Shown piece after piece: positions 1 through 64,000 of a stretch of DNA of 64,000 nucleotides. The position numbers and the translations under genes are program-made. Location of the stretch: NCBI RefSeq assembly GCF_003334355.1, contig NZ_QOWP01000017.1, one strand, 5' to 3'. The notes beneath the pieces are model-generated. The model was not told the DNA's origin. It worked only from the letters and a program-made list of their open reading frames with translations, and searched no databases. This stretch comes from Escherichia coli. Lineage in GTDB: Bacteria; Pseudomonadota; Gammaproteobacteria; Enterobacterales; Enterobacteriaceae. How positions within the stretch are numbered: the stretch's first letter is position 1; the number at the start of each line of letters is the position of its first letter.

Positions 1-2
1 TG

Positions 3-1316
3 TTGATGTTGGTTTTGATGTTACCCAAGCTCGATTCACGCCAGATGACCGAGCTTCTGGATAGCGAACAGCGTCAGGGGCTGATGATTGAGCAGCATGT
101 CGAAGCGGAGCTGGCGAACGATCCGCCCAACGATTTAATGTGGTGGCGGCGTCTGTTCCGGGCGATTGATAAGTGGGCACCGCCAGGACAGCGTTTGTTA
201 TTGGTGACCACCGAAGGCCGCGTGATCGGCGCTGAACGCAGCGAAATGCAGATCATTCGTAACTTTATTGGTCAGGCCGATAACGCCGATCATCCGCAGA
301 AGAAAAAGTATGGCCGCGTGGAACTGGTCGGTCCGTTCTCCGTGCGTGATGGCGAAGATAATTACCAACTTTATCTGATTCGTCCGGCCAGCAGTTCTCA
401 ATCCGATTTCATTAACTTACTGTTTGACCGCCCGCTATTACTGCTGATTGTCACCATGTTGGTCAGTACGCCGCTGCTGTTGTGGTTGGCCTGGAGTCTG
501 GCAAAACCGGCGCGTAAGCTGAAAAACGCTGCCGATGAAGTTGCCCAGGGAAACTTACGCCAGCACCCGGAACTGGAAGCGGGGCCACAGGAATTCCTTG
601 CCGCAGGTGCCAGTTTTAACCAGATGGTCACCGCGCTGGAGCGCATGATGACCTCTCAGCAGCGTCTGCTTTCTGATATCTCTCACGAGCTGCGCACCCC
701 GCTGACGCGTCTGCAACTGGGTACGGCGTTACTGCGCCGTCGTAGCGGTGAAAGCAAGGAACTGGAGCGTATTGAAACCGAAGCGCAACGTCTGGACAGC
801 ATGATCAACGATCTGTTGGTGATGTCACGTAATCAGCAAAAAAACGCGCTGGTTAGCGAAACCATCAAAGCCAACCAGTTGTGGAGTGAAGTGCTGGATA
901 ACGCGGCGTTCGAAGCCGAGCAAATGGGCAAGTCGTTGACAGTTAACTTCCCGCCTGGGCCGTGGCCGCTGTACGGCAATCCGAACGCCCTGGAAAGTGC
1001 GCTGGAAAACATTGTTCGTAATGCTCTGCGTTATTCCCATACGAAGATTGAAGTGGGCTTTGCGGTAGATAAAGACGGTATCACCATTACGGTGGACGAC
1101 GATGGTCCTGGCGTTAGCCCGGAAGATCGCGAACAGATTTTCCGTCCGTTCTATCGGACCGATGAAGCACGCGATCGTGAATCTGGCGGTACAGGATTGG
1201 GGCTGGCGATTGTTGAAACCGCCATTCAGCAGCATCGTGGCTGGGTGAAGGCAGAAGACAGCCCGCTGGGCGGTTTACGGCTGGTGATTTGGTTGCCGCT
1301 GTATAAGCGGAGTTAA
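3..1316 (+). CDS. cpxA: Envelope-stress sensor histidine kinase CpxA, 5'-truncated by the window edge
   Basis: 437-aa ORF running from window start; H-box SHELRTPLT and ATP-binding GLGLAIV motifs; sequence matches my memory of CpxA, whose first ~20 codons lie outside the window. Confidence 0.95.
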   Translation: MMLVLMLPKLDSRQMTELLDSEQRQGLMIEQHVEAELANDPPNDLMWWRRLFRAIDKWAPPGQRLLLVTTEGRVIGAERSEMQIIRNFIGQADNADHPQKKKYGRVELVGPFSVRDGEDNYQLYLIRPASSSQSDFINLLFDRPLLLLIVTMLVSTPLLLWLAWSLAKPARKLKNAADEVAQGNLRQHPELEAGPQEFLAAGASFNQMVTALERMMTSQQRLLSDISHELRTPLTRLQLGTALLRRRSGESKELERIETEAQRLDSMINDLLVMSRNQQKNALVSETIKANQLWSEVLDNAAFEAEQMGKSLTVNFPPGPWPLYGNPNALESALENIVRNALRYSHTKIEVGFAVDKDGITITVDDDGPGVSPEDREQIFRPFYRTDEARDRESGGTGLGLAIVETAIQQHRGWVKAEDSPLGGLRLVIWLPLYKRS

Positions 1317-1325
1317 ACTCCGCAT

Positions 1326-1412
1326 TTGTAGGCAGGATAAGGCGTTTACGCCGCATCCGGCATTTGAGCAGGATGCCTGATGCGACGCTGATAGCGTCTT
1401 ATCAGGCCTACA
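1326..1412. repeat. REP/BIME pair (two inverted REP palindromes) in the cpxA-yiiM gap
   Basis: gtaggcaggataaggcgtttacgccgcatccggca followed by gatgcctgatgcgacgctgatagcgtcttatcaggcctac; canonical E. coli REP sequences. Confidence 0.8.
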
Positions 1413-1421
1413 CTCCGGGGG

Positions 1422-2096
1422 TTATTTTCCCCACAACCGCCGTGAAAAATCTTCGATCTTGCCGCTCAGTCGGCGCTTTTGCATCGTTCGCGTCCAGCTT
1501 TTCGATAACCCGGCGGCGGAGAGTAAACGGTGATACTGATCGTCATCAAACGGCATATGCCATGCGATGGCGGCAGCCTCCTGCACGGTCACATCGCTGA
1601 CACGGGAAACCAACTCCAGCGTCGCGTCCGCAGACACTTTCCCTGGCGCTATCACGCTATACAACCACCCCACTTTACCCGTGTTTTGCATCAACTGCGC
1701 TATGTCACTGATATCAAAATGGTAATTGAGTTTATAGCAAGGCGAGCGCGGCTGACTGACCTGAATTAATGCCTCTCCCCAGCGGAAAATATCGCCCATA
1801 TAAACATTACTTTCCGTGAGACCGTCGGTTGAGAGGTTTTCACCAAACGCAGGCGCAACAAACAACTCCGCCTGTTCCGGGAATTCCCGCGCCCAGTAGA
1901 GATAATGCTCACGAGGATAATGACACAGCGCTCTGTCTGGCCCGCCGTGAACCTTTTTCTCCGCCTGCTCGTCACCTTCCAGCCCCAGCTCCGTCAGCAT
2001 CAACTCACCATCAACCTGGATTTTGGCAATTGCGCTGGGTTTGCCTTCGGGATAAGCCTGAATCTTGCCTGTGTATACATCAACCGGATATCGCAT
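1422..2096 (-). CDS. yiiM: MOSC-domain protein YiiM
   Basis: 234-aa ORF; internal Met giving 224 aa (MRYPVDVYTGKIQ...) matches the recalled YiiM length; conserved position next to cpxA. Confidence 0.85.
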   Translation of the reverse strand: MRYPVDVYTGKIQAYPEGKPSAIAKIQVDGELMLTELGLEGDEQAEKKVHGGPDRALCHYPREHYLYWAREFPEQAELFVAPAFGENLSTDGLTESNVYMGDIFRWGEALIQVSQPRSPCYKLNYHFDISDIAQLMQNTGKVGWLYSVIAPGKVSADATLELVSRVSDVTVQEAAAIAWHMPFDDDQYHRLLSAAGLSKSWTRTMQKRRLSGKIEDFSRRLWGK

Positions 2097-2244
2097 CTGT
2101 TCCCTCTCCACGAGAAATTTCCCCATTAGACCATATTTATTTTATGTCAGGCGTGCTGTTTTCGCGGTAAGTATCCAGGCAGGAACTCAATAGCAAACCG
2201 GACGAACGTTAGTTCATCCGGCTGTGGGGATTAAGGAAGCAGGT

Positions 2245-3228
2245 TTATTTCACCGTACCTAAAATTTCGATTTTCGCTGCTCTGGCTTTGACTTTACGTG
2301 ACCAGATAGAGGTAAGAATTGGCACCAGAATCGAAGTCACAATGACCGCCGTCGCTACCAGCGAAGTTGCTGCCGGAGCCATCGGTTTAAACGCAGGCAC
2401 CATTTCTGCAATCAGCACAGGTGTCGCTACCGCGGCCCCTGCGGAACTGGAAGCGGCAATTCCGGCAGTGCCATCGCCACCGCCAATCAATTTATCGGCG
2501 ATAATCAACGGAATACCGGTCACGATAATTACTGCCACACCCAACAGGATCCCCAGCAAACCTGTCTGGGCAATTACAGTCAAATCAATGGTATTGCCCA
2601 GCGCGAAGGCAAAAAATGGAATCAGCGTCTGCACCGCTTTGCTGAAAAATTCTCGTAATTCAGGGTCAAGGTTCCCAAGGGCAAAGCCCACCAGGAACGG
2701 TAATACTGCGCCGACGAAAACATGCGGTTCAAACGAGGCAATCCCGGCAGTGCCCAGAATAATCATCGTCATGAGCGGCCCGGACTCCAATGACATCAAC
2801 ACAAATGCCCCAGCTTCTTCTTTTGTGCCGTACTGCTGCATGATGGAAGCGTAAAGTCCGCCGTTGGTCATATCCATCGCCGCCACCAGCGCCAGCGTTG
2901 AAAGTCCGGCAAAGAATCCAACTTCAACACCATGTTCCGGAATAATGCGCGAGGCAATTGCCGCAACCACCCACGCGACGGCAATTTTTGTTACCACCAG
3001 CGTACCGGATTTACGCAGTACCGTTCCCGTCGCGCTTAATTTTATTGACGCCCCCATGCAAAAAAACCACACCGCCAGAATGGGCACCGTACCGGTAATC
3101 ATCCCGTTGGTGAATGATCCAAAATATTTCCCCGCCCCCGGCGAGAAGGTGTGGCACAGTGCGCCAAGGAATAGCGGGACGAGCATCATCCCCCCCGGGA
3201 TTTTCTCAATCGAGCGTTTTATCTGCAT
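2245..3228 (-). CDS. kdgT: 2-keto-3-deoxygluconate permease
   Basis: 330-aa ORF, 327 aa from [13 protein letters not shown]...; highly hydrophobic multi-pass membrane protein. Confidence 0.9.
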
Positions 3229-3348
3229 TTCCATCACCTGTCGGCATATTTTTAAGGGCTGATGCGTAATTCCTCAATGGAGCATCAGTGTTGATGGAAA
3301 CGAAGATAGACATTCATTTAATCAATAAAAGTGATCAAAACCACATCA

Positions 3349-3369
3349 ATTGAAACACTGTTTTATTTT
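3349..3369. promoter_or_regulatory. KdgR-operator-like palindrome upstream of kdgT
   Basis: aattgaaacactgttttattt resembles the KdgR box (AAATGAAACA..TGTTTCATTT-type) and sits in the kdgT 5' region. Confidence 0.4.
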
Positions 3370-3402
3370 TATCGGATCATTGTTTTTATTTTGAAATTGA
3401 TC

Positions 3403-3440
3403 ACAAAAAAACCACCGCCGTTGGCGATGGTTCATTTTTT
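3403..3440 (-). terminator. Rho-independent terminator downstream of sodA
   Basis: Minus-strand hairpin accatcgcc/ggcggtggt followed by a U-run, and preceded by an A-run, directly after the sodA stop. Confidence 0.6.
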
Positions 3441-3487
3441 AAGCTGATATGCGGCGTAAACGCCTCATTGCAGCAGGCGGCAAATGA

Positions 3488-4108
3488 TTATTTTTTCGCC
3501 GCGAAACGTGCCGCTGCTTCATCCCAGTTCACCACGTTCCAGAACTCTTTGATGTAGTCCGGACGGCGGTTCTGGAATTTCAGGTAGTAAGCATGTTCCC
3601 ACACATCCAGGCCCAGAATCGGGAAGCCGGAAGCGCCAGAAATAGCTTCACCCATCAGCGGAGAATCCTGGTTAGCAGTAGAAACCACCGCCAGTTTATC
3701 GCCTTTCAGCACCAGCCATGCCCAGCCGGAACCAAAGCGGGAAGCTGCCGCTTTTTCAAATTCTGCTTTGAAGTTATCAACGGAGCCGAAGTCACGTTCG
3801 ATAGCCGCTTTCAGGTCACCCTGCAGGGTGGTGCCTTTTTTCAGACCTTTCCAGAACAGGCTGTGGTTAGCGTGACCGCCAGCGTTGTTGCGCAGTACGG
3901 TTTTCTTGTCTGCTGGCAGCTGGTCCAGTTTGGTGATCAGCTCTTCAACCGGCAGGTTGGCAAATTCTGGCAGGCTTTCCAGCGCCGCGTTGGCGTTGTT
4001 TACGTAGGTCTGATGGTGTTTGGTGTGGTGGATTTCCATGGTCTGCTCATCGAAGTGCGGTTCCAGGGCATCGTAAGCATACGGCAGGGATGGCAGGGTA
4101 TAGCTCAT
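3488..4108 (-). CDS. sodA: Manganese superoxide dismutase
   Basis: 206 aa from [20 protein letters not shown]...; classic Mn/Fe-SOD sequence with metal ligands in DVWEHAYY. Confidence 0.95.
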
Positions 4109-4160
4109 ATTCATCTCCAGTATTGTCGGGCGGCCGATTGTTAATGCCGCGTAAGCAGTT

Positions 4161-4202
4161 GGTTCATTATAGTTAATTAAATGATATTGAAAATGATTAT
4201 CA
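4161..4202. promoter_or_regulatory. sodA promoter region with Fur-box-like AT-rich dyad
   Basis: Minus-strand gataatcattttcaatatcatttaattaac resembles the GATAATGATAATCATTATC Fur consensus; sodA is an established Fur target. Confidence 0.4.
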
Positions 4203-4392
4203 ATGCCGTACTTTTCGTAAGGGTATGGTTTTGCAGGAAAATGCCCGAGATGTGAAGCAAATCACCCACTTAATGCCGTGATTGCCAGTAAATCGACAAC
4301 GGCGGCAACAGGCGAAAGGTTAATCGACAGCACGATTTTTACACTCATCTCGTCGGAGATGTGAAGCGACGAAAAATGATGAGGATAAGAAG

Positions 4393-5427
4393 ATGAGTAA
4401 CGCGATTACGATGGGGATATTTTGGCATTTGATCGGCGCGGCCAGTGCAGCCTGTTTTTACGCTCCGTTCAAAAAAGTAAAAAAATGGTCATGGGAAACC
4501 ATGTGGTCAGTCGGTGGGATTGTTTCGTGGATTATTCTGCCGTGGGCCATCAGCGCCCTGTTACTACCGGATTTCTGGGCGTATTACAGCTCGTTTAGTC
4601 TCTCTACGCTGCTGCCTGTTTTTCTGTTCGGCGCTATGTGGGGGATCGGTAATATCAACTATGGCCTGACCATGCGTTATCTCGGCATGTCGATGGGAAT
4701 TGGCATCGCCATTGGCATTACGTTGATTGTCGGTACGCTGATGACGCCAATTATCAACGGCAATTTCGATGTGCTGATTAACACCGAAGGCGGACGCATG
4801 ACGTTGCTCGGCGTTCTGGTGGCGCTGATTGGCGTAGGGATTGTAACTCGCGCCGGGCAGTTGAAAGAGCGCAAGATGGGCATTAAAGCCGAAGAGTTCA
4901 ATCTGAAAAAAGGGCTGGTGCTGGCGGTGATGTGCGGCATTTTCTCTGCCGGGATGTCCTTTGCGATGAACGCCGCAAAACCGATGCATGAAGCCGCTGC
5001 CGCACTTGGCGTCGATCCACTGTATGTCGCTCTGCCAAGCTATGTCATCATCATGGGCGGCGGCGCGATCATCAACCTCGGTTTCTGTTTTATTCGTCTG
5101 GCAAAAGTGAAGGATTTGTCGCTAAAAGCCGACTTCTCGCTGGCAAAACCGCTGATCACTCACAATGTGTTACTCTCAGCACTGGGCGGGTTGATGTGGT
5201 ACCTGCAATTCTTTTTCTATGCCTGGGGCCACGCCCGCATTCCGGCGCAATATGACTACATCAGTTGGATGCTGCATATGAGCTTCTATGTATTGTGCGG
5301 CGGTATCGTCGGGCTGGTGCTGAAAGAGTGGAACAATGCAGGACGCCGTCCGGTAACGGTGTTGAGCCTCGGTTGTGTGGTGATTATTGTCGCCGCTAAC
5401 ATCGTCGGCATCGGCATGGCGAATTAA
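4393..5427 (+). CDS. rhaT: L-rhamnose-proton symporter
   Basis: 344-aa ORF, 10-TM-type hydrophobic protein, conserved position beside rhaR. Confidence 0.95.
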
Positions 5428-6272
5428 TCTTTCTGCGAATTGAGATGACGCCACTGGCTGGGCGTCATCCCGGTTTCCCGGGTAAACACCACCGAAAAAT
5501 AGTTACTATCTTCAAAGCCACATTCGGTCGAAATATCACTGATTAACAGGCGGCTATGCTGGAGAAGATATTGCGCATGACACACTCTGACCTGTCGCAG
5601 ATATTGATTGATGGTCATTCCAGTCTGCTGGCGAAATTGCTGACGCAAAACGCGCTCACTGCACGATGCCTCATCACAAAATTTATCCAGCGCAAAGGGA
5701 CTTTTCAGGCTAGCCGCCAGCCGGGTAATCAGCTTATCCAGCAACGTTTCGCTGGATGTTGGCGGCAACGAATCACTGGTGTAACGATGGCGATTCAGCA
5801 ACATCACCAACTGCCCGAACAGCAACTCAGCCATTTCGTTAGCAAACGACACATGCTGACTACTTTCATGCTCAAGCTGACCGATAACCTGCCGCGCCTG
5901 CGCCATCCCCATGCTACCTAAGCGCCAGTGTGGTTGCCCTGCGCTGGCGTTAAATCCCGGAATCGCCCCCTGCCAGTCAAGATTCAGCTTCAGACGCTCC
6001 GGGCAATAAATAATATTCTGCAAAACCAGATCGTTAACGGAAGCGTAGGAGTGTTTATCGTCAGCATGAATGTAAAAGAGATCGCCACGGGTAATGCGAT
6101 AAGGGCGATCGTTGAGTACATGCAGGCCATTACCGCGCCAGACAATCACCAGCTCACAAAAATCATGTGTATGTTCAGCAAAGACATCTTGCGGATAACG
6201 GTCAGCCACAGCGACTGCCTGCTGGTCGCTGGCAAAAAAATCATCTTTGAGAAGTTTTAACTGATGCGCCAC
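5424..6272 (-). CDS. rhaR: AraC-family activator RhaR
   Basis: 282 aa from an internal GTG (V)[12 protein letters not shown]... inside the 340-aa ORF; cupin plus AraC HTH domains; stop codon overlaps the rhaT stop. Confidence 0.9.
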
Positions 6273-6345
6273 CGTGGCTACCTCGGCCAGAGAACGAAGT
6301 TGATTATTCGCAATATGGCGTACAAATACGTTGAGAAGATTCGCG

Positions 6346-7182
6346 TTATTGCAGAAAACCATCCCGTCCCTGACGAATATCACGCGGTGACCAGTTAAAC
6401 TCTCGGCGAAAAAGCGTCGAAAAGTGGTTACTGTCGCTGAATCCACAGCGATAGGCGATGTCAGTAACGCTGGCCTCGCTGTGGCGTAGCAGATGTCGGG
6501 CTTTCATCAGTCGCAGGCGGTTCAGGTATCGCTGAGGCGTCAGTCCCGTTTGCTGCTTAAGCTGCCGATGTAGCGTACGCAGTGAAAGAGAAAATTGATC
6601 CGCCACGGCATCCCAATTCACCTCATCGGCAAAATGGTCCTCCAGCCAGGCCAGAAGCAAGTTGAGACGTGATGCGCTGTTTTCCAGGTTCTCCTGCAAA
6701 CTGCTTTTACGCAGCAAGAGCAGTAATTGCATAAACAAGATCTCGCGACTGGCGGTCGAGGGTAAATCATTTTCCCCTTCCTGCTGTTCCATCTGTGCAA
6801 CCAGCTGTCGCACCTGCTGCAATACGCTGTGGTTAACGCGCCAGTGAGACGGATACTGCCCATCCAGCTCTTGTGGCAGCAACTGATTCAGCCCGGCGAG
6901 AAACTGAAATCGATCCGGCGAGCGATATAGCACATTGGTCAGACACAGATTATCGGTATGTTCATACAGATGCCGATCATGGTCGCGCACAAAACAGACC
7001 GTGCCACCGGTGATGGTATAGGGCTGCCCATTAAACACATGAATACCCGTGCCATGTTCGACAATCACAATTTCATGAAAATCATGATGATGTTCAGGAA
7101 AATCCGCCTGCGGGAGCCGGGGTTCTATCGCCACGGACGCGTTACCAGACGGAAAAAAATCCACACTATGTAATACGGTCAT
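6346..7182 (-). CDS. rhaS: AraC-family activator RhaS
   Basis: 278 aa [22 protein letters not shown]...; matches RhaS. Confidence 0.95.
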
Positions 7183-10195
<3,013 letters not shown>

Positions 10196-10200
10196 ACACT

Positions 10201-10424
10201 GCCGGATGCGGCGCGAGCGCCTTATCCGGCCTACGGGTCGGCAACAGTTGTAGGCCTGATAAGACGCGACAGCGTCGCATCAGGCATTGATTGCCGGATG
10301 CGGCACAAGTGCCTTATCCGGCCTACAGGTCGGCAATAGTTGTAGGCCTGATAAGACGCGACAGCGTCGCATCAGGCATTGATTGCCGGATGCGGCGCGA
10401 GCGCCTTATCCGGCCTACGGGTCG
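10201..10424. repeat. BIME cluster: about 2.4 tandem copies of a 92-bp unit, each holding two inverted REP palindromes
   Basis: Unit gccggatgcggcgcgagcgccttatccggcctacgggtcggcaacagttgtaggcctgataagacgcgacagcgtcgcatcaggcattgatt begins at 10201, 10293 and 10385. Confidence 0.9.
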
Positions 10425-10461
10425 TGCATCCGACAACACCGAATTTACAGGAACACAGAAC

Positions 10462-11286
10462 ATGCAAAACATTACTCAGTCCTGGTTTGTCCAGGGAATG
10501 ATCAAAGCCACCACCGACGCCTGGCTGAAAGGCTGGGATGAGCGCAACGGCGGCAACCTGACGCTACGCCTGGATGACGCCGATATCGCACCATATCACG
10601 ACAATTTCCACCAACAACCGCGCTATATCCCGCTCAGCCAGCCCATGCCTTTACTGGCAAATACACCGTTTATTGTCACCGGCTCGGGCAAATTCTTCCG
10701 TAACGTCCAGCTTGATCCTGCGGCTAACTTAGGCATCGTAAAAGTCGACAGCGACGGCGCGGGCTACCACATTCTTTGGGGGTTAACCAACGAAGCCGTC
10801 CCCACTTCCGAACTTCCGGCTCACTTCCTTTCCCACTGCGAGCGCATTAAAGCCACCAACGGCAAAGATCGGGTGATCATGCACTGCCACGCCACCAACC
10901 TGATCGCCCTCACCTATGTACTTGAAAACGACACCGCGGTCTTCACTCGCCAACTGTGGGAAGGCAGCACCGAGTGTCTGGTGGTATTCCCGGATGGCGT
11001 TGGCATTTTGCCGTGGATGGTGCCCGGCACGGACGAAATCGGCCAGGCGACCGCACAAGAGATGCAAAAACATTCGCTGGTGTTGTGGCCCTTCCACGGC
11101 GTCTTCGGCAGCGGACCGACGCTGGATGAAACCTTCGGTTTAATCGACACCGCAGAAAAATCAGCACAAGTATTAGTGAAGGTTTATTCGATGGGCGGCA
11201 TGAAACAGACCATCAGCCGTGAAGAGTTGATAGCGCTCGGCAAGCGTTTCGGCGTTACGCCACTCGCCAGTGCGCTGGCGCTGTAA
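10462..11286 (+). CDS. rhaD: Rhamnulose-1-phosphate aldolase
   Basis: 274 aa from [37 protein letters not shown]...; the longer track ORF starting at 10291 is an artefact running through the REP cluster. Confidence 0.95.
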
Positions 11287-11295
11287 GGAGCAAAC

Positions 11296-11610
11296 ATGAT
11301 CCGCAAAGCCTTTGTCATGCAGGTAAACCCCGACGCCCACGAAGAGTATCAGCGTCGGCATAATCCCATCTGGCCAGAACTGGAAGCAGTGCTGAAATCT
11401 CACGGTGCGCATAACTACGCCATCTATCTCGACAAAGCGCGTAATCTGCTGTTTGCCATGGTAGAGATTGAATCTGAAGAACGCTGGAATGCGGTTGCCA
11501 GCACTGATGTTTGCCAACGTTGGTGGAAATATATGACCGATGTTATGCCCGCTAACCCGGATAACAGCCCGGTGAGTCGCGAGCTGCAAGAAGTGTTTTA
11601 CCTGCCGTAA
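11296..11610 (+). CDS. rhaM: L-rhamnose mutarotase
   Basis: 104-aa ORF immediately after rhaD, matches RhaM (YiiL). Confidence 0.9.
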
Positions 11611-11618
11611 TTGCCCAA

Positions 11619-11650
11619 TGTGCCAGAGATGCCTCCGGCACAATATTTTA
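11619..11650 (+). terminator. Hairpin plus T-rich tail after rhaM
   Basis: tgtgccagagatgcctccggcaca (10-bp stem with one mismatch) followed by atatttta. Confidence 0.45.
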
Positions 11651-11910
11651 AATTTCGATTTGAAAAATTAAACATATTACATCTCCCGGTAAGTTATATT
11701 TCCCTGATACATTGTGAGTAAATCACAAAAATAATGAATAACCCATTAATGATTCATGTGGTTTATTTAAATAACCATTATGTGCATTACTCCGCAAATC
11801 TGACCTTTCACTCTGTCTCAAATTGTCATTGTTTACCGACATATCGCCTCTCATCACTTAATCGCTCCACCATTACAATTGATTAAAATATATTTTATGG
11901 AGTCCGATTA

Positions 11911-12357
11911 ATGGCAGCTCTTACTGCAAGCTGTATTGACCTGAATATTCAGGGCAATGGCGCTTATTCCGTTCTGAAGCAGTTGGCGACAATAGCGTTA
12001 CAAAACGGTTTTATCACCGACTCACACCAGTTCCTGCAAACCCTGCTGCTGCGCGAAAAAATGCACTCTACTGGATTTGGTTCCGGTGTCGCCGTGCCGC
12101 ACGGTAAAAGCGCCTGCGTTAAACAACCGTTCGTATTATTCGCCCGCAAAGCGCAGGCTATTGACTGGAAAGCCAGCGATGGCGAAGACGTCAATTGCTG
12201 GATCTGCCTCGGCGTGCCGCAAAGCGGCGAAGAGGATCAGGTCAAAATCATCGGCACACTGTGTCGCAAAATTATTCACAAGGAATTTATTCATCAACTG
12301 CAACAGGGCGATACCGACCAGGTGCTTGCCTTGTTAAATCAAACCCTCAGCTCATAA
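11911..12357 (+). CDS. frvA: PTS fructose-like EIIA component
   Basis: 148-aa ORF with the PTS EIIA(Fru/Mtl) active-site region GVAVPHGK. Confidence 0.85.
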   Translation: MAALTASCIDLNIQGNGAYSVLKQLATIALQNGFITDSHQFLQTLLLREKMHSTGFGSGVAVPHGKSACVKQPFVLFARKAQAIDWKASDGEDVNCWICLGVPQSGEEDQVKIIGTLCRKIIHKEFIHQLQQGDTDQVLALLNQTLSS

Positions 12358-12367
12358 GGAAGTGGCG

Positions 12368-13819
12368 ATGGAGTCATCCTTACGTATTGTCGCGATCACC
12401 AACTGCCCCGCCGGGATCGCTCACACCTACATGGTGGCGGAAGCCCTGGAACAGAAAGCCCGTTCTCTCGGTCATACCATAAAAGTGGAAACTCAAGGGT
12501 CCAGTGGCGTTGAAAACCGCTTATCCAGCGAAGAGATTGCCGCTGCCGATTACGTCATTCTCGCTACCGGGCGTGGCCTGAGCGGTGATGATCGCGCGCG
12601 GTTTGCCGGGAAGAAAGTTTATGAGATTGCCATCTCCCAGGCGTTGAAAAATATCGACCAGATTTTCAGCGAATTACCGACAAACTCGCAGCTTTTTGCC
12701 GCAGATAGCGGCGTGAAGCTTGGCAAACAGGAAGTGCAAAGCGGTAGCGTGATGAGCCACCTGATGGCGGGCGTCTCTGCGGCGCTGCCGTTTGTCATCG
12801 GCGGTGGTATCCTGGTGGCGCTTGCCAACATGCTGGTGCAGTTCGGTTTGCCGTATACCGATATGTCGAAAGGCGCGCCGTCGTTTACCTGGGTAGTTGA
12901 ATCCATCGGTTACCTTGGCTTCACCTTTATGATCCCCATCATGGGCGCTTATATTGCCTCGTCGATTGCCGATAAACCGGCTTTCGCTCCGGCGTTTCTG
13001 GTTTGCTATCTGGCGAACGACAAAGCGCTGCTCGGCACCCAGTCGGGTGCGGGATTCCTCGGCGCGGTGGTGCTGGGGCTGGCGATTGGCTATTTCGTCT
13101 TCTGGTTCCGCAAAGTGCGCCTTGGCAAAGCATTACAACCGCTGCTCGGTTCAATGCTGATCCCGTTCGTTACTCTGCTGGTTTTCGGCGTGCTCACTTA
13201 CTACGTTATCGGGCCGGTGATGTCCGACCTCATGGGCGGGCTGCTCCACTTCCTGAATACCATTCCTCCATCAATGAAGTTTGCGGCAGCGTTTCTGGTC
13301 GGTGCGATGCTGGCGTTCGATATGGGCGGCCCCATCAATAAAACCGCCTGGTTCTTCTGCTTCTCACTGCTGGAAAAACACATTTATGACTGGTACGCCA
13401 TCGTCGGCGTTGTCGCGCTGATGCCGCCCGTCGCGGCGGGTCTTGCGACGTTCATTGCGCCCAAACTGTTTACCCGACAGGAAAAAGAGGCTGCCAGTAG
13501 TGCCATTGTGGTCGGTGCCACAGTCGCAACCGAACCGGCTATTCCTTACGCTCTGGCAGCTCCGTTGCCGATGATTACCGCCAATACGCTGGCGGGCGGC
13601 ATTACCGGCGTGCTGGTGATCGCTTTCGGAATCAAACGTCTGGCACCTGGTTTGGGTATCTTTGACCCGCTGATCGGCCTGATGTCGCCGGTGGGTTCGT
13701 TTTATCTGGTGCTGGCGATTGGCCTCGCGCTGAACATTTCATTCATTATCGTCCTGAAAGGATTGTGGTTACGCCGCAAAGCGAAAGCCGCGCAACAGGA
13801 GCTTGTCCATGAACATTGA
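12368..13819 (+). CDS. frvB: PTS fructose-like EIIBC component
   Basis: 483 aa from MESSLRIVAITNCPAGIAHTYM... (EIIB cysteine motif) followed by a polytopic EIIC domain. Confidence 0.85.
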   Translation: MESSLRIVAITNCPAGIAHTYMVAEALEQKARSLGHTIKVETQGSSGVENRLSSEEIAAADYVILATGRGLSGDDRARFAGKKVYEIAISQALKNIDQIFSELPTNSQLFAADSGVKLGKQEVQSGSVMSHLMAGVSAALPFVIGGGILVALANMLVQFGLPYTDMSKGAPSFTWVVESIGYLGFTFMIPIMGAYIASSIADKPAFAPAFLVCYLANDKALLGTQSGAGFLGAVVLGLAIGYFVFWFRKVRLGKALQPLLGSMLIPFVTLLVFGVLTYYVIGPVMSDLMGGLLHFLNTIPPSMKFAAAFLVGAMLAFDMGGPINKTAWFFCFSLLEKHIYDWYAIVGVVALMPPVAAGLATFIAPKLFTRQEKEAASSAIVVGATVATEPAIPYALAAPLPMITANTLAGGITGVLVIAFGIKRLAPGLGIFDPLIGLMSPVGSFYLVLAIGLALNISFIIVLKGLWLRRKAKAAQQELVHEH

Positions 13820-14879
13820 GTTACTGCAACAGTTGTGCGAAGCCAGCGCCGTCAGCGGCGATGAACAGGAAGTTCGCGACATTCTGATAAACACGCTGGA
13901 ACCTTGCGTGAATGAAATCACCTTCGATGGTCTGGGCAGCTTTGTTGCCCGTAAGGGGAATAAAGGTCCAAAAGTTGCCGTTGTCGGACATATGGATGAA
14001 GTCGGCTTTATGGTCACCCACATCGACGAGAGCGGTTTTCTGCGTTTTACCACCATTGGCGGCTGGTGGAATCAGTCGATGCTCAACCACCGGGTAACCA
14101 TACGCACACACAAGGGAGTGAAAATCCCTGGTGTGATTGGTTCCGTCGCGCCTCATGCGTTAACGGAAAAGCAAAAGCAACAACCGCTGTCATTTGATGA
14201 GATGTTCATTGATATTGGCGCGAACAGTCGCGAAGAGGTGGAAAAGCGCGGCGTGGAAATTGGTAATTTTATTAGCCCGGAAGCCAATTTTGCCTGCTGG
14301 GGCGAAGATAAAGTGGTCGGCAAGGCGTTGGATAACCGCATCGGCTGCGCAATGATGGCTGAACTATTGCAGACGGTGAATAATCCCGAAATTACGCTGT
14401 ATGGCGTTGGCAGTGTGGAAGAAGAAGTTGGGCTACGCGGGGCGCAAACCTCGGCGGAACACATTAAACCGGACGTCGTGATCGTGTTGGATACCGCCGT
14501 AGCGGGCGATGTTCCGGGCATTGATAACATTAAATACCCGCTGAAACTGGGCCAGGGGCCGGGGCTGATGCTGTTTGACAAGCGCTACTTCCCCAACCAG
14601 AAACTGGTAGCAGCGTTAAAAAGCTGTGCCGCACATAACGATTTACCGCTGCAATTTTCCACCATGAAAACCGGTGCGACGGATGGCGGGCGCTACAACG
14701 TGATGGGCGGCGGGCGTCCGGTTGTCGCGCTGTGTCTGCCAACTCGTTATCTGCACGCCAACAGCGGTATGATTTCAAAAGCCGATTACGAAGCTCTGCT
14801 CACGCTGATACGGGGTTTTCTGACGACCTTAACTGCGGAGAAAGTCAACGCGTTTAGCCAGTTCCGTCAGGTGGATTAA
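13809..14879 (+). CDS. frvX: M42-family aminopeptidase/cellulase-like protein
   Basis: 356 aa from MNIELLQQLCEASAVSGDE...; overlaps the frvB 3' end. Confidence 0.85.
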   Translation: MNIELLQQLCEASAVSGDEQEVRDILINTLEPCVNEITFDGLGSFVARKGNKGPKVAVVGHMDEVGFMVTHIDESGFLRFTTIGGWWNQSMLNHRVTIRTHKGVKIPGVIGSVAPHALTEKQKQQPLSFDEMFIDIGANSREEVEKRGVEIGNFISPEANFACWGEDKVVGKALDNRIGCAMMAELLQTVNNPEITLYGVGSVEEEVGLRGAQTSAEHIKPDVVIVLDTAVAGDVPGIDNIKYPLKLGQGPGLMLFDKRYFPNQKLVAALKSCAAHNDLPLQFSTMKTGATDGGRYNVMGGGRPVVALCLPTRYLHANSGMISKADYEALLTLIRGFLTTLTAEKVNAFSQFRQVD

Positions 14880-16627
14880 TGCTAAACGAACGCCAGTTAA
14901 AGATTGTCGATCTGCTGGAGCAACAGCCGCGCACGCCTGGCGAGCTGGCGCAACAGACTGGCGTTTCAGGCAGGACCATCCTGCGTGATATTGACTATCT
15001 CAACTTCACCCTTAACGGCAAAGCCCGCATTTTCGCCAGTGGCAGTGCGGGCTATCAGCTGGAAATCTTCGAGCGCCGCAGCTTTTTTCAGTTGCTGCAA
15101 AAGCACGATAACGACGATCGGCTGCTGGCGCTGTTATTACTGAATACTTTCACTCCCCGAGCGCAACTCGCCTCGGCGCTTAATTTGCCAGAAACGTGGG
15201 TAGCAGAGCGTCTGCCCCGGTTAAAACAGCGTTATGAACGCACTTGTTGCCTGGCCAGCCGCCCTGGTTTGGGCCATTTCATTGATGAGACAGAAGAGAA
15301 ACGCGTTATCTTGCTGGCGAACTTGCTGCGCAAAGATCCGTTTTTAATTCCGCTGGCGGGCATAACACGAGACAACCTTCAGCATTTATCCACGGCCTGC
15401 GACAACCAACACCGCTGGCCGCTCATGCAGGGTGATTATCTCTCCAGCCTGATTCTGGCGATTTACGCCCTGCGTAATCAACTGACCGATGAGTGGCCGC
15501 AATATCCCGGTGACGAGATAAAACAAATCGTTGAACATAGCGGTCTGTTTCTTGGTGATAACGCTGTAAGAACCCTGACGGGTTTGATAGAGAAACAGCA
15601 TCAGCAAGCGCAGGTAATTTCAGCCGATAATGTGCAGGGGTTGCTGCAAAGGGTGCCGGGCATCGCGTCATTGAATATTATTGATGCGCAGCTGGTTGAG
15701 AATATTACCGGGCATTTATTACGTTGCCTTGCCGCACCAGTGTGGATTGCTGAGCACCGCCAGAGCAGCATGAATAACCTGAAAGCCGCCTGGCCTGCGG
15801 CCTTTGATATGAGTCTGCACTTTATTACGCTACTGCGTGAACAGCTCGATATTCCCCTTTTCGACAGCGATCTGATCGGTTTGTATTTTGCCTGTGCGCT
15901 GGAGCGGCATCAAAACGAACGCCAGCCGATCATTTTGCTCTCGGACCAGAACGCGATTGCCACTATTAATCAGCTCGCCATTGAGCGCGATGTTTTAAAT
16001 TGTCGGGTAATTATTGCCCGTAGCTTAAGCGAACTTGTTGCCATTCGCGAAGAGATTGAGCCGTTATTGATCATTAACAACAGCCATTATTTACTGGATG
16101 ACGCGGTAAATAATTACATCACCGTAAAAAATATCATTACGGCTGCCGGTATCGAACAAATAAAACATTTTCTGGCGACGGCATTTATTCGCCAACAGCC
16201 GGAGCGTTTTTTCTCTGCCCCCGGAAGTTTTCATTATTCGAATGTACGCGGTGAAAGCTGGCAACATATTACCCGGCAAATTTGTGCGCAATTAGTCGCA
16301 CAACACCATATTACCGCCGATGAAGCACAACGCATCATCGCCCGCGAAGGCGAAGGTGAAAACCTGATTGTTAATCGCCTCGCCATCCCACATTGCTGGA
16401 GCGAACAGGAGCGACGTTTTCGTGGATTTTTTATTACCCTCGCCCAACCAGTTGAGGTGAATAACGAAGTCATTAACCATGTCTTGATCGCCTGCGCCGC
16501 CGCCGATGCGCGTCATGAGCTAAAAATATTTAGCTATCTGGCAAGCATATTGTGTCAGCATCCGGCGGAGATTATTGCCGGGTTAACAGGATATGAGGCA
16601 TTTATGGAGTTACTTCACAAGGGGTGA
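14879..16627 (+). CDS. frvR: frv operon transcriptional regulator (HTH plus PRD/EIIA-like domains)
   Basis: 582-aa ORF whose ATG overlaps the frvX stop. Confidence 0.85.
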   Translation: MLNERQLKIVDLLEQQPRTPGELAQQTGVSGRTILRDIDYLNFTLNGKARIFASGSAGYQLEIFERRSFFQLLQKHDNDDRLLALLLLNTFTPRAQLASALNLPETWVAERLPRLKQRYERTCCLASRPGLGHFIDETEEKRVILLANLLRKDPFLIPLAGITRDNLQHLSTACDNQHRWPLMQGDYLSSLILAIYALRNQLTDEWPQYPGDEIKQIVEHSGLFLGDNAVRTLTGLIEKQHQQAQVISADNVQGLLQRVPGIASLNIIDAQLVENITGHLLRCLAAPVWIAEHRQSSMNNLKAAWPAAFDMSLHFITLLREQLDIPLFDSDLIGLYFACALERHQNERQPIILLSDQNAIATINQLAIERDVLNCRVIIARSLSELVAIREEIEPLLIINNSHYLLDDAVNNYITVKNIITAAGIEQIKHFLATAFIRQQPERFFSAPGSFHYSNVRGESWQHITRQICAQLVAQHHITADEAQRIIAREGEGENLIVNRLAIPHCWSEQERRFRGFFITLAQPVEVNNEVINHVLIACAAADARHELKIFSYLASILCQHPAEIIAGLTGYEAFMELLHKG

Positions 16628-16630
16628 ACT

Positions 16631-16655
16631 GTGTCGGATGCGCCGCATCCGACAC
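16631..16655. terminator. Perfect palindrome between convergent frvR and yiiG, likely bidirectional terminator
   Basis: gtgtcggatgcg c cgcatccgacac, 12-bp perfect stem. Confidence 0.55.
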
Positions 16656-16676
16656 TGCATTTATCATCAAAAACGT

Positions 16677-17732
16677 TTAACGCAGGCTATTATAGTCATC
16701 AACCATTTCGTTGTACTCGCGTAATGCTCTCGGGAAAGAGTCTTCGACCATCCAGCTTGAGTTTGCGTCCTGAAGTTGCTCTTTATCCCAGTCAGAGTAC
16801 GGGACTTTATCTCTGATGCGGCGAACGTATTTTTTAGCCTCGAGTTGATACTGGCCTGCCGAATTAATAAACGAGAAATTCATGCCGCCTTTATCCGCTT
16901 CTTTGACCTGCGCCACTAGCGTTTCCAGTTCAGACACTTTCTTCATTGCCGCTTCTGCATCAAACTTATCTTGCGATATCAGGTTATTAATTTGTTTCGC
17001 TGAAATCATGACTGCCAGAGAGTAGTAGTGGAATGTTTTCCCTTCTCTTTCTTCAATATTTTTCAGTTCCGCAAGCTGACGCTTATCATTAATTTCCTGA
17101 ATCGCCGCATGATAAGATTCGGCTACAGGTTCAAAGGCTTCCAGATTTTTTAAGAATGTCTGGTGCAGCGTTTTCCCTTTCGCAAACGCATCGTCTTTAT
17201 AATTTTCCTGGGTGTAATATTTATCCATTTCGTTAATGGTATTACCCAACGCCACGGCAGCATCGATATAACTCACCGCCACGCCATCAATTGGTTGCAG
17301 CGCAGGCGTTAACGCCACAGCACTTTTTACGCCTTTTTCACACTCAGCGAGGTTGGATTCACTAATGCCGTAGATGCCATAAACAGTACGCTCTTCACCG
17401 GTAGGCCCCTGTTTAAAATCTTTCAGCCAGTCAGCATAACGCGCCAGACTGCGCTGTACCGGGATCTGTAACTTGTTGTAGCACTTGATATAGACATCCA
17501 TTTTTTCGTCGAAAACCGCTTGTTCATCGACCACCGGTTGCGCAGGTGTTTCAGGTTTAGCTTCTGCTTTTGCAACGGGAGCTTCAGTAGGTTTCGCTTC
17601 AGGAGCTGGTGCGGCAGGTTGACTATTGGCAGGCGGGAGCGTTTCTGTTTCGGCTTTTTTATCATCACAACCCGTCAGACCGAGGGACATGATGGCGACT
17701 ATAATAGCGGAAGATAATAAATTCCTTTTCAT
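16677..17732 (-). CDS. yiiG: Lipoprotein YiiG
   Basis: 351-aa ORF; signal peptide with lipobox (LGLTGC) then Pro/Ala/Glu-rich linker. Confidence 0.85.
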   Translation of the reverse strand: MKRNLLSSAIIVAIMSLGLTGCDDKKAETETLPPANSQPAAPAPEAKPTEAPVAKAEAKPETPAQPVVDEQAVFDEKMDVYIKCYNKLQIPVQRSLARYADWLKDFKQGPTGEERTVYGIYGISESNLAECEKGVKSAVALTPALQPIDGVAVSYIDAAVALGNTINEMDKYYTQENYKDDAFAKGKTLHQTFLKNLEAFEPVAESYHAAIQEINDKRQLAELKNIEEREGKTFHYYSLAVMISAKQINNLISQDKFDAEAAMKKVSELETLVAQVKEADKGGMNFSFINSAGQYQLEAKKYVRRIRDKVPYSDWDKEQLQDANSSWMVEDSFPRALREYNEMVDDYNSLR

Positions 17733-17842
17733 TTAATTGCCTTATAAATATATAGATAAGAGAGTGAACATAATAAATGAAAAAAGAAAACGCCACTACA
17801 CGCATTTTGTTTATAAATAAAATAATAAAATTCACGAAATGA

Positions 17843-17879
17843 ATAAGTCCTGCAATTTAATATATTTCGCAGGACTTAT
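17843..17879. terminator. Palindromic hairpin between fdhD and yiiG
   Basis: ataagtcctgc ... gcaggacttat, 11-bp perfect stem in an AT-rich spacer. Confidence 0.45.
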
Positions 17880-17884
17880 TTTAA

Positions 17885-18718
17885 TTAATTGCTCAAACGC
17901 TGCGGATGGGTATAAACCGTTGCCCGACCCGGTTTACAAAAACCTACCAGTGTCAGATTACAGCGCTCAGCCACTTCTACAGCAAGCGTGGTCGCGGCAG
18001 ACACCGCAAACAAAATCTCTACGCCGCACATCGCCGACTTTTGCACCATTTCATAACTGGCACGACTGGAAACCAGTACCGCACCTTGCTGCCAGCTTTC
18101 CCCTTCTTGTGACCGGCGGCCTAACAGTTTGTCCAGCGCCACATGGCGACCCACGTCTTCATGCCCGCCGACCAGTTCGCCAGATGGCAACATCCAGGCA
18201 GCGGCGTGAGTACAACCAGTCAGTTGCCCCACTGGCTGAAAATCGTTGAGATGACGTAATGCATCATCCAGTTTGTTGAGATCAAACGTCTGGGTGAACG
18301 GTAGCGGCTGCACCGGTTTTCCGATGTCATTAAGTTGCTCCACGCCGCATACGCCACAGCCCGTACGTCCCGCCAGCGCCCGGCGGCGCTCCTTCAACCC
18401 CATAAAGCGGCGGCTGGAAAGCTCAATTTGTACTTCAAGACCATTACAGGAAGGAACGACATCCATGCCGAAGATATCGCGCGGACTTTCGATAATCCCC
18501 TCGGAAAGCGAAAAACCGAGCGCAAAGTACTCAAGGTCTTTGGGCGACGCCATCATCACCACATGCGAAATGCCGTTGTAGACCAGCGCAACGGGAACTT
18601 CTTCCGCGACCTCATCTAACCGTGGGTGTTGTAAATCATCACGCCGCCATAACTCAATTTGACGAACACCTGTGATATTTGTCACATTTTCGATTTCTTT
18701 TCGCTGTGTTTTTTTCAC
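17885..18718 (-). CDS. fdhD: Formate dehydrogenase sulfurtransferase/accessory protein FdhD
   Basis: 277-aa ORF, divergent from fdoG, matches FdhD. Confidence 0.9.
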
Positions 18719-18911
18719 TTTCTCTTAACCAGATAAGAACACACACACCAACATTATGGTATTCTGTTACAAACCCTTCCTGGATGGAGGGAAATTGAGC
18801 CAATTCTGGACCTTTGCGGCCCCTTCCGCAAAGAAAAATAACTCCCACTCCCTGCACACGCAGCAAGCGAATGTAAATGGGACGTGACAATGTCGAAACA
18901 AGGAGCAATCC

Positions 18912-21900
18912 ATGCAGGTCAGCAGAAGGCAGTTCTTTAAGATCTGCGCTGGCGGTATGGCAGGCACCACGGCAGCGGCACTGGGTTTTGCACCCAGCGT
19001 AGCACTCGCGGAAACCCGGCAGTATAAACTGCTGCGCACCCGCGAAACCCGTAATACCTGCACCTATTGTTCCGTAGGCTGTGGGCTGTTGATGTACAGC
19101 CTCGGTGACGGAGCAAAAAACGCCAAAGCATCTATCTTCCATATCGAAGGCGATCCGGATCACCCGGTCAACCGCGGTGCACTTTGTCCGAAAGGCGCTG
19201 GCCTGGTGGATTTCATCCACTCCGAAAGCCGTCTGAAGTTTCCGGAATACCGTGCGCCAGGTTCTGATAAATGGCAGCAAATCAGTTGGGAAGAGGCGTT
19301 TGATCGCATCGCCAAACTGATGAAAGAAGACCGCGATGCTAACTACATTGCGCAAAACGCCGAAGGCGTGACTGTTAACCGCTGGCTCTCCACCGGGATG
19401 CTGTGTGCTTCCGCGTCGAGTAACGAAACCGGCTATTTAACGCAAAAATTCTCCCGCGCGCTGGGTATGCTCGCGGTCGACAACCAGGCGCGTGTCTGAC
19501 ACGGACCAACGGTAGCAAGTCTTGCTCCAACATTTGGTCGCGGTGCGATGACCAACCACTGGGTCGACATCAAGAACGCCAACCTCGTCGTGGTGATGGG
19601 CGGTAACGCCGCTGAAGCTCACCCGGTCGGGTTCCGCTGGGCGATGGAAGCCAAAATTCACAACGGCGCGAAGCTGATTGTGATCGATCCTCGCTTTACG
19701 CGTACGGCGGCGGTAGCTGACTACTATGCCCCTATTCGTTCCGGTACTGACATTGCTTTCCTGTCAGGCGTATTGCTGTACCTGCTGAACAATGAAAAAT
19801 TCAACCGCGAATACACCGAAGCCTATACCAACGCCAGCCTGATCGTGCGTGAGGATTACGGCTTTGAAGATGGCCTGTTCACCGGCTACGACGCGGAAAA
19901 ACGCAAGTACGATAAATCCTCCTGGACTTATGAACTGGACGAAAACGGCTTCGCCAAACGCGATACCACGCTGCAACATCCGCGCTGCGTGTGGAACTTG
20001 CTGAAACAGCACGTTTCCCGCTACACGCCAGATGTGGTTGAAAACATCTGTGGTACGCCAAAAGACGCGTTCCTGAAAGTCTGCGAATACATCGCAGAAA
20101 CCAGTGCTCACGATAAAACTGCCTCGTTCCTGTATGCCCTCGGCTGGACGCAACACTCCGTTGGTGCGCAAAACATTCGTACGATGGCGATGATCCAGCT
20201 GCTGCTCGGCAATATGGGGATGGCAGGCGGCGGCGTTAACGCCCTGCGCGGTCACTCCAATATTCAGGGGCTGACGGACCTGGGGCTGCTGTCGCAGAGC
20301 CTGCCAGGTTACATGACGCTGCCAAGCGAGAAGCAGACCGATCTGCAAACCTACCTTACCGCCAACACGCCAAAACCGCTGCTGGAAGGCCAGGTAAACT
20401 ACTGGGGCAACTACCCGAAATTCTTCGTCTCTATGATGAAGGCCTTCTTTGGTGATAAAGCGACGGCGGAAAATAGCTGGGGCTTTGACTGGTTGCCGAA
20501 GTGGGATAAAGGCTACGACGTCCTGCAATACTTCGAGATGATGAAAGAGGGCAAGGTCAATGGCTATATCTGCCAGGGCTTTAACCCTGTTGCCTCATTC
20601 CCGAACAAAAACAAAGTGATCGGTTGTCTGTCGAAACTGAAGTTCCTCGTCACCATCGACCCACTGAACACTGAAACCTCTAACTTCTGGCAGAACCACG
20701 GTGAGCTGAACGAAGTTGACTCGTCGAAGATCCAGACCGAAGTGTTCCGTCTGCCATCGACCTGCTTCGCGGAAGAGAACGGTTCTATCGTTAACTCAGG
20801 TCGCTGGTTACAGTGGCACTGGAAAGGTGCGGACGCCCCGGGGATTGCGCTGACTGACGGCGAGATCCTCTCCGGTATCTTCCTGCGCTTGCGCAAGATG
20901 TATGCCGAACAGGGTGGCGCGAACCCGGACCAGGTGCTGAACATGACATGGAACTACGCCATTCCGCATGAGCCATCTTCAGAAGAAGTGGCGATGGAGA
21001 GCAACGGTAAGGCGCTGGCCGATATTACCGATCCGGCAACCGGTGCGGTTATCGTCAAGAAAGGCCAACAACTTAGTTCGTTCGCCCAATTGCGCGATGA
21101 CGGTACAACCTCCTGTGGCTGCTGGATTTTCGCCGGTAGCTGGACGCCGGAAGGCAACCAGATGGCACGCCGTGATAACGCCGATCCGTCTGGCCTCGGT
21201 AACACGCTGGGCTGGGCATGGGCATGGCCGCTTAACCGCCGCATTCTGTATAACCGCGCCTCCGCAGATCCGCAGGGTAACCCGTGGGATCCGAAGCGTC
21301 AGTTGCTGAAATGGGACGGCACTAAGTGGACCGGCTGGGATATTCCGGACTACAGCGCAGCGCCTCCGGGTAGCGGCGTCGGGCCGTTTATCATGCAGCA
21401 GGAAGGCATGGGGCGTCTGTTTGCCCTCGATAAGATGGCGGAAGGTCCGTTCCCGGAACACTACGAGCCGTTTGAAACGCCGCTGGGAACTAACCCGCTG
21501 CATCCAAACGTTATCTCGAACCCGGCTGCACGTATCTTTAAAGACGACGCCGAAGCATTGGGTAAAGCCGATAAGTTCCCGTATGTCGGAACCACCTATC
21601 GTCTGACCGAGCACTTCCACTACTGGACCAAACACGCGCTGTTGAACGCGATTTTGCAGCCAGAGCAGTTTGTGGAAATCGGGGAGTCGCTGGCGAATAA
21701 ACTTGGCATTGCCCAGGGCGATACCGTGAAAGTCTCCTCCAACCGTGGCTATATCAAAGCCAAAGCGGTGGTGACCAAACGTATTCGCACGCTGAAAGCG
21801 AACGGCAAAGATATCGATACCATCGGTATTCCGATTCACTGGGGCTATGAAGGCGTAGCTAAAAAAGGCTTTATTGCCAATACTTTAACGCCATTCGTTG

Positions 21901-21962
21901 GTGATGCGAACACGCAGACGCCGGAGTTTAAGTCCTTCCTTGTGAATGTGGAAAAGGTGTAA
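18912..21962 (+). CDS. fdoG: Formate dehydrogenase-O major subunit (selenoprotein; in-frame UGA = Sec at 19497..19499)
   Basis: Track ORFs 18912..19499 and 19548..21962 are in the same frame, separated only by TGA; combined 1016 aa; Tat signal (RRQFFK), Fe-S cysteine cluster, molybdopterin-oxidoreductase domain. Confidence 0.95.
19497..19560 (+). other. Selenocysteine recoding site: UGA codon plus downstream SECIS-like hairpin
   Basis: TGA followed by cacggaccaacggtagcaagtcttgctcc...; apical stem agcaag/cttgct resembles the fdhF SECIS layout. Confidence 0.75.
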
Positions 21963-21974
21963 CGGAGACGACAT

Positions 21975-22877
21975 ATGGCTTATCAATCTCAAGATATCAT
22001 TCGTCGTTCCGCGACTAACGGTCTGACCCCCGCGCCTCAGGCGCGGGACTTCCAGGAAGAAGTGGCGAAACTCATCGACGTTACCACCTGTATCGGCTGT
22101 AAAGCCTGTCAGGTGGCGTGTTCAGAGTGGAACGACATTCGCGATACCGTCGGCAATAACATTGGGGTGTACGACAACCCCAATGATTTAAGCGCCAAAT
22201 CGTGGACGGTAATGCGCTTCTCGGAAGTGGAGCAGAACGACAAACTGGAATGGCTGATCCGCAAAGACGGCTGTATGCACTGTTCCGATCCAGGCTGCCT
22301 GAAAGCGTGCCCGGCGGAAGGTGCAATTATTCAGTATGCCAACGGTATCGTCGACTTCCAGTCCGAGCAGTGCATTGGCTGCGGTTATTGCATTGCGGGC
22401 TGTCCGTTCGACATTCCGCGCCTCAACCCGGAAGACAACCGCGTCTACAAATGTACGCTGTGCGTTGACCGCGTGGTGGTTGGGCAAGAACCAGCCTGCG
22501 TGAAGACCTGCCCAACGGGCGCGATTCACTTCGGTACGAAAGAGTCGATGAAAACGCTGGCGAGCGAGCGCGTTGCTGAGCTGAAAACCCGCGGTTACGA
22601 CAATGCGGGTCTGTACGATCCGGCAGGCGTCGGTGGTACACACGTCATGTACGTGCTGCACCATGCTGACAAGCCAAATCTGTATCATGGCTTGCCGGAG
22701 AACCCGGAAATCAGCGAAACCGTGAAATTCTGGAAAGGCATCTGGAAACCGCTCGCGGCTGTTGGCTTTGCGGCTACCTTTGCGGCCAGTATCTTCCACT
22801 ACGTGGGTGTCGGTCCGAACCGTGCGGATGAGGAAGAGAATAATCTGCACGAAGAGAAAGACGAGGAGCGCAAATGA
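21975..22877 (+). CDS. fdoH: Formate dehydrogenase-O iron-sulfur subunit
   Basis: 300-aa ORF with multiple CxxCxxCxxxCP ferredoxin motifs and a C-terminal TM helix. Confidence 0.95.
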
Positions 22878-23509
22878 AACGACGTGACACCATCGTGCGC
22901 TACACCGCGCCGGAACGTATCAACCACTGGATCACCGCCTTCTGCTTCATCCTGGCGGCGGTGAGCGGGCTGGGCTTTTTGTTCCCGTCCTTCAACTGGT
23001 TGATGCAAATCATGGGCACACCGCAGCTGGCGCGAATTCTGCACCCGTTTGTCGGCGTGGTTATGTTTGCCTCGTTCATCATCATGTTTTTCCGTTACTG
23101 GCATCACAACCTAATCAATCGGGATGATATCTTTTGGGCGAAGAATATTCGTAAGATCGTCGTCAACGAGGAAGTAGGTGACACCGGGCGTTATAACTTC
23201 GGTCAGAAATGCGTTTTCTGGGCGGCGATTATTTTCCTGGTTCTGCTGCTGGTGAGCGGCGTGATTATCTGGCGTCCTTATTTTGCGCCTGCTTTCTCAA
23301 TCCCGGTGATCCGATTCGCGTTAATGCTGCATTCATTTGCCGCAGTGGCGTTAATTGTGGTTATCATGGTGCATATCTACGCCGCCCTTTGGGTGAAAGG
23401 CACGATTACCGCCATGGTGGAAGGATGGGTTACCAGCGCCTGGGCGAAGAAACATCACCCGCGCTGGTACCGTGAGGTCCGCAAGACAACGGAAAAGAAA
23501 GCTGAATGA
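22874..23509 (+). CDS. fdoI: Formate dehydrogenase-O cytochrome b556 subunit
   Basis: 211-aa ORF, 4-TM hydrophobic protein; start overlaps the fdoH stop. Confidence 0.95.
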
Positions 23510-24435
23510 GTATTCGCATAATCCCGCAAGATGAGCTGGGTTCAAGCGAGAAACGTACGGCGGATATGATTCCGCCGTTATTGTTCCCTCGGCTCAAGAA
23601 TTTATACAACCGCCGCGCCGAGCGTCTGCGCGAGCTGGCAGAAAATAATCCTCTGGGTGATTACCTGCGCTTTGCTGCGCTTATCGCCCACGCCCAGGAA
23701 GTGGTGCTGTACGACCATCCGCTGGAGATGGATCTGACTGCGCGCATTAAAGAAGCCAGCGCACAAGGCAAGCCCCCGCTGGATATTCACGTTCTGCCGC
23801 GTGATAAGCACTGGCAAAAGCTGCTGATGGCGCTGATTGCTGAGCTGAAACCTGAAATGAGCGGCCCGGCGCTGGCAGTGATTGAGAATCTGGAGAAGGC
23901 ATCGACTCAGGAGCTGGAAGATATGGCCAGCGCGCTGTTTGCCTCTGATTTCTCGTCCGTCAGCAGCGATAAAGCGCCGTTTATCTGGGCTGCACTGTCG
24001 CTCTACTGGGCGCAGATGGCCAATCTGATCCCCGGCAAAGCCCGCGCTGAATACGGCGAGCAACGTCAATATTGCCCGGTTTGTGGTTCTATGCCGGTGT
24101 CCAGCATGGTGCAAATTGGCACCACTCAGGGGCTACGTTACCTGCACTGCAACCTGTGTGAAACTGAATGGCACGTAGTGCGCGTAAAATGCAGCAACTG
24201 CGAGCAGAGCGGCAAACTGCATTACTGGTCGCTGGATGACGAACAGGCCGCGATTAAAGCCGAAAGCTGCGATGACTGCGGCACTTACCTGAAAATTCTC
24301 TATCAGGAAAAAGATCCAAAAATCGAAGCCGTAGCAGATGACCTCGCCTCTCTGGTACTGGACGCACGAATGGAGCAAGAAGGCTATGCCCGCAGTTCCA
24401 TCAACCCGTTCCTGTTTCCGGGTGAAGGAGAGTAA
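23506..24435 (+). CDS. fdhE: Formate dehydrogenase formation protein FdhE
   Basis: 309-aa ORF with CxxC pairs ([27 protein letters not shown]); start overlaps the fdoI stop. Confidence 0.95.
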
Positions 24436-24616
24436 TCTCTGACGTTTTCCGGGTGGCGCAGGTCGCCCGGATTACAGCTCATAGGGTGTGACGACACCAT
24501 CTCTCGTATTCCGCGTTACCACCTCAAGCTATGCCGCCAGTGCCGGTTTGGCCTCAATTTACCCACCACCACATCAATAAGGTTATGGGCATGAGACTGA
24601 TGACAAGCGTAAGATT

Positions 24617-24715
24617 GCCTGATGCGCTGCGCTTATCAGGCCTACCAATAAACTGCAATACATTGAATTTATACGACTTTGTAGGCCGGATAAGGCGTTC
24701 ACGCCGCATCCGGCA
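24617..24715. repeat. REP/BIME pair downstream of fdhE
   Basis: gcctgatgcgctgcgcttatcaggcctac and inverted gtaggccggataaggcgttcacgccgcatccggca. Confidence 0.8.
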
Positions 24716-24764
24716 TGAACAACGCGCACGTTGTCAGCAATCTGATTGACATCATTTTTTCCCA

Positions 24765-24983
24765 TTACCATTCCTCGCGCAGCTTACGCTGATATTCGAC
24801 ACCATCTTCCTCACACCCTTGCCAGATGCCAGGAACACTGGTTCTTGCTGTTTGCGATTGATTTATCAGGTATTGATCTACCGCTTCCCTTAATAGGTCC
24901 GCACGAGGAAGATTACGCTGCACCTCGAGATCATCAAGTTGCTTAATCACCTCATTCGATAAATCGAGTAAAATTCTGCCCAT
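24765..24983 (-). CDS. yiiF: Small ribbon-helix-helix (CopG/Arc-like) protein
   Basis: 72 aa [39 protein letters not shown]...; RHH signature (beta-strand then LxREAVxxYL). Confidence 0.8.
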
Positions 24984-25224
24984 ATCTATACCTGCCAGAG
25001 AGTTCATAAATATCTCGCCAATATCATTTTTGAATCTATGGAGAGAAAAGTACCCTTGCCGAATCTTTAAAGAAAGCTCATTTACGCATCATTTTTTATT
25101 TTTGCGAGGCGTTTTCCAGATATGATGTAACAGTTGCAGTTATTATAAGTTCAAGTAAAACAGCCTTGTATTAATACCAGAATAAGGGCATCTGTTTTTT
25201 ATATTCAAGAATGAAAAATTTTTG

Positions 25225-25443
25225 TCATTCCTTATGCTCCTTACACTGATCATCAACACCAACTACCTCCCCCTTTTGCCTGCCTCCCTTTGCTTTACGC
25301 ACCGGGAATTGCTGACGTTCCAGATATTGCTCTACCGCTTCGCGTAAAATTGCAGATCGTGAAACCTTACGCCAGCCCCGAAGCTTGTTCAGCCGTTTAA
25401 TTGCCTCTTCTGATAAATGAAGAAAAACCGTATTCATCGCCAT
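25225..25443 (-). CDS. yiiE: Small ribbon-helix-helix (CopG/Arc-like) protein, paralog of yiiF
   Basis: 72 aa MAMNTVFLHLSEEAIKRLNKLRGWRKVSRSAILREAVEQYL...; same fold signature as the neighbour. Confidence 0.8.
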   Translation of the reverse strand: MAMNTVFLHLSEEAIKRLNKLRGWRKVSRSAILREAVEQYLERQQFPVRKAKGGRQKGEVVGVDDQCKEHKE

Positions 25444-35457: not shown

Positions 35458-37494
35458 ATGGATACGCCACGTCCACAGTTATTAGATTTTCAATTTCATC
35501 AGAATAACGACAGTTTTACCCTACATTTTCAACAACGTCTTATTTTAACCCATAGCAAAGATAATCCTTGTTTATGGATTGGCTCAGGTATAGCGGATAT
35601 CGATATGTTCCGCGGTAATTTCAGCATTAAAGATAAACTACAGGAGAAAATTGCGCTTACCGACGCCATCGTCAGCCAGTCACCGGATGGTTGGTTAATT
35701 CATTTCAGCCGTGGTTCTGACATTAGCGCCACGCTGAATATCTCTGCCGACGATCAGGGGCGTTTATTGCTGGAACTACAAAACGACAACCTTAACCACA
35801 ACCGTATCTGGCTGCGCCTTGCCGCTCAACCAGAGGACCATATCTACGGCTGCGGCGAACAGTTTTCCTACTTCGATCTGCGTGGCAAACCGTTCCCGCT
35901 ATGGACCAGTGAACAAGGCGTTGGTCGCAACAAACAAACCTATGTCACCTGGCAGGCCGACTGCAAAGAAAATGCGGGCGGCGACTATTACTGGACTTTC
36001 TTCCCACAGCCTACGTTTGTCAGCACGCAGAAGTATTACTGCCATGTTGATAACAGTTGCTATATGAACTTCGACTTTAGTGCCCCGGAATACCATGAAC
36101 TGGCGCTGTGGGAAGACAAAGCAACGCTGCGTTTTGAATGTGCTGACACATACATTTCCCTGCTGGAAAAATTAACCGCCCTGCTGGGACGCCAGCCAGA
36201 ACTGCCCGACTGGATTTATGACGGAGTAACGCTCGGCATTCAGGGCGGGACGGAAGTGTGCCAGAAGAAACTGGACACCATGCGTAACGCGGGCGTGAAG
36301 GTCAACGGCATCTGGGCGCAGGACTGGTCCGGTATTCGTATGACCTCTTTTGGCAAACGCGTGATGTGGAACTGGAAGTGGAACAGCGAAAACTACCCGC
36401 AACTGGATTCACGCATTAAGCAGTGGAATCAGGAGGGCGTGCAGTTCCTGGCCTATATCAACCCGTATGTTGCCAGCGATAAAGATCTCTGCGAAGAAGC
36501 GGCACAACACGGCTATCTGGCAAAAGATGCCTCTGGCGGTGACTATCTGGTGGAGTTTGGCGAGTTTTACGGCGGCGTTGTCGATCTCACTAATCCAGAA
36601 GCCTACGCCTGGTTCAAGGAAGTGATCAAAAAGAACATGATTGAACTCGGCTGCGGCGGCTGGATGGCTGACTTCGGCGAGTATCTGCCCACCGACACGT
36701 ACCTGCATAACGGCGTCAGTGCCGAAATTATGCATAACGCCTGGCCTGCGCTGTGGGCGAAGTGTAACTACGAAGCCCTTGAAGAAACGGGCAAGCTCGG
36801 CGAGATCCTTTTCTTTATGCGCGCCGGTTCTACCGGTAGCCAGAAATACTCCACCATGATGTGGGCGGGCGACCAGAACGTCGACTGGAGTCTCGACGAT
36901 GGCCTGGCGTCGGTTGTCCCGGCGGCGCTGTCGCTGGCAATGACCGGACATGGCCTGCACCACAGCGACATTGGCGGTTACACCACCCTGTTTGAGATGA
37001 AGCGCAGCAAAGAGCTGCTGCTGCGCTGGTGCGATTTCAGCGCCTTCACGCCGATGATGCGCACCCACGAAGGTAACCGTCCTGGCGACAACTGGCAGTT
37101 TGACGGCGACGCAGAAACCATCGCCCATTTCGCCCGTATGACCACCGTCTTCACCACCCTGAAACCTTACCTGAAAGAGGCCGTCGCGCTGAATGCGAAG
37201 TCCGGCCTGCCGGTTATGCGCCCGCTGTTCCTGCATTACGAAGACGATGCGCACACTTACACCCTGAAATATCAGTACCTGTTAGGTCGCGACATTCTGG
37301 TCGCTCCGGTGCATGAAGAAGGCCGTAGCGACTGGACGCTCTATCTGCCGGAGGATAACTGGGTCCACGCCTGGACGGGTGAAGCGTTCCGGGGCGGGGA
37401 AGTTACCGTTAATGCGCCCATCGGCAAGCCGCCGGTCTTTTATCGCGCCGATAGCGAATGGGCGGCACTGTTCGCGTCGTTAAAAAGCATCTAA
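35458..37494 (+). CDS. yihQ: Sulfoquinovosidase (GH31 alpha-glucosidase family)
   Basis: 678-aa ORF with GH31 catalytic region (WMADFGE, GDQNVDW). Confidence 0.9.
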   Translation: MDTPRPQLLDFQFHQNNDSFTLHFQQRLILTHSKDNPCLWIGSGIADIDMFRGNFSIKDKLQEKIALTDAIVSQSPDGWLIHFSRGSDISATLNISADDQGRLLLELQNDNLNHNRIWLRLAAQPEDHIYGCGEQFSYFDLRGKPFPLWTSEQGVGRNKQTYVTWQADCKENAGGDYYWTFFPQPTFVSTQKYYCHVDNSCYMNFDFSAPEYHELALWEDKATLRFECADTYISLLEKLTALLGRQPELPDWIYDGVTLGIQGGTEVCQKKLDTMRNAGVKVNGIWAQDWSGIRMTSFGKRVMWNWKWNSENYPQLDSRIKQWNQEGVQFLAYINPYVASDKDLCEEAAQHGYLAKDASGGDYLVEFGEFYGGVVDLTNPEAYAWFKEVIKKNMIELGCGGWMADFGEYLPTDTYLHNGVSAEIMHNAWPALWAKCNYEALEETGKLGEILFFMRAGSTGSQKYSTMMWAGDQNVDWSLDDGLASVVPAALSLAMTGHGLHHSDIGGYTTLFEMKRSKELLLRWCDFSAFTPMMRTHEGNRPGDNWQFDGDAETIAHFARMTTVFTTLKPYLKEAVALNAKSGLPVMRPLFLHYEDDAHTYTLKYQYLLGRDILVAPVHEEGRSDWTLYLPEDNWVHAWTGEAFRGGEVTVNAPIGKPPVFYRADSEWAALFASLKSI

Positions 37495-37539
37495 TCACAT
37501 CCGCCCGTGGGGAAACTCATGGGCAAAGGGAGAACATCG

Positions 37540-38924
37540 ATGAGTCACATCACAACGGAAGATCCAGCAACTTTACGCCTGCCCTTTAAAGAGAAACTCT
37601 CTTACGGTATTGGCGACCTGGCCTCTAACATCCTGCTGGATATCGGTACGCTTTATCTTTTGAAGTTTTATACCGACGTTCTGGGGCTGCCAGGCACCTA
37701 TGGCGGCATTATCTTTTTGATTTCAAAATTCTTTACTGCGTTTACCGATATGGGTACCGGCATTATGTTGGATTCCCGACGCAAGATCGGTCCAAAAGGT
37801 AAGTTCCGTCCTTTTATTCTGTATTCGTCATTCCCGGTCACCTTACTGGCGATCGCCAACTTTGTCGGCACACCGTTTGATGTCACCGGTAAAACGGTGA
37901 TGGCCACTATTCTGTTTATGCTTTACGGACTGTTTTTCAGCATGATGAACTGCTCCTACGGCGCAATGGTTCCCGCTATCACCAAAAACCCCAACGAACG
38001 CGCCTCACTGGCGGCATGGCGTCAGGGCGGCGCTACGCTGGGCCTGCTGCTGTGCACGGTGGGATTCGTGCCAGTTATGAATCTTATCGAAGGTAATCAG
38101 CAACTTGGCTATATCTTCGCCGCCACGCTGTTTTCACTGTTTGGCCTGCTGTTTATGTGGATCTGCTACTCGGGCGTGAAAGAGCGTTATGTCGAAACCC
38201 AGCCTGCTAATCCGGCGCAAAAGCCGGGCCTGCTGCAATCTTTCCGCGCAATTGCGGGTAACCGCCCGCTGTTCATTCTGTGCATTGCCAACCTCTGCAC
38301 TTTAGGGGCGTTTAACGTCAAGCTCGCCATCCAGGTCTATTACACCCAGTACGTGCTTAACGATCCCATCCTTTGTCGTATATGGGATTTTTCAGCATGG
38401 GCTGTATTTTCATCGGCGTATTCCTGATGCCTGCCTCAGTCAGACGTTTTGGCAAGAAGAAAGTTTATATCGGCGGCCTGCTGATTTGGGTGCTGGGCGA
38501 TCTGCTCAACTATTTCTTCGGCGGCGGTTCGGTCAGCTTCGTGGCGTTCTCCTGCCTGGCGTTCTTTGGCTCAGCGTTTGTTAACAGCCTGAACTGGGCG
38601 CTGGTTTCCGACACCGTCGAGTACGGCGAGTGGCGCACCGGCGTGCGTTCGGAAGGAACGGTCTACACCGGTTTTACCTTCTTTCGCAAAGTGTCTCAGG
38701 CGCTGGCTGGTTTCTTCCCCGGCTGGATGCTGACGCAAATTGGCTATGTGCCGAACGTCGCACAGGCTGACCACACCATTGAAGGGTTACGCCAGTTGAT
38801 CTTCATCTACCCAAGCGCACTGGCGGTAGTCACCATTGTGGCGATGGGTTGCTTCTACAGCCTGAACGAGAAGATGTATGTCCGCATTGTGGAAGAGATA
38901 GAAGCCCGTAAACGCACGGCGTAA
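37540..38924 (+). pseudogene. yihP: GPH-family transporter YihP disrupted by a -1 frameshift
   Basis: Track ORFs 37507..38427 and 38373..38924 are in different frames; restoring one T near 38365 gives a continuous 461-codon frame (the recalled YihP length) and restores LNDPILLSYMGFFSMGC, which parallels yihO LNDINLLSWMGFFSMGC. Confidence 0.8.
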
Positions 38925-38966
38925 TAATAATAAACGACGCCCTGCGGGGCGTTATAAGGAGTGATT

Positions 38967-40370
38967 ATGTCTGACCATAATCCACTGACATTAAAACTGA
39001 ATCTGCGGGAAAAAATCTCCTATGGTATGGGCGACGTCGGTTCGAATTTAATGCTCTGCATCGGTACTCTGTATCTCCTCAAATTTTATACCGATGAATT
39101 AGGGATGCCTGCTTACTATGGCGGGATTATCTTTCTGGTGGCGAAGTTTTTTACCGCGTTTACCGATATGCTCACCGGATTTTTACTCGACTCGCGGAAA
39201 AATATTGGGCCTAAAGGCAAATTTCGTCCCTTTATTTTATATGCAGCGGTTCCGGCGGCGTTAATTGCAACGCTCCAGTTTATCGCCACCACCTTTTGTT
39301 TGCCGGTTAAAACGACGATTGCCACCGCGCTGTTTATGATGTTTGGACTTTCATACAGTCTGATGAACTGCTCGTATGGTGCGATGATCCCGGCAATTAC
39401 CAAAAACCCGAATGAGCGCGCGCAGCTCGCGGCTTACCGCCAGGGTGGTGCAACCATAGGGCTATTGATTTGTACCGTGGCGTTTATTCCGTTGCAGTCG
39501 CTTTTTTCTGACTCAACCGTCGGTTATGCCTGTGCGGCACTTATGTTCTCCATTGGCGGCTTTATTTTTATGATGCTGTGCTACAGAGGCGTCAAAGAGC
39601 ATTATGTGGACACAACGCCAACCGGACATAAAGCCAGTATTCTCAAATCATTTTGCGCGATATTTCGGAATCCGCCATTGCTGGTTTTATGCATTGCTAA
39701 CTTGTGTACCCTGGCGGCATTTAATATCAAACTGGCGATTCAGGTCTATTACACCCAGTATGTGCTGAATGATATTAATTTATTGTCGTGGATGGGATTC
39801 TTCAGTATGGGATGCATCCTCATCGGCGTATTACTGGTGCCATTAACTGTAAAATGTTTTGGTAAATAACAGGTTTATCTGGCTGGCATGGTGCTGTGGG
39901 CGGTGGGTGATATACTGAATTATTTCTGGGGAAGTAACTCTTTCACTTTCGTCATGTTCTCTTGTGTCGCCTTTTTTGGCACGGCCTTTGTAAACAGCCT
40001 GAACTGGGCACTGGTACCAGATACCGTAGATTACGGTGAATGGAAAACCGGTATTCGTGCCGAAGGTTCTGTTTATACCGGTTATACCTTCTTTCGTAAA
40101 ATTTCTGCCGCACTTGCTGGCTTCTTGCCAGGCATTATGCTGACGCAAATTGGTTATGTTCCCAACATCGCGCAAAGCGATGCGACATTACAGGGTTTGC
40201 GTCAGCTCATTTTTATCTGGCCTTGTGCACTGGCAATTATTGCTGCATTGACGATGGGATTCTTTTACACACTCAATGAAAAACGGTTTGCATTGATTAT
40301 TGAGGAAATCAACCAACGCAAAAATAAAGAGATGGCGACAGAAGAAAAAACGGCTTCCGTAACGTTATAA
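38967..40370 (+). pseudogene. yihO: GPH-family sulfoquinovose transporter YihO interrupted by an in-frame TAA
   Basis: Track ORFs 38961..39869 and 39888..40370 are in the same frame; the full span is 467 codons (the recalled YihO length) except for TAA at 39867..39869 (tttggtaaaTAAcaggtttat; paralog yihP has GKKK at the same position). Confidence 0.8.
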
Positions 40371-40437
40371 ATGTCAATAGCCGCTATTTCCATCCTGGTG
40401 GGTGGCGGCCTCCCTACGTTTAAAAAATGGACTTATT

Positions 40438-41130
40438 ATGAAAAAGATTAATGCAATAATTTTATTATCTTCTCTGACCTCTGCCTCGGTATTTGCTGGC
40501 GCATACGTCGAAAACAGGGAGGCATATAATCTTGCCTCCGATCAGGGCGAGGTTATGCTACGTGTGGGTTATAACTTCGATATGGGCGCGGGTATTATGT
40601 TAACCAATACCTACAACTTTCAGCGAGAAGATGAACTAAAACATGGATATAACGAAATTGAAGGCTGGTATCCGTTATTTAAACCAACCGATAAATTAAC
40701 CATCCAGCCCGGTGGCTTAATTAATGATAAGAGTATCGGTTCGGGTGGTGCAGTGTATCTGGACGTCAACTATAAATTTGTACCATGGTTTAATCTGACA
40801 GTACGAAATCGCTATAACCATAATAACTATAGTTCAACAGATTTGAGCGGGGAACTGGATAATAATGACACCTATGAAATTGGCACCTACTGGAATTTTA
40901 AAATCACCGATAAATTTTCCTATACATTTGAGCCACATTACTTCATGCGAGTGAATGACTTTAATAGTAGCAACGGGAAAGATCATCATTGGGAAATCAC
41001 TAACACCTTCCGTTACCGTATTAATGAACACTGGCTCCCTTATTTCGAATTGCGCTGGTTAGACCGCAACGTCGAACCGTACCACCGCGAGCAAAACCAG
41101 ATCCGTATCGGGACGAAGTATTTCTTCTGA
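40438..41130 (+). CDS. ompL: Outer-membrane porin OmpL
   Basis: 230 aa from MKKINAIILLSSLTSASVFA (signal peptide), beta-barrel-like alternating pattern, C-terminal F. Confidence 0.9.
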   Translation: MKKINAIILLSSLTSASVFAGAYVENREAYNLASDQGEVMLRVGYNFDMGAGIMLTNTYNFQREDELKHGYNEIEGWYPLFKPTDKLTIQPGGLINDKSIGSGGAVYLDVNYKFVPWFNLTVRNRYNHNNYSSTDLSGELDNNDTYEIGTYWNFKITDKFSYTFEPHYFMRVNDFNSSNGKDHHWEITNTFRYRINEHWLPYFELRWLDRNVEPYHREQNQIRIGTKYFF

Positions 41131-41138
41131 TGTGAAAC

Positions 41139-41216
<78 letters not shown>

Positions 41217-41220
41217 TTAA

Positions 41221-42486
41221 TTAAGCTTCAGCCGCCAGCATCTCTTTCTTACGTTGGCTAATACGCTTAACCAGCATTACGGAAACCACCGCACCACTGA
41301 ATGCGAAGCAGGCCATAATGCCAAACACGATTTTGTAGCCAATAATCCCCGGATTTAAATCCAGAATGTAGCCATACAGACTGAAGCAGAACATCGCCGG
41401 AGCGTAACCAATAAAGCTACCCAACGCCATCGCCGCACCTGTTTTATTTTCAGCAATTTTTGCTTCGCCGATAGGTGCAAAAAATACGGCTCGCTGTGTA
41501 AAGACTATCGCGCCAAAGCCCAGCGTACATGCCATCCCTAAATAGACCGGCATACTTTCGTGCGGCAGCATAATCAACAGTACGAGCGCAGCGGTACTAA
41601 TGATAAAGGTGTAGCATAGATATTTACTTGGCGATTTCAGGATCTTATCTGAAATCATGCCACCAATCGGTCCACCAATCATTTTCAGACAGTATTGGTT
41701 AATGATGCCGTAAGCCCCCACCAGCGCAACGGGCAATAGATAGATGTTTTTCAGGAATGGAATGAAGAATGTCAGGCCACAGTAAACCGCGTAAACGAAG
41801 AAGACGTTAAAAGCGATAAGCCAGATAGTTTTGTCTTTCAGCACCGAGGTCATACTGGTGTTTTTCGATGCTCCGTCTTCTTTTTTCACCTCAACGGACG
41901 GTGCCTCTTCTTTGTCATTCAGAACAAAGAAAATGATAATGCCTACGGCAATCACAATAAGGGAATAGAACCAGATGCCTGCTTTAAAACCCAATAAGCC
42001 ACTGCCAAACCAGGTAAATACTGCCAACGCAGAAAATGCCACCACGGTATCGACAATGCCACGCCCTGTTTCGAAGAAGCCAAACAACCGACCTTGTTGT
42101 TCGCTATTGCCCAATCGACTTACCGACTTGAGCAAGACCGGCCAGTTCATCATGTCGCAAGTAACGCCAAATAGCACCCAGACAAAGAGGATGCCCCAAT
42201 ACCCCGGCATTGTCGTCAAATAAACACCCAGTAATCCTGTCGCAATGAGTGAGAATGACATGGTGTATCTGCGCGGTAGTTTATCGGCAAAATAAATAGA
42301 CAGAAAAAAACCCACTGTCGTGACAAATGAGTTTACCGACATAGCATTACCAATTTGACCATTGGTCAAATGGAAATATTCCTGCATCGGGATATAAAAC
42401 GCATCTTTCAGCGACGGTAATTTATAAATTGTACCGCCACACAATGTTAATAGACTAAATAACGCCCATTTCTTTTTCGTGAGCAT
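41221..42486 (-). CDS. yihN: MFS transporter
   Basis: 421-aa polytopic ORF, matches YihN. Confidence 0.9.
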   Translation of the reverse strand: MLTKKKWALFSLLTLCGGTIYKLPSLKDAFYIPMQEYFHLTNGQIGNAMSVNSFVTTVGFFLSIYFADKLPRRYTMSFSLIATGLLGVYLTTMPGYWGILFVWVLFGVTCDMMNWPVLLKSVSRLGNSEQQGRLFGFFETGRGIVDTVVAFSALAVFTWFGSGLLGFKAGIWFYSLIVIAVGIIIFFVLNDKEEAPSVEVKKEDGASKNTSMTSVLKDKTIWLIAFNVFFVYAVYCGLTFFIPFLKNIYLLPVALVGAYGIINQYCLKMIGGPIGGMISDKILKSPSKYLCYTFIISTAALVLLIMLPHESMPVYLGMACTLGFGAIVFTQRAVFFAPIGEAKIAENKTGAAMALGSFIGYAPAMFCFSLYGYILDLNPGIIGYKIVFGIMACFAFSGAVVSVMLVKRISQRKKEMLAAEA

Positions 42487-42587
42487 AACATCCCCTAAGC
42501 GATTTTTAAAATCACTGTTTTATAGGCAATAAGATACCGACCATTCATATGGAATGGTTTTATTAACTGCGTATGAGTTAAAACTTA

Positions 42588-43568
42588 TTAGTGGTTCAGA
42601 AGATGGTTTGCCTCTTGTTTGATTTGTTGTAGTACGTTACGCACATGATTTATCTGATTAATTGCATCTTCTTTTTCTTTACGTAACCGCGCATCCAGTA
42701 AATGATTTTCTGGCAATGGTGTTTCACTCATCTGGCGATAAGGGATCCACGGATTATCATCTTCGTCTTCAAAGCGGAACGCCGGCGCATAGTAATCAAC
42801 CTCTTCTTCCAGGCCATATGCCGTCACCTGCGGCTCATCATCACCCAGGCAGATAAGGTGCGTTAATAACGCTTTGAACGGCATATCACCCTGACCTGAA
42901 ATACAGGCTTTATGACCCAGGCCACCCTGTTCTTTAACGATCAAGGCATCTTTGATATGGACCTGGGTAATATGCGGTGCCATCGTTTTTAAGGCGTCTA
43001 TGGGATGCTCATTTGCATTGATCATGTTCGCAAAATCAAACAGTAAGGAAAGAGACTCCATCTCACTTTCTTTGACCAGCGACACCAGCTCATGACTTTT
43101 TAAATCTTCATGCTGCTCGATCGTAAAAGTCAGGCCGCTGTCCTGATACGTTTCCCGTACATAGGCAATGTCGTTAGCGATAATCGATAATACGTCGCGC
43201 AAATTACCTTCATAACGTGGATAAAAACGTACGGACGATGCCCCAGTTTTCAACGCGATGGCGACGGCTTCGTCAATAGATGCCTTATCTGAGGCGCTGG
43301 TTTCAATATGAATATCAAGGTTCAGACGGCGGGCTTTATCTCCAAAGGCAGAGAGTTCTTTATCGTCCATATTACCAAGAGAAAAACGCTCGCCATCCAG
43401 AACATGGATTTTGACGCCACGTAGATTATTTTCACTTGCGATATCAAGTAAATCAGCAGGCAACACTCTTTCCAGCCGCATATTTAAATGAAAGGCATAA
43501 GCATGTAAATAAAGAGGAAGAGTGTCGACACGTTGTAGAATCTTTCTTGCGTTATTTATTGTCACCAT
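42588..43568 (-). CDS. yihM: Sugar-phosphate isomerase/epimerase (xylose-isomerase-like TIM barrel)
   Basis: 326-aa ORF, conserved position. Confidence 0.85.
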   Translation of the reverse strand: MVTINNARKILQRVDTLPLYLHAYAFHLNMRLERVLPADLLDIASENNLRGVKIHVLDGERFSLGNMDDKELSAFGDKARRLNLDIHIETSASDKASIDEAVAIALKTGASSVRFYPRYEGNLRDVLSIIANDIAYVRETYQDSGLTFTIEQHEDLKSHELVSLVKESEMESLSLLFDFANMINANEHPIDALKTMAPHITQVHIKDALIVKEQGGLGHKACISGQGDMPFKALLTHLICLGDDEPQVTAYGLEEEVDYYAPAFRFEDEDDNPWIPYRQMSETPLPENHLLDARLRKEKEDAINQINHVRNVLQQIKQEANHLLNH

Positions 43569-43575
43569 AAAACAC

Positions 43576-44286
43576 CTACAGATTAATGATGAGGTCTACG
43601 GCCTCAAATCGCCAATATTCAATATCTATCTGGACAATATTGCCTTGCTGGTCGGCGCGATGCTTTTCAATTAAGATCGCTGGCATACCCGCAGAACCGC
43701 CAAGATACTTGCTGATATCGCCCGGCATTCTGACGGGTTTGAAAATCAATTTTTTTACTACCGTCTCTTTTTGGTAGCACTTTTCCCAGACTGCAGAAAA
43801 TGAGTGGTTTTCAAGTTGTTCAATAAAACCCGGAGCAACTTCAGGATTAATATATGTTTCGTGATAGAAAACTTTATGTCCTTCCAGCGCCCCCCAGCCG
43901 GTGATGCGATAGAGTTCAGTTGATGGTGTCACTGCAATCAGTGGCGCGAGCGTCTCGGGAATATCGCTGGTACGGTTTTTCTCGGTAAACCCCCAGGAAG
44001 GCTCTCGTCCTTGCTCAATTGCGGCCCGCTGAAAGCTCGCTGACAGCTCCGGACTGTAATTAAATCGCGGCTGGGTCACGAACCACCCCTTACGATCCTT
44101 ACGGAAGATTTTGGATTCTGCCTCGAGGTTCAACAACGCCTGGCGCAGCGTCATACGTTTAATGCCCAGCAGTTCTCCCAGCTCTCTTTCTGAAGGGAGT
44201 TTTCCACCCGGCGTGGTGATGCCATCTTTCAACCACCGATCCAGTTTCTCTTTTGCATTTTCTACGGTGGATTGATTCTCCGCCAT
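43576..44286 (-). CDS. yihL: GntR-family transcriptional regulator
   Basis: 236-aa ORF with N-terminal winged HTH (LPSERELGELLGIKRMTLRQAL). Confidence 0.9.
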   Translation of the reverse strand: MAENQSTVENAKEKLDRWLKDGITTPGGKLPSERELGELLGIKRMTLRQALLNLEAESKIFRKDRKGWFVTQPRFNYSPELSASFQRAAIEQGREPSWGFTEKNRTSDIPETLAPLIAVTPSTELYRITGWGALEGHKVFYHETYINPEVAPGFIEQLENHSFSAVWEKCYQKETVVKKLIFKPVRMPGDISKYLGGSAGMPAILIEKHRADQQGNIVQIDIEYWRFEAVDLIINL

Positions 44287-44452
44287 TGTTTAATCCTTTT
44301 GGTTTAAACCAGATGAAGCATCTTACGCTTACGCCAAAAAAGAAAGCAATTAACGGTGTATGACTTTGCAGATAATTGTGACAAAGCTCTCTATTGACGT
44401 AATCACAGACTTATAAGGGAGATACTCGCATTGGTGTGCGCTCACGACAGGT

Positions 44453-44485
44453 AAAAAAAAACCTGCCAGCGATGGCAGGTTTTTT
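44453..44485 (-). terminator. Rho-independent terminator of typA (symmetrical A/T tracts, possibly bidirectional)
   Basis: aaaaaaaaa cctgccagcgatggcagg tttttt. Confidence 0.7.
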
Positions 44486-44502
44486 ATAACTAAAAAACGA
44501 AA

Positions 44503-46326
44503 TTAATCGTCTTTCGGTGCGCGGTTAGCGCGACGACGATCGTTTTCCGTCAGGTGACGTTTACGAATACGGATAGAGGTTGGAGTCACTTCTACCAGTT
44601 CGTCATCATCGATGAACTCCAGAGCTTGTTCCAGAGTCATGCGGATAGGCGGAACCAGAACAACGGCTTCGTCAGTACCGGAAGCACGCATGTTGGTCAG
44701 TTTCTTACCGGTCAGGCAGTTTACCGTCAGGTCGTTAGAGCGGCTATGAATACCGATAATCTGACCTTCGTAAACTTCTGCACCGTGACCGAGGAACAGC
44801 TTACCGCGATCCTGCAGACCGAACAGCGCGAACGCGACCGCTTTACCCTGACCGTTAGAGATCAGTACGCCGTTCTGACGCTGGCCCACTTCACCCGGAC
44901 GTACGTCGTCGTAGTGGCTGAAGGTGGAGTACAGCAGACCAGTACCGGAAGTCATGGTCATGAACTCAGAACGGAAGCCAATCAGACCACGGCTTGGGAT
45001 CACGTAGTCGAGACGTACGCGGCCTTTACCGTCTGGATTCATGTTTTTCAGGTCGCCTTTACGTTCGCCCAGCGCCTGCATCACAGAACCCTGATGCTGT
45101 TCTTCAACGTCCAGCGTCACGTTTTCATACGGCTCTTGTTTACGACCGTCGATTTCACGGAAGATTACTTTCGGACGGGATACCGCCAGTTCGAAACCTT
45201 CACGACGCATGTTTTCGATCAGAACAGACAGGTGCAGTTCGCCACGACCAGAAACGCGGAACGCATCGGCGTCTTCGGTTTCTTCTACGCGCAGCGCAAC
45301 GTTGTGTACCAGTTCTTTGTTCAGACGATCCAGGATCTGACGAGACGTTACGAACTTACCTTCTTTACCGCAGAACGGCGAGGTGTTAACGCAGAAGAAC
45401 ATAGAAACGGTCGGCTCATCAACGGAGAGTGCCGGCAGCGCTTCAACGTTTTGCGTGTCGCAAACGGTGTCAGAAATGTTCAGTTCGCCCAGGCCCGTGA
45501 TCGCCACGATATCGCCAGCTTCCGCCAGGTCGGTTTCGATACGTTCCAGACCGAGGTGGCCCAGCACTTTACCGACTTTCGCGTTGCGGGTTTTGCCTTC
45601 GCTATCGATGATAGTGACCTGCTGGTTCGGCTTCACTTTACCGCGCTTGATGCGGCCAATGCCGATAACGCCAACATAGCTGTTGTAATCGAGCTGAGAA
45701 ATCTGCATCTGGAACGGACCGTCAAGGTCAACGTCCGGCGCAGGAACGTGGTCAACAATCGCCTGGTACAGCGGGGTCATGTCTTCCGCCATATCTTCGT
45801 GGTCCAGACCCGCGATACCGTTCAGCGCAGAAGCGTAAACGATCGGGAAGTCCAGCTGCTCGTCGGTCGCGTCGAGGTTAACGAACAGATCGAATACCTG
45901 ATCCACAACCCAATCAGGACGCGCGCCAGGGCGGTCAACTTTGTTGATAACAACAATCGGCTTCAGGCCGTAAGCAAACGCTTTTTTGGTTACGAAGCGC
46001 GTTTGCGGCATCGGGCCGTCAAATGCGTCAACCACCAGCAGCACTGAGTCTACCATGGACATTACACGTTCAACTTCACCACCGAAGTCGGCGTGCCCCG
46101 GGGTATCAACGATGTTGATACGGTAATCATTCCATTTGATAGCGGTGTTTTTCGCGAGGATGGTAATCCCACGCTCTTTCTCCAAATCGTTGGAGTCCAT
46201 CACGCGCTCTTGGGTTTCGGCACGAGAGTCGAACGTACCGGATTGTTGGAGCAGCTTGTCTACCAGGGTGGTTTTACCATGGTCTACGTGCGCGATGATG
46301 GCGATATTACGCAATTTTTCGATCAC
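44503..46326 (-). CDS. typA: Ribosome-associated translational GTPase TypA/BipA
   Basis: 607 aa; G-motifs [18 protein letters not shown]. Confidence 0.95.
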
Positions 46327-46469
46327 AACTTTGCCTCAGGCATTAGAAATAGCGCGTTATTGTACACGGATTAATCGCACTACAAAACAGGATCACAAAC
46401 ATCCTCCGCAAACAAGTATTGCAGAGTCCCTTTGTGATCGCTTTCACGGAGCATAAAAAGGGTTATCCA

Positions 46470-46620
46470 AAGGTCATTGCACCAACATGGTGCTTAATGT
46501 TTCCATTGAAGCACTATATTGGTGCAACATTCACATCGTGGTGCAGCCCTTTTGCACGATGGTGCGCATGATAACGCCTTTTAGGGGCAATTTAAAAGTT
46601 GGCACAGATTTCGCTTTATC
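46470..46620 (+). promoter_or_regulatory. glnA control region: NtrC binding sites and sigma-54 promoter glnAp2
   Basis: NtrC-type dyads ttgcaccaacatggtgct, ttggtgcaacattcacatcgtggtgcagcc, ttgcacgatggtgcgcat; sigma-54 -24/-12 element tggcacagatttcgct at 46600..46615. Confidence 0.85.
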
Positions 46621-46698
46621 TTTTTTACGGCGACACGGCCAAAATAATTGCAGATTTCGTTACCACGACGACCATGACCAATCCAGGAGAGTTAAAGT

Positions 46699-48108
46699 AT
46701 GTCCGCTGAACACGTACTGACGATGCTGAACGAGCACGAAGTGAAGTTTGTTGATTTGCGCTTCACCGATACTAAAGGTAAAGAACAGCACGTCACTATC
46801 CCTGCTCATCAGGTGAATGCTGAATTCTTCGAAGAAGGCAAAATGTTTGACGGCTCCTCGATTGGCGGCTGGAAAGGCATTAACGAGTCCGACATGGTGC
46901 TGATGCCAGACGCATCCACCGCAGTGATTGACCCGTTCTTCGCCGACTCCACCCTGATTATCCGTTGCGACATCCTTGAACCTGGCACCCTGCAAGGCTA
47001 TGACCGTGACCCGCGCTCCATTGCGAAGCGCGCCGAAGATTACCTGCGTTCCACTGGCATTGCCGACACCGTACTGTTCGGGCCAGAACCTGAATTCTTC
47101 CTGTTCGATGACATCCGTTTCGGATCATCTATCTCCGGTTCTCACGTTGCTATCGACGATATCGAAGGCGCATGGAACTCCTCCACCCAATATGAAGGTG
47201 GTAACAAAGGTCACCGTCCGGCAGTGAAAGGCGGTTACTTCCCGGTTCCGCCGGTAGACTCTGCTCAGGATATTCGTTCTGAAATGTGTCTGGTGATGGA
47301 ACAGATGGGCCTGGTGGTTGAAGCCCATCACCACGAAGTAGCGACTGCTGGTCAGAACGAAGTGGCTACCCGCTTCAATACCATGACCAAAAAAGCTGAC
47401 GAAATTCAGATCTACAAATATGTTGTGCACAACGTAGCGCACCGCTTCGGTAAAACCGCGACCTTTATGCCAAAACCGATGTTCGGTGATAACGGCTCCG
47501 GTATGCACTGCCACATGTCTCTGTCTAAAAACGGCGTTAACCTGTTCGCAGGCGACAAATACGCAGGTCTGTCTGAGCAGGCGCTGTACTACATTGGCGG
47601 CGTAATCAAACACGCTAAAGCGATTAACGCCCTGGCAAACCCGACCACCAACTCTTATAAGCGTCTGGTCCCGGGCTATGAAGCACCGGTAATGCTGGCT
47701 TACTCTGCGCGTAACCGTTCTGCGTCTATCCGTATTCCGGTGGTTTCTTCTCCGAAAGCACGTCGTATCGAAGTACGTTTCCCGGATCCGGCAGCTAACC
47801 CGTACCTGTGCTTTGCTGCCCTGCTGATGGCCGGTCTTGATGGTATCAAGAACAAGATCCATCCGGGCGAAGCCATGGACAAAAACCTGTATGACCTGCC
47901 GCCAGAAGAAGCGAAAGAGATCCCACAGGTTGCAGGCTCTCTGGAAGAAGCACTGAACGAACTGGATCTGGACCGCGAGTTCCTGAAAGCCGGTGGCGTG
48001 TTCACTGACGAAGCAATTGATGCGTACATCGCACTGCGTCGCGAAGAAGATGACCGCGTGCGTATGACTCCGCATCCGGTAGAGTTTGAGCTGTACTACA
48101 GCGTCTAA
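46699..48108 (+). CDS. glnA: Glutamine synthetase
   Basis: 469 aa [32 protein letters not shown]... Confidence 0.97.
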
Positions 48109-48306
48109 GTGTTTTAGTTGCCGTGGAAACTTTTCGCCTGTCTCTGGCAGGCCTGGGATCGGTGGCAAGCACATCACGCCGGATGCGACGCAAATGCGTC
48201 TTATCCGGCCTACACGGTGATGATGTGGTAGGCCGGAGCAGGTGAGTCGCTCTCCAACGTGAAGTTTGTCAGCTATCTGTAGCCCATCTCTGCATGGGCT
48301 TTTTTC
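48109..48306 (+). ncRNA. glnZ: glnA 3' UTR (candidate GlnZ-type 3'UTR-derived sRNA) with embedded REP and terminator
   Basis: REP gccggatgcgacgcaaatgcgtcttatccggcctac at 48178..48213; terminator agcccatctctgcatgggct plus T6 at 48281..48306; sRNA assignment by position only. Confidence 0.35.
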
Positions 48307-48393
48307 TCCGTCAATTCTCTGATGCTTCGCGCTTTTTATCCGTAAAAAGCTATAATGCACTAAAATGGTGCAACCTGTTCAGGAGACTGCTTT

Positions 48394-49443
48394 ATGGCAA
48401 CAGGCACGCAGCCCGATGCTGGGCAGATCCTCAACTCGCTGATTAACAGTATTTTGTTAATCGATGACAACCTGGCGATCCATTACGCCAACCCCGCCGC
48501 GCAACAACTGCTCGCCCAAAGCTCCCGCAAATTGTTTGGTACACCGTTACCGGAACTGTTGAGCTACTTCTCATTAAATATCGAGCTGATGCAAGAAAGT
48601 CTGGAGGCGGGGCAAGGTTTTACCGATAACGAAGTGACGCTGGTCATCGACGGGCGCTCGCATATCCTTTCTGTGACGGCCCAGCGTATGCCGGACGGCA
48701 TGATCCTGCTGGAGATGGCTCCGATGGATAACCAGCGCCGCTTAAGTCAGGAACAGCTACAGCACGCCCAGCAGGTTGCTGCCCGTGATTTAGTGCGCGG
48801 CCTGGCACATGAGATTAAAAATCCGCTTGGCGGTTTACGTGGCGCGGCGCAGCTGCTCAGCAAAGCGTTACCTGACCCATCACTACTCGAATATACCAAA
48901 GTGATTATCGAACAGGCGGACCGGCTGCGAAATCTGGTCGACCGTCTGTTGGGGCCGCAGCTGCCCGGTACGCGCGTTACCGAAAGTATTCACAAAGTGG
49001 CTGAACGCGTGGTAACGCTGGTGTCGATGGAACTGCCGGACAACGTGCGGTTGATTCGTGATTACGATCCCAGCCTGCCGGAACTGGCGCACGACCCGGA
49101 TCAAATTGAACAGGTCTTGCTGAATATTGTGCGCAATGCGCTACAGGCGCTGGGGCCGGAAGGCGGTGAAATCATTCTGCGTACCCGCACCGCGTTTCAA
49201 CTGACCTTACACGGCGAGCGCTACCGGCTGGCGGCGCGGATTGATGTGGAAGATAACGGGCCGGGCATTCCGCCTCATTTGCAGGATACGCTGTTTTACC
49301 CGATGGTCAGCGGCCGCGAAGGTGGCACCGGGCTTGGCTTATCCATCGCTCGTAATTTGATTGATCAGCATTCAGGCAAAATTGAATTTACCAGTTGGCC
49401 AGGGCATACCGAGTTCTCGGTTTACCTGCCTATCAGGAAATAA
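48394..49443 (+). CDS. glnL: Nitrogen-regulation sensor kinase NtrB
   Basis: 349 aa; H-box [11 protein letters not shown]. Confidence 0.95.
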
Positions 49444-49454
49444 AGGTGACGTTT

Positions 49455-50864
49455 ATGCAACGAGGGATAGTCTGGGTAGTCGATGACGATAGTTCCATCC
49501 GTTGGGTGCTTGAACGTGCGCTCGCTGGAGCGGGTTTAACCTGTACGACATTTGAGAACGGCGCGGAAGTACTGGAGGCGCTGGCGAGCAAAACGCCGGA
49601 TGTGCTGCTTTCAGATATCCGTATGCCGGGAATGGACGGGCTGGCGCTGCTCAAGCAGATTAAACAGCGCCATCCAATGCTTCCGGTCATCATTATGACC
49701 GCACATTCCGATCTGGATGCTGCCGTCAGCGCCTATCAACAAGGGGCGTTTGATTATCTGCCCAAACCGTTTGATATCGACGAAGCAGTGGCGCTGGTTG
49801 AGCGCGCTATCAGTCATTACCAGGAACAGCAGCAGCCGCGTAATATTCAGCTTAACGGCCCAACGACCGATATCATCGGCGAAGCGCCAGCCATGCAGGA
49901 CGTGTTCCGTATTATCGGTCGGCTTTCGCGTTCTTCTATTAGCGTGCTGATTAACGGCGAATCCGGCACCGGTAAAGAACTGGTCGCTCATGCCCTGCAT
50001 CGCCACAGTCCGCGCGCCAAAGCGCCGTTTATCGCGCTGAATATGGCAGCTATCCCAAAAGATTTGATCGAATCAGAACTGTTTGGCCACGAGAAAGGCG
50101 CGTTTACTGGCGCGAATACCATTCGTCAGGGGCGTTTTGAACAGGCCGATGGCGGTACATTATTCCTCGACGAAATTGGTGATATGCCGCTGGATGTGCA
50201 GACGCGTTTGCTGCGCGTGCTGGCAGACGGTCAGTTTTACCGCGTTGGCGGCTATGCGCCGGTGAAAGTGGATGTGCGGATTATCGCTGCCACTCACCAG
50301 AATCTCGAACAGCGAGTGCAGGAAGGTAAGTTCCGTGAGGATCTGTTCCACCGCCTGAACGTTATCCGCGTTCATCTGCCGCCACTGCGCGAACGTCGGG
50401 AAGATATTCCCCGTCTGGCGCGCCATTTTTTACAGGTTGCCGCGCGCGAACTGGGCGTAGAAGCGAAGTTGCTGCATCCGGAAACCGAAGCTGCTCTGAC
50501 GCGTCTGGCGTGGCCAGGCAACGTACGCCAGCTGGAAAACACCTGCCGCTGGCTAACGGTGATGGCCGCCGGGCAGGAAGTGTTGATTCAGGATTTGCCC
50601 GGCGAACTGTTTGAATCAACGGTTGCGGAGAGTACTTCGCAAATGCAACCGGACAGTTGGGCGACACTTTTAGCGCAGTGGGCAGACAGAGCGCTGCGTT
50701 CCGGTCATCAAAATCTGCTTTCCGAAGCGCAGCCAGAGCTGGAGCGGACGTTACTGACGACCGCGTTGCGACATACGCAGGGGCATAAACAGGAAGCGGC
50801 GCGGCTACTCGGCTGGGGCCGCAACACCCTGACGCGTAAGTTAAAAGAGCTGGGGATGGAGTGA
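49455..50864 (+). CDS. glnG: Nitrogen-regulation response regulator NtrC (sigma-54 activator)
   Basis: 469 aa from [23 protein letters not shown]...; receiver, AAA+ ([14 protein letters not shown]) and C-terminal HTH. Confidence 0.95.
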
Positions 50865-50975
50865 TTCACAGCTTGTGTGTAAAGATTGATTATTGAGCGC
50901 AAATTGCTGGTATTTTGCGCTTTACTGTTCCGATAAGTTCAGTATGATCTTGCCCGGAAAACGGGGAGAGTCATT

Positions 50976-51086
50976 ATGCTGGAATCAATAATTAATCTGG
51001 TATCGAGTGGCGCAGTTGACAGCCACACACCGCAAACTGCCGTTGCTGCCGTGCTGTGTGCCGCGATGATTGGGCTGTTTAGCTGA
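50976..51086 (+). CDS. yshB: Small protein YshB (36 aa)
   Basis: MLESIINLVSSGAVDSHTPQTAVAAVLCAAMIGLFS with SD ggggagag upstream; matches the YshB sequence I recall. Confidence 0.7.
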   Translation: MLESIINLVSSGAVDSHTPQTAVAAVLCAAMIGLFS

Positions 51087-51099
51087 AGCTCGTTGTTTA

Positions 51100-51203
51100 T
51101 GCCGGATGCGGAGAAAGTCGTAGGCCTGATAAGACGCGACCAGCGCCGCATCAGGCACCATGCTCAGATGCCTGATGCGGCGTAAACGCCTTATCCGGCC
51201 TAC
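51100..51203. repeat. REP/BIME cluster (three REP palindromes) between yshB and hemN
   Basis: gccggatgcggagaaagtcgtaggcctgataagacgcgaccagcgccgcatcaggca...gatgcctgatgcggcgtaaacgccttatccggcctac. Confidence 0.8.
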
Positions 51204-51314
51204 AAAAGCAATAATTTCAACAGGTTTTGTTGCCCAGCGCATCAGGCAATCTTGTTCTCAGCACATTGATGGCGCTTTCGTTTTCTACTTTGTAAACGAA
51301 GCGCCATTCACTAT

Positions 51315-52688
51315 TTAAATCACCCGAGAGAACTGCTGCATCCGCGCTTTCTGGCGCAGATAGGTATCAAAGCACATGCAAATGTTGCGGATCAGCAAGC
51401 GACCTTTCGCCGTCACCTGTATTCCCTTCTCATCCACATCCACCAGCCCATCTTTTGCTAACGGGGCGAGCAGCTTGAGATCTTCCGCAAAGTAATCAGC
51501 GAAGTGCAAATCCCACTGTTTCTCAATAGGGGCGTAATCCAGACGGAAGTTGCAGATGAGCGACTTAATCACATCGCGGCGAATACAGTCATCACGCGTT
51601 AGCGCAATACCACGCCACAGCGCATTGCCTTGTTCATCCACTTGCTGATAGTACTGCTTCAACTCTTTCTGGTTCTGCGCGTAGCAGTCGCCAATCATGC
51701 TGATGGCGGAAACGCCCATCCCCAGCAGATCGGTATCGCCCTGAGTGGTGTAGCCCTGGAAGTTACGATGCAGCACGCCTTCACGCTGGGCCACCGCCAG
51801 CTCGTCATCCGGACGGGCAAAGTGATCCATACCGATAAACTGATAGCCCGATTGCGTCAGGAAGGCGATGGTTTCCTGCAGGATATCGAGTTTTTGCTGC
51901 GGACTCGGCAGGTCAGCATCTTTGATTTTGCGCTGAGCAGCAAAAATGGTCGGCAGATGCGCGTAGTTAAAGACACTCAGACGATCGGGGTTCAGCTCCG
52001 CCACACGTTTCAGGGTAAAGGCGAAACTCTCCGGCGTCTGTTTCGGCAGGCCGTAAATCAGGTCGATGTTGGTGGAGGTAAAACCAATCTCACGCGCATG
52101 GTTAAGCAGTGCAAAGATGAACTCTTCATCCTGCTCGCGGTTAACCAGACGTTGCACTTCTTTGTTGAAGTCCTGCACGCCCATGCTCAGGCGATTAAAG
52201 CCTTCGGCGCGTAAATGATCGAGTACATCCAGTTCGATTTCCCGCGGATCGACTTCGATCGAAATCTCCGCATCGGCATTGAACTGGAAGTTTTCGCGCA
52301 GCAGCTTCATCAGGCGGCTGATTTGCGCTTTATTCAGATACGTCGGCGTTCCGCCGCCCCAGTGCAATTGGCTGACGTGACGCCCGGCGAACAGCGGTGC
52401 ACGATGGACGATTTCTTGCTCCAGCGCGTCCAGATACTGATCGGCCTTGTGCTGCTGGCGAGTAACAATCTTATTGCAACCGCAGAAGTAACAAAGCTTA
52501 TGGCAGAACGGGATATGTACGTAGAGAGATAATGGACGCTCAGGATAGCGCGCCACGGCTTGTAAAAACGCCTGTTCGCCGAAGTCTTCTGAAAACTCCA
52601 GCGCGGTCGGGTACGAGGTGTATCGTGGCCCGGAATAGTTATATTTCTGGATCAGGGCCAGATCCCAGTCGATTTGCTGTACAGACAT
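51315..52688 (-). CDS. hemN: Oxygen-independent coproporphyrinogen III oxidase (radical SAM)
   Basis: 457 aa from MSVQQIDWDLALIQKYN...; radical-SAM CxxxCxxC (CHKLCYFCGC). Confidence 0.95.
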   Translation of the reverse strand: MSVQQIDWDLALIQKYNYSGPRYTSYPTALEFSEDFGEQAFLQAVARYPERPLSLYVHIPFCHKLCYFCGCNKIVTRQQHKADQYLDALEQEIVHRAPLFAGRHVSQLHWGGGTPTYLNKAQISRLMKLLRENFQFNADAEISIEVDPREIELDVLDHLRAEGFNRLSMGVQDFNKEVQRLVNREQDEEFIFALLNHAREIGFTSTNIDLIYGLPKQTPESFAFTLKRVAELNPDRLSVFNYAHLPTIFAAQRKIKDADLPSPQQKLDILQETIAFLTQSGYQFIGMDHFARPDDELAVAQREGVLHRNFQGYTTQGDTDLLGMGVSAISMIGDCYAQNQKELKQYYQQVDEQGNALWRGIALTRDDCIRRDVIKSLICNFRLDYAPIEKQWDLHFADYFAEDLKLLAPLAKDGLVDVDEKGIQVTAKGRLLIRNICMCFDTYLRQKARMQQFSRVI

Positions 52689-52876
52689 GCTCACTCCTTC
52701 CGATGGCGTCTCTGGCGGCTACGGCGTACCGGCGGATGCCCGTTTCGGGTCATCAGCCGGTTGCGCAGCCACTTTTGTCGCCGCGACAACCGCTGTAGTT
52801 TAACGAATAACCACACCAGATAACATATAACCGGAAGGGTTATCAGCAGAACGGGAAGGCCCACGGCGGCAATCCG

Positions 52877-53386
52877 TTAGTTGCCCCGCAGCAGACGCAT
52901 CATGTCTTCTTGCTTCTCGTCTTCTTCCTCTTCTTCGTCATCGTCATAAGAGAGGCCGAGTTTCTGCATCAACTCATCAATACGATCCAGTTTAGCATCC
53001 ACCCAGGATTGCTCTTCGGCACTCAGGGTTTCGCCTGCTTCCAGACGTTCCAGCAGCGCATCCAGACGCTCATCCGTTTCCAGTAATTCCAACTCCGCCT
53101 GCGGTGAAAGCATAGGTTTCTCACTCTTCGGTTTGTGCTGTTTGGTGACTTTTTCAGTCACGCCCAATGGAATAGGGGTTTTACTGCCAATACGTGGATC
53201 TTTTGGTGCGTTCTGGCCTTTGCTGCCTGACGTGGTGTTTCCGCCCGCTGCGCGGCTGCCCGGCGCATGACCACGACGTTTTTTCTGACGCTTGCGATCA
53301 CGAGCTTCCTGATCCAGCTCCTCGCGTGTTTTTCGACGCGCTTTTGCATGACCTTTGCTGCGTGAGTTTGAAGATGATGGTTTCAT
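52877..53386 (-). CDS. yihI: Der GTPase-activating protein YihI
   Basis: 169 aa from [25 protein letters not shown]...; basic N-terminus, acidic C-terminus. Confidence 0.9.
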
Positions 53387-53452
53387 AATGGTTCGTCTTT
53401 TAGCCGTTTTATTCAGTATAGATTTGCGGCGGAATCTAACAGAAAGCAAGCA

Positions 53453-53697
53453 AAGAAAAAAGGCGACAGATTACTCTGTCGCCTTTTTTCCTGACTCATA
53501 ACCCTTAACGGGTCTTACAATCCTTGCAGGCCGCCAACACACCCTGTTTTTCCTTTAGCCGGAACAATCCGTGTTGATTCCATTTCCGTTTAATTACGTC
53601 TCCGGACGTTTGTCTTCCTGACAATCCTCTGTCTTCGCCTCCTGGCGCTCCTGACCCTCATCCTGAGTCATTGTTCCTGTTAGCGTCCTCGCTCTAT
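53453..53697 (-). ncRNA. csrC: CsrC small RNA (CsrA-sequestering)
   Basis: Minus-strand sequence begins atagagcgaggacgctaacaggaacaatgactcaggatgagggtcaggagcgccaggaggcgaagacagaggattgtcaggaagac..., has multiple GGA motifs and ends in terminator ggcgacagagtaatctgtcgcc plus U-run; matches CsrC as I recall it. Confidence 0.9.
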
Positions 53698-53967
53698 GGG
53701 TGCTACTTTACGCCTTTGCTTTAAACAAACAATCAACCGCCATCAGTATTTGCACATTTTCAGAGTTTTATATAAAAGCAATTCACTGATTTATATAGCT
53801 TATTTGACATGCATCGCAGAATTTTCTCTGCTATTTCGCATAAAGACTATCGGCAATGTCTCACAAAGCGTATGGCTTTTACTTACAACGCTCACGCCGA
53901 AAAATCCGCCTTTTATTATGGTTCAGGTATAATCGCCACAAAGCTTTGACTGACGGAGACGACCGCT

Positions 53968-54600
53968 TTGACTAATTTGAATTATCAACAGACGCATTTT
54001 GTGATGAGTGCGCCTGATATTCGCCACCTACCTTCCGATACCGGAATTGAAGTGGCTTTTGCAGGCCGTTCCAACGCAGGTAAATCCAGCGCGCTGAACA
54101 CGCTGACTAACCAGAAAAGCCTGGCTCGTACCTCAAAAACCCCAGGGCGCACCCAGCTTATCAACCTGTTTGAAGTGGCTGACGGCAAGCGTCTGGTTGA
54201 CTTGCCTGGGTACGGTTATGCGGAAGTCCCGGAAGAGATGAAGCGCAAATGGCAGCGTGCGCTCGGCGAATACCTCGAAAAACGTCAGAGCCTGCAAGGT
54301 CTGGTGGTGCTAATGGATATTCGCCATCCGCTGAAAGATTTGGATCAGCAGATGATTGAGTGGGCGGTAGACAGCAATATCGCCGTTCTGGTGCTGCTGA
54401 CCAAAGCGGACAAACTGGCAAGCGGCGCACGTAAAGCGCAATTGAATATGGTGCGTGAAGCTGTACTGGCGTTTAACGGTGATGTGCAGGTTGAAACGTT
54501 TTCTTCGTTGAAGAAACAAGGCGTGGACAAGCTGCGGCAGAAACTGGATACCTGGTTTAGCGAGATGCAGCCTGTAGAAGAAACGCAGGACGGCGAATAA
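53968..54600 (+). CDS. engB: Ribosome-biogenesis GTPase EngB (YihA)
   Basis: 210-aa ORF with TTG start, G1 motif [17 protein letters not shown]. Confidence 0.95.
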
Positions 54601-54617
54601 TTTTCTTGCCTTAATGC

Positions 54618-54700
54618 TTGTGCCGGATGTGGCGTATCCGGCCCGTAAATTCAATAGATTACAATTCTACCGTTGGCCTGATAAACATAGCGCATCAGGC
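54618..54700. repeat. Two palindromic REP-like hairpins downstream of engB
   Basis: gccggatgtggcgtatccggc and gcctgataaacatagcgcatcaggc. Confidence 0.5.
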
Positions 54701-54725
54701 ATTACGGATCTTTTCTTTCGCCCAA

Positions 54726-54834
54726 TAAAAAACGCCCCAGTCATTACTGACTGGGGCGGCTAAAATATTCAGCCAAATCCGATTACGTGAAGTAAAAGGT
54801 CTGAAAGATAGAACATCTTACCTCTGTACCCTAC
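54726..54834 (-). ncRNA. spf: Spot 42 small RNA
   Basis: Minus strand reads gtagggtacagaggtaagatgttctatctttcagaccttttacttcacgtaatcggatttggctgaatattttagccgccccagtcagtaatgactggggcgtttttta, the 109-nt Spot 42 sequence as I recall it, including its terminator. Confidence 0.92.
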
Positions 54835-54980
54835 GCGACTAACTTTACTCTTTTTTGTTCAGTTCAGAAAGCACTTTTTGTAATTTTTTTTCAGTTGTTG
54901 CATAGGAATTTCTAATAGCCATCACAAAACGTGACAGCTTATGTTGCTTACTTACGAAAAAAGGCATGTTCAGGCGAATC

Positions 54981-57767
54981 TTAGTGCGCCTGATCCCAGT
55001 TTTCGCCACTCCCCACTTCCACCAGCAACGGCACATCCAGACGGGTACAGTTTTCCATCAGTTGATGAATCTGCTTCGCGACGGCATCAACATCATCTTT
55101 ATGAACTTCAAATACCAGTTCATCGTGTACCTGCATGATCATACGTACACGCGGTTGCTCAGCCTGTAACCACGCATCAACGGCAATCATCGCCCGTTTG
55201 ATAATGTCGGCGGCGGTTCCCTGCATTGGCGCGTTAATGGCTGCACGTTCAGCCGCTGCACGACGAGCACCATTGCTGGATTTGATATCCGGCAGATACA
55301 GACGGCGTCCGTCCAGCGTTTCAACGTAGCCCTGCTCTTTCGCCTGAGCACGGGTGCGTTCCATATACTCCAGCACGCCAGGGTAGCGTTCGAAGTAAAG
55401 GTCCATGTACTTCTGCGCTTCTTTACGTGGAATGTTCAATTGCCGCGCCAGACCGAAAGCACTCATGCCATAAATCAGACCAAAGTTGATCGCTTTCGCG
55501 CTACGGCGTTGCTCGCTGGTGACGGTTTCCAGTGGCAAACCAAACACTTCTGCCGCCGTTGCCCGGTGGATATCTTTTCCTTCCGCGAATGCGGTCAGCA
55601 AGCCTTTGTCACGCGAAAGATGCGCCATAATGCGCAGTTCAATCTGCGAGTAGTCCGCTGAGACAATCACATAATCCTCTGGCGCAATAAACGCCTGGCG
55701 GATACGACGACCTTCTTCGTTACGCACCGGAATGTTTTGCAGGTTAGGATCGGTTGACGATAAACGTCCCGTTGCAGTTACTGCCTGGTGATAAGAGGTA
55801 TGCACACGCCCGGTTTTCGGGTTGATCATCAGCGGCAGCTTGTCGGTGTAGGTCGATTTCAGCTTCGCCAGACCACGATACTCCAGAATCACTTTTGGCA
55901 ACGGATAGTCCAGCGCCAGTTCTTCCAGTACCTCTTCCGACGTTGACGGCGCGCCACCCGGCGTTTTCTTCAGCGGTTTAATGCCCTGTTTTTCAAAGAG
56001 AATGGTTTGTAACTGCTTGGTGGAAGAAAGGTTAAATTCCTCACCTGCAATTTCATGCGCTTTCTTTTCCAGCTCAGCCAGACGAAGGGTGAGCTCTTCA
56101 GAATGATTGTGCAGCACTTTCGGATCGATCTTCACACCGTTACGTTCAATGCGTGAAAGCACCGGCACCAGCGGCATTTCGATATTCTCGAAGACGTTCA
56201 ACGGCCCTTTGTGTTTTTGCAGATCCGGCCACATTTTCAGATGCAACTGCAAGGTGACATCTGCATCTTCGGCGGCGTAACGTCCGGCTTCTTCGAGGGC
56301 AATCTGGTTAAAGGTCAGTTGATTTTTGCCTTTACCAGCAATCTCTTCAAAAGTGATGGTTTTGTGCTTCAACCAACGTTCCGCGAGGCTGTCCATATCG
56401 TGACGCCCGGCAACGCTATTGAGAATGTAGGACTCCAGCATGGTATCAAACGCAATCCCACGCAGTTCAATGCCGTAGTTCGCCAGAATACCGCGATCGT
56501 ATTTCAGGTTTTGCCCGACCTTCAGCGCCTTTTCATCTTCCAGCAGCGGTTTTAGCAACTCGAGTGCACGCTCGCGAGAGATTTGATCGGGCGCATCAAG
56601 ATAATCATGAGCAACCGGAATATATGCCGCTACGCCTGGCTCGATAGCAAAAGAAAGCCCGACCAGGTTAGCAGAGATGTTATCAAGGCTGTCGGTTTCG
56701 GTATCAAATGCAAATACCGGCGCTTTTTCCAGCTTCGCAATCCACGCTTTCAGTGTTTCTTCATCAAGGATGGTGACGTAGTTGTCATAAGAAATCACCG
56801 TTGCCGTCACTTCTGGTGCTTCGTCTGCAACACTGGTTTCCTGTGGCTTCGCGGCTGGTTTTGCCCCTTTGGCCTGTAACCATTTGCCCGCTTCGACATC
56901 AGCAGTCCAGCGTTTGAACTCATACTTTTTGAACAGCCCCAACAACTCTTCCGCTGCCGGTTGCTGCACTTCCAGTTGTTCACAGGTCAGCTCCAGTTCA
57001 ACGTCGGTTTTAATCGTCGCCAGCTGGTATGAGAGATAAGCAACTTCTTTGTTTTGCTCGAGCTTCGCTGCCATTGTTTTCGCGCCACGGAAGCTCAACC
57101 CAGCAATTTTTTCTGGCTCGGCATACAGCGTATCCAGTCCGCCAAGACCTTGCAGCAATGCCTGCGCGGTTTTTTCACCGACGCCCGGTACGCCAGGAAT
57201 ATTATCAGAGGAGTCACCCATCAGCGCCAGGAAATCGATGATCAGTTCTGGCGGCACGCCGTACTTATTCACCACCTCTTCCGGTCCGAGGATGGTATTC
57301 GTCATGGTATTGATAAGCGTAATATTTGGCGTCACCAGCTGCGCCATATCTTTATCGCCAGTGCTGATCAGCACCGGACGCCCGGCTTTTTCGGCTTCGC
57401 GCGCCAGAGTACCGATAACGTCGTCCGCTTCTACGCCAGAAACCGCCAGCAGCGGCAGTCCCATCGCTTTAACCATCGCGTGCAAGGGTTCGATTTGTGC
57501 ACGCAGATCGTCCGGCATTGGCGGGCGATGTGATTTGTAATGTTCAAACAGTTCATCACGAAAGGTTTTTCCCTTGGCGTCAAAGACCACCGCTGCATGC
57601 GTCGGTTTATATTGCATGATCAGACTGCGCAGCATGTTGAGGACACCATACATCGCACCGGTCGGCTCGCCTGCGCTGTTAGTCAGCGGGGGAAACGCGT
57701 GATATGCGCGATAAAGATAAGATGAACCATCTACAAGGATAAGTGGATTTTGGGGGATCTGAACCAT
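54981..57767 (-). CDS. polA: DNA polymerase I
   Basis: 928 aa [45 protein letters not shown]... Confidence 0.97.
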
Positions 57768-57890
57768 AATGTCCGTGCCTGTTTATCAGATTATGGGTAA
57801 AGGATGCCACAGACAGGATGAAAACATGAGTTTTTCACCGCTTTTCGTGAAAATCTTTTGTAGATCTTCTGGATCGCTCGCAAATCGTCA

Positions 57891-57899
57891 TGTGGATAA
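57891..57899. promoter_or_regulatory. DnaA box in the polA promoter region (second near-consensus box at about 58028..58036)
   Basis: tgtggataa = reverse complement of TTATCCACA (perfect consensus); ctatccaca-type box about 140 bp downstream. Confidence 0.5.
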
Positions 57900-58130
57900 C
57901 TTTGTGCATAAATTATTTACATCGCTTTTAATTTATTATCATGCTTTTTACAGCATGATGTTTGTCTTTGTTTTTCATGCAGTTAAAAATAAATCCATCC
58001 CTAATAATTGAGATAATGGGATTTTTTCTAATGTGGATAGATATGAATTATTTTTCTCCTTAAGGATCATCCGTTATTTGGGTCGTTTTCTGCTAAAATC
58101 TGCGCCTTGCGCTTCTTTAGCGCACTGTCT

Positions 58131-59063
58131 ATGGCTAACCTTTTGAATAAATTCATTATGACGAGAATACTCGCTGCGATAACCCTTTTGCTGAGTATCG
58201 TATTGACCATTTTGGTCACTATTTTTTGTTCCGTCCCGATCATCATTGCCGGGATTGTAAAACTATTGCTACCTGTGCCAGTCATTTGGCGAAAGGTTTC
58301 GCGTTTTTGTGATTTTATGATGTATTGCTGGTGTGAAGGTCTGGCGGTATTACTGCATCTGAACCCACACCTGCAATGGGAAGTTCACGGGCTGGAAGGG
58401 TTAAGTAAGAAGAACTGGTATCTGCTTATTTGTAACCACCGTAGTTGGGCAGATATTGTCGTACTGTGCGTGCTGTTTCGTAAGCACATTCCGATGAATA
58501 AATATTTCCTCAAGCAACAGCTGGCCTGGGTGCCATTTCTTGGCCTGGCGTGCTGGTCGCTGGATATGCCGTTTATGAAGCGTTATTCCCGCGCTTATTT
58601 ATTACGTCATCCGGAGCGACGTGGTAAAGATGTTGAAACCACTCGGCGTTCTTGTGAAAAGTTTCGCCTGCATCCCACCACCATTGTCAATTTCGTTGAA
58701 GGCTCCCGTTTCACGCAAGAAAAACATCAGCAAACCCACTCCACTTTTCAAAACTTGTTGCCACCAAAGGCGGCAGGCATTGCGATGGCGCTAAATGTAC
58801 TGGGTAAACAATTCGATAAACTGCTTAATGTTACGCTGTGTTATCCGGACAATAACCGTCAGCCGTTCTTCGATATGTTAAGCGGTAAACTGACGCGGAT
58901 TGTCGTACATGTGGATTTACAGCCTATTGCCGATGAGTTACATGGCGACTACATCAATGACAAAAGCTTTAAGCGCCATTTTCAGCAATGGCTGAACTCA
59001 TTGTGGCAGGAAAAAGACCGGCTTCTGACGTCTCTCATGTCATCACAGCGTCAGAATAAGTAA
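58131..59063 (+). CDS. yihG: PlsC-family acyltransferase
   Basis: 310 aa from [20 protein letters not shown]...; acyltransferase motif NHRSWAD. Confidence 0.9.
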
Positions 59064-59068
59064 GTTTT

Positions 59069-59096
59069 ACTCGCCTCTGAATGAGCAGAGGCGAGT
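59069..59096. terminator. Bidirectional terminator hairpin between convergent yihG and yihF
   Basis: actcgcctctg aatgag cagaggcgagt, 11-bp perfect stem. Confidence 0.6.
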
Positions 59097-59103
59097 GAGT
59101 ATT

Positions 59104-64000: not shown

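Follow-up and report, generated by a model that had tools for sequence, protein, structure and literature searches.

The sodA-rhaT intergenic region of Escherichia coli carries a 12-nucleotide word, GAGATGTGAAGC, twice on the same strand, and a 9-nucleotide word, TTAATGCCG, also recurs there. The question raised by this locus is whether these words are paired control elements of the two divergent genes, the trace of a small local duplication, or chance matches between unrelated parts of the region. A sequence-only reading had proposed the first two possibilities, pointing to the dependence of rhaT on RhaS and CRP. Throughout, the window is the whole stretch of 64,000 nucleotides (64 kb) that was analysed.

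Layout of the sodA-rhaT spacer and statistics of the repeats

The divergent spacer between sodA and rhaT is 284 bp long and has the same length in the K-12 reference. A 401-bp spacer query found a match in 5425 of 5426 complete E. coli genomes and the annotation around the match was always sodA on one side and rhaT on the other. Because the annotation in these 5425 genomes and the K-12 spacer agree, the locus is the divergent sodA-rhaT control region that has been much studied in E. coli. That it holds the divergent promoters of both genes, as the sequence-only reading had it, is borne out by the ORF list, the RefSeq annotation and the K-12 coordinates. The genes, core promoters and repeated words are the following:

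3488..4108, minus strand: sodA (Mn superoxide dismutase) coding sequence, from the ORF list, the RefSeq annotation and the K-12 coordinates
4141..4149, plus strand: first copy of TTAATGCCG, in the transcribed sodA leader, about +13 to +21 on the minus strand
4166..4193, minus strand: sodA core promoter, -35 TTTTCA at 4193-4188 and -10 TATAAT at 4171-4166
4200..4208, plus strand: TCAATGCCG, just upstream of the sodA -35, at about -39 to -47
4247..4258, plus strand: copy 1 of the 12-mer GAGATGTGAAGC, whose TGTGA at 4251-4255 is the left half of a CRP site
4317..4345, plus strand: PrhaT core promoter, -35 AGGTTA at 4317-4322, a 17-nt spacer and -10 TACACT at 4340-4345
4356..4367, plus strand: copy 2 of the 12-mer GAGATGTGAAGC, comprising a hairpin loop and the first base of the 3' arm, with an A/C polymorphism at 4365
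4381-4385 and 4393-4395, plus strand: rhaT Shine-Dalgarno GAGGA and ATG, from the ORF list, with GAGG invariant in the orthologue alignments
4393-5427, plus strand: rhaT coding sequence, from the ORF list, with rhaR and rhaS next

The sodA core promoter gave 10 of 12 matches in the consensus scan and lies in a block that is invariant across genera. The sodA start presumably lies at about position 4161, as calculated from the EcoCyc start coordinate and the CDS coordinates with an assumed genome-version offset. The EcoCyc coordinate is the one quoted in PMC2787020. The PrhaT core promoter is collinear with that of PrhaBAD (AGGTCG-17-TAGACT) and its -10 block is 0.96 conserved in 52 non-Escherichia spacers. 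In PMC9429829, which describes primers designed from the map of Via et al. 1996, primer MM14 closes the "-10 region" at TACACT and the primer junction labelled "downstream of TSS" falls between 4355 and 4356. These primer junctions, together with the published CRP positions -90 and -95, bound the rhaT transcription start to 4350-4355, and it is within this interval that we infer the exact start site. A scan of the sodA-rhaT spacer for terminator-like sites gave none.

The segment 4100-4215, which holds the sodA leader and core promoter, is almost 100% identical in 52 species from several genera and exceeds the rest of the spacer in conservation. A dense overlap of regulator sites is known at sodA and fits this high conservation.

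The 12-mer occurs exactly twice in the window, with a start-to-start distance of 109 bp; both copies had been reported correctly except that the coordinate given for the first, 4246, was one base low. The 9-mer copies, previously located at about 4140 and 4271, start at 4141 and at 4270 (4270-4278), 129 bp apart, and TCAATGCCG is a further copy with one mismatch. REP-type repeats near 10200-10400 aside, no 12-mer in the window other than GAGATGTGAAGC recurs in direct orientation within 150 bp. In windows simulated with an order-1 Markov model, 0.56 such repeats are expected per 64 kb and 50% of the windows contain at least one. When only the 284-bp spacer is considered from the outset, the expectation for a 12-mer repeat falls to 0.004, which counts against a chance reading, and a 9-mer repeat is expected 0.22 times in the spacer by the same kind of simulation. 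Repeat statistics alone are thus not convincing evidence that the words are more than chance.

The surroundings of the copies were also compared. The flanks of the two 12-mer copies are identical at 9 of 30 positions on either side, the range of identities is 25-37%, and a repeat search extends neither copy beyond the core word. Identity at this level is that of random sequence, so the proposal of a small local duplication fails. The three 9-mer copies have nothing in common beyond the word itself.

Two other sets of repeats were seen in the window. Between 10200 and 10415 the 12-mers TGCCGGATGCGG, GCCTTATCCGGC and AGTTGTAGGCCT recur at a spacing of 92 bp, as is typical of REP/BIME elements, and the 12-mer CAGTACCGGAAG occurs at 44673 and 44940, 267 bp apart.

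CRP and RhaS elements of PrhaT

The transporter gene rhaT is RhaS-dependent and CRP-dependent, with a single element for each of the two regulators described at PrhaT. In a genomic SELEX study, rhaT-sodA appears in the list of divergent gene pairs for which a single CRP site was detected. The elements placed on the spacer are the following:

4251..4266, no strand assigned: CRP-binding site of PrhaT, shared with divergent sodA, TGTGAAGCAAATCACC, centre 4258.5
4270..4286, plus strand: putative distal RhaS half-site, TTAATGCCGTGATTGCC, collinear with rhaI1 of PrhaBAD, its first 9 nt being TTAATGCCG
4304..4320, plus strand: putative proximal RhaS half-site, GGCAACAGGCGAAAGGT, collinear with rhaI2 of PrhaBAD

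Copy 1 of the 12-mer consists of the 4-nt flank GAGA, the TGTGA half and three spacer bases of this CRP site. The site matches 9 of the 10 core positions of TGTGA-N6-TCACA (one mismatch). Its conservation was followed in 80 orthologous loci (L001-L080), which were recovered with RhaT using one genome per species. TGTGA lies at -142 to -160 relative to the rhaT start codon in nearly all of the 80 loci, and in 52 distinct non-Escherichia spacers it is conserved at 1.0, compared with 0.1-0.7 for the other bases of the 12-mer. The TCAC half is for the most part conserved in the same 52 species, with an invariant central CA (4263-4264) flanked by a T at 0.7 and a C at 0.6. Measured from the bounded start, the CRP centre is 91.5-96.5 bp upstream, a position compatible with activation, and the published rhaT CRP site contains positions -90 and -95.

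The same arrangement is found at PrhaBAD, which lies in the same window and where an upstream CRP site (7346-7361, centred at -92.5) acts as a co-activator site with RhaS. The two promoters have the TGTGA-N6-TCAC core in common and the same order of elements (CRP site, distal RhaS half-site, proximal RhaS half-site, -35, -10), and their alignment is collinear over the CRP site, TTGCCA, AAGGT at the -35 and TTTTTA-ACT at the -10. Distances are nearly equal too, the -10 ending 86.5 bp from the CRP centre in PrhaT and 85.5 bp from it in PrhaBAD. PrhaT differs in having one additional bp between the RhaS half-sites and in facing the divergent gene sodA. The PrhaBAD-like CRP site at PrhaT includes only copy 1 of the 12-mer.

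Two other CRP-like cores were noted in the window: TTTGAAATTGATCACA at 3390-3405, in the interval that separates sodA from the upstream permease gene (2245-3237, minus strand), and TGTGATATTTGTCACA, a perfect core, at 18671-18686.

RhaS half-sites are 17-18 bp long, inverted and 14-16 bp apart, and they are located between the CRP site and the -35, ending at the -35 or overlapping it. The sequence of the 50-bp RhaS site of PrhaBAD was taken from primer PF25 (PMC9429829) and its description as inverted half-sites from PMC11983282, and two RhaS half-sites, named rhaI5 and rhaI6, have been reported at PrhaT. The sites of both promoters (rhaI1/rhaI2 and rhaI5/rhaI6) have the inverted motif TTGCC...GGCAA in common, and at PrhaT AAGGT overlaps the -35. 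In the 52 species, TTGCCAG at 4282-4288 is nearly invariant, GGCAAC in the proximal half-site is conserved at 0.95 and AAGG at 1.0, and TTGCCAG, GGCAAC and AAGG form an inverted repeat. The TTAATGCCG part of the distal half-site (4270-4278) is only 0.52 conserved. Collinearity with PrhaBAD suggests the half-site borders listed above, and the published PrhaT RhaS site is about 5 bp further from the -35 than collinearity places it. With either mapping the RhaS site falls between the CRP site and the -35, includes TTAATGCCG at 4270-4278 and excludes both copies of the 12-mer.

At position 7405 the proximal PrhaBAD half-site reads CAGTAGCGAG in this strain versus GTAACGAG in the K-12-derived primer PF25, which suggests that rhaI2 contains an A/G polymorphism. 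Within the RhaS/-35 region of PrhaT there is also a 10/11 direct repeat, GTAAATCGACA and GTTAATCGACA (4288-4298 and 4319-4329, 31 bp apart). These were considered as RhaS half-sites and rejected, since RhaS binds inverted repeats and other genera do not conserve the upstream copy; the repeat is probably due to chance.

The remaining copies of the 9-mer are highly conserved and belong to sodA. The copy at 4141-4149 has a mean identity of 0.92 in the 52 non-Escherichia orthologues, and TCAATGCCG at 4200-4208 has an identity of 0.99 across the 52 species and forms part of an invariant block. The minus strand of 4190-4209 (ACGGCATTGATAATCATTTT) resembles the consensus of a class II SoxS/MarA/Rob box, and TCAATGCCG is probably part of this box.

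The second copy of the 12-mer and the origin of the match

Because the rhaT start is bounded to 4350-4355, copy 2 belongs to the transcribed rhaT leader and begins 1-6 nt past the start. Outside Escherichia its mean identity is 0.35, with ATGTGAAG conserved at 0.0-0.4, and among the 52 non-Escherichia orthologues the downstream TGTGA was found in none, Escherichia being the only genus that carries it. Read as a CRP site (TGTGAAGCGACGAAAA, 4360-4375), copy 2 matches 7 of 10 core positions, a score equalled by 330 other strand-sites in the window; such a site would be centred at about +13 to +18.

The perfect identity of the two copies depends on position 4365. With C at this position the downstream word becomes GAGATGTGACGC, an 11/12 match, and this is the form found in K-12 (genome and published primers), ST2747, CRE389, JJ1886 and the outgroup Escherichia sp. 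MOD1-EC7003. JJ1886 additionally carries G4247A in copy 1. The A allele is present in 1515 of 5426 complete E. coli genomes (~28%), IAI1 included, as counted with a 34-mer that could match only when the A allele is present. Since the outgroup Escherichia and the strains compared carry C at 4365, the ancestral match is a 9-mer (11/12), which is within chance.

The reading that we favour, with a probability of roughly 0.85, is that the two copies of GAGATGTGAAGC belong to unrelated parts of the rhaT control region and are alike by coincidence. Copy 1 would be the sodA-proximal flank and the TGTGA half of the single cAMP-CRP site, about 92-94 bp before the rhaT start, from which CRP would co-activate PrhaT together with RhaS bound at two inverted half-sites before the -35, as in the PrhaBAD layout. 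Copy 2, as the least constrained stretch of the leader, would be the loop of a short hairpin at the leader's 5' end, and we infer that copy 2 has no function. The C-to-A loop polymorphism, carried by this strain, would then have extended a 9-mer match to 12/12. The copies of TTAATGCCG would likewise be unrelated, one being sodA leader, another (imperfect) lying beside the sodA -35 and the third forming the outer part of the distal RhaS half-site. Of the elements behind the words, the CRP and RhaS sites of PrhaT and the promoter and leader of sodA were known before, and the variable loop is incidental.

The proposal that the repeats are activator half-sites therefore holds in part, as copy 1 lies on a CRP half and TTAATGCCG at 4270-4278 lies in the putative distal RhaS half-site. 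It does not hold for paired half-sites, since copy 2 is leader sequence with mismatches at 3 of 10 CRP core positions and is not conserved, and the other 9-mers lie in the sodA leader and promoter. Comparison with the published sites gives the same division: copy 1 overlaps the known PrhaT CRP site and copy 2 falls outside the CRP and RhaS sites.

Three other explanations were weighed against chance matching. Copy 2 might be a second, low-affinity CRP half-site just past the rhaT start that modulates PrhaT by damping or as a roadblock. Its TGTGA is perfect and is preceded by the same four nucleotides as in the real CRP site, multiple CRP sites were reportedly described at rhaSR by Wickstrum et al. 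in 2005, and since every Escherichia sequence compared retains the downstream TGTGA, a lineage-specific weak half-site is conceivable on sequence. However, its second half reads GAAAA instead of TCACA, sites with this many mismatches are abundant in the 64 kb, all 52 non-Escherichia orthologues lack it and SELEX gives a single CRP site in the spacer, which together make this explanation very improbable. To sequence transfer, whether by a small local duplication or by a template switch that copied copy 1 and converted C4365 to A, we assign a similarly slight chance. The derived SNP does bring copy 2 into full identity with copy 1, and C is the base in the outgroup and in most strains, but a lone SNP says little when any of three substitutions could have occurred at the site; moreover, the random flanks speak against duplication, the ancestral match is within chance, and the copies are 109 bp apart and direct, not quasi-palindromic.

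The idea that the repeats are half-sites for RhaS, an AraC-family activator, draws on the RhaS dependence of rhaT and on the collinear placement of TTAATGCCG at 4270-4278 within the distal half-site, and we consider it scarcely credible. Neither 12-mer copy lies between the CRP site and the -35; in contrast to the inverted half-sites the repeats are direct, 109 or 129 bp apart and mostly elsewhere, the 12-mers being at about -105 to -93 and +1 to +17, and only 4270-4278 overlaps the distal half-site. In the 9-mers at 4141 and 4200, which belong to the leader and promoter of sodA, the conserved inner motif TTGCC is missing, and the 9-mer portion of the half-site is itself poorly conserved.

This result removes a false lead, as the 12-mer pair is neither a regulatory pair nor a duplication. 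It also illustrates that one SNP can be enough to make a conspicuous 12-mer out of a chance 9-mer, and that repeats in well-studied promoters should be checked against orthologues and other strains before function is inferred from them.

The leader hairpin of rhaT

The region that contains copy 2 can be folded into a short hairpin:

4351..4371, plus strand: rhaT leader hairpin, 5' arm CGTCG at 4351-4355, 11-nt loop at 4356-4366 and 3' arm CGACG at 4367-4371

The E. coli hairpin has a predicted folding energy (RNAfold) of -4.3 to -7.7 kcal/mol and is weak, at -4.3 kcal/mol, when the transcript begins at G4352. A hairpin is predicted at the same place, right after the -10/start region, in nearly all of 68 distinct orthologous leaders from across the Enterobacteriaceae, and folding of the orthologous leaders gave a mean z of -2.4, with 75% below -1. 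The stems vary in sequence (GTCGG/CCGAC, GACGG/CCGTC, GCCGG/CCGGC, TCGGA/TCCGA, GTTGG/CCAAC and GGGG/CCCC). In the orthologous loci the hairpins (at about 1455-1485) are followed by an A-rich tract and then the GAGGA ribosome-binding site, and many of the loops contain GGA.

RNAalifold predicted no structure on the plain MAFFT alignment of the leaders, in which the loops are of unequal length and the 3' arms out of register. Pair counting, per-sequence folding and a covariance-model alignment were therefore used. Pair counting on the plain alignment (A3) gave 79% paired, versus 25-54% for slid partners, with 16 G-U cells, and three of the five stem pairs are changed on both sides in a compensatory manner. 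In the covariance-model alignment (A4, 59 leaders), which is fitted to the structure of the model, 83% were paired and the covariation was 0.184 versus 0.145 in shuffled alignments, a value reached by 0 of 500 shuffles. Slid-partner controls across both alignments were 5-57% paired, and the 16-20 G-U cells fit only the plus-strand RNA. An Rfam scan of the leader returned a sole match, a viral hairpin at 19.8 bits with a gathering score of 70, which is due to chance. Taken from sequence and folding, the rhaT leader hairpin appears to be structurally conserved with compensatory changes.

This conservation raises the possibility, which we regard as doubtful though worth stating, that the hairpin is an undescribed post-transcriptional element, either a 5' stem-loop that would stabilise the rhaT mRNA or a protein-binding hairpin; the 12-mer repeat would still be coincidental. 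The ompA leader hairpin is a 5'-terminal stem-loop that protects its mRNA against 5'-end-dependent decay, and we presume a resemblance between it and the rhaT hairpin. Like such 5'-terminal stem-loops of enterobacterial mRNAs, the rhaT leader would have a short hairpin at or near the 5' end, an A-rich single-stranded tract and a ribosome-binding site; the likeness is drawn from sequence and folding with a 5' end that is bounded only, and it is the structure and not the sequence of the rhaT hairpin that is kept. The E. coli rhaT hairpin differs from the ompA type in being weak. The GGA carried by many orthologous loops, with a second GGA in the Shine-Dalgarno sequence, resembles a CsrA-type arrangement, in leaders that are phylogenetically non-independent. 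If the hairpin is functional, the loop polymorphism at 4365 might tune it, and a conserved leader hairpin could concern those who use PrhaT as an expression tool.

Two further features of the rhaT leaders were observed. In E. coli, ACTCATCT (4343-4350, over the rhaT -10/discriminator) is perfectly complementary to AGATGAGT (4391-4398, across the start codon), a pairing that would matter only for transcripts starting upstream of PrhaT, and CTCATC also complements GATGAG in the Shine-Dalgarno region (4378-4383). In Buttiauxella and its relatives (L071, L072, L075-L078 and L080, at about 1440-1480 of these loci) a GGGG...CCCC hairpin with outer CGCA/TGCG pairs is followed by 5-6 T, in contrast to the A-run that follows the leader hairpin in E. 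coli, and from its sequence this hairpin with its T run looks like an intrinsic terminator or attenuator.

Follow-up and report, generated by a model that had tools for sequence, protein, structure and literature searches.

A 92-bp repeat between rhaA and rhaD in the 64,000-nt stretch of Escherichia coli DNA analysed here (the window) forms an array of five palindromes in alternating orientation, and we are all but sure that this array is a BIME-2, namely a five-REP, strain-specific allele of the K-12 element REP299a-i. The element, its class, its variability and its cleavage by DNA gyrase are already known and catalogued. The complete account that we favour, in which this identity is joined to regulation at the RNA level, seems to us reasonably probable.

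Structure and identity of the array

The 92-bp repeat described in a first-pass annotation of the window is real, since Tandem Repeats Finder and our own repeat search agree. The former returned a single array at 10200–10424 (period 92, 2.4 copies, 93% matches, 0% indels, score 415); the latter found three in-register copies that start, as the annotation had it, at 10201, 10293 and 10385 (spacing 92 and 92), and homology stops at 10424, where the end of the repeat had been placed. The "few substitutions" between copies come down to 5 of 92 positions for unit 1 against unit 2 (10213, 10215, 10218, 10235 and 10245 versus 10305, 10307, 10310, 10327 and 10337). All five differences are G:C-to-A:T transitions, and two of them are both sides of one Y-stem base pair. 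The partial third copy (10385–10424, 40 nt) equals unit 1 exactly. Chance alone is very far from explaining a 92-nt repeat at ~95% identity.

Each unit holds two inverted REP palindromes, as had also been described: a Y REP, a 15-nt tail-to-tail linker, an inverted Z2 REP and a 7-nt head-to-head linker. The array reads Y-Z2-Y-Z2-Y, in the orientation + - + - +. The 266-bp spacer between rhaA and rhaD is composed as follows.

10196–10200, + strand: gap ACACT, 5 nt, from the rhaA stop to the base of the first REP stem; the same in 10 of 10 alleles inspected
10201–10234, + strand: Y REP no. 1, GCCGGATGCGGCGCGAGCGCCTTATCCGGCCTAC, with its CTAC foot 3′ on the + strand; RNA hairpin of −21.3 kcal/mol
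10235–10249, + strand: tail-to-tail linker, 15 nt, GGGTCGGCAACAGTT
10250–10285, + strand: Z2 REP no. 2, inverted with respect to Y, with its GTAG foot 5′ on the + strand; RNA hairpin of −21.9 kcal/mol
10286–10292, + strand: head-to-head (S-type) linker ATTGATT, 7 nt
10293–10326, + strand: Y REP no. 3, a variant with upper stem GCACAAGTGC, having an A-T pair where REPs 1 and 5 have G-C; hairpin of −20.0 kcal/mol
10327–10341, + strand: tail-to-tail linker, 15 nt, AGGTCGGCAATAGTT
10342–10377, + strand: Z2 REP no. 4, of the same sequence as Z2 REP no. 2
10378–10384, + strand: head-to-head linker ATTGATT
10385–10418, + strand: terminal Y REP no. 5, of the same sequence as Y REP no. 1; present in every allele, the zero-unit allele included
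10419–10461, + strand: unique 43-nt rhaD leader with Shine-Dalgarno AGGA at 10449–10452; its last ~30 nt, which take in the Shine-Dalgarno, are predicted to be unpaired

The first-pass annotation had spoken of a BIME array, which is correct and can be made more exact. In the definition of Ton-Hoang et al. (PMC3333891), a BIME-2 combines y and z2 REPs, is repeated several times in tandem with a short S linker, and differs in copy number from strain to strain. The array in the window comprises three Y REPs (GCCGGATGCGGC..GCCTTATCCGGCCTAC) and two Z2 REPs (GTAGGCCTGATAAGACGCGACAGCGTCGCATCAGGC) that alternate in inverted orientation, each ending in CTAC or starting with GTAG. Its 2.4 tandem units are joined by the 7-nt head-to-head linker, with no IHF consensus in the array, and between 0 and 5 full units occur among the genomes sampled (see below). 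The palindromes are imperfect, the predicted folds showing a 1x1 interruption in the Y stem and a 2x2 internal loop in Z2, and the insertion sequences IS1397 and IS621 have each been found in a Z2 REP of this array. We assigned the Y and Z2 types with what we take to be the consensus sequences of Bachellier and Gilson. The typing is independently backed by the listing of the K-12 allele under "BIMEs2" and by 77-bit matches to the naRNA4 model; this model was built from a REP325 pair, and REP325, once extracted, proved to be composed of Y and Z2 REPs.

The K-12 element at this locus, inside the rhaBAD operon, is REP299a-i (2024 preprint; EcoCyc name), and REP299 is predicted by RAREFAN to be RAYT-associated (same preprint). 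The RefSeq record of MG1655 annotates no REP feature at rhaA-rhaD, and the name REP299 is taken from the preprint. We counted nine REPs in the sequence of the K-12 allele, which agrees with the "a-i" of its name.

Other REPs are scattered over the window. A head-to-head pair lies at 1331–1408 (78.6 bits with the naRNA4 model, + strand), a pair at 24617–24714 consists of a short REP that we read as Z1-type and a Y REP (BIME-1-like), about four REPs are clustered at 51101–51247, and single REPs occur at 41140, 48178, 54700 and 63869.

Genes flanking the array

The array had been placed between two genes of rhaBAD, and NCBIfam models and RefSeq annotation bear this out, rhaA ending at 10195 and rhaD starting at 10462.

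7470–8939: rhaB (NCBIfam equivalog; RefSeq annotation)
8936–10195, + strand: rhaA (L-rhamnose isomerase), stop TAA at 10193–10195 (NCBIfam TIGR01748/NF002203 equivalogs, E ~1e-245)
10462–11286, + strand: rhaD (rhamnulose-1-phosphate aldolase; NCBIfam equivalog; RefSeq annotation)
11296–11610: rhaM, 3′ of rhaD (NCBIfam equivalog; RefSeq annotation)

The divergent rhaS is located upstream of rhaB. All the rha genes match NCBIfam equivalog models far over the cut-offs, and the locus is 100% identical to that of E. coli strain H2, for which the RefSeq annotation names the same genes. No sigma-70-like promoter was found in 9800–11800, and so none between rhaA and rhaD. The rhamnose-induced rhaBAD(M) transcript, we infer, runs through the array.

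Two further readings of the repeat were rejected. It is not a coding repeat: the ORF at 10291–11286 (TTG, 331 aa) is rhaD extended upstream through the array, and the period of 92 bp is not a multiple of 3, hence no repeated peptide results; this TTG ORF and a minus-strand ORF at 10002–10280 (92 aa) are artefacts of the stop-free repeat rather than genes. Nor is it a CRISPR-like array, because the linkers between the palindromes are themselves repeated, which leaves no unique spacers. Unrelated gathering-level Rfam matches elsewhere in the window are to CsrC (53444–53697, −), Spot 42 (54726–54844, −), ES222 (46408–46515, −), SECIS_3 (19494–19552, +) and STnc370 (44450–44518, −).

Unit number varies among E. 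coli genomes

We measured the distance from the end of rhaA to the rhaD leader with flank-only queries in two spread samples of complete E. coli genomes. Each query gave 59 usable results with few overlaps, that is, ~118 genomes among 5,426, and the frequencies given here are those of the samples. The first-pass annotation had described such arrays as hotspots of copy-number variation and had proposed comparing copy number across E. coli genomes; the junction is indeed an allelic series of 45 + 92n bp with n = 0–5, every member of which has 0, 1, 2, 3, 4 or 5 full units plus the terminal Y REP. The alleles were distributed as follows.

0 units: 23 of ~118 genomes
1 unit: 21 of ~118 genomes
2 units (the allele of the window): 19 of ~118 genomes
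3 units: 6 of ~118 genomes
4 units (K-12, Nissle, CFT073): 31 of ~118 genomes
5 units: 1 of ~118 genomes
Single Y REP followed by a different GC-rich palindromic repeat: 17 of ~118 genomes (~14%)
Junction split by an insertion sequence: 2 of ~118 genomes

Representative alleles are anchored identically at both ends, and the internal unit number alone varies. One flank class of 99.5% identity holds genomes with 0, 2, 3 or 4 units, from which changes in copy number seem to outpace substitutions in the flanks. Clones such as O157:H7 do not vary, their genomes having 1 unit (three REPs); BL21-type strains likewise have three REPs, and ST131 has five. When alleles are compared, the Z2 REP (22/22 copies) and the head-to-head linker ATTGATT (23/23 copies) are invariant, and variation is found in the Y upper stem and the tail-to-tail linker. 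The Y variants at most suggest a compensatory path, plausible as such, from G-C over an A.C mismatch to A-T: it concerns one compensated pair (Y REP positions 13–18), the A.C intermediate is seen in 6 of 33 copies, and a score at least as high arises in 141 of 500 shuffles.

The array belongs to a multi-locus repeat family, and its 92-bp units are gained and lost in register between strains. Copy number may change by slippage or by unequal recombination between the 92-bp direct repeats, possibly aided by a REP-associated transposase.

In Nissle 1917, UPEC129, CFT073 and H88, the rhaD leader 3′ of the terminal Y REP is diverged and 10 nt longer (..GTACATCCGGCAACAGGCACGGACGTCCAATTAACAGGAAC..). 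Nissle 1917, UPEC129 and CFT073-like strains belong to phylogroup B2. In 63 of the 5,426 complete E. coli genomes the rhaA/rhaD flank query had no match; laboratory strains of the BW25113 lineage, in which rhaD-rhaB is deleted, are presumably among them.

Insertion sequences and an alternative occupant of the junction

IS1397 and IS621 are documented as REP-specific insertion sequences, and the array is a target of both. In strain Z1323HEC0300 (NZ_CP148366.1), IS1397 has entered the apical loop of a Z2 REP and is accompanied by a GACA duplication, and in strain WP2-W18-ESBL-08 (NZ_AP021933.1), the IS110-family element IS621 sits in a Z2 REP at GTAG^GCC. The insert of Z1323HEC0300, an IS3 element of the IS1397 family flanked by the 4-bp duplication, occupies 3681–5392 of the extracted locus and sets rhaA and rhaD 1.7 kb apart; it is probably polar on rhaD. 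In WP2-W18-ESBL-08, IS621 lies between GTAG and GCCTGA, at 3301–4855 of the extracted locus.

The alternative allele has a single Y REP and then a GC-rich palindromic repeat of ~175 bp (CCCTCACCCC..CCCTCTCCC..GGGAGAGGGTTAGGGTGAGGGG), exemplified by E. coli 2014C-3599 (241–481 of the extracted locus); a similar element was seen in six further extracted spacers. This repeat is present at full length in 941 of the 5,426 E. coli genomes, its core occurring at a median of three places per genome, and it resembles what we take to be "box C". In Enterobacter, Pseudocitrobacter and Phytobacter, too, the rhaA-rhaD junction is occupied by a GC-rich element of this kind.

The junction in other species

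Species-representative genomes were scanned with a degenerate pattern for a RhaD motif of 10 residues, which gave 120 loci, and the rhaA-rhaD spacer was measured in those having both genes. It is mostly 0–25 nt in Yersinia, Serratia, Pantoea, Erwinia, Pectobacterium, Dickeya, Hafnia, Pasteurellaceae, alpha-proteobacteria and Firmicutes. Outside the Enterobacteriaceae proper the gap is often 4–13 nt, with four Rahnella/Rouxiella spacers reaching 49–88 nt and being weakly structured. That the two genes are 0–25 nt apart outside this family suggests that translational coupling is ancestral and was lost when the junction opened.

Within the Enterobacteriaceae proper, the spacer measures 35–466 nt and is usually strongly structured; the two exceptions are a Pluralibacter MAG (15 nt) and Mangrovibacter (9 nt), and in a few Enterobacter genomes the spacer is short, at 35–43 nt, and unstructured. 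The occupants differ between genera. Citrobacter carries a REP pair, Pluralibacter and Pseudescherichia carry GCCCGG-type REP pairs, and the GC-rich CCCTCTCCC/GGGAGAGGG element is found in Enterobacter, Pseudocitrobacter, Phytobacter, Kosakonia and Buttiauxella. In Superficieibacter electus, the 466-nt spacer contains a tandem array of a different REP type (49-bp period, 8.2 copies; 3298–3702 of the extracted locus), apparently the product of a separate expansion at this site. The rhaA-rhaD junction has thus been colonised repeatedly by unrelated repeat families within the Enterobacteriaceae, a pattern compatible both with a permissive site and with selection in favour of a structured spacer.

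Cleavage by DNA gyrase

BIME-2 elements are reportedly strong gyrase sites, as Espeli and Boccard are said to have found in 1997. A role as gyrase site was among the functions put forward in the first-pass annotation, and published data for the K-12 allele support it. The genome-wide gyrase map of Sutormin et al. (2019) lists "BIMEs2 ... 401 bp rhaA>-rhaD>", and their Topo-Seq counts of cleavage sites at K-12 rhaA-rhaD are 4 with ciprofloxacin (Cfx), 2 with rifampicin plus ciprofloxacin (RifCfx), 1 with microcin B17 and 0 with oxolinic acid, four poison conditions that all refer to the K-12 allele and not to the five-REP allele. In that study, gyrase cuts mainly the y-type REPs, in a subset only of BIME-2 elements, and independently of transcription. 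The K-12 allele belongs to the elements that are cleaved in vivo, and its cleavage persists with rifampicin, that is, even with transcription blocked.

Predicted RNA structure and effects on the rhaBAD mRNA

RNA folding in the mRNA sense predicts single REP hairpins of −20 to −22 kcal/mol, and adjacent Y and Z2 REPs can pair into long hairpins of −47 to −55 kcal/mol. The MFE of the spacer RNA is −141.9 kcal/mol over 285 nt (z = −8.1), and the ribosome-binding region of rhaD is predicted to be unpaired. The sense transcript is therefore predicted to carry stable stem-loops between two co-transcribed genes, as would befit an attenuator or the mRNA stabiliser that the first-pass annotation had in mind. 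The first paired base of the first REP stem, 10201, is 5 nt after the rhaA TAA and so within 15 nt of it; REP299 is likewise listed within the 15-nt limit from the upstream stop (2024 preprint). The base composition of the spacer (C 0.289, G 0.305) is not C-rich, which is unfavourable for Rho loading.

For REP325, Harris et al. (2026, preprint) described stabilisation of the upstream mRNA, an 8-10 fold cut in downstream expression, a ladder of truncated transcripts and a partial Rho dependence that is confined to the full array. Genome-wide, they found a raised upstream/downstream ratio in REP-containing tandem gene pairs; they also report that REP effects are context dependent, with no general link to longer mRNA half-lives.

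With its very stable hairpins and no U-tract, the array most likely acts as a local, 3′-UTR-like regulator. It would block 3′-to-5′ exonucleases and so protect the upstream rhaBA segment, and, by leaky and in part Rho-dependent attenuation, it would reduce the transcription that continues into rhaD-rhaM. Ribosomes finishing RhaA might also be hindered, the first stem being only 5 nt after the rhaA stop. The analogy with REP325, the hairpin energies and the 5-nt stop distance together lead us to expect protection of rhaBA, attenuation before rhaD and interference with RhaA termination, and on these grounds we lean slightly towards an RNA-level effect of the array on the rhaBAD transcript. Against such an effect speak the context dependence of REP action, the base composition of the spacer, the opposite orientation and different linkers of REP325, and the existence of successful lineages with 1 to 11 REPs, which implies that copy number is not tightly constrained. 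In the literature, including the supplements of Harris 2026 and of Dar and Sorek 2018, we found no measurements of rhaA versus rhaD mRNA or protein for any allele.

The array could instead be a passenger, a selfish or domesticated REPIN/BIME cluster that drifts neutrally in a permissive spacer and has no meaningful effect on the rhamnose genes, its activity being confined to the DNA as a gyrase site, an insertion-sequence target and a recombination substrate. We hold this to be somewhat unlikely. Widespread lineages do carry anything from 0 to 5 units and differ even inside the 99.5%-identical flank class, some Enterobacter manage with an unstructured spacer of 35–43 nt, and gyrase cleavage, which persists with rifampicin, was measured without rhamnose; the lack of a general association between REPs and longer half-life points the same way. 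That at least one REP is kept in all alleles would be expected of a passenger anyway, since in-register recombination cannot delete the last copy. However, a transcribed spacer whose hairpins amount to −20 to −55 kcal/mol and begin 5 nt after a stop codon is unlikely to be inert, the effects of REP325, the analogue studied inside an operon, are large, and in the Enterobacteriaceae this junction has time and again been occupied by structured repeats of unrelated kinds.

If the array does regulate at the RNA level, unit number might in addition be a heritable rheostat that tunes rhaBA protection against rhaD-rhaM read-through, and with it the RhaA:RhaD stoichiometry, between lineages. We regard this extension as quite doubtful. 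It would involve a series of 1, 3, 5, 7, 9 and 11 REPs, with Rho-dependent attenuation in the long alleles only, as with REP325. Were the rheostat real, the repeated filling of the junction in Enterobacteriaceae would reflect selection for an RNA decoupler there.

The naRNA4 and BIME-1 readings

The Rfam model naRNA4 (RF02564) matches 10253–10323 and 10345–10415 on the minus strand with 77.0 and 76.6 bits, above the gathering score of 59.5, which could mean that the array encodes naRNA4-like nucleoid-associated RNAs that, with HU, condense the chromosome by bridging REP cruciforms. We find this very improbable. The matches above threshold are antisense to rhaBAD, and on the sense strand the same pairs reach 56.5 and 53.2 bits, under 59.5. 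Moreover, the model matches every head-to-head REP pair in the window, including those at 1331–1408 and 51123–51200, and hence behaves as a detector of the repeat family rather than as evidence for a small-RNA gene; we rejected a specific naRNA4 gene on both counts. Harris et al. (2026) saw neither compaction of the nucleoid nor contacts between REPs that could be ascribed to REP325/naRNA4, which leaves the earlier naRNA4/HU model of chromosome compaction unsupported.

We give next to no credence to the array being a BIME-1 (RIB/RIP-type) element that binds IHF, or else an intrinsic terminator between rhaBA and rhaD, a reading prompted by the IHF binding offered as an option in the first-pass annotation and by descriptions of REPs as terminators in some contexts (PMC3333891), and refuted at the level of the sequence: the IHF site is a property of the long L linker of BIME-1 (PMC3333891) and the option does not apply here, as the REPs are Y and Z2 with no Z1, the head-to-head linker has 7 nt instead of being a long L linker, the IHF consensus WATCAANNNNTTR has no match in or near the array (the sole match in the window is at 60357), and 9800–11800 contains no hairpin followed by a T-run and 0 terminator-like (Rho-independent) sites.

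Significance and comparison with known REP systems

As a discovery the array carries little weight, since EcoCyc and the literature already cover the element and its class as well as its variability and cleavage by gyrase; its practical worth is as a test bed. It offers a natural in-register series of 0-5 units at one intra-operon site behind a cleanly inducible promoter, and with this allelic series one could gauge how REP number sets the protection of the mRNA, attenuation and the termination of translation. Strain differences in the array also deserve attention when rhaBAD-derived parts or rha-locus integrations are moved among K-12, B and wild strains.

The array resembles REP325 (yjdM-yjdN, the source of naRNA4) in being an alternating tandem array of Y and Z2 REPs between two co-transcribed genes. 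REP325, as extracted from K-12, differs in having a 100-bp period, 12 REPs and linkers of 13 nt (head-to-head) and 17 nt (tail-to-tail), and in its orientation with respect to the transcript, which is opposite to that of the rhaA-rhaD array. Its first REP begins ~15 nt after the stop codon, whereas that of the rhaA-rhaD array begins after 5 nt.

The REPs of malE-malF are said, after work by Newbury et al. in 1987, to form a barrier to 3′-exonucleases and to raise expression of the upstream gene. They too lie between genes of one operon, but malE-malF has a single REP pair and rhaA-rhaD a tandem array, for which a stabiliser role is put forward by analogy. The source on REP-specific insertion sequences cites decay intermediates of malE-malF. 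As summarised in the 2024 preprint, Liang, Rudd and Deutscher (2015) reported that a REP within 15 nt of a stop codon down-regulates translation of the upstream gene in a tmRNA-dependent manner. With its stem base 5 nt after TAA, the rhaA-rhaD array is within this distance. To our knowledge, RhaA was not among the genes tested by those authors.

The closest relative is REP299a-i itself, which occupies the same locus and is built of the same 92-bp unit. On the left, both alleles have TAA, ACACT and a Y REP, and on the right, the terminal Y REP and the 43-nt leader. The K-12 element has nine REPs in a 450-bp spacer, compared with five REPs in 266 bp in the window, so that the window allele corresponds to the K-12 allele minus two internal units.

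Follow-up and report, generated by a model that had tools for sequence, protein, structure and literature searches.

Regulatory anatomy, regulator class and comparative context of the frvABXR phosphotransferase operon of Escherichia coli

The window analysed here, a 64-kb stretch of DNA, is E. coli K-12-like, and the region described is 100% identical to that of the K-12 derivative J53. It carries rhaM, frvA, frvB, frvX and frvR, all intact (Table 1), and is frvABXR (b3900–b3897) of E. coli K-12, with the same position between rhaM and yiiG and no sequence difference. The locus itself is already known; this ‘fructose-like’ PTS was first described from the genome sequence in the 1990s. Our contribution is to dissect the upstream region, to predict an operator and a promoter, to assign FrvR to a structural class and to set the operon in a comparative context.

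FrvA, FrvB, FrvX and FrvR each match their own NCBIfam equivalog over the full length, with scores well in excess of the curated cut-off, and the four proteins are therefore intact. An earlier note, made from the letters alone, had identified the genes as encoding an EIIA, an EIIBC, an M42 peptidase and a regulator, and had described them as intact and tightly overlapped; their identity, their intactness and the compactness of the operon are all supported. FrvA is an EIIA of the fructose/mannitol type, with a phosphorylatable His64 in a VAVPH motif, as read from the translation; FrvB is an EIIBC of the fructose family, with Cys13 in an NCPAGIAHT motif and an in-frame GTG at 12362 as an alternative start. 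FrvX is a homologue of the M42 (TET-type) metallo-aminopeptidases. Among solved structures, B. subtilis YsdC (1vhe) is its best match (E 1e-86), with which it shares identical HMDEVG, DNRIGC, EEVGLRGA and RYxH blocks. The description of the genes as tightly overlapped holds for frvB/frvX (11 nt) and frvX/frvR (1 nt, TAATG), overlaps that are found again in most of 35 loci from other genera, but not for frvA and frvB, which lie 10 nt apart with a Shine–Dalgarno sequence in the gap. The REP-like hairpin downstream of frvR is likely to be a bidirectional terminator that marks the end of the operon. The same note regarded frv as under-characterised, not new, with an undefined substrate. This still stands: the locus has long been annotated, and a literature search for the counter-evidence it had named gave no paper defining either substrate or regulation.

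Table 1. Features of the frv region, in window coordinates.
Feature	Position	Strand	Basis and remarks
rhaM (L-rhamnose mutarotase)	11296..11610	+	Upstream neighbour; ORF list and RefSeq annotation of the identical J53 region
K-12-type-specific filler, 111 bp	11612..11722		Window compared by BLAST with O55:H7 locus L001
Hairpin GTGCCAGAG-ATGC-CTCCGGCAC	11620..11641	+	RNA fold -14.7 kcal/mol, z = -2.67
Distal upstream region	11723..11780		GC 0.224; common only to Escherichia
CRP-like box TGTGC-ATTACT-CCGCA	11781..11796		Centre 11788.5, about -97.5
Palindrome TGTCA-TTGTTTAC-CGACA	11824..11841		Centre 11832.5, about -53.5; predicted FrvR operator
-35-position TCTCAT	11849..11854	+	Conserved block, 40-sequence alignment; position derived from -10
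Predicted -10 hexamer of PfrvA, TACAAT	11874..11879	+	TA..AT conserved in alignment
Shine–Dalgarno GGAG of frvA	11899..11902	+	8 nt 5' of ATG; invariant in alignment
frvA	11911..12357	+	ATG..TAA, 148 aa; NF007389 equivalog 289.9 bits (cut-off 151) and TIGR00848
frvB	12368..13819	+	ATG, 483 aa; NF008493 equivalog 1034 bits (cut-off 806)
frvX	13809..14879	+	356 aa; NF007367 equivalog 843.6 bits (cut-off 569)
frvR	14879..16627	+	Regulator, 582 aa; Pfam HTH_11 and PTS_EIIA_2
REP-like hairpin, 11-bp stem	16631..16655		RNA fold -22.4 kcal/mol, z = -2.5; between convergent frvR and yiiG

The spacer between rhaM and frvA (11611–11910) had been described as strongly AT-rich, and it is: its GC content is 0.333 against 0.506 for the window, which places it in the lowest 1.1% of 300-bp windows. 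Eight AT-rich patches of this kind occur within the 64 kb. The property is specific to Escherichia (GC 0.32–0.34, vs 0.43–0.48 in other enterics). The rhaM stop codon marks the start of what the note had called a 300-bp leader. That reading is not supported. We rejected a transcribed leader of this length because the conserved -10 hexamer leaves a predicted 5' UTR of only ∼24 nt; the spacer is instead a composite of the rhaM terminator hairpin, K-12-type filler and a regulated promoter region. The hairpin leads into a T-rich stretch that ends near 11656, and together they form a candidate intrinsic terminator of the rhaBAD–rhaM transcript, although a simple terminator scan did not flag the hairpin.

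The 111 bp of filler in the K-12-type allele stand where other E. coli carry a 1723-bp segment, consisting of a RafY-family porin gene and its upstream region. A search for local similarity between the filler and either the porin segment or any fetched locus gave none. The K-12-type junction is present in 2828 of 5426 genomes, a divergent RafY-type porin gene occupies the site in about 47% of E. coli genomes, and one is found there in several other genera too; the filler is the scar of a lost porin gene. The porin itself (464 aa) matches Pfam Porin_8 with E 3e-153. Porin_8 is the family of the RafY glycoporin, the raffinose porin of plasmid pRSD2. The frv-side porin differs from RafY in being chromosomal, without adjacent raf genes in E. 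coli, and it is absent from the window; its gene has no FrvR palindrome of its own. Beyond the filler, the distal upstream region is poorly conserved, with about 65% identity between K-12-type and porin-type alleles.

No promoter was called in the spacer by a simple scan for sigma-70 sites. Conservation nevertheless points to one: judged from the -10 hexamer, transcription from PfrvA is predicted to start at about 11886 (±2), and the sequence at the -35 position (enteric consensus GCTCAT) is a poor fit to TTGACA. The palindrome upstream of it is held in strict register. The distance from its centre to the -10 is fixed at 40.5 bp in the 40-sequence footprint, and a TAnnnT hexamer lies exactly 32 nt past the proximal half-site in 17/17 representative loci from two phyla. 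The combined pattern, TGTCA-N8/9-GACA-N32-TANNNT, has a single match in the window (0.00 expected by chance) and exactly one match per locus (n = 35). In every FrvR-linked operon examined, from E. coli to Listeria, TGTCA-N8/9-(T)GACA keeps the 32-nt spacing to the -10. These include operons with a FrvR homologue in Hafnia, Rahnella, Listeria and Granulicatella, where the palindrome precedes the EIIA gene, and others in uncultured Firmicutes. From this sequence pattern, the palindrome is likely to be the FrvR operator, in activator geometry. PfrvA would then be an activator-dependent sigma-70 promoter with a poor -35 element, at which a FrvR dimer would bind TGTCA-N8-(T)GACA near -54 and activate transcription.

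A symmetric palindrome is also what many sugar repressors recognise, and FrvR could be a repressor whose release from a classical operator brings about induction. We consider this distinctly improbable. The site reaches only to about -45 and so lies 5' of the -35 position, covering neither the -35 nor the -10 or +1; the -35 region is conserved yet non-consensus; a nucleotide-exact spacing to the -10 across two phyla is typical of an activator that contacts RNA polymerase; and the structural relatives Mga, AtxA and AcpB are all activators. MtlR, LicR and ManR are activators as well.

Further upstream, TGTG-N8-C(A/G)CA is conserved in 38/40 enteric upstream regions at a fixed 44.5–45 bp from the palindrome centre, and a 10-bp deletion between the two elements in two loci (L032 and L040) preserves helical phase. 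We propose that cAMP–CRP may assist PfrvA from this box, near -98, in enterics. The K-12 copy is weak; its right half is degraded (CGCA vs CACA), with both critical C positions retained. As it fits only 7/10 core positions, is centred at no canonical class I position, and our literature search gave neither ChIP nor footprint data on CRP at frvA, the box might instead be a second FrvR site or the site of another enteric factor. This seems unlikely to us: the spacing of TGTG-N8-CACA exactly equals that of the CRP core, the A-rich flanks are conserved, and the box does not resemble the TGTCA/TGACA half-sites. Moreover, it occurs only in Enterobacteriaceae and Hafnia and is missing from the Rahnella and Firmicute operons that retain the palindrome, a distribution that fits a palindrome read by FrvR and a box read by CRP. 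To our knowledge, Firmicutes lack CRP.

FrvR comprises an HTH (residues 5–60), a second winged helix, two PRD-like helical bundles (about 139–343), an EIIB-like alpha/beta domain (about 349–440) and an EIIA domain (455–582). Its AlphaFold2 model (mean pLDDT 90.4) gave MgaSpn, EF3013 and AtxA as top Foldseek matches (E-values from 2e-10 to 2e-9, some 480 columns aligned), as well as EIIA-Ntr/Mtl, and profile searches matched AcpB, Mga and the PRDs of GlcT/LicT. In FrvR itself PRD or Mga domains fall below Pfam significance; distant homologues give PRD, Mga and PTS_IIB matches. From the model and profiles we infer that FrvR is a PRD-type regulator resembling Mga and MtlR and ending in an EIIA domain. 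It shares the order of HTH, second winged helix, two PRD-like bundles and EIIB-like domain with MtlR, LicR, ManR and Mga/AtxA/AcpB, and with the first three a C-terminal EIIA-Mtl-type domain with an AIPH histidine; a predicted operator just upstream of the -35 is a further likeness to PRD/Mga-type activators. It is, however, shorter (582 aa), with PRDs too diverged for Pfam. It also departs from these regulators in conserving only one PRD histidine (H279), in having no evident cysteine at the usual EIIB position of MtlR-type regulators, after beta-strand 349–354, and in belonging to Enterobacterales, where such regulators are rare and where the promoter has gained the CRP-like box. The family is small (195 representative clusters among 1.84 billion). 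Only R32, T33, H279, E490 and H505 are invariant among 54 homologues, His279 and His505 being the sole invariant histidines. We suggest that PTS phosphorylation sets FrvR activity: HPr~P may act on His279 in PRD2, providing carbon-catabolite control, and phosphorylated FrvA/FrvB may place an inhibitory mark on His505 of the EIIA domain, which would be drained during substrate transport.

The frvA-B-X-R order is invariant in all 34 fetched loci in which the four genes are detectable, and is constant in about 14 enteric genera. FrvB is the most conserved protein (83–94% amino-acid identity among Enterobacteriaceae genera, 75% in Rahnella). Against the Escherichia, Citrobacter, Salmonella, Enterobacter and Buttiauxella copies, dN/dS is 0.00–0.16 for all frv genes and 0.00–0.07 for frvB, and within Escherichia FrvB has zero non-synonymous changes at a dS of 0.078; purifying selection thus acts on each of the four genes. 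The operon is nevertheless deleted in about 23% of complete E. coli genomes, and is thus dispensable in many niches; frameshifted and truncated frvR variants are found in databases, and one strain has an IS insertion at the locus. These losses, and the fact that no substrate has been found since the first description, would suit a cryptic evolutionary remnant without current function. We regard that as very improbable for K-12, in which none of the four ORFs is truncated, conservation extends to the promoter elements, the catalytic His and Cys residues and the metal-ligand blocks are retained, and the substitution rates are as low as those given above.

The accessory enzymes offer a hint as to the substrate. 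In enterics this is the M42 peptidase; the Listeria operon has an M42 peptidase and a PatB/MalY-type C–S lyase (best solved relative E. coli MalY, E 4e-105), two uncultured Firmicutes the lyase alone, and Granulicatella the lyase with a PepT-like M20 peptidase. Amino acids or peptides are the substrates of every one of these accessory enzymes. E. coli has two further M42 genes, ypdE and sgcX, and both also lie within PTS clusters; in fryABC-ypdEF and the sgc operon, as in frv, an M42 aminopeptidase gene forms part of an orphan PTS operon, with other PTS components and regulators. The second-best NCBIfam match of FrvX is a paralogous aminopeptidase equivalog. A cluster with a Lac-family PTS, aminopeptidase, MalY and PRD protein is present in L. 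sakei (PMC5845896). Like frv, E. coli malXY and the Latilactobacillus sakei LT-13 cluster encode a PTS permease with a MalY/PatB-type PLP enzyme and/or aminopeptidases, but their PTS is of the Glc or Lac family, against Fru in frv, and a lyase gene is lacking from frv in enterics. By this analogy, and because Firmicute versions add a C–S lyase or M20 peptidase, the substrate is probably a sugar–amino-acid or sugar–peptide conjugate and not free fructose: FrvA/FrvB would take it up and phosphorylate it, and FrvX would then strip the aminoacyl or peptidyl moiety. Alternatively, FrvX could serve as an aminopeptidase of general function and take no part in substrate catabolism.

Taken together, we favour, with a probability of roughly 60%, an intact, selectively maintained and conditionally expressed PTS module for a fructose-family substrate, in which PfrvA is activated by FrvR, FrvR is set by the PTS, the substrate is a conjugate, and the inducer is absent under laboratory conditions. 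The operon would then be silent in the laboratory mainly for want of inducer, and the conserved promoter architecture suggests that silence in laboratory media is due chiefly to dependence on an activator. A different cause, in line with the silencing that the earlier note had suggested but in our view rather unlikely, is that H-NS/StpA filaments nucleate on the AT-rich spacer and occlude PfrvA; FrvR and the conserved boxes would then be secondary. The low GC over 300 bp, lowest in the distal region, and its restriction to Escherichia fit this, as does a list of genes whose RNA polymerase occupancy is altered, which includes frvA and is made up mostly of prophage and horizontally acquired genes (PMC5811629). 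Against it, our literature search gave nothing on H-NS binding at frv or on frv expression in relation to H-NS, the high-affinity H-NS motif is matched no more often than chance predicts, the coding region has a genome-like GC of 0.525, some of the AT-rich sequence is filler that came with an allele-specific replacement, and the orthologous promoters of other enterics, which are not AT-rich, keep the same activator-type architecture. H-NS silencing and activator dependence of PfrvA are not mutually exclusive.

The locus in the window is K-12-like: positions 11296-16900 are 100% identical to the K-12 derivative J53, whose RefSeq annotation agrees with our gene map, and this segment is matched in 5423 of 5426 complete E. 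coli genomes. The frv genes stand in the order A-B-X-R between rhaM and yiiG/fdhD. The claim of the earlier note that frvABXR is intact was borne out, since all four proteins are full-length and align end-to-end with their NCBIfam equivalogs, well over the curated cut-offs (FrvA, NF007389, 289.9 bits against 151; FrvB, NF008493, 1034.2 against 806; FrvX, NF007367, 843.6 against 569; FrvR, NF007366, 1050.4 against 426). The tight overlaps that it described are present at frvB/frvX (11 nt) and frvX/frvR (1 nt, TAATG), but not at frvA/frvB, where there is a 10-nt gap with a Shine-Dalgarno sequence. As a feature, frvABXR is the known, under-characterised operon that the note took it for, annotated alike in RefSeq, with nothing novel in itself; what the analysis adds is a model of its regulation that can be tested, a corrected account of the 'leader', a polymorphism within the E. 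coli population and a hint at what the substrate may be.

Features of the frv locus and of related loci (window positions unless a locus is named; FrvR domains in residues)
Feature	Location	Basis or remark
rhaM	11296-11610	ORF map
frvA	11911-12357	ORF map
frvB	12368-13819, alternative in-frame GTG 12362	ORF map
frvX	13809-14879	ORF map
frvR	14879-16627	ORF map
yiiG and fdhD	downstream, convergent with the operon	ORF map
Block 1, TGTG-N8-C(A/G)CA, CRP-like	K-12 11781-11796	upstream alignment
Block 2, TGTCA-N8/9-(T)GACAT(A)T, palindrome	K-12 11824-11841	upstream alignment
Block 3, GCTCAT	K-12 TCTCAT 11849-11854	upstream alignment
Block 4, TA(n)AAT	K-12 TACAAT 11874-11879	upstream alignment
Block 5, GGAG	K-12 11899-11902	upstream alignment
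FrvR winged-helix domains (two)		AlphaFold2
FrvR helical bundles (two)	~139-245, 249-343	AlphaFold2
FrvR alpha/beta domain	349-440	AlphaFold2
FrvR EIIA domain		AlphaFold2
PatB/MalY-family lyase gene	L045 6820-7995	Firmicute locus
PatB/MalY-family lyase gene	L047 6833-7987	Firmicute locus
PatB/MalY-family lyase gene	L046 6824-7990	Firmicute locus
PatB/MalY-family lyase gene	L050 6772-7953	Firmicute locus
PatB/MalY-family lyase gene	L048 7303-8472	Firmicute locus

In translation, FrvA has a VAVPH motif with the catalytic His64, and FrvB an NCPAGIAHT motif with the catalytic Cys13 near its N-terminus; TIGR00848, TIGR00829 and TIGR01427 all scored over their cut-offs, which places the enzyme II domains in the PTS fructose family (TC 4.A.2). 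When FrvX was aligned with B. subtilis YsdC (1vhe), the GHxDEVG, DNRIGC, EEVGLRGA, D(T/V)xxAGD and RYxH blocks were conserved, and its orthologues carry PF05343; FrvX is thus a predicted M42 (TET) metallo-aminopeptidase that keeps the metal-binding and catalytic blocks. No E. coli FrvX structure was present in the PDB copy searched, and the searchable literature yielded no data on FrvX activity. The dN/dS of the four genes is 0.00-0.16, both within Escherichia and against Citrobacter, Salmonella, Enterobacter and Buttiauxella. Of the four proteins, FrvB varies least (83-94% identity between genera of the Enterobacteriaceae and 75% in Rahnella, with zero amino-acid changes from O55:H7 at a dS of 0.078), and FrvR most (31-81% identity outside Escherichia). 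The low dN/dS, the conserved proteins and the presence of catalytic residues and metal-ligand blocks argue that the operon is alive. Between the convergent frvR and yiiG, at 16631-16655, a REP-like hairpin (11-bp stem, GTGTCGGATGC...GCATCCGACAC) is likely to act as a bidirectional terminator.

A scan with the FrvR alignment, taking one genome per species, gave 35 loci from about 14 genera. The order frvA-frvB-frvX-frvR was detectable and unchanged in 34 of these; locus L043 retains frvA and a partial frvR only. Alignment of the 200 nt upstream of frvA (40 distinct sequences) revealed a mostly unconserved region containing five conserved blocks (table) at fixed spacing: the centre of the CRP-like box is 44.5 bp upstream of the palindrome centre, from which it is another 40.5 bp to the first base of the TAnAAT hexamer, and the hexamer is 30-31 nt upstream of the ATG. 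In L032 and L040, 10 bp are deleted between the CRP-like box and the palindrome, roughly 100-130 nt upstream of frvA; because this is one helical turn, both sites stay in phase. The composite pattern TGTCA-N8/9-GACA-N32-TANNNT is found exactly once in each of the 35 loci, always before frvA, and once in the 64-kb window, where shuffled sequences predict 0.00 matches.

The promoter is defined here by phylogenetic footprinting, because a consensus sigma-70 and terminator scan made zero promoter calls in the spacer; the only promoter-like sigma-70 hit was within frvR, and hits were fewer than in shuffles. A sigma-54 reading of TGACATATTGC was discarded because its GG/GC spacing is 8 rather than 12, and TTGTCA within the palindrome was rejected as a -35 element because no -10 is found 16-18 nt on. 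With the hexamer at -12 to -7, the palindrome occupies about -63 to -45, centred near -53.5, and adjoins a -35 region that is conserved yet non-consensus; this position would correspond to activator geometry. The K-12 CRP-like box (TGTGC-N6-CCGCA) agrees with the CRP core TGTGA-N6-TCACA at 7 of 10 positions and has a non-canonical centre at about -97.5. The predicted frvA 5' UTR is only about 24 nt. The 300-bp spacer that the earlier note called a leader must therefore be redescribed as a composite of a hairpin, an allele-specific 111 bp and a predicted promoter.

Distant homologues of FrvR, with 23-40% identity, occur in Hafnia alvei, Listeria weihenstephanensis, other Listeria, Granulicatella, Enterococcus and uncultured Firmicutes, and the genome scan added one from Rahnella (31% identity). 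Those distant operons for which upstream sequence was available carry TGTCA-N9-TGACA before the EIIA gene, with one half-site substitution in two cases, and the proximal half-site is exactly 32 nt upstream of TAnnnT in 17 of 17 representative loci. The CRP-like box is present at equal spacing in Hafnia and absent in Rahnella and all Firmicute loci. Because the palindrome follows FrvR across phyla while the box is restricted, the palindrome is most simply read as the predicted FrvR operator and the box as a putative CRP site gained in enterics. The analysis supplies a precise predicted operator and promoter of frvA for defined experiments.

FrvR appears in a review table among the 'characterized' transcription factors, as a member of the AraC family (PMC4797297); this assignment is contradicted by its domains and fold. 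Pfam recognizes only an N-terminal HTH_11 and a C-terminal PTS_EIIA_2 (455-560, E 3e-13). The Pfam PRD model (PF00874) gave zero hits to FrvR at E <= 10 and was found at E <= 0.001 in only 12 of 54 alignment homologues, so that the PRD assignment is based on fold and profile; some distant homologues have Pfam PRD, Mga and PTS_IIB domains. AlphaFold2, run with the 54 homologues, gave a confident model (mean pLDDT 90.4), whose top Foldseek matches in the PDB were MgaSpn (5way), the Enterococcus Mga-like EF3013 (3sqn) and AtxA (4r6i), with E 2e-10 to 2e-9 over 470-487 columns, and the fold of the C-terminus matched EIIA-Ntr and EIIA-Mtl. The FrvR-family sequence profile in turn hit AcpB, Mga and the PRDs of GlcT and LicT. 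From the modelled fold and these matches we read FrvR as a predicted PRD-type, PTS-controlled activator of the MtlR/LicR/ManR kind, related to Mga and AtxA, with strongly diverged PRDs. The family is small, with 195 representative clusters (E <= 1e-3) among 1.84 billion.

Only R32, T33, H279, E490 and H505 are invariant across the 54 homologues. H279 is on helix 270-285 of the second PRD-like bundle, the first bundle having no conserved histidine; H505 lies in the EIIA domain, as the histidine of its AIPH motif. B. subtilis MtlR has an EIIB-Gat-like domain with a phosphorylatable Cys. In FrvR, the stretch after the first strand of the 349-440 domain, LLSDQNAIAT, is Cys-free, and C375, which is invariant among orthologues, is positioned on the second strand. 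If FrvR behaves as MtlR, LicR and ManR do, HPr~P would phosphorylate H279, a modification needed for activity and conferring catabolite control, while FrvA/FrvB~P would phosphorylate H505 and inhibit FrvR; transport of substrate would drain phosphoryl groups and relieve this inhibition. Substitution of H279 or H505 should then lock FrvR on or off, providing forced expression for phenotype and metabolite screens. No regulatory target of FrvR was found in the searchable literature.

The spacer is AT-rich, as the earlier note had observed, with a GC content of 0.333 against 0.506 for the window, within the lowest 1.1% of 300-bp windows. This AT-richness is limited to the spacer (GC of the frv genes, 0.525), and in Escherichia the 200 nt before frvA have a GC of 0.32-0.34, compared with 0.43-0.48 in other enterics. 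The H-NS high-affinity motif is matched about as often as expected by chance, and searches of the literature found no H-NS occupancy, H-NS expression or CRP data for frv. H-NS may contribute to the silence of frv in E. coli, but a promoter of the activator type, as predicted from the footprint, would be the better explanation of silence without inducer. We take the AT-rich 'leader' neither as a regulatory leader nor as a sign of xenogeneic silencing. The most AT-rich patch nearby (17700-17899) lies between yiiG and fdhD and at GC 0.245 is more extreme than the frv spacer.

Comparison of the spacer with that of E. coli O55:H7 (L001) showed that only the frvA-proximal 188 bp (11723-11910) are common to both. 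The 111 bp at 11612-11722 stand where O55:H7 has a 1723-bp segment with a divergently oriented 464-aa gene (L001 1856-3250), which encodes a RafY-family glycoporin (Pfam Porin_8, E 3e-153); no similarity of the 111 bp to the porin segment, or to any of the fetched loci, could be detected. Near their start is a hairpin (11620-11641; -14.7 kcal/mol, z -2.7), followed by a T-rich run, that is plausibly the rhaM terminator. An Rfam scan of 11200-17900 returned two sub-threshold chance hits, leaving the spacer without an RNA element. A 50-codon ORF at 11734-11886 was rejected as a gene because it overlies the conserved DNA boxes and its coding is not conserved in other genera.

The K-12-type junction is present in about 2828 of the 5426 complete E. 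coli genomes and the porin segment in about 2544 (~47%). Since frv is present over at least 80% of the query in 4185 of the 5426, subtraction gives about 1350 genomes with both porin and frv and about 1200 with porin and no frv. The porin is found between rhaM and frvA, in one same orientation, in 14 of the 35 loci, belonging to Escherichia, Citrobacter, Kluyvera, Trabulsiella, Enterobacter and relatives; its occurrence at the same place in several genera argues that it is old at this site and was lost secondarily in the K-12 type. We considered whether FrvR also regulates the porin and set this aside, as there is one palindrome per porin-frvA intergenic region, always frvA-proximal, and the porin is kept in strains in which frv has been deleted. 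At an Enterobacter hormaechei locus (L008 1-4200), raffinose-type genes for a LacI-family regulator, a GH36 alpha-galactosidase and a LacY-type permease adjoin azlCD-frvABXR. Because of this neighbourhood, the RafY-like porin found at the frv site in other taxa may be what is left of a raf cluster, and not a partner of frv.

The frvABXR genes are missing from about 23% of complete E. coli genomes, and many lineages of the species can dispense with the operon. In strain TUM13754 (L002, 3250-3700), the frv deletion begins just past the frvA promoter and extends into yiiG, truncating it; the porin gene is retained, and so is the frvA promoter, whose palindrome TGTCACGACTTCGTGACAT (3602-3620) is perfect. 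Strain CH459 (NZ_CM166353.1) has an IS4-like ISVsa5 transposase annotated inside frv, which splits the match in two. The locus is thus polymorphic in E. coli, with porin present or absent and frv present or deleted, and this matters for strain comparisons. Databases also contain two frvR clusters with frameshifted C-terminal tails (P0090 and P0093, 128 and 152 sequences), and a 448-aa partial FrvR (P0031) representing 1875 sequences. In both places where the partial form was read (L051 3001-4344 and L052 14-1357) it stops exactly at the contig end, and a real truncation is therefore not demonstrated. This pattern would fit assemblies that break repeatedly after codon 448, perhaps at a repeat or IS.

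We found no paper in the searchable literature that defines the frv substrate, in line with the note. In a review of 2023 (PMC10305011), FrvA and FrvB are still given as putative and 'fructose-like', and the M42 literature mentions the Frv operon merely as an annotation source (PMC3511314). The clue that we have comes from the gene content of the operons that encode FrvR homologues. The order is A-BC-M42-R in the Enterobacterales, including Hafnia, A-BC-M42-lyase-R in Listeria, A-BC-lyase-R in two uncultured Firmicutes and A-BC-R-lyase-M20 peptidase in Granulicatella. The lyase scored above threshold against the PatB-family model for C-S lyases, with E. coli MalY as its best solved relative (E 4e-105), and the Granulicatella M20 enzyme is PepT-like. 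A sugar-phosphate enzyme was never among the genes of the frv-type operons compared; their accessory enzymes are peptidases and MalY-type C-S lyases only, all acting on amino acids or peptides. For these reasons we favour, with low confidence, a sugar with an aminoacyl, peptidyl or cysteinyl moiety over a plain ketose. A similar set in L. sakei surrounds a Lac-family PTS, together with PRD proteins, aminopeptidases and MalY (PMC5845896).

A broader reading, to which we assign a probability of roughly 0.15, is that frv-type operons (EIIA-Fru, EIIBC-Fru, an FrvR-family regulator, and an M42/M20 peptidase and/or a MalY/PatB-type lyase) form a cross-phylum PTS family that would take up conjugates of sugars with amino acids or peptides and break them down, under a dedicated PRD-type activator acting through TGTCA-N8/9-TGACA. 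The conjugates would possibly be S-linked or N-linked to cysteine. We know of no PTS with a substrate of this class. If the reading is true, E. coli MalY and the PTS-linked M42 peptidases YpdE and SgcX would belong to the same type of metabolism. The MalY-like lyases of the Firmicute operons connect the frv family with the pairing of malX and malY in E. coli. The frv system is an orphan PTS of the best-studied bacterium, and a substrate question some thirty years old is here turned into defined experiments.

Two observations concern the neighbouring genes. Two short ORFs between rhaA and rhaD (10291-10541) have near-identical translations, which indicates that this intergenic region is probably tandemly repeated REP/BIME-like DNA. 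In a Citrobacter locus (L004 12174-15224), the formate dehydrogenase large-subunit gene after fdhD was called as two ORFs, of 195 aa and 804 aa, and in the window the corresponding ORF past fdhD (18912-19499) stops at 19499; such a split is presumably the pattern expected of an in-frame selenocysteine UGA, as in fdoG.

Follow-up and report, generated by a model that had tools for sequence, protein, structure and literature searches.

The in-frame UGA codon of Escherichia coli fdoG and the hairpin that follows it

Formate dehydrogenase genes with an in-frame UGA

Escherichia coli has three classical selenoproteins, among them FdoG. The described systems closest to the FdoG gene are fdnG, which encodes the alpha subunit of formate dehydrogenase-N (FDH-N), fdhF, which encodes formate dehydrogenase-H (FDH-H), and those FdnG/FdoG enzymes that have cysteine in place of selenocysteine (Sec). 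In fdnG, as in fdoG, the UGA is codon 196 and lies in the motif ARV-U-HGPTVASLAPTFGRGAMTNHW, and the SECIS element, a member of the Rfam family SECIS_3 (RF01989), scores 84.3 bits. The SECIS of fdhF belongs to another family, SECIS_2 (RF01988; 87.1 bits). Its UGA is embedded in ARV-U-HGP, as is that of fdoG, and its minihelix likewise opens with GGU (the U being bulged) 11 nt past the UGA and carries G-U in its loop; the fdhF apex, GGUUGCAGGUCUGCACC, forms a 4-bp stem with a GGUC loop, whereas the fdoG apex is GGUAGCAAGUCUUGCUCC. The 11-nt spacing between UGA and minihelix we take to be a requirement of the E. coli fdhF SECIS, and the 18-nt minihelix is the part needed by SelB. Unlike FdoG, the fdhF product is a cytoplasmic protein of 715 aa with Sec at residue 140. 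The Cys-type enzymes are collinear with FdoG and share its flanking motifs (QARV-C-HGPTV...FGRGAMTN), but their genes carry TGC or TGT in place of TGA and lack the downstream hairpin; examples come from Shewanella, Snodgrassella, Vogesella and Selenomonadaceae (loci L022, L029, L063, L080, L082 and L094).

Bacterial SECIS elements are located inside the open reading frame (ORF), directly 3' of the UGA, and SelB touches their bulged bases and terminal loop (PMC11881835). SelB-GTP with Sec-tRNA(Sec), positioned on the SECIS, brings this tRNA to the UGA in the A site, competing with release factor 2 (RF2) (PMC8124441, PMC11881835). The fdoGHI genes give rise to the membrane-bound formate dehydrogenase-O (FDH-O), which contains a catalytic Sec (PMC8124441).

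The gene analysed here occupies positions 18912..21962 on the plus strand of the window (the whole 64,000-nt stretch of DNA under analysis) and consists of 1016 codons, Sec196 included, followed by a stop codon, as assigned from its translation, RefSeq and the NCBIfam equivalog model TIGR01553. E. coli K-12 MG1655 is 100% identical over a 3.2-kb region, which was found in 5426 of 5426 complete E. coli genomes, and at the equivalent MG1655 position RefSeq annotates a single CDS (WP_010723259.1) corresponding to 18912-21962. The record NZ_CP032667.1 also showed 100% identity to the tested parts of the window, fdoG among them. According to the RefSeq annotation of the identical MG1655 region, the remainder of the operon (fdoH, fdoI and fdhE) extends over 21975..24435 on the plus strand, and fdhD, which encodes an accessory sulfurtransferase for formate dehydrogenases, is found at 17885..18718 on the minus strand.

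Because fdhD is located divergently upstream and fdoH, fdoI and fdhE downstream, the locus is fdo and not fdn. Unlike fdoG with its fdoGHI-fdhE operon and divergent fdhD, fdnG has a locus of its own in the same genome, fdnGHI, near narZ and adhP, and the two coding sequences share just 77.5% nucleotide identity over the first 1200 nt. Operon context and identity to K-12 therefore establish the gene as fdoG, the catalytic (alpha) subunit gene of FDH-O, and an earlier note on this DNA, which had named it as a known selenoprotein gene, was correct. In the PGAP annotation the fdoG CDS appears as 'fdnG', with 'formate dehydrogenase-N subunit alpha' as its product, because the naming is drawn from the shared equivalog model TIGR01553, against which FdoG scores 1574.6 bits (cut-off 814.2).

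The split frame and the residue at position 196

Translation of 18912-21962 in one frame gave 1016 residues with a sole internal stop, at codon 196, in addition to the terminal stop. This codon is the TGA at 19497..19499 on the plus strand (positions 19490-19499 read gcgtgtcTGA), exactly as stated in the earlier note, which had described an otherwise continuous 1016-codon frame split at this point. The note had also remarked that naive ORF calling breaks the gene in two, and the ORF list indeed contains an ATG-initiated N-terminal fragment of 195 aa (18912..19499, plus strand), which ends at the TGA, and a C-terminal fragment of 804 aa (19548..21962, plus strand), which begins at Met213 in the same frame. 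The 195-aa fragment contains an N-terminal Cys cluster and the twin-arginine motif SRRQFFK, which probably acts as a Tat signal. Between the TGA and Met213 lie 16 codons (HGPTVASLAPTFGRGA), the protein sequence of which is conserved.

Such halves are frequent in protein databases. Entries that start at MTNHWVDIKNAN (Met213) include P0032, P0034 (264 members), P0036 and P0040 (349 members, 'formate dehydrogenase-O major subunit, partial'), and P0018 is an N-terminal half, ending in ...AVDNQARV. Some of the halves of FdoG type carry the names 'hypothetical protein' or 'partial'. Gene calling that treats TGA as a stop yields the 195-aa and 804-aa pieces, which represent a common annotation artefact, and a 2026 preprint describes mycobacterial annotations with the same split (fdhA and fdoG). 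The Sec codon and SECIS of fdoG are a textbook case, already known, and nothing in them is biologically new; the locus is a good positive control for pipelines that detect stop-codon recoding.

The protein sequence runs without a break across the UGA. The match of FdoG to TIGR01553 extends over residues 2-1015 (profile positions 1-1009), and the FdnG structure 1kqf aligns with FdoG residues 1-460 without interruption (E = 8e-272), so the frame is collinear with its homologues both before and after the TGA, a point on which the earlier note had let its interpretation depend. The first 460 residues also align with Sec-containing Desulfovibrio enzymes, with FdhF, and with Cys-type enzymes such as 6tg9. 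The UGA of fdoG lines up with codon 196 of fdnG and codon 140 of fdhF, each a UGA within ARV*HGP. The 1kqf residue aligned to FdoG residue 196 is the non-standard residue X196, the Sec of that structure.

To read the aligned codon more widely and without bias, one genome per species from about 100,000 species genomes was scanned with the coding pattern FGRGAMTN, and the codon 36 nt upstream was recorded. Among the matches listed (at least 122 sites), this codon was TGA in 111 cases, TGC in 6 and TGT in 5; no other codon, and in particular no TGG (Trp), occurred at the aligned position in these 122. The alignment with Sec or Cys that the earlier note had proposed as a check is thus seen throughout, in fdnG, fdhF, 1kqf and all 122 listed sites. 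Metagenomic protein homologues of 63-70% identity have Cys at the Sec position (QARLCHGPTV).

A few database homologues, P0004, P0045 and P0052, have Gly or Trp in place of Sec, P0052 having W at the protein level. Gene calling under another genetic code was considered as their origin and is wrong for P0004, the contig of which has a true GGA codon at the Sec position, with an intact SECIS-like hairpin downstream.

The hairpin downstream of the UGA

The earlier note had placed a bacterial SECIS directly past the UGA, and the covariance-model search agreed. Rfam SECIS_3 (RF01989) matched 19494..19552 on the plus strand, lower stem included, with 84.3 bits, above the gathering score of 63; the match covers model positions 1-59 of 59 (E = 1.8e-19, or 1.4e-18 for the whole window) and adjoins the UGA inside the continuous coding frame 18912-21962. 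Against SECIS_2 (RF01988), the fdoG element scored just 28.1 bits, the gathering score being 70. The comparison with the fdnG and fdhF elements that the note had recommended showed that the same 59 nt (GUCUGACACGGACCAACGGUAGCAAGUCUUGCUCCAACAUUUGGUCGCGGUGCGAUGAC) are present in fdnG, and fdhF has the related SECIS_2. The matches point to an fdnG-type SECIS in fdoG, related to the fdhF type and distinct from it.

In the minimum free energy (MFE) fold, a spacer of 11 nt (19500..19510, plus strand), which doubles as the 5' arm of the lower stem, separates the UGA from an apical minihelix at 19511..19528 on the plus strand, which is also part of the Rfam consensus structure. The base of the minihelix is formed by the pairs G19511-C19528 and G19512-C19527, followed by a bulged U19513, and its apex by a 5-bp stem (A19514-A19518 with U19522-U19526) that closes a loop of G19519, U19520 and C19521. 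The lower stem pairs approximately 19499-19509 with 19534-19544. The earlier note had described the apex as an agcaag/cttgct stem. Both arms of this inverted repeat are real (agcaag at 19514-19519 and cttgct at 19521-19526, with t19520 alone between them), but all six pairs cannot form, because the gap between the arms is only 1 nt, and the apex is instead the 5-bp stem with its GUC loop. With its bulged U, its loop G-U and a spacing of about 11 nt, the hairpin has the features by which SelB would be expected to recognize it.

The folding energy of 19497-19545 was unexceptional in comparison with dinucleotide shuffles (z = -1.45, with 19 of 200 shuffles as stable), as was that of 19494-19552 (z = -0.77, 39 of 200). 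Thermodynamic stability was consequently dropped as evidence for the hairpin, and since stability is near the level of the shuffles, the significance of the element rests on the covariance-model match and on comparative data.

For the comparative analysis, those distinct TGA-bearing sequences among the matches listed that have HGP or HAP as their motif, 46 in number, were placed in an ungapped alignment. Pairing in the upper helix reaches 96% in these sequences, compared to 31-50% when the partners are slid. Double-sided changes were found at three of its seven pairs (21-33, 22-32 and 24-30), the variants being G-C / A-U / C-G, G-C / U-G, and A-U / C-G. The covariation score of the whole structure was 0.236, compared to 0.118 ± 0.008 in shuffles, none of 500 of which reached it, and to 0.048-0.092 in the slid-partner controls. 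The complete 7-bp helix is present in 40 of the 46 sequences and a GUY loop in 45, and the bulged U does not vary in any of them.

The lower stem is 80% paired in the Rfam register and 84% in that of the E. coli MFE fold, whose 3' side is offset by one base from the Rfam consensus, and the covariation of this stem is weak. This part of the structure thus appears poorly defined, with a register that is ambiguous between the two versions.

Among the 11 Cys-codon homologues in the matches listed, by comparison, neither the full helix (0/11) nor the GUY loop (0/11) is found, and 55% of the upper-helix cells are paired. Such a tie between hairpin and TGA is the signature that would be expected of an RNA element existing solely to recode UGA.

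Another 45 sequences with TGA are of Desulfovibrio or Firmicutes type, with an HSA, HSS or HSP motif, and have a hairpin that is placed differently; this is a different SECIS flavour.

Decoding of the UGA and the block shared with fdnG

Taken with the continuous frame, these observations make it almost certain that the UGA at 19497-19499, as codon 196 of fdoG, is recoded to Sec co-translationally by means of the 3' SECIS. The genes selA and selB and that for tRNA-Sec are annotated in NZ_CP032667.1, all of them outside the window. For the mechanism we draw on established knowledge, from which we infer that SelB binds, that it competes with RF2 and that Sec196 has a role at the metal. The mRNA hairpin 3' of the UGA would act as a bacterial SECIS, with its minihelix at 19511-19528, and SelB carrying Sec-tRNA(Sec) would bind it via the loop G-U and the bulged U. 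When the UGA enters the A site, the tethered SelB would deliver Sec-tRNA(Sec) in competition with RF2, and translation would then continue to give the catalytic subunit of 1016 residues. Sec196 would be its active-site residue and, by homology to the FdnG structure, is presumably a molybdenum ligand.

Conceivably the UGA is not read by Sec-tRNA(Sec) and is instead decoded, for instance, by a near-cognate Trp-tRNA or through misincorporation of Cys, so that residue 196 is not Sec. Low-level read-through of UGA does occur in E. coli, and homologues with Cys at position 196 exist and are presumably active. The synonymous sites, however, bear the marks of a SelB-type SECIS at the canonical position: the U of the Ser/Gly codon and the G at the third position of the Thr codon are each invariant in 46 of 46 TGA sequences and variable among the Cys-type homologues, the Thr third position being so among the 11 Cys-codon sequences. 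Read-through by another tRNA is unsupported, because the synonymous sites preserve a canonical element of SelB type; the absence of TGG from the 122 listed sites (the W of P0052 is known at the protein level) and the presence of selA, selB and selC also speak against it, and we consider this reading very improbable.

That the TGA is a genuine stop, leaving fdoG as a pseudogene or as two polypeptides of 195 and 804 aa with an incidental hairpin, agrees with the two ORFs of mechanical calling, the many database halves and a hairpin no more stable than shuffles, but has next to no probability and is excluded, because the TGA is conserved (the surrounding 111-nt region is present in 5426 of 5426 complete E. 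coli genomes, with at least 99% identity in 5423 of 5434 E. coli records, and the listed TGA sites span many phyla, Cys codons being the only alternatives), because the 16 codons up to Met213 are conserved as protein, and because the hairpin covaries and is coupled to the TGA; the 804-aa ORF, moreover, begins at an internal Met within a conserved domain, a curated SECIS model matches, and the Sec machinery is present.

Around the UGA, fdoG and fdnG are more alike than elsewhere in their first 1200 nt. The two genes share a perfect-identity run of 71 nt (alignment columns 583-653), or 86 nt with one mismatch, whereas the next longest run is 22 nt and third-position identity is 56% over the first 1200 nt. 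From codon 195 to codon 217, 21 of the 21 degenerate conserved codons are identical, against a background codon identity of 0.58, and the identity reaches past the 18-nt minihelix. The block might reflect an additional constraint, such as a functional lower stem or pausing signal or a regulatory role for the SECIS, or else repeated gene conversion between fdoG and fdnG, although any of these seems unlikely. The sum of protein-level and SelB-binding constraints would be a sufficient explanation: purifying selection under this joint protein and RNA constraint suffices because 48 nt of the block are identical across genera of Enterobacterales. For the same reason gene conversion is not needed as a cause, although it may have contributed. 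These 48 nt are found unchanged at loci of Citrobacter, Photorhabdus, Providencia, Yersinia, Enterobacter, Superficieibacter and E. albertii.

Identity and extent of the conserved UGA/SECIS block

The CDS at 18912-21962 (+) is named 'fdnG, formate dehydrogenase-N subunit alpha' by RefSeq/PGAP in all E. coli genomes listed, a label that coincides with that of the shared model TIGR01553. The operon context shows that the gene is nevertheless fdoG, since it is adjoined by fdoH, fdoI, fdhE and the divergent fdhD. A match to the Rfam family RF02778, 'FdoG-1 5' UTR thermometer' (18705-18941, (+); 36.4 bits, E-value 2.7e-6), spans the intergenic region between fdhD and fdoG together with the beginning of fdoG; it falls below the gathering score of 50.

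Alignment of fdoG with its paralogue fdnG revealed perfect identity over 71 nt at the UGA/SECIS (window 19494-19564; fdnG locus L002, 9558-9616), extending to 86 nt if one mismatch is allowed, in contrast to an overall nucleotide identity of 77.5% between the two genes. A 48-nt portion of this block is also unchanged in several further Enterobacterales genera. In these alignments, the synonymous sites of fdoG and fdnG are frozen well past the 18-nt SelB minihelix (19511-19528). The lower SECIS stem in E. coli is formed by 19499-19509 with 19534-19544, in a register one base off the Rfam SECIS_3 consensus; forcing the E. coli sequence into the Rfam register introduces A-C and A-G mismatches. 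No strong covariation was detected in the lower stem in either register among the 46 aligned TGA-bearing relatives with HGP or HAP motifs.

Other SECIS types, extra copies and substitutions at the Sec position

A different downstream hairpin was found in 45 distinct homologues of the Desulfovibrio, Geobacter and Firmicutes types (loci L007-L125), all with a TGA and the motif HSA, HSS or HSP. This hairpin, exemplified by GCGGCUCU-GGC-AGAGUCGU, starts a few nucleotides further 3'; the SECIS architecture is different, with the protein family unchanged.

Additional gene copies were also observed. Locus L111 carries two FdnG/FdoG-type genes on the same strand, each with a TGA and a SECIS that differs slightly between the two (ACC AAC versus ACC UAC; ARV versus ARI). 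An fdnG-like gene is present on a few E. coli plasmid records, with a UGA/SECIS region ~95% identical to that of the window (7 places in all, for example 197017-197123 of the 298,830-bp E. coli record NZ_CP159530.1), suggesting that the selenoprotein gene also has plasmid-borne copies.

In an FdnG-like gene on a metagenome-assembled contig (L128, 601-1794; JAQFVI010000411.1), the Sec position is occupied by GGA (Gly), followed by an intact SECIS-type hairpin, GGTGGCAGGTCTTGCCCC. The C-terminal part of this gene is rearranged, and the probable explanation for the gene is either decay or an error in assembly or sequencing. Among the database protein entries, the residue at the Sec position is G in homologue P0045 and W in P0052.

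Other features of the window

The other Rfam matches above the gathering score lie at 53444-53697 (-), 54726-54844 (-), 46408-46515 (-), 44450-44518 (-), 1331-1408, 10253-10415 and 51123-51200. The families represented are CsrC, Spot 42, ES222, STnc370 and several copies of naRNA4 (a REP-type repeat), all of which are ordinary E. coli K-12 features. RefSeq also annotates two small pseudogene fragments as 'hypothetical protein'; one of them is incomplete and the other carries a frameshift. The first lies at 25820-25936 (-), while the second (record ~71839-72005, window ~53506-53672) is probably a spurious CDS call on an sRNA gene, because it overlaps the CsrC region.

What the first reader, a model, noticed from the sequence alone, without database searches (positions are those of the whole stretch)
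38350..38430. yihP (GPH transporter of the sulfoquinovose cluster) carries a -1 frameshift in a T-run
The yihP frame ends at 38427 (LNDPILCRIWDFSAWAVFSSAYS*) and resumes in another frame. The paralog yihO reads LNDINLLSWMGFFSMGC at the same position, and the shifted yihP frame reads ...MGFFSMGCIFIG. Adding one T to cctttgtcg (to ccttttgtcg) gives a continuous frame of exactly 461 codons, the length I recall for K-12 YihP. The lesion is either a genuine inactivating mutation or a homopolymer sequencing error; either way this window differs from the reference state. The other genes of the cluster (yihQ/R/S/T/U/V, csqR) look full-length.
Basis: partly seen in the sequence, partly recalled or inferred. 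Interest (0 to 1): 0.55.

Follow-up and report, generated by a model that had tools for sequence, protein, structure and literature searches.

The report
Broken sulfoquinovose transporter genes yihP, yihO
This E. coli strain carries a genuine, inherited one-base deletion that breaks the transporter gene yihP, plus an overlooked stop codon in the neighbouring transporter gene yihO, so it probably cannot use the plant sugar sulfoquinovose; this is ordinary gene decay, and the yihP lesion is already annotated in a public genome.

Summary
The frame break is real. yihP (37540-38924) stops at 38425-38427 and resumes in another frame. Restoring one base gives a 461-aa protein that differs from K-12 YihP only by A96S.

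The DNA-level reading was wrong. The lost base is a G (ancestral CTG TTG, now CT- TTG), not a T from a T-run.

The lesion is not a sequencing error:
- The same deletion is in strain PSS-12, where NCBI's annotation pipeline (PGAP) marks yihP "frameshifted".
- It is also in assembly GCA_003293365.1 and in contigs assembled from about 8 sequencing runs.
- It is in only 1 of 3372 complete E. coli genomes, so it marks one small clade.

yihO has AAA->TAA at 39867-39869 (K301*). No complete genome has it, but a 6.9-kb contig shared by 4 sequencing runs is 100% identical to the window.

A K-12 yihO knockout cannot grow on sulfoquinovose, so the yihO stop is probably the phenotypically decisive lesion.

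The window's yihS also carries a rare missense change (G358S). Between the window and PSS-12, protein-altering versus silent changes are 3:0 inside the cluster and 1:7 outside it (p=0.024). This fits relaxed selection on a decaying pathway.

Similar independent lesions occur in other E. coli. Verdict: ordinary pseudogenes, low novelty.

The parts
37540..38924 (+). yihP pseudogene: 1385 bases, one fewer than the intact 1386-base gene
   Evidence: Collinear with MG1655 yihP apart from one gap. PGAP annotates the identical sequence in PSS-12 as 'frameshifted'. Fragments hit Pfam PF13347 MFS_2. The repaired protein matches MelB 4m64 at E=4e-35.
38371..38373 (+). Deletion site. Codon 278 now reads CTT; the ancestral sequence was CTG followed by TTG. 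One G was lost between 38372 and 38373.
   Evidence: Alignment to MG1655: CCTGTTGTCG versus CCT-TTGTCG. Codon table. Only 1 of 3372 complete genomes shares the deletion.
38374..38427 (+). 17 out-of-frame codons (CRIWDFSAWAVFSSAYS) followed by TGA at 38425-38427. The product is 295 aa.
   Evidence: The exact 295-aa product is on record as BEB91859.1 and in Logan assemblies.
38373..38924 (+). Stranded C-terminal coding part of yihP in the original frame (residues 279-461, helices VIII-XII). It has no convincing ribosome-binding site.
   Evidence: ORF listed. The only SD-like motif is GGGA at 38384. Hydropathy peak at 277-295. Helix at 276-301 in the low-confidence model.
38967..40370 (+). yihO pseudogene: full length in bases, but with an internal stop
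   Evidence: Translation. It differs from PSS-12 YihO only at codon 301.
39867..39869 (+). Nonsense codon TAA (ancestral AAA, Lys301) in yihO. The product is 300 aa and lacks roughly helices IX-XII.
   Evidence: 0 of 2655 complete genomes carry it. The ERR4578542 contig, shared by 4 samples, is 100% identical to window 34259-41165.
34049..34051 (+). yihS codon 358, AGT (Ser) instead of GGT (Gly). A rare missense change that arose on the window's branch; its effect is unknown.
   Evidence: Present in 1 of 3533 complete genomes.
29280..37494 (.). Rest of the sulfo-EMP cluster, all full-length: csqR 29280-30065 (-), yihV 30099-30995 (-), yihU 31163-32059 (+), yihT 32083-32961 (+), yihS 32978-34219 (+), yihR 34357-35259 (+), yihQ 35458-37494 (+)
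   Evidence: Gapless alignment to PSS-12 and PGAP annotation of PSS-12 and MG1655.
40438..41130 (+). ompL (porin), intact. It is the last gene downstream of the two broken transporter genes.
   Evidence: ORF.

Best explanation
These are two genuine, vertically inherited loss-of-function mutations in the two GPH-family permease genes of the E. coli sulfoquinovose (sulfo-EMP) cluster.

Step 1 (shown). In an ancestor shared with strain PSS-12, one G was lost from Leu278 codon CTG of yihP. Translation runs 17 codons out of frame and stops at 38425-38427. The 295-aa product ends at the start of transmembrane helix VIII and lacks the last five helices.

Step 2 (shown). Later, in the window's sub-lineage, yihO acquired AAA->TAA at codon 301. 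Its 300-aa product lacks roughly the last four helices. yihS also acquired G358S.

Step 3 (inferred). Neither truncated permease can transport. A K-12 yihO deletion abolishes growth on sulfoquinovose, so the strain is predicted to be SQ-negative. The premature stop in yihP may also reduce expression of yihO and ompL through polarity.

Step 4 (inferred, weak statistics). Once the pathway was broken, purifying selection on the cluster relaxed and further damaging changes accumulated. This is mutational decay of the long yih cassette.
For: Deletion defined base by base against MG1655 and PSS-12. Repair restores a 461-aa protein that matches K-12 YihP except for A96S.

The same deletion occurs in:
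- PSS-12, where PGAP marks yihP 'frameshifted';
- GCA_003293365.1;
- Logan contigs from ERR10766742 (2 samples), ERR10677920, SRR24680064 and ERR4578542 (4 samples).

It is present in only 1 of 3372 complete genomes, so it is not a systematic error at this sequence.

The window is collinear with PSS-12 over 64,000 bases, with 14 substitutions and no gaps. Eight of the 14 are synonymous, which looks like natural divergence.

K301* is absent from the ΔG-only carriers and present in the ERR4578542 contig, so the two lesions are nested.

GPH membership: MelB E=4e-35, with YihP L278 aligned to MelB L267. Hydropathy peak at 277-295 in both paralogs.

A yihO deletion mutant fails to grow on SQ (PMC6278857, citing Denger 2014).

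Nonsynonymous:synonymous changes between the window and PSS-12 are 3:0 in the cluster and 1:7 outside it, Fisher one-sided p=0.024.

Independent lesions occur in other lineages. A yihP frameshift is noted in S. flexneri (PMC12330013).
Against: No reads for the window's own assembly were available. Support for K301* comes from one contig sequence shared by 4 runs, which could be repeat sequencing of one isolate.

No expression or growth data exist for this lineage.

YihP's role as DHPS exporter is only proposed, so the phenotypic cost of step 1 is unknown.

The relaxed-selection test rests on 11 coding changes.

The helix count comes from hydropathy, an alignment to MelB and a low-confidence single-sequence model (pLDDT 44).
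Confidence: 0.9

Rival explanations
1. Sequencing or assembly error: the missing base in yihP (and possibly the T at 39867) is an artefact of this assembly, and the genes are intact in the organism.
For: Single-base deletions are a common assembly error. No read data for the window were available. Another genome with a yihP length change (WL1467) also has a frameshifted yihL nearby, which hints that some complete assemblies carry indel errors.
Against: The ancestral site is not a homopolymer (CTGTTG). The identical deletion is present in two NCBI assemblies and about 8 sequencing runs from different projects. It is absent from 3371 other genomes with the same local sequence. The window has no other gap against PSS-12 in 64 kb. 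K301* is a substitution, and it is reproduced in an independently assembled contig.
Confidence: 0.03
2. The frameshifted yihP still gives a functional transporter. This could happen through occasional -1 ribosomal slippage in the 38361-38424 overlap window (for example on the T5 run at 38388), or through co-expression of the N- and C-terminal fragments as a split permease.
For: Both frames are open across 38361-38424, and a TTTTT run lies inside that window. An ATG at 38382 or 38397 could start a 175-180-aa C-terminal fragment, and gene callers do call one. From general knowledge, not tested here: split LacY halves can complement each other.
Against: The rescue window holds no canonical X XXY YYZ slippery heptamer. 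There is no convincing Shine-Dalgarno sequence before the internal ATGs, only GGGA at 38384. The break lies inside predicted helix VIII rather than in a loop. The frameshift is confined to one small clade rather than conserved. Further damaging mutations then accumulated in the cluster.
Confidence: 0.04
3. The second hits were selected, not neutral. If YihP exports DHPS, its loss makes sulfoquinovose uptake harmful because sulfonated end products or intermediates build up. Mutations that block uptake (yihO K301*) or the first catabolic step (yihS missense) would then be favoured.
For: The order of events fits: the yihP deletion came first, and yihO and yihS changes followed in descendants. Two descendants each carry a different yihS missense change, G358S in the window and L263Q in PSS-12. 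All 3 cluster changes between the window and PSS-12 alter the protein.
Against: The same 3:0 pattern is expected from simple neutral decay. Five of the ΔG-carrier contigs examined, from about 6 samples, keep an intact yihO. UPEC-245U/190328 has a yihO frameshift plus a yihS internal stop with yihP intact, so multi-hit decay does not need prior loss of yihP. WL1467 has a frameshifted yihP with yihO and yihS intact. YihP's exporter role is untested.
Confidence: 0.15

Closest known systems
yihP pseudogene of E. coli PSS-12 (NZ_AP027697.1, locus AABK13_RS13615, PGAP note 'frameshifted')
   Same: Identical allele. The 1431 bases spanning the gene are 100% identical, with the same G deletion. The neighbourhood is the same over 64 kb, with 14 substitutions.
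   Different: PSS-12 keeps an intact 467-aa yihO and Gly358 in yihS, and has its own yihS L263Q.
Intact YihP (b3877, 461 aa) and YihO (b3876, 467 aa) of E. coli K-12, GPH-family permeases of the sulfo-EMP pathway
   Same: Orthologous genes in the same operon order (yihU-T-S-R-Q-P-O-ompL). The repaired YihP differs by A96S, and YihO by A18S plus the stop.
   Different: In the window both reading frames are interrupted: YihP at codon 278 and YihO at codon 301.
Short yih cassette (yihTUVW) of E. coli Nissle 1917 and many pathogenic strains (PMC12608037)
   Same: Another natural route by which E. coli loses the uptake and early steps of sulfoquinovose catabolism. 1534 of 5426 complete genomes have no yihP at all.
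   Different: There the loss is a block deletion or replacement of ompL-yihOPQRS. Here the long cassette is structurally complete and is being inactivated by point mutations.
Other point or IS lesions in the cluster: S. flexneri yihP frameshift (PMC12330013); WL1467 yihP +1; UPEC-245U/190328 yihO frameshift plus yihS stop; IS5 or IS1 insertions in yihO (2017.10.01CC, fS25a)
   Same: Independent inactivation of the same transporter genes, sometimes with several hits in one cluster.
   Different: Different sites and mutation types. None shares the ΔG or K301* alleles.
Melibiose permease MelB (PDB 4m64, 7l17), the structural archetype of the GPH family
   Same: Homologous over residues 16-450 (E=4e-35), with the same 12-helix layout inferred.
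   Different: A distant paralog with a different substrate. It was used here only to map where the truncations fall.

Membership tests
GPH (glycoside-pentoside-hexuronide):cation symporter family / Pfam MFS_2 (PF13347) | Sequence homology to characterised GPH permeases and a match to the family profile | tested here: met
   Repaired YihP matches MelB 4m64 at E=3.9e-35 over residues 16-450. PF13347 is recorded for all four fragments.
GPH (glycoside-pentoside-hexuronide):cation symporter family / Pfam MFS_2 (PF13347) | A single polypeptide with 12 transmembrane helices | tested here: not met
   As encoded, YihP stops after 295 aa and YihO after 300 aa. Hydropathy and the low-confidence model place helix VIII at about 276-301. 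About 5 and about 4 helices are therefore missing.
Pseudogene by frameshift or nonsense mutation | Reading frame interrupted relative to intact orthologs, with near-identical flanking sequence | tested here: met
   One gap against MG1655 in yihP and one AAA->TAA change in yihO. 3371 of 3372 and 2655 of 2655 complete genomes carry the intact state. PGAP flags the identical yihP allele as frameshifted.
Pseudogene by frameshift or nonsense mutation | The lesion is real (reproducible in independent data) rather than an assembly artefact | tested here: met
   ΔG is present in 2 NCBI assemblies and about 8 sequencing runs. ΔG plus K301* is present in a contig shared by 4 runs and 100% identical to the window.
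Pseudogene by frameshift or nonsense mutation | Loss of function (no transport, no growth on sulfoquinovose) | not testable with these tools
   Inferred from the truncations and from the K-12 yihO deletion phenotype reported in PMC6278857.
Programmed -1 ribosomal frameshift | Slippery heptamer X XXY YYZ in the overlap of the two frames | tested here: not met
   None found in 38361-38424; only a T5 run at 38388.
Programmed -1 ribosomal frameshift | The two-frame arrangement is conserved among orthologs | tested here: not met
   1 of 3372 complete genomes has it. All others encode one continuous frame.
Homopolymer-tract slippage (phase variation or homopolymer sequencing error) | The ancestral sequence has a homopolymer run whose length changed | tested here: not met
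   The ancestral sequence is CCTGTTG and a lone G was lost. The TTT run is a product of the deletion.

The most novel reading that the evidence does not exclude
The nested order of lesions could be natural genetic evidence that YihP is the DHPS exporter. The order is yihP frameshift first, then a yihO nonsense mutation and different yihS missense changes in separate descendants. On this reading, losing YihP makes sulfoquinovose uptake harmful, so selection favours second-site mutations that shut the pathway's entry. This would resemble the selection of galactose-uptake or kinase mutants in galE strains.
Probability: 0.12. Interest if true: 0.4.

Novelty: already known. Interest (0 to 1): 0.15.

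Why it matters
The practical value is in annotation. In this strain both yihP and yihO should be marked as pseudogenes, and the strain should be predicted unable to import sulfoquinovose even though it carries a structurally complete long yih cassette.

For people who score the capacity for sulfoquinovose degradation by gene presence, for example in gut microbiome surveys, this is a reminder that gene presence overestimates function. In evenly spaced samples of 60 complete genomes per gene, 2 had a one-base length change in yihP and 3 had a frameshift, IS insertion or large deletion in yihO.

The small ΔG clade has members with and without the yihO stop. It offers a natural allelic series for testing the still unproven role of YihP as DHPS exporter.

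Tried and rejected
1. SRR10330952 (L008) first appeared to be a fifth carrier of the 300-aa YihO product. Its contig simply ends at window position 39866, and it has the intact G in yihP. It was discarded as evidence.

2. Programmed frameshifting: I searched the 38361-38424 overlap for slippery heptamers and found none. A prfB-like CUU_U +1 site was considered and rejected on arithmetic, because a one-base deletion needs a -1 shift, not a +1 shift.

3. Restart of the C-terminal fragments: no credible Shine-Dalgarno motif near either break.

Its 3D model was not used and no fold search was run. Only the helix segmentation was used, together with hydropathy.

5. I looked in Sharma et al. 2021 (PMC8006165) for a role of YihS Gly358 or Leu263 and found nothing. 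The effect of the missense changes remains unknown.

6. One literature query timed out and was repeated successfully.

7. The large protein-homology and metagenome scans were not used, because exact-sequence look-ups answered the question.

Full report
**What is there.**
The window is E. coli chromosome from cpxA to the 5S rRNA gene, and it contains the sulfoquinovose (sulfo-EMP) cluster. It is collinear with strain PSS-12 (NZ_AP027697.1; human faeces, Ecuador) over all 64,000 bases, with 14 substitutions and no gaps. PGAP annotation of PSS-12 and of MG1655 gives these gene positions:
- csqR 29280-30065 (-)
- yihV 30099-30995 (-)
- yihU 31163-32059
- yihT 32083-32961
- yihS 32978-34219
- yihR 34357-35259
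- yihQ 35458-37494
- yihP 37540-38924
- yihO 38967-40370
- ompL 40438-41130

**Checking the observation.**
The yihP frame from ATG 37540 ends at TGA 38425-38427 with the tail ...LNDPILCRIWDFSAWAVFSSAYS*. A second ORF at 38373-38924 continues as SYMGFFSMGCIFIG.... Adding one base after 38372 gives 461 codons. The repaired protein differs from K-12 YihP only by A96S.

**What the lesion really is.**
Base-by-base alignment to MG1655 shows that the reference reads ATC CTG TTG TCG and the window reads ATC CT- TTG TCG. The lost base is the G of Leu278 codon CTG. It is not a T, and the ancestral site is not a homopolymer.

**Real or artefact.**
A 61-base probe centred on the site is matched exactly by 1 of 3372 complete E. 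coli genomes, namely PSS-12. The other 3371 carry the extra base. PGAP already annotates PSS-12 yihP as a 'frameshifted' pseudogene.

The exact 295-aa truncated product is on record as BEB91859.1 and in Logan assemblies. Contigs encoding it come from these sources:
- PSS-12
- GCA_003293365.1
- ERR10766742 (2 samples)
- ERR10677920
- SRR24680064
- ERR4578542 (4 samples)

All of them carry the deletion at the nucleotide level. Several projects find the same non-homopolymer deletion, and thousands of other genomes with the same local sequence lack it. This is a genuine inherited mutation that marks a small clade.

No complete genome carries this change: 0 of 2655 matches to a 61-base probe are exact. 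However, the 6,907-base contig of ERR4578542, shared by 4 samples, is 100% identical to window 34259-41165 and carries both lesions.

One apparent further carrier, SRR10330952, is a false lead. Its contig merely ends at 39866, and it has the intact yihP G.

The ΔG-only carriers all have AAA at codon 301 of yihO, so the lesions are nested. The yihP deletion is older, and yihO K301* arose within that clade.

**Consequences for the proteins.**
YihP and YihO belong to the GPH family. The repaired YihP aligns to melibiose permease MelB (4m64) at E=3.9e-35 over residues 16-450, with YihP L278 opposite MelB L267. PF13347 is recorded for all the fragments.

Hydropathy gives a transmembrane peak at 277-295 in both paralogs. 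A single-sequence AlphaFold model is too poor for 3D use (pLDDT 44), but it segments a helix at 276-301, with four more helical segments after it.

The YihP product therefore ends at the start of helix VIII and lacks about five helices. The YihO product ends just after helix VIII and lacks about four. The rescue window 38361-38424 has no canonical slippery heptamer, only a T5 run. No credible ribosome-binding site precedes the stranded C-terminal parts. Loss of function is inferred, not measured.

**Likely phenotype.**
According to Burrichter et al. 2018, citing Denger et al. 2014, a K-12 yihO deletion fails to grow on sulfoquinovose. YihO is regarded as the importer, and YihP 'most likely' exports DHPS (PMC6278857). 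Other sources describe YihP as not experimentally characterised (bioRxiv 10.1101/2021.11.10.468170; review PMC12890257).

The yihO stop, not the yihP frameshift, is therefore the lesion with a documented phenotype. The strain is predicted to be unable to use sulfoquinovose.

**Signs of decay.**
I polarised the 14 window/PSS-12 differences with MG1655. Eight arose on the window's branch:
- 4 synonymous;
- 2 intergenic;
- yihS G358S;
- yihO K301*.

PSS-12's own branch includes yihS L263Q and a frvX missense change.

Between the two strains, nonsynonymous:synonymous changes are 3:0 in the cluster and 1:7 outside it, Fisher one-sided p=0.024. Adding yihQ T600I and A66A from other ΔG carriers gives 4:1 against 1:7, p=0.032. 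The numbers are small, but they fit relaxed purifying selection after the first hit. yihS G358S is itself rare, present in 1 of 3533 complete genomes. Its effect is unknown.

**How unusual this is.**
It is not unusual.
- 1534 of 5426 complete genomes have no yihP at all. This matches the published 'short cassette' variant (PMC12608037).
- In an evenly spaced sample of 60 genomes, yihP had a one-base length change in 2: PSS-12 and WL1467. PGAP marks WL1467 yihP 'frameshifted'.
- In the corresponding yihO sample, 3 of 60 had disruptive lesions: a -1 frameshift in UPEC-245U/190328, an IS1 insertion in fS25a, and a large deletion in PM7.
- UPEC-245U/190328 also has an internal stop in yihS.
- Strain 2017.10.01CC has IS5 inserted in yihO.
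- A frameshifted yihP in S. flexneri is noted in the literature (PMC12330013).

**Rival readings.**
- Sequencing error is effectively excluded by the evidence above.
- Functional rescue by slippage or by a split permease has no supporting signal.
- A more interesting idea is that loss of the putative exporter YihP makes SQ uptake harmful and selects for loss of yihO or yihS. The order of events fits this, but neutral decay explains it equally well. Most ΔG carriers keep yihO intact. Multi-hit decay also occurs in a lineage with intact yihP.

**Verdict.**
It is wrong about the base and the mechanism, and it is incomplete because yihO is also broken. This is ordinary pseudogene formation in an accessory catabolic cluster, and the yihP allele is already annotated as such in RefSeq. 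Interest is low.

Noticed in passing
window 39867-39869 (yihO codon 301): AAA->TAA nonsense mutation truncates YihO, the sulfoquinovose importer, to 300 aa. It is absent from all complete E. coli genomes searched but present in a Logan contig shared by 4 sequencing runs.
   Followed up: yes
window 34049 (yihS codon 358); PSS-12 difference at window 33765 (yihS codon 263): The window has the rare missense change G358S in the sulfoquinovose isomerase gene (1 of 3533 complete genomes, strain TW14425). Its closest relative PSS-12 carries a different yihS missense change, L263Q. The functional effects are unknown.
   Followed up: partly
window about 10200-10428 (rhaA-rhaD intergenic region): Tandemly repeated units of about 92 bp, about 92% alike. 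MG1655 has 184 bp more here (intergenic 450 bp against 266 bp). This is probably copy-number variation of a REP/BIME-type repeat.
   Followed up: no
window 1-10428 compared with 10200-63941: Identity to MG1655 is 99.0% in the cpxA-rhaA part but 99.84% in the rest. SNPs are also dense around yihN-yihM-yihL-typA (41190-44900). This suggests recombination mosaicism relative to K-12.
   Followed up: no
L016 (UPEC-245U/190328), L014 (2017.10.01CC), L015 (WL1467): Other E. coli lineages show independent lesions in the same cluster: yihO frameshift plus yihS internal stop; IS5 in yihO plus frameshifted yihN; yihP +1 frameshift plus frameshifted yihL.
   Followed up: partly
window about 63931-64000: By correspondence with the PSS-12 annotation, the window ends inside a 5S rRNA gene (rrf) at the edge of an rRNA operon.
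   Followed up: no
window about 25820-25936 and about 53505-53671: PGAP marks two small pseudogene remnants at the corresponding positions in both PSS-12 and MG1655: an incomplete hypothetical protein, and a frameshifted one with an internal stop. They are old, shared relics and are unrelated to the finding.
   Followed up: no

Follow-up and report, generated by a model that had tools for sequence, protein, structure and literature searches.

The sulfo-EMP (yih) cassette of Escherichia coli K-12 contains the transporter gene yihO (b3876), whose product is the proposed importer of sulfoquinovose and which has AAA at codon 301. A K-12 ΔyihO mutant does not grow on sulfoquinovose, according to PMC6278857, which cites Denger 2014 for the result. 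Transport by YihO has never been shown biochemically and the protein is described as uncharacterised (bioRxiv 10.1101/2021.11.10.468170); the second transporter of the cassette, YihP, is also uncharacterised, and its role as an exporter is given as 'most likely' (PMC6278857; bioRxiv 10.1101/2021.11.10.468170). The name 'sulfoquinovose importer', which the first-pass annotation of the sequence studied here had attached to yihO, is based on the growth phenotype of the K-12 mutant and not on transport assays, according to the same two sources.

The cassette is also known to vary in gene content. Published long (ompL-yihOPQRSTUVW) and short (yihTUVW) forms occur in E. coli and Shigella (Kaznadzey et al. 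2025, PMC12608037), and the words 'pseudogene' and 'frameshift' are absent from that paper. Strain Nissle 1917, which is without yihO, is reported there to match the growth of K-12 on sulfoquinovose, so the physiological cost of losing yihO may be small or nil. Among proteins of solved structure, the nearest relative of YihO is the Salmonella melibiose permease MelB (PDB 4M64), a member of the same GPH family; because it is a distant paralog with a different substrate, it is used below solely to place a truncation in the fold.

Here we analyze a stretch of E. coli DNA of 64,000 bases (the window) in which both transporter genes of the cassette are broken. Like the long/short polymorphism, the window would represent a natural loss of transport and of the early steps of sulfoquinovose use. 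It differs from the short cassette in that the long form is retained and the two transporters have been hit by point lesions. Where K-12 yihO has a lysine codon, the window has a stop that ends the protein after helix 8.

Results

An ochre stop at codon 301 of yihO

The yihO pseudogene occupies 38967..40370 on the plus strand and is flanked by yihP and ompL, as it is in MG1655. It stands in the orthologous position, with the order csqR-yihVUTSRQPO-ompL being the same in MG1655, OW1E2 and PSS-12, and encodes a protein of the GPH/MFS_2 family, both fragments of which match Pfam PF13347. With the annotated ATG at 38967 as its start, yihO runs to 467 codons and a terminator, and translation of 38961..40370 revealed a single stop within a frame that is open elsewhere. 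The letters at 39860-39869 read tggtaaaTAA, which puts the premature ochre codon at 39867..39869 (plus strand), codon 301 of the gene (K301*). These results confirm two statements of the first-pass annotation, namely that yihO is cut by an in-frame TAA at this site and that its frame is otherwise continuous for 467 codons. What is absent is an uninterrupted frame for all 12 helices, as four helices lie beyond the stop.

The substitution responsible, A to T at 39867, altered the fourth base of what was originally a run of six A (A6; GGT AAA AAA CAG). Window and K-12 YihO are identical at 465 of 467 codons and differ solely by K301* and by A18S, a common allele that is also present in OW1E2 and PSS-12. 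At the DNA level, identity to the closest intact yihO is 99.9%; the two differ at exactly one of 1,521 bases, so the stop is not a chance pattern.

To establish the ancestral state, we compared the site base by base with four other genomes. Position 39867 is A, and the codon AAA (Lys), in the outgroups MG1655, OW1E2 and LT883142 and in the sister strain PSS-12; the stop has thus replaced a codon that is sense in every one of them, and the MG1655 reference reads AAA rather than TAA at 39867..39869. It had been argued from the paralog that the ancestral codon was AAA and that one A-to-T change created an ochre stop about 300 residues into the protein. Both points are borne out by the outgroups and the sister strain, and at the aligned site MG1655 YihP indeed has FGKKKVY, where YihO has FGKKQVY.

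The TAA allele is rare among available genomes. A 1,521-bp yihO query matched 3,891 of the 5,426 complete RefSeq genomes of E. coli, with best hits carrying at least one mismatch. An 81-mer centered on the T, searched by megablast, was identical to none of the 2,735 complete genomes that it matched (best hit 98.8%, that is, one mismatch); these are 2,735 of the 3,891 genomes bearing yihO, and a TAA within a more diverged sequence would escape this search. The possibility that the allele circulates in metagenomes was rejected, as an exact 35-mer scan of metagenome contigs returned nothing. Programmed recoding of the stop finds no footing either: the codon is TAA and not TGA, and the 2,735 matched genomes include none identical across the site.

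The same haplotype in several public datasets

We looked up the exact 300-aa truncated product (38967..39869, plus strand; helices 1-8) and found it recorded in Logan assemblies of public read sets. One Logan contig of 6,907 bp (L008), which derives from ERR4578542 and three more runs, is found letter for letter in the window (34259..41165) and contains both the yihP frameshift described below and the yihO TAA. A second contig (L025, from SRR3823860) is likewise an exact substring with both lesions. In the NCBI draft GCA_003334355.1, contig QOWP01000017.1 (L023) is 100.000% identical to the window over 24978..42219 (17,242 bp), with both lesions present and no protein called for either yihP or yihO. 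All three sequences thus reproduce the window, including the TAA. Support for the allele consists of assemblies of five or more public runs, and one isolate may have been sequenced repeatedly among them. A single error is a very improbable source of an allele that turns up in several datasets whose accessions belong to different series.

One further contig was considered as a possible carrier and proved uninformative. This 1,917-bp sequence (L009, from SRR10330952) has an intact yihP, ends at yihO codon 300 and stops exactly before the variable base; the assembly graph of that sample could have broken there because the site is polymorphic or of low complexity.

Predicted consequences for the transporter

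YihO residues 11-439 align to Salmonella MelB (E = 3e-40). In this alignment, MelB positions 295 and 296, just past helix 8, face K300 and K301, and the stop falls at the basic pair that follows the helix. Hydropathy shows a strongly hydrophobic segment at 277-295, right before the stop, and more segments after it. A single-sequence AlphaFold2 model of low confidence (pLDDT 47.6), from which helix segmentation alone was used, has a helix at 270-298, a break at 299 and further helices at 300-321, 325-348, 366-395 and 406-465. Together, these analyses predict that truncated YihO would lack the last four of 12 helices, with the stop in the loop that joins helices 8 and 9 on the cytoplasmic side. 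For a 12-helix GPH/MFS fold, it is safe to infer that such a product is inactive.

Downstream of the stop, a remnant open reading frame of 160 aa (39888..40370, plus strand), corresponding to helices 9-12, begins with an ATG 18 nt past the TAA. It is probably translated little or not at all: predicted anti-Shine-Dalgarno pairing is -3.2 kcal/mol at ATG 39888 versus -8.8 at the yihO start and -8.4 at the yihP start, which does not amount to an efficient start of its own for a C-terminal half of a split permease. The stop could also lower expression of the intact porin gene ompL (40438..41130, plus strand), located 3' of yihO, through polarity.

yihP was broken before yihO

The gene for the putative DHPS exporter, yihP (37540..38924, plus strand), is a pseudogene as well. 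Relative to intact copies, a G is missing between 38372 and 38373, which turns codons 278-279 from CTG TTG into CTT TGT; the first stop in the new frame is the TGA at 38425-38427 (codon 296). In PSS-12, PGAP flags yihP as 'frameshifted', and an exact 81-mer around the deletion was found in 1 of 3,882 complete genomes, namely PSS-12. The yihP frameshift that had been noted on first inspection is therefore real. The window and PSS-12 also have in common the substitution A96S in yihP (37825, G to T).

We used the 295-aa YihP fragment as a look-up key for other carriers of the deletion. The frameshift occurs together with an intact 467-aa yihO in PSS-12, ERR10677920, GCA_003293365.1 and SRR24680064, and together with a yihO split into 300 and 160 aa in SRR3823860 and look-alikes. 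The TAA was seen only in genomes that also carry the yihP frameshift. It is thus nested within the group that has the frameshift, and the break in yihP is the older of the two. As had been supposed, the lesions arose independently: they differ in mutation type and in site, and relatives with an intact yihO share the yihP lesion.

Rest of the cassette and lineage of the window

Among 55 complete coding sequences checked, yihP and yihO are the only ones broken. The remainder of the sulfoglycolysis cassette (29280..37494), comprising csqR and yihV on the minus strand together with yihU, yihT, yihS, yihR and yihQ, has all frames open, as does ompL, and the earlier claim that the catabolic enzymes are spared is correct. 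Seven of these genes (csqR, yihV, yihU, yihT, yihR, yihQ and ompL) show zero nucleotide differences between the window and PSS-12, and for these seven, unlike yihS, the protein accessions of PSS-12 are those of K-12. The only other internal stop is the expected selenocysteine TGA at codon 196 of fdoG (18912..21962; named fdnG in reference records). Two pseudogene fragments, at 25820..25936 and 53505..53671, are flagged by PGAP in PSS-12 as 'incomplete' and 'frameshifted; internal stop'; because OW1E2 and LT883142 have the same flags, these are species-wide remnants and not specific to the lineage.

The window is collinear with PSS-12 (NZ_AP027697.1), an isolate from human faeces in Ecuador, with 14 SNPs and no indels over 64,000 bases. 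Compared with MG1655, it has 43 mismatches and 1 indel in 13.5 kb (0.3% divergence). With OW1E2, LT883142 and MG1655 as outgroups for polarity, 8 of the 14 SNPs arose on the window branch: four synonymous changes, two intergenic changes, yihS G358S and yihO K301*. Six of these eight are transitions, a natural spectrum. A laboratory or K-12 origin was rejected in view of the 0.3% distance from MG1655 as against 14 SNPs per 64 kb from a faecal isolate. By this comparison, the window is evidently from a wild E. coli lineage and not from a K-12 laboratory derivative, so that relaxed selection in a laboratory lineage, one of the causes proposed for the double lesion, finds no support.

The two differences in yihS, at 33765 and 34049, give each sister lineage one missense change since the split: G358S (34049) in the window and L263Q (33765, codon 263) in PSS-12. 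We considered G358S as a sign of decay in the enzymes and rejected it, because strains at about 1% divergence have the identical G358S protein together with intact yihP and yihO; the change looks like a recurrent, tolerated polymorphism. In all, three of the four protein-altering SNPs relative to PSS-12 fall in the yih cassette compared with none of the ten silent ones (Fisher p = 0.011), a post hoc test on tiny counts. The clustering hints at relaxed constraint, and the hint is weakened by the G358S result.

Loss of yihO in other E. coli

The gene is absent from 1,535 of the 5,426 complete genomes (28%), which agrees with the long and short cassette forms described in PMC12608037. We also sampled ten loci at which yihO is disrupted, and in each the gene is broken at or next to the A6 tract (nt 898-903). 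Lesions at these loci (L010-L019) comprise -1A, +1A, +G, an IS1 insertion at nt 897 and -1A at nt 885, in unrelated backgrounds; some of them (L017 and L019) look like error-prone assemblies and may be homopolymer errors. The 160-aa remnant frame is called in at least 106 contigs of yihO-disrupted assemblies. These other nulls resemble the window in the site affected, the A6 tract at codons 300-301, and in the remnant called, but they are frameshifts or an IS1 insertion with yihP intact, whereas the window has a base substitution and is also null for yihP. Given the 28% of complete genomes without yihO and the other lineages in which the A6 tract is broken, the locus appears dispensable. A weaker possibility is that the tract is a mutational hotspot that repeatedly switches off sulfoquinovose import across lineages.

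Discussion

We consider it very probable that the window carries a genuine, recent loss-of-function allele of yihO, confined to a small wild lineage and acquired in a stepwise decay that followed the loss of yihP. A 1-bp deletion first inactivated yihP in an ancestral clade, after which, in a subclade, an A-to-T transversion converted Lys 301 from AAA to TAA. Translation would then halt between helices 8 and 9 and a working transporter could not form. The cassette would be decaying from its transporters, step by step, with the enzymes staying intact. Loss of transport, with lost or impaired growth on sulfoquinovose, would be expected by analogy with the K-12 ΔyihO phenotype. Selection on a pathway that was already compromised or out of use may have been relaxed, allowing the second hit to spread. 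Three causes had been offered initially for the double lesion: selection against sulfosugar transport, relaxed selection in a laboratory lineage, and artefact. Relaxed or negative selection, acting in a wild lineage, is what remains of these, and relaxed selection is most likely.

That the true genome reads AAA, the T being an error of sequencing or assembly or else an edited base, is the least probable of the readings we weighed. The change does lie inside an A6 homopolymer at which other assemblies show probable homopolymer errors (L017 and L019 are full of indels), and the allele is in no complete RefSeq genome among those matched by the 81-mer. Homopolymer errors are typically indels, however, and this lesion is a substitution; the same haplotype emerges from five or more public runs, whose accessions are of different series, and from an NCBI draft; and the other 13 SNPs relative to PSS-12 are of natural spectrum. 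Artefact, as initially offered, is accordingly very unlikely. It is also highly improbable that the gene still works, whether through reading of the UAA by an ochre suppressor or as a split permease assembled from the 300-aa product and a re-initiated 160-aa one. Fragments of LacY, a related transporter, can assemble when co-expressed, and the split in yihO falls in a loop and not within a helix, with an in-frame ATG close behind the stop and a downstream frame that is exactly helices 9-12. A UAA followed by C is, moreover, among the weaker UAA contexts, which counts for read-through. Against this stand the weak ribosome-binding site before ATG 39888 and the stop's lack of conservation in other lineages (81-mer search, 2,735 genomes). 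We looked for a suppressor tRNA nearby and found no tRNA gene in the 64-kb window; ochre suppressors are hardly known outside laboratory strains. The frameshifts and the IS1 insertion by which other lineages break this site fit loss and not a selected split.

A different account of the order of events is that the second hit was adaptive: once YihP was lost, import through YihO would have become harmful as DHPS or sulfosugar phosphates accumulated, and a yihO null would have been positively selected. We regard this as unlikely, if less so than an artefact or a gene that still functions. The order is right, with an ancestral yihP frameshift and a nested yihO TAA, and, the selenocysteine TGA of fdoG aside, the only genes broken among the 55 complete coding sequences are two adjacent ones. 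The concentration of protein-altering SNPs in the cassette also points this way, but it is the post hoc statistic on tiny counts given above, and one of its three SNPs, G358S, is the change found in diverged strains with intact transporters. Furthermore, PSS-12 and other relatives persist with yihP broken and yihO intact, showing that the intermediate is viable, and the exporter role of YihP, on which the argument depends, is itself only 'most likely' (PMC6278857; bioRxiv 10.1101/2021.11.10.468170). The same sequence pattern is predicted by both scenarios. If the adaptive account were true, the locus would be a natural case of 'exporter first, importer second' shutdown of a pathway whose enzymes are untouched.

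Under stepwise decay with relaxed selection, the reading we prefer, the finding amounts to ordinary gene decay in a species that often loses the yihO locus. The allele predicts that its carriers do not import sulfoquinovose by the canonical route, which bears on the annotation and the metabolic models of gut E. coli. It also completes a natural allelic series, from both transporters intact to yihP broken to both broken, that could be used to test the roles assumed for YihP as the DHPS exporter and for YihO as the sole importer of sulfoquinovose, the latter being in question since Nissle 1917 was reported to grow without yihO (PMC12608037). Finally, the locus makes clear that decay of the yih cassette proceeds by point lesions in its transporters too, besides the published deletion from the long to the short form.

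Follow-up and report, generated by a model that had tools for sequence, protein, structure and literature searches.

The glnA 3′ UTR of an Escherichia coli contig carries the known small RNA GlnZ in its K-12-type form

Two papers published in 2022 describe GlnZ as a regulatory RNA that RNase E cuts from the NtrC-activated glnA mRNA in a reaction that needs Hfq, that accumulates under nitrogen limitation, and that represses sucA, glnP and aceE by base pairing (Miyakoshi et al., 2022, PMC9731577; Walling et al., 2022, 10.1101/2022.04.01.486790). The level of GlnZ rises quickly upon removal of ammonium; the RNA occurs in forms of 213, 194 (the major one), 174 and approximately 150 nt, and its 3′ end has been mapped by Term-seq (Walling et al., 2022). 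According to the published data, GlnZ is lost upon deletion of ntrC or of the glnA promoter PglnA, with the internal promoter being nearly inactive, and mutation of the RNase E sites that flank the glnA stop codon abolishes both the release of the RNA and the repression of SucA. Moreover, GlnZ174, which lacks the seed, does not repress SucA, and RNase E has been proposed to cleave in U-rich RNA before the first stem-loop (Walling et al., 2022). Pairing of GlnZ with glnP, sucA and aceE is proven by compensatory mutations (Miyakoshi et al., 2022; Walling et al., 2022).

The glnA 3′ UTR comes in three types in E. coli, namely 197 nt (K-12), 85 nt (O157) and 230 nt (O111) (Miyakoshi et al., 2022). 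The variant in which a REP (repetitive extragenic palindromic) insertion lies between seed and terminator was named 'K-12 type' by Miyakoshi et al. (2022) and 'Class III' by Walling et al. (2022), who also marked the REP inside GlnZ. GlnZ/EsrF of O157:H7 (Class I, 85-nt UTR) and GlnZ of O111/W (230-nt UTR) agree with the locus analyzed here in parental gene, seed (UUGCCGUGGAAA) and terminator, and the EHEC form is reported in the published work to repress the same targets. In these RNAs, a CCCGGCG...CGCCGGG hairpin (O157), to which a 145-nt insertion is added in O111/W, comes ahead of the seed, and the terminator follows the seed immediately, whereas in the K-12 form, and in ours, the seed directly follows the stop codon and approximately 150 nt of REP-containing sequence precede the terminator. 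GlnZ of Salmonella enterica (Class II, 185-nt UTR), as published, shares the seed core, ends in a similar terminator, is processed by RNase E and represses both sucA and glnP, but its seed lies beside the terminator after a long unrelated 5′ part; furthermore, it carries a G for U next to the seed and regulates deoD rather than aceE (Miyakoshi et al., 2022). Further parallels are other RNase E-processed 3′-UTR sRNAs, e.g., SdhX, from sdhCDAB-sucABCD, and SroC, which share the mode of biogenesis (a seed and a Rho-independent terminator at the mRNA end, release by RNase E, and Hfq) but differ from GlnZ in parental genes, seeds and regulons, without any sequence relationship.

The window analyzed here, a stretch of 64,000 nt of E. 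coli DNA (contig NZ_QOWP01000017.1), carries typA (bipA) on the minus strand, followed by glnA, glnL and glnG on the plus strand, with the glnA stop codon, TAA, at 48106-48108 (Table 1). In the MG1655 record NC_000913.3, an ncRNA annotated as "glnZ, b4836, small regulatory RNA GlnZ" occupies positions 4056428-4056621 between glnA and glnL, and the same glnA-glnZ-glnL layout is found in the window. A position-by-position comparison of 48112-48305 with this gene yields 100% identity (194/194 nt), and the two RNAs agree in position, strand, seed, REP insertion and terminator, with no difference at the RNA level. Across the 4 kb compared with MG1655, there are 14 substitutions, none of them inside glnZ, and an exact search of the window for the whole MG1655 4-kb locus gave no match; the source of the window is therefore an E. 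coli strain other than MG1655, with the K-12-type allele. All the features that define GlnZ at the sequence level, namely the locus, the seed, the terminator, the identity and the target complementarity, are present, and we consider it practically certain that the interval is GlnZ itself, of the K-12 type (Class III), a 3′-UTR-derived, Hfq-dependent regulatory sRNA. No feature of the sequence speaks against this reading.

An earlier note on this DNA had put the interval forward as a candidate GlnZ-like sRNA from the glnA 3′ UTR, which was right but understated, given that the 194/194 identity to b4836 makes it an annotated and characterized gene. The Northern blots and Hfq data that the note had named as checks have already been published on the identical sequence, with a prominent band of approximately 194 nt and minor ones of approximately 174 and 150 nt; so have the nitrogen regulation that it had invoked, in the form of induction by nitrogen starvation, and the dependence on Hfq and RNase E. 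Thus, the glnZ gene found here is real, ordinary and already known, having been published in 2022 and annotated in the reference genome, and nothing about it is new. Our own direct basis consists of sequence identity, anatomy, predicted fold and seed-target complementarity; for expression, processing, Hfq dependence and target repression we rely on published work with the identical sequence. Automated RefSeq (PGAP) annotation leaves glnZ unmarked in most E. coli genomes, for instance in the record of K-12 ER3413.

Table 1. Features of the glnA-glnZ-glnL locus, in coordinates of the window
Feature	Position	Strand	Basis
Pair of NtrC-type palindromes upstream of glnA	46478-46494, 46510-46526		Pattern search, 1 mismatch each
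Candidate sigma-54 type promoter, TGGCAC-N5-TCGCT	46600-46615	+	Read from sequence
glnA CDS, glutamine synthetase, 469 aa; parental mRNA of the sRNA	46699-48108	+	ORF list; annotated glnA in matching E. coli records
Full glnA 3′ UTR, 197 nt, 'K-12 type'	48109-48305	+	Computed length equals the 197 nt of the K-12 type in PMC9731577
GlnZ sRNA (glnZ, b4836), major 194-nt processed form	48112-48305	+	194/194 identity to MG1655 ncRNA; most prominent Northern band (Walling et al.)
Seed TTGCCGTGGAAA (UUGCCGUGGAAA)	48118-48129	+	Exact match to the conserved seed in PMC9731577
U-rich single-stranded CUUU	48132-48135	+	Predicted fold; 48132 is the inferred 5′ end of the seedless 174-nt form (48305-174+1)
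First stem-loop GCCTGTCTCTGGCAGGC, 7 pairs	48136-48152	+	MFE and centroid; consistent with the first stem-loop of Walling et al.
Long imperfect hairpin from the REP-containing insertion, parting seed from terminator	48156-48278	+	MFE; segment absent from the O157-type UTR
REP unit GCCGGATGCGACGCAAATGCGTCTTATCCGGCCTAC	48178-48213	+	Inverted repeat; REP pattern match with 0 mismatches
Partial inverted REP arm GTAGGCCGGA, pairs with 48204-48213	48228-48237	+	Inverted repeat, 10 nt, 100% complementary
Rho-independent terminator, expected Hfq-binding 3′ end	stem 48281-48300, T6 48301-48306	+	Terminator scan; same in three E. coli UTR types
glnL	48394-49443	+	ORF list

The terminator stem begins 172 nt after the stop codon of glnA, with the U-run ending at 197 nt, so that the distance of about 200 nt given in the earlier note was fair; its description of a structured UTR with a REP element and a terminator is likewise borne out by the terminator scan, the inverted repeats and the fold. 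The terminator hairpin that it had quoted together with T6 was recovered by the scan: the stem AGCCCATCTCTGCATGGGCT comprises 7 pairs, 4 of them G-C, with a 6-nt loop, and is directly followed by TTTTTT. Two terminator-like sites were detected in 47900-48500, compared with 0.4 expected from shuffled sequences, and this one is the only one on the plus strand. Counting back from the 3′ end at 48305, the 213-, 194- and 174-nt forms would have their 5′ ends at 48093, 48112 and 48132, respectively. As for the REP unit, we looked for an imperfect palindrome of approximately 35 nt that matches GCCGGATGCGRCG...CGYCTTATCCGGCCTAC, is extragenic and is present in multiple copies per genome, and the element in the UTR has all these properties. 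Its palindrome arms, detected by inverted-repeat search, are at 48178-48192 and 48195-48209, and the 36-nt REP consensus is matched there with 0 mismatches and in three further copies in the window (0.00 expected from 100 shuffles).

The RNA spanning 48112-48306 (195 nt) is predicted to fold at -81 kcal/mol, compared with -64.5 +/- 4.3 kcal/mol for dinucleotide shuffles (z = -3.83; none of 200 shuffles as good), and therefore contains structure beyond chance. The predicted arrangement, in which a U-rich strand is followed by the stem-loop at 48136-48152 and by the long closed hairpin at 48156-48278, agrees with the published RNase T1 and RNase III probing. In particular, RNase III probing in vitro showed the region of the REP insertion to be extensively double-stranded (Walling et al., 2022). 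The seed is predicted to be more accessible than the RNA as a whole, with a mean unpaired probability of 0.58 versus 0.38.

With respect to transcription, the TGGCAC-N5-TCGCT element upstream of glnA is presumably glnAp2, the driver of the glnA-GlnZ transcript. Furthermore, a perfect NtrC-type palindrome, TGCACTAAAATGGTGCA, is located at 48356-48372, in the stretch that separates the GlnZ terminator from the start of glnL, and is overlapped by a TATAAT-like box, CTATAATG, at 48349-48356; we take this combination to fit the NtrC-repressed glnL promoter.

Target pairing was analyzed with the sdhB-sucA and glnH-glnP intergenic regions of MG1655, the sucA, glnP and aceE leaders of the strain itself lying outside the window. 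For the core seed (48114-48131), the best duplex in the sucA leader covers positions -48 to -33 relative to the start codon (-20.1 kcal/mol) and includes 10 consecutive pairs, UUGCCGUGGA with UCCACGGCGA; in the glnP leader, the best duplex covers -22 to -11, just upstream of the Shine-Dalgarno sequence (-18.4 kcal/mol). These top sites, from a scan that was run without a shuffle control, agree with the published ones (Miyakoshi et al., 2022). When the first 29 nt of GlnZ were matched by RNAduplex against the full sucA and glnP leaders, the duplexes were not significant relative to shuffled seeds (fractions 0.068 and 0.114), and on the glnP leader this whole-region search chose a site other than the published one. 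Pairing of the seed with the published sucA and glnP leader sites is thus a prediction that the computation supports without proving it.

The region 48060-48340 was compared by megablast with 5,426 complete E. coli genomes, all of which matched at the glnA locus, several K-12 strains with 100% identity. The K-12-type UTR is present in approximately 1,571 of these genomes (about 29%), and the O157 and O111 types together in 3,852; with 993 genomes of the O111/W type, approximately 2,859 are left for the O157 type. These counts are in line with the published papers, and our O157-type and O111-type representatives measure exactly 85 and 230 nt, as published. When aligned, the three types are identical at the end of glnA, in the terminator and in all downstream sequence up to glnL; the alignment separates the seed of the window from those of O157 and O111, because it lies across the insertion, but UUGCCGUGGAAA occurs in the O157-type and O111-type UTRs as well. 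All three E. coli types thus retain seed and terminator and differ in the remainder.

Some minor observations concern the variation at this locus. About three of the 5,426 genomes are aberrant at the glnA 3′ UTR; in one of these, AMSHJX01 (NZ_CP030939.1), a truncated clsB pseudogene adjoins the GlnZ terminator and glnA is not beside glnL. In this 3-kb stretch, 4 of the 5 annotated genes are marked as frameshifted, which points either to a rearrangement or to a poor assembly. The insertion of approximately 145 nt in the O111/W GlnZ (positions 486-632 of our O111/W sequence, L004) has a second copy, about 86% identical and unannotated, in the hemE-nfi intergenic region of approximately 286 E. 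coli genomes (1501-1632 in L009 and 1501-1620 in L010), and resembles a low-copy intergenic repeat or a miniature mobile element.

Comparison of 46300-48500 with Rfam release 15 at a permissive E-value detected no GlnZ family and no match above threshold in the GlnZ interval. A subthreshold match to naRNA4 (RF02564, the REP325-derived nucleoid-associated RNA) at 48150-48210 scores 30.4 bits on the plus strand and 26.6 bits on the minus strand. We rejected membership in this family, given that the gathering score is 59.5 bits and that one REP hairpin is aligned where two are expected; true naRNA4 matches elsewhere in the window reach 74-79 bits. Among the Rfam families, RF02766 (Ysr49, Yersinia sRNA 49) has in the 3′ half of its consensus GCCGuGGAAACUUUU, followed by GCCCauCU..auGGGC and U5, which corresponds to the GlnZ seed and terminator. 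This model matches the O157-type UTR (positions 430-534 of our sequence L003) with 34.1 bits (E = 3.5e-5; gathering score 95) and has no match to the K-12-type UTR in the window, because the REP insertion splits the seed from the terminator. Judging by these consensus sequences, Ysr49 looks like the Yersinia orthologue of GlnZ under another name. Two papers in the searched literature contain Ysr49: one, on Yersinia ruckeri, makes no mention of GlnZ, and the other is, judging from its title, a psychiatry review on a different matter. That Rfam is without a model that detects the K-12-type GlnZ is a small point of curation. In addition, a preprint on the post-transcriptional control of glnA (10.1101/2023.01.17.524496) mentions neither GlnZ nor the intergenic region.

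REP hairpins are known mRNA stabilizers, and the predicted fold shows the glnA 3′ UTR to be strongly structured, both of which would suit a purely structural 3′ UTR in which the REP hairpin and the terminator shield the glnA mRNA against 3′ exonucleases and set the readthrough into glnLG, with no trans-acting RNA involved. Deletion of the terminator does slightly lower GlnA, which suggests stabilization of the glnA mRNA, but deletion of the UTR with the terminator kept, or a swap of UTR types, leaves the levels of GlnA and NtrC unchanged (Miyakoshi et al., 2022). Moreover, the parts of the UTR that are conserved are the seed and the terminator, not the REP, and a discrete sRNA is known from published work to accumulate and to repress its targets by pairing that compensatory mutations have proven. 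Hence, we consider the exclusively structural role, which the published work on target regulation already contradicts, extremely unlikely; stabilization by the 3′ UTR may occur alongside the sRNA without taking its place.

Given that a discrete RNA exists, the question is whether it is processed from the glnA mRNA or is mainly a primary transcript that starts at a separate promoter within the coding sequence of glnA, represented by the 213-nt form with a 5′ end near 48093. Differential RNA-seq does indicate an internal promoter that gives the 213-nt product, but the corresponding band is visible only on long exposure (Walling et al., 2022). In published experiments, a PglnZ-lacZ fusion has minimal activity, deletion of the glnA promoter abolishes GlnZ, pBAD-glnA gives no GlnZ unless arabinose is present, and RNase E is needed for processing; in 47900-48500 of the window, a consensus scan finds no sigma-70-type promoter, consistent with the weak internal promoter reported. 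An origin mainly from a promoter of its own is accordingly very unlikely. Least credible of all, with a probability close to nil, is that the interval encodes a small protein: a GTG-initiated ORF (48123-48245, 40 aa) and a TTG-initiated ORF (48086-48220, 44 aa) do exist mechanically in the ORF list, but they have non-ATG starts with no Shine-Dalgarno sequence seen on reading the DNA, they cross a REP element that about 71% of E. coli genomes lack, and no matching record has a gene annotated for either.

With GlnZ as the product of this interval, the published data and the anatomy of the locus suggest the following course of events. Under nitrogen limitation, NtrC and sigma-54 would activate glnAp2, and transcription would stop at the intrinsic terminator (48281-48306). 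RNase E would then cut around the glnA stop codon, yielding mainly the 194-nt RNA (48112-48305), whose 5′-proximal seed (48118-48129) would pair with the sucA, glnP and aceE leaders and repress these genes. Such repression would lower both the consumption of 2-oxoglutarate and the uptake of glutamine while glutamine synthetase is being made. The long REP hairpin, being closed, would keep the seed spatially close to the terminator and the Hfq site, and an extra cut at about 48132 would give rise to the seedless, inactive 174-nt form; RNase III, for its part, cleaves the REP-containing hairpin. GlnZ thus ties nitrogen assimilation to carbon flux, in that the mRNA of glutamine synthetase also gives rise to an RNA that reduces both 2-oxoglutarate dehydrogenase (SucA) and GlnP, the transporter of glutamine.

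A more tentative and, in our estimation, unlikely extension is that the REP hairpin (48156-48278), which the K-12 type alone among the GlnZ forms carries, does not just serve as neutral spacing but adds a property of its own, such as decay or target cleavage guided by RNase III, or binding of a protein that recognizes REP, e.g., HU. Published work leaves the effects of RNase III and of glutamine on GlnZ levels unsettled (Walling et al., 2022). If such a property exists, the tuning of the nitrogen/carbon switch would differ between O157-type strains and the approximately 29% of E. coli genomes that carry the K-12-type allele.

Several other features of the window were observed in the course of this analysis. 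An ORF of 411 aa (47125-48360, minus strand), antisense to most of glnA and to the whole 3′ UTR, is unannotated in matching records and most likely represents the shadow of a gene with codon bias. A full-length match to the ES222 sRNA of Rfam (46408-46515, minus strand; 135 bits versus a gathering score of 62) is situated between typA and glnA, in the orientation of typA and upstream of its start (46326). It overlaps both NtrC-type palindromes of the glnA control region (46478-46494, 46510-46526), and could represent a piece of the typA leader instead of an independent sRNA. Similarly, a match to STnc370 (44450-44518, minus strand; 54.9 bits versus a threshold of 54) straddles the stop codon and 3′ end of typA, and could be another 3′-UTR-derived RNA. 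Rfam further detects above threshold CsrC, Spot 42, one SECIS element and, of the REP-derived naRNA4 type, four elements in the window, for which the listed coordinates are 53444-53697 (-), 54726-54844 (-), 19494-19552 (+), 1331-1408 (+), 10253-10415 (-) and 51123-51200 (-).
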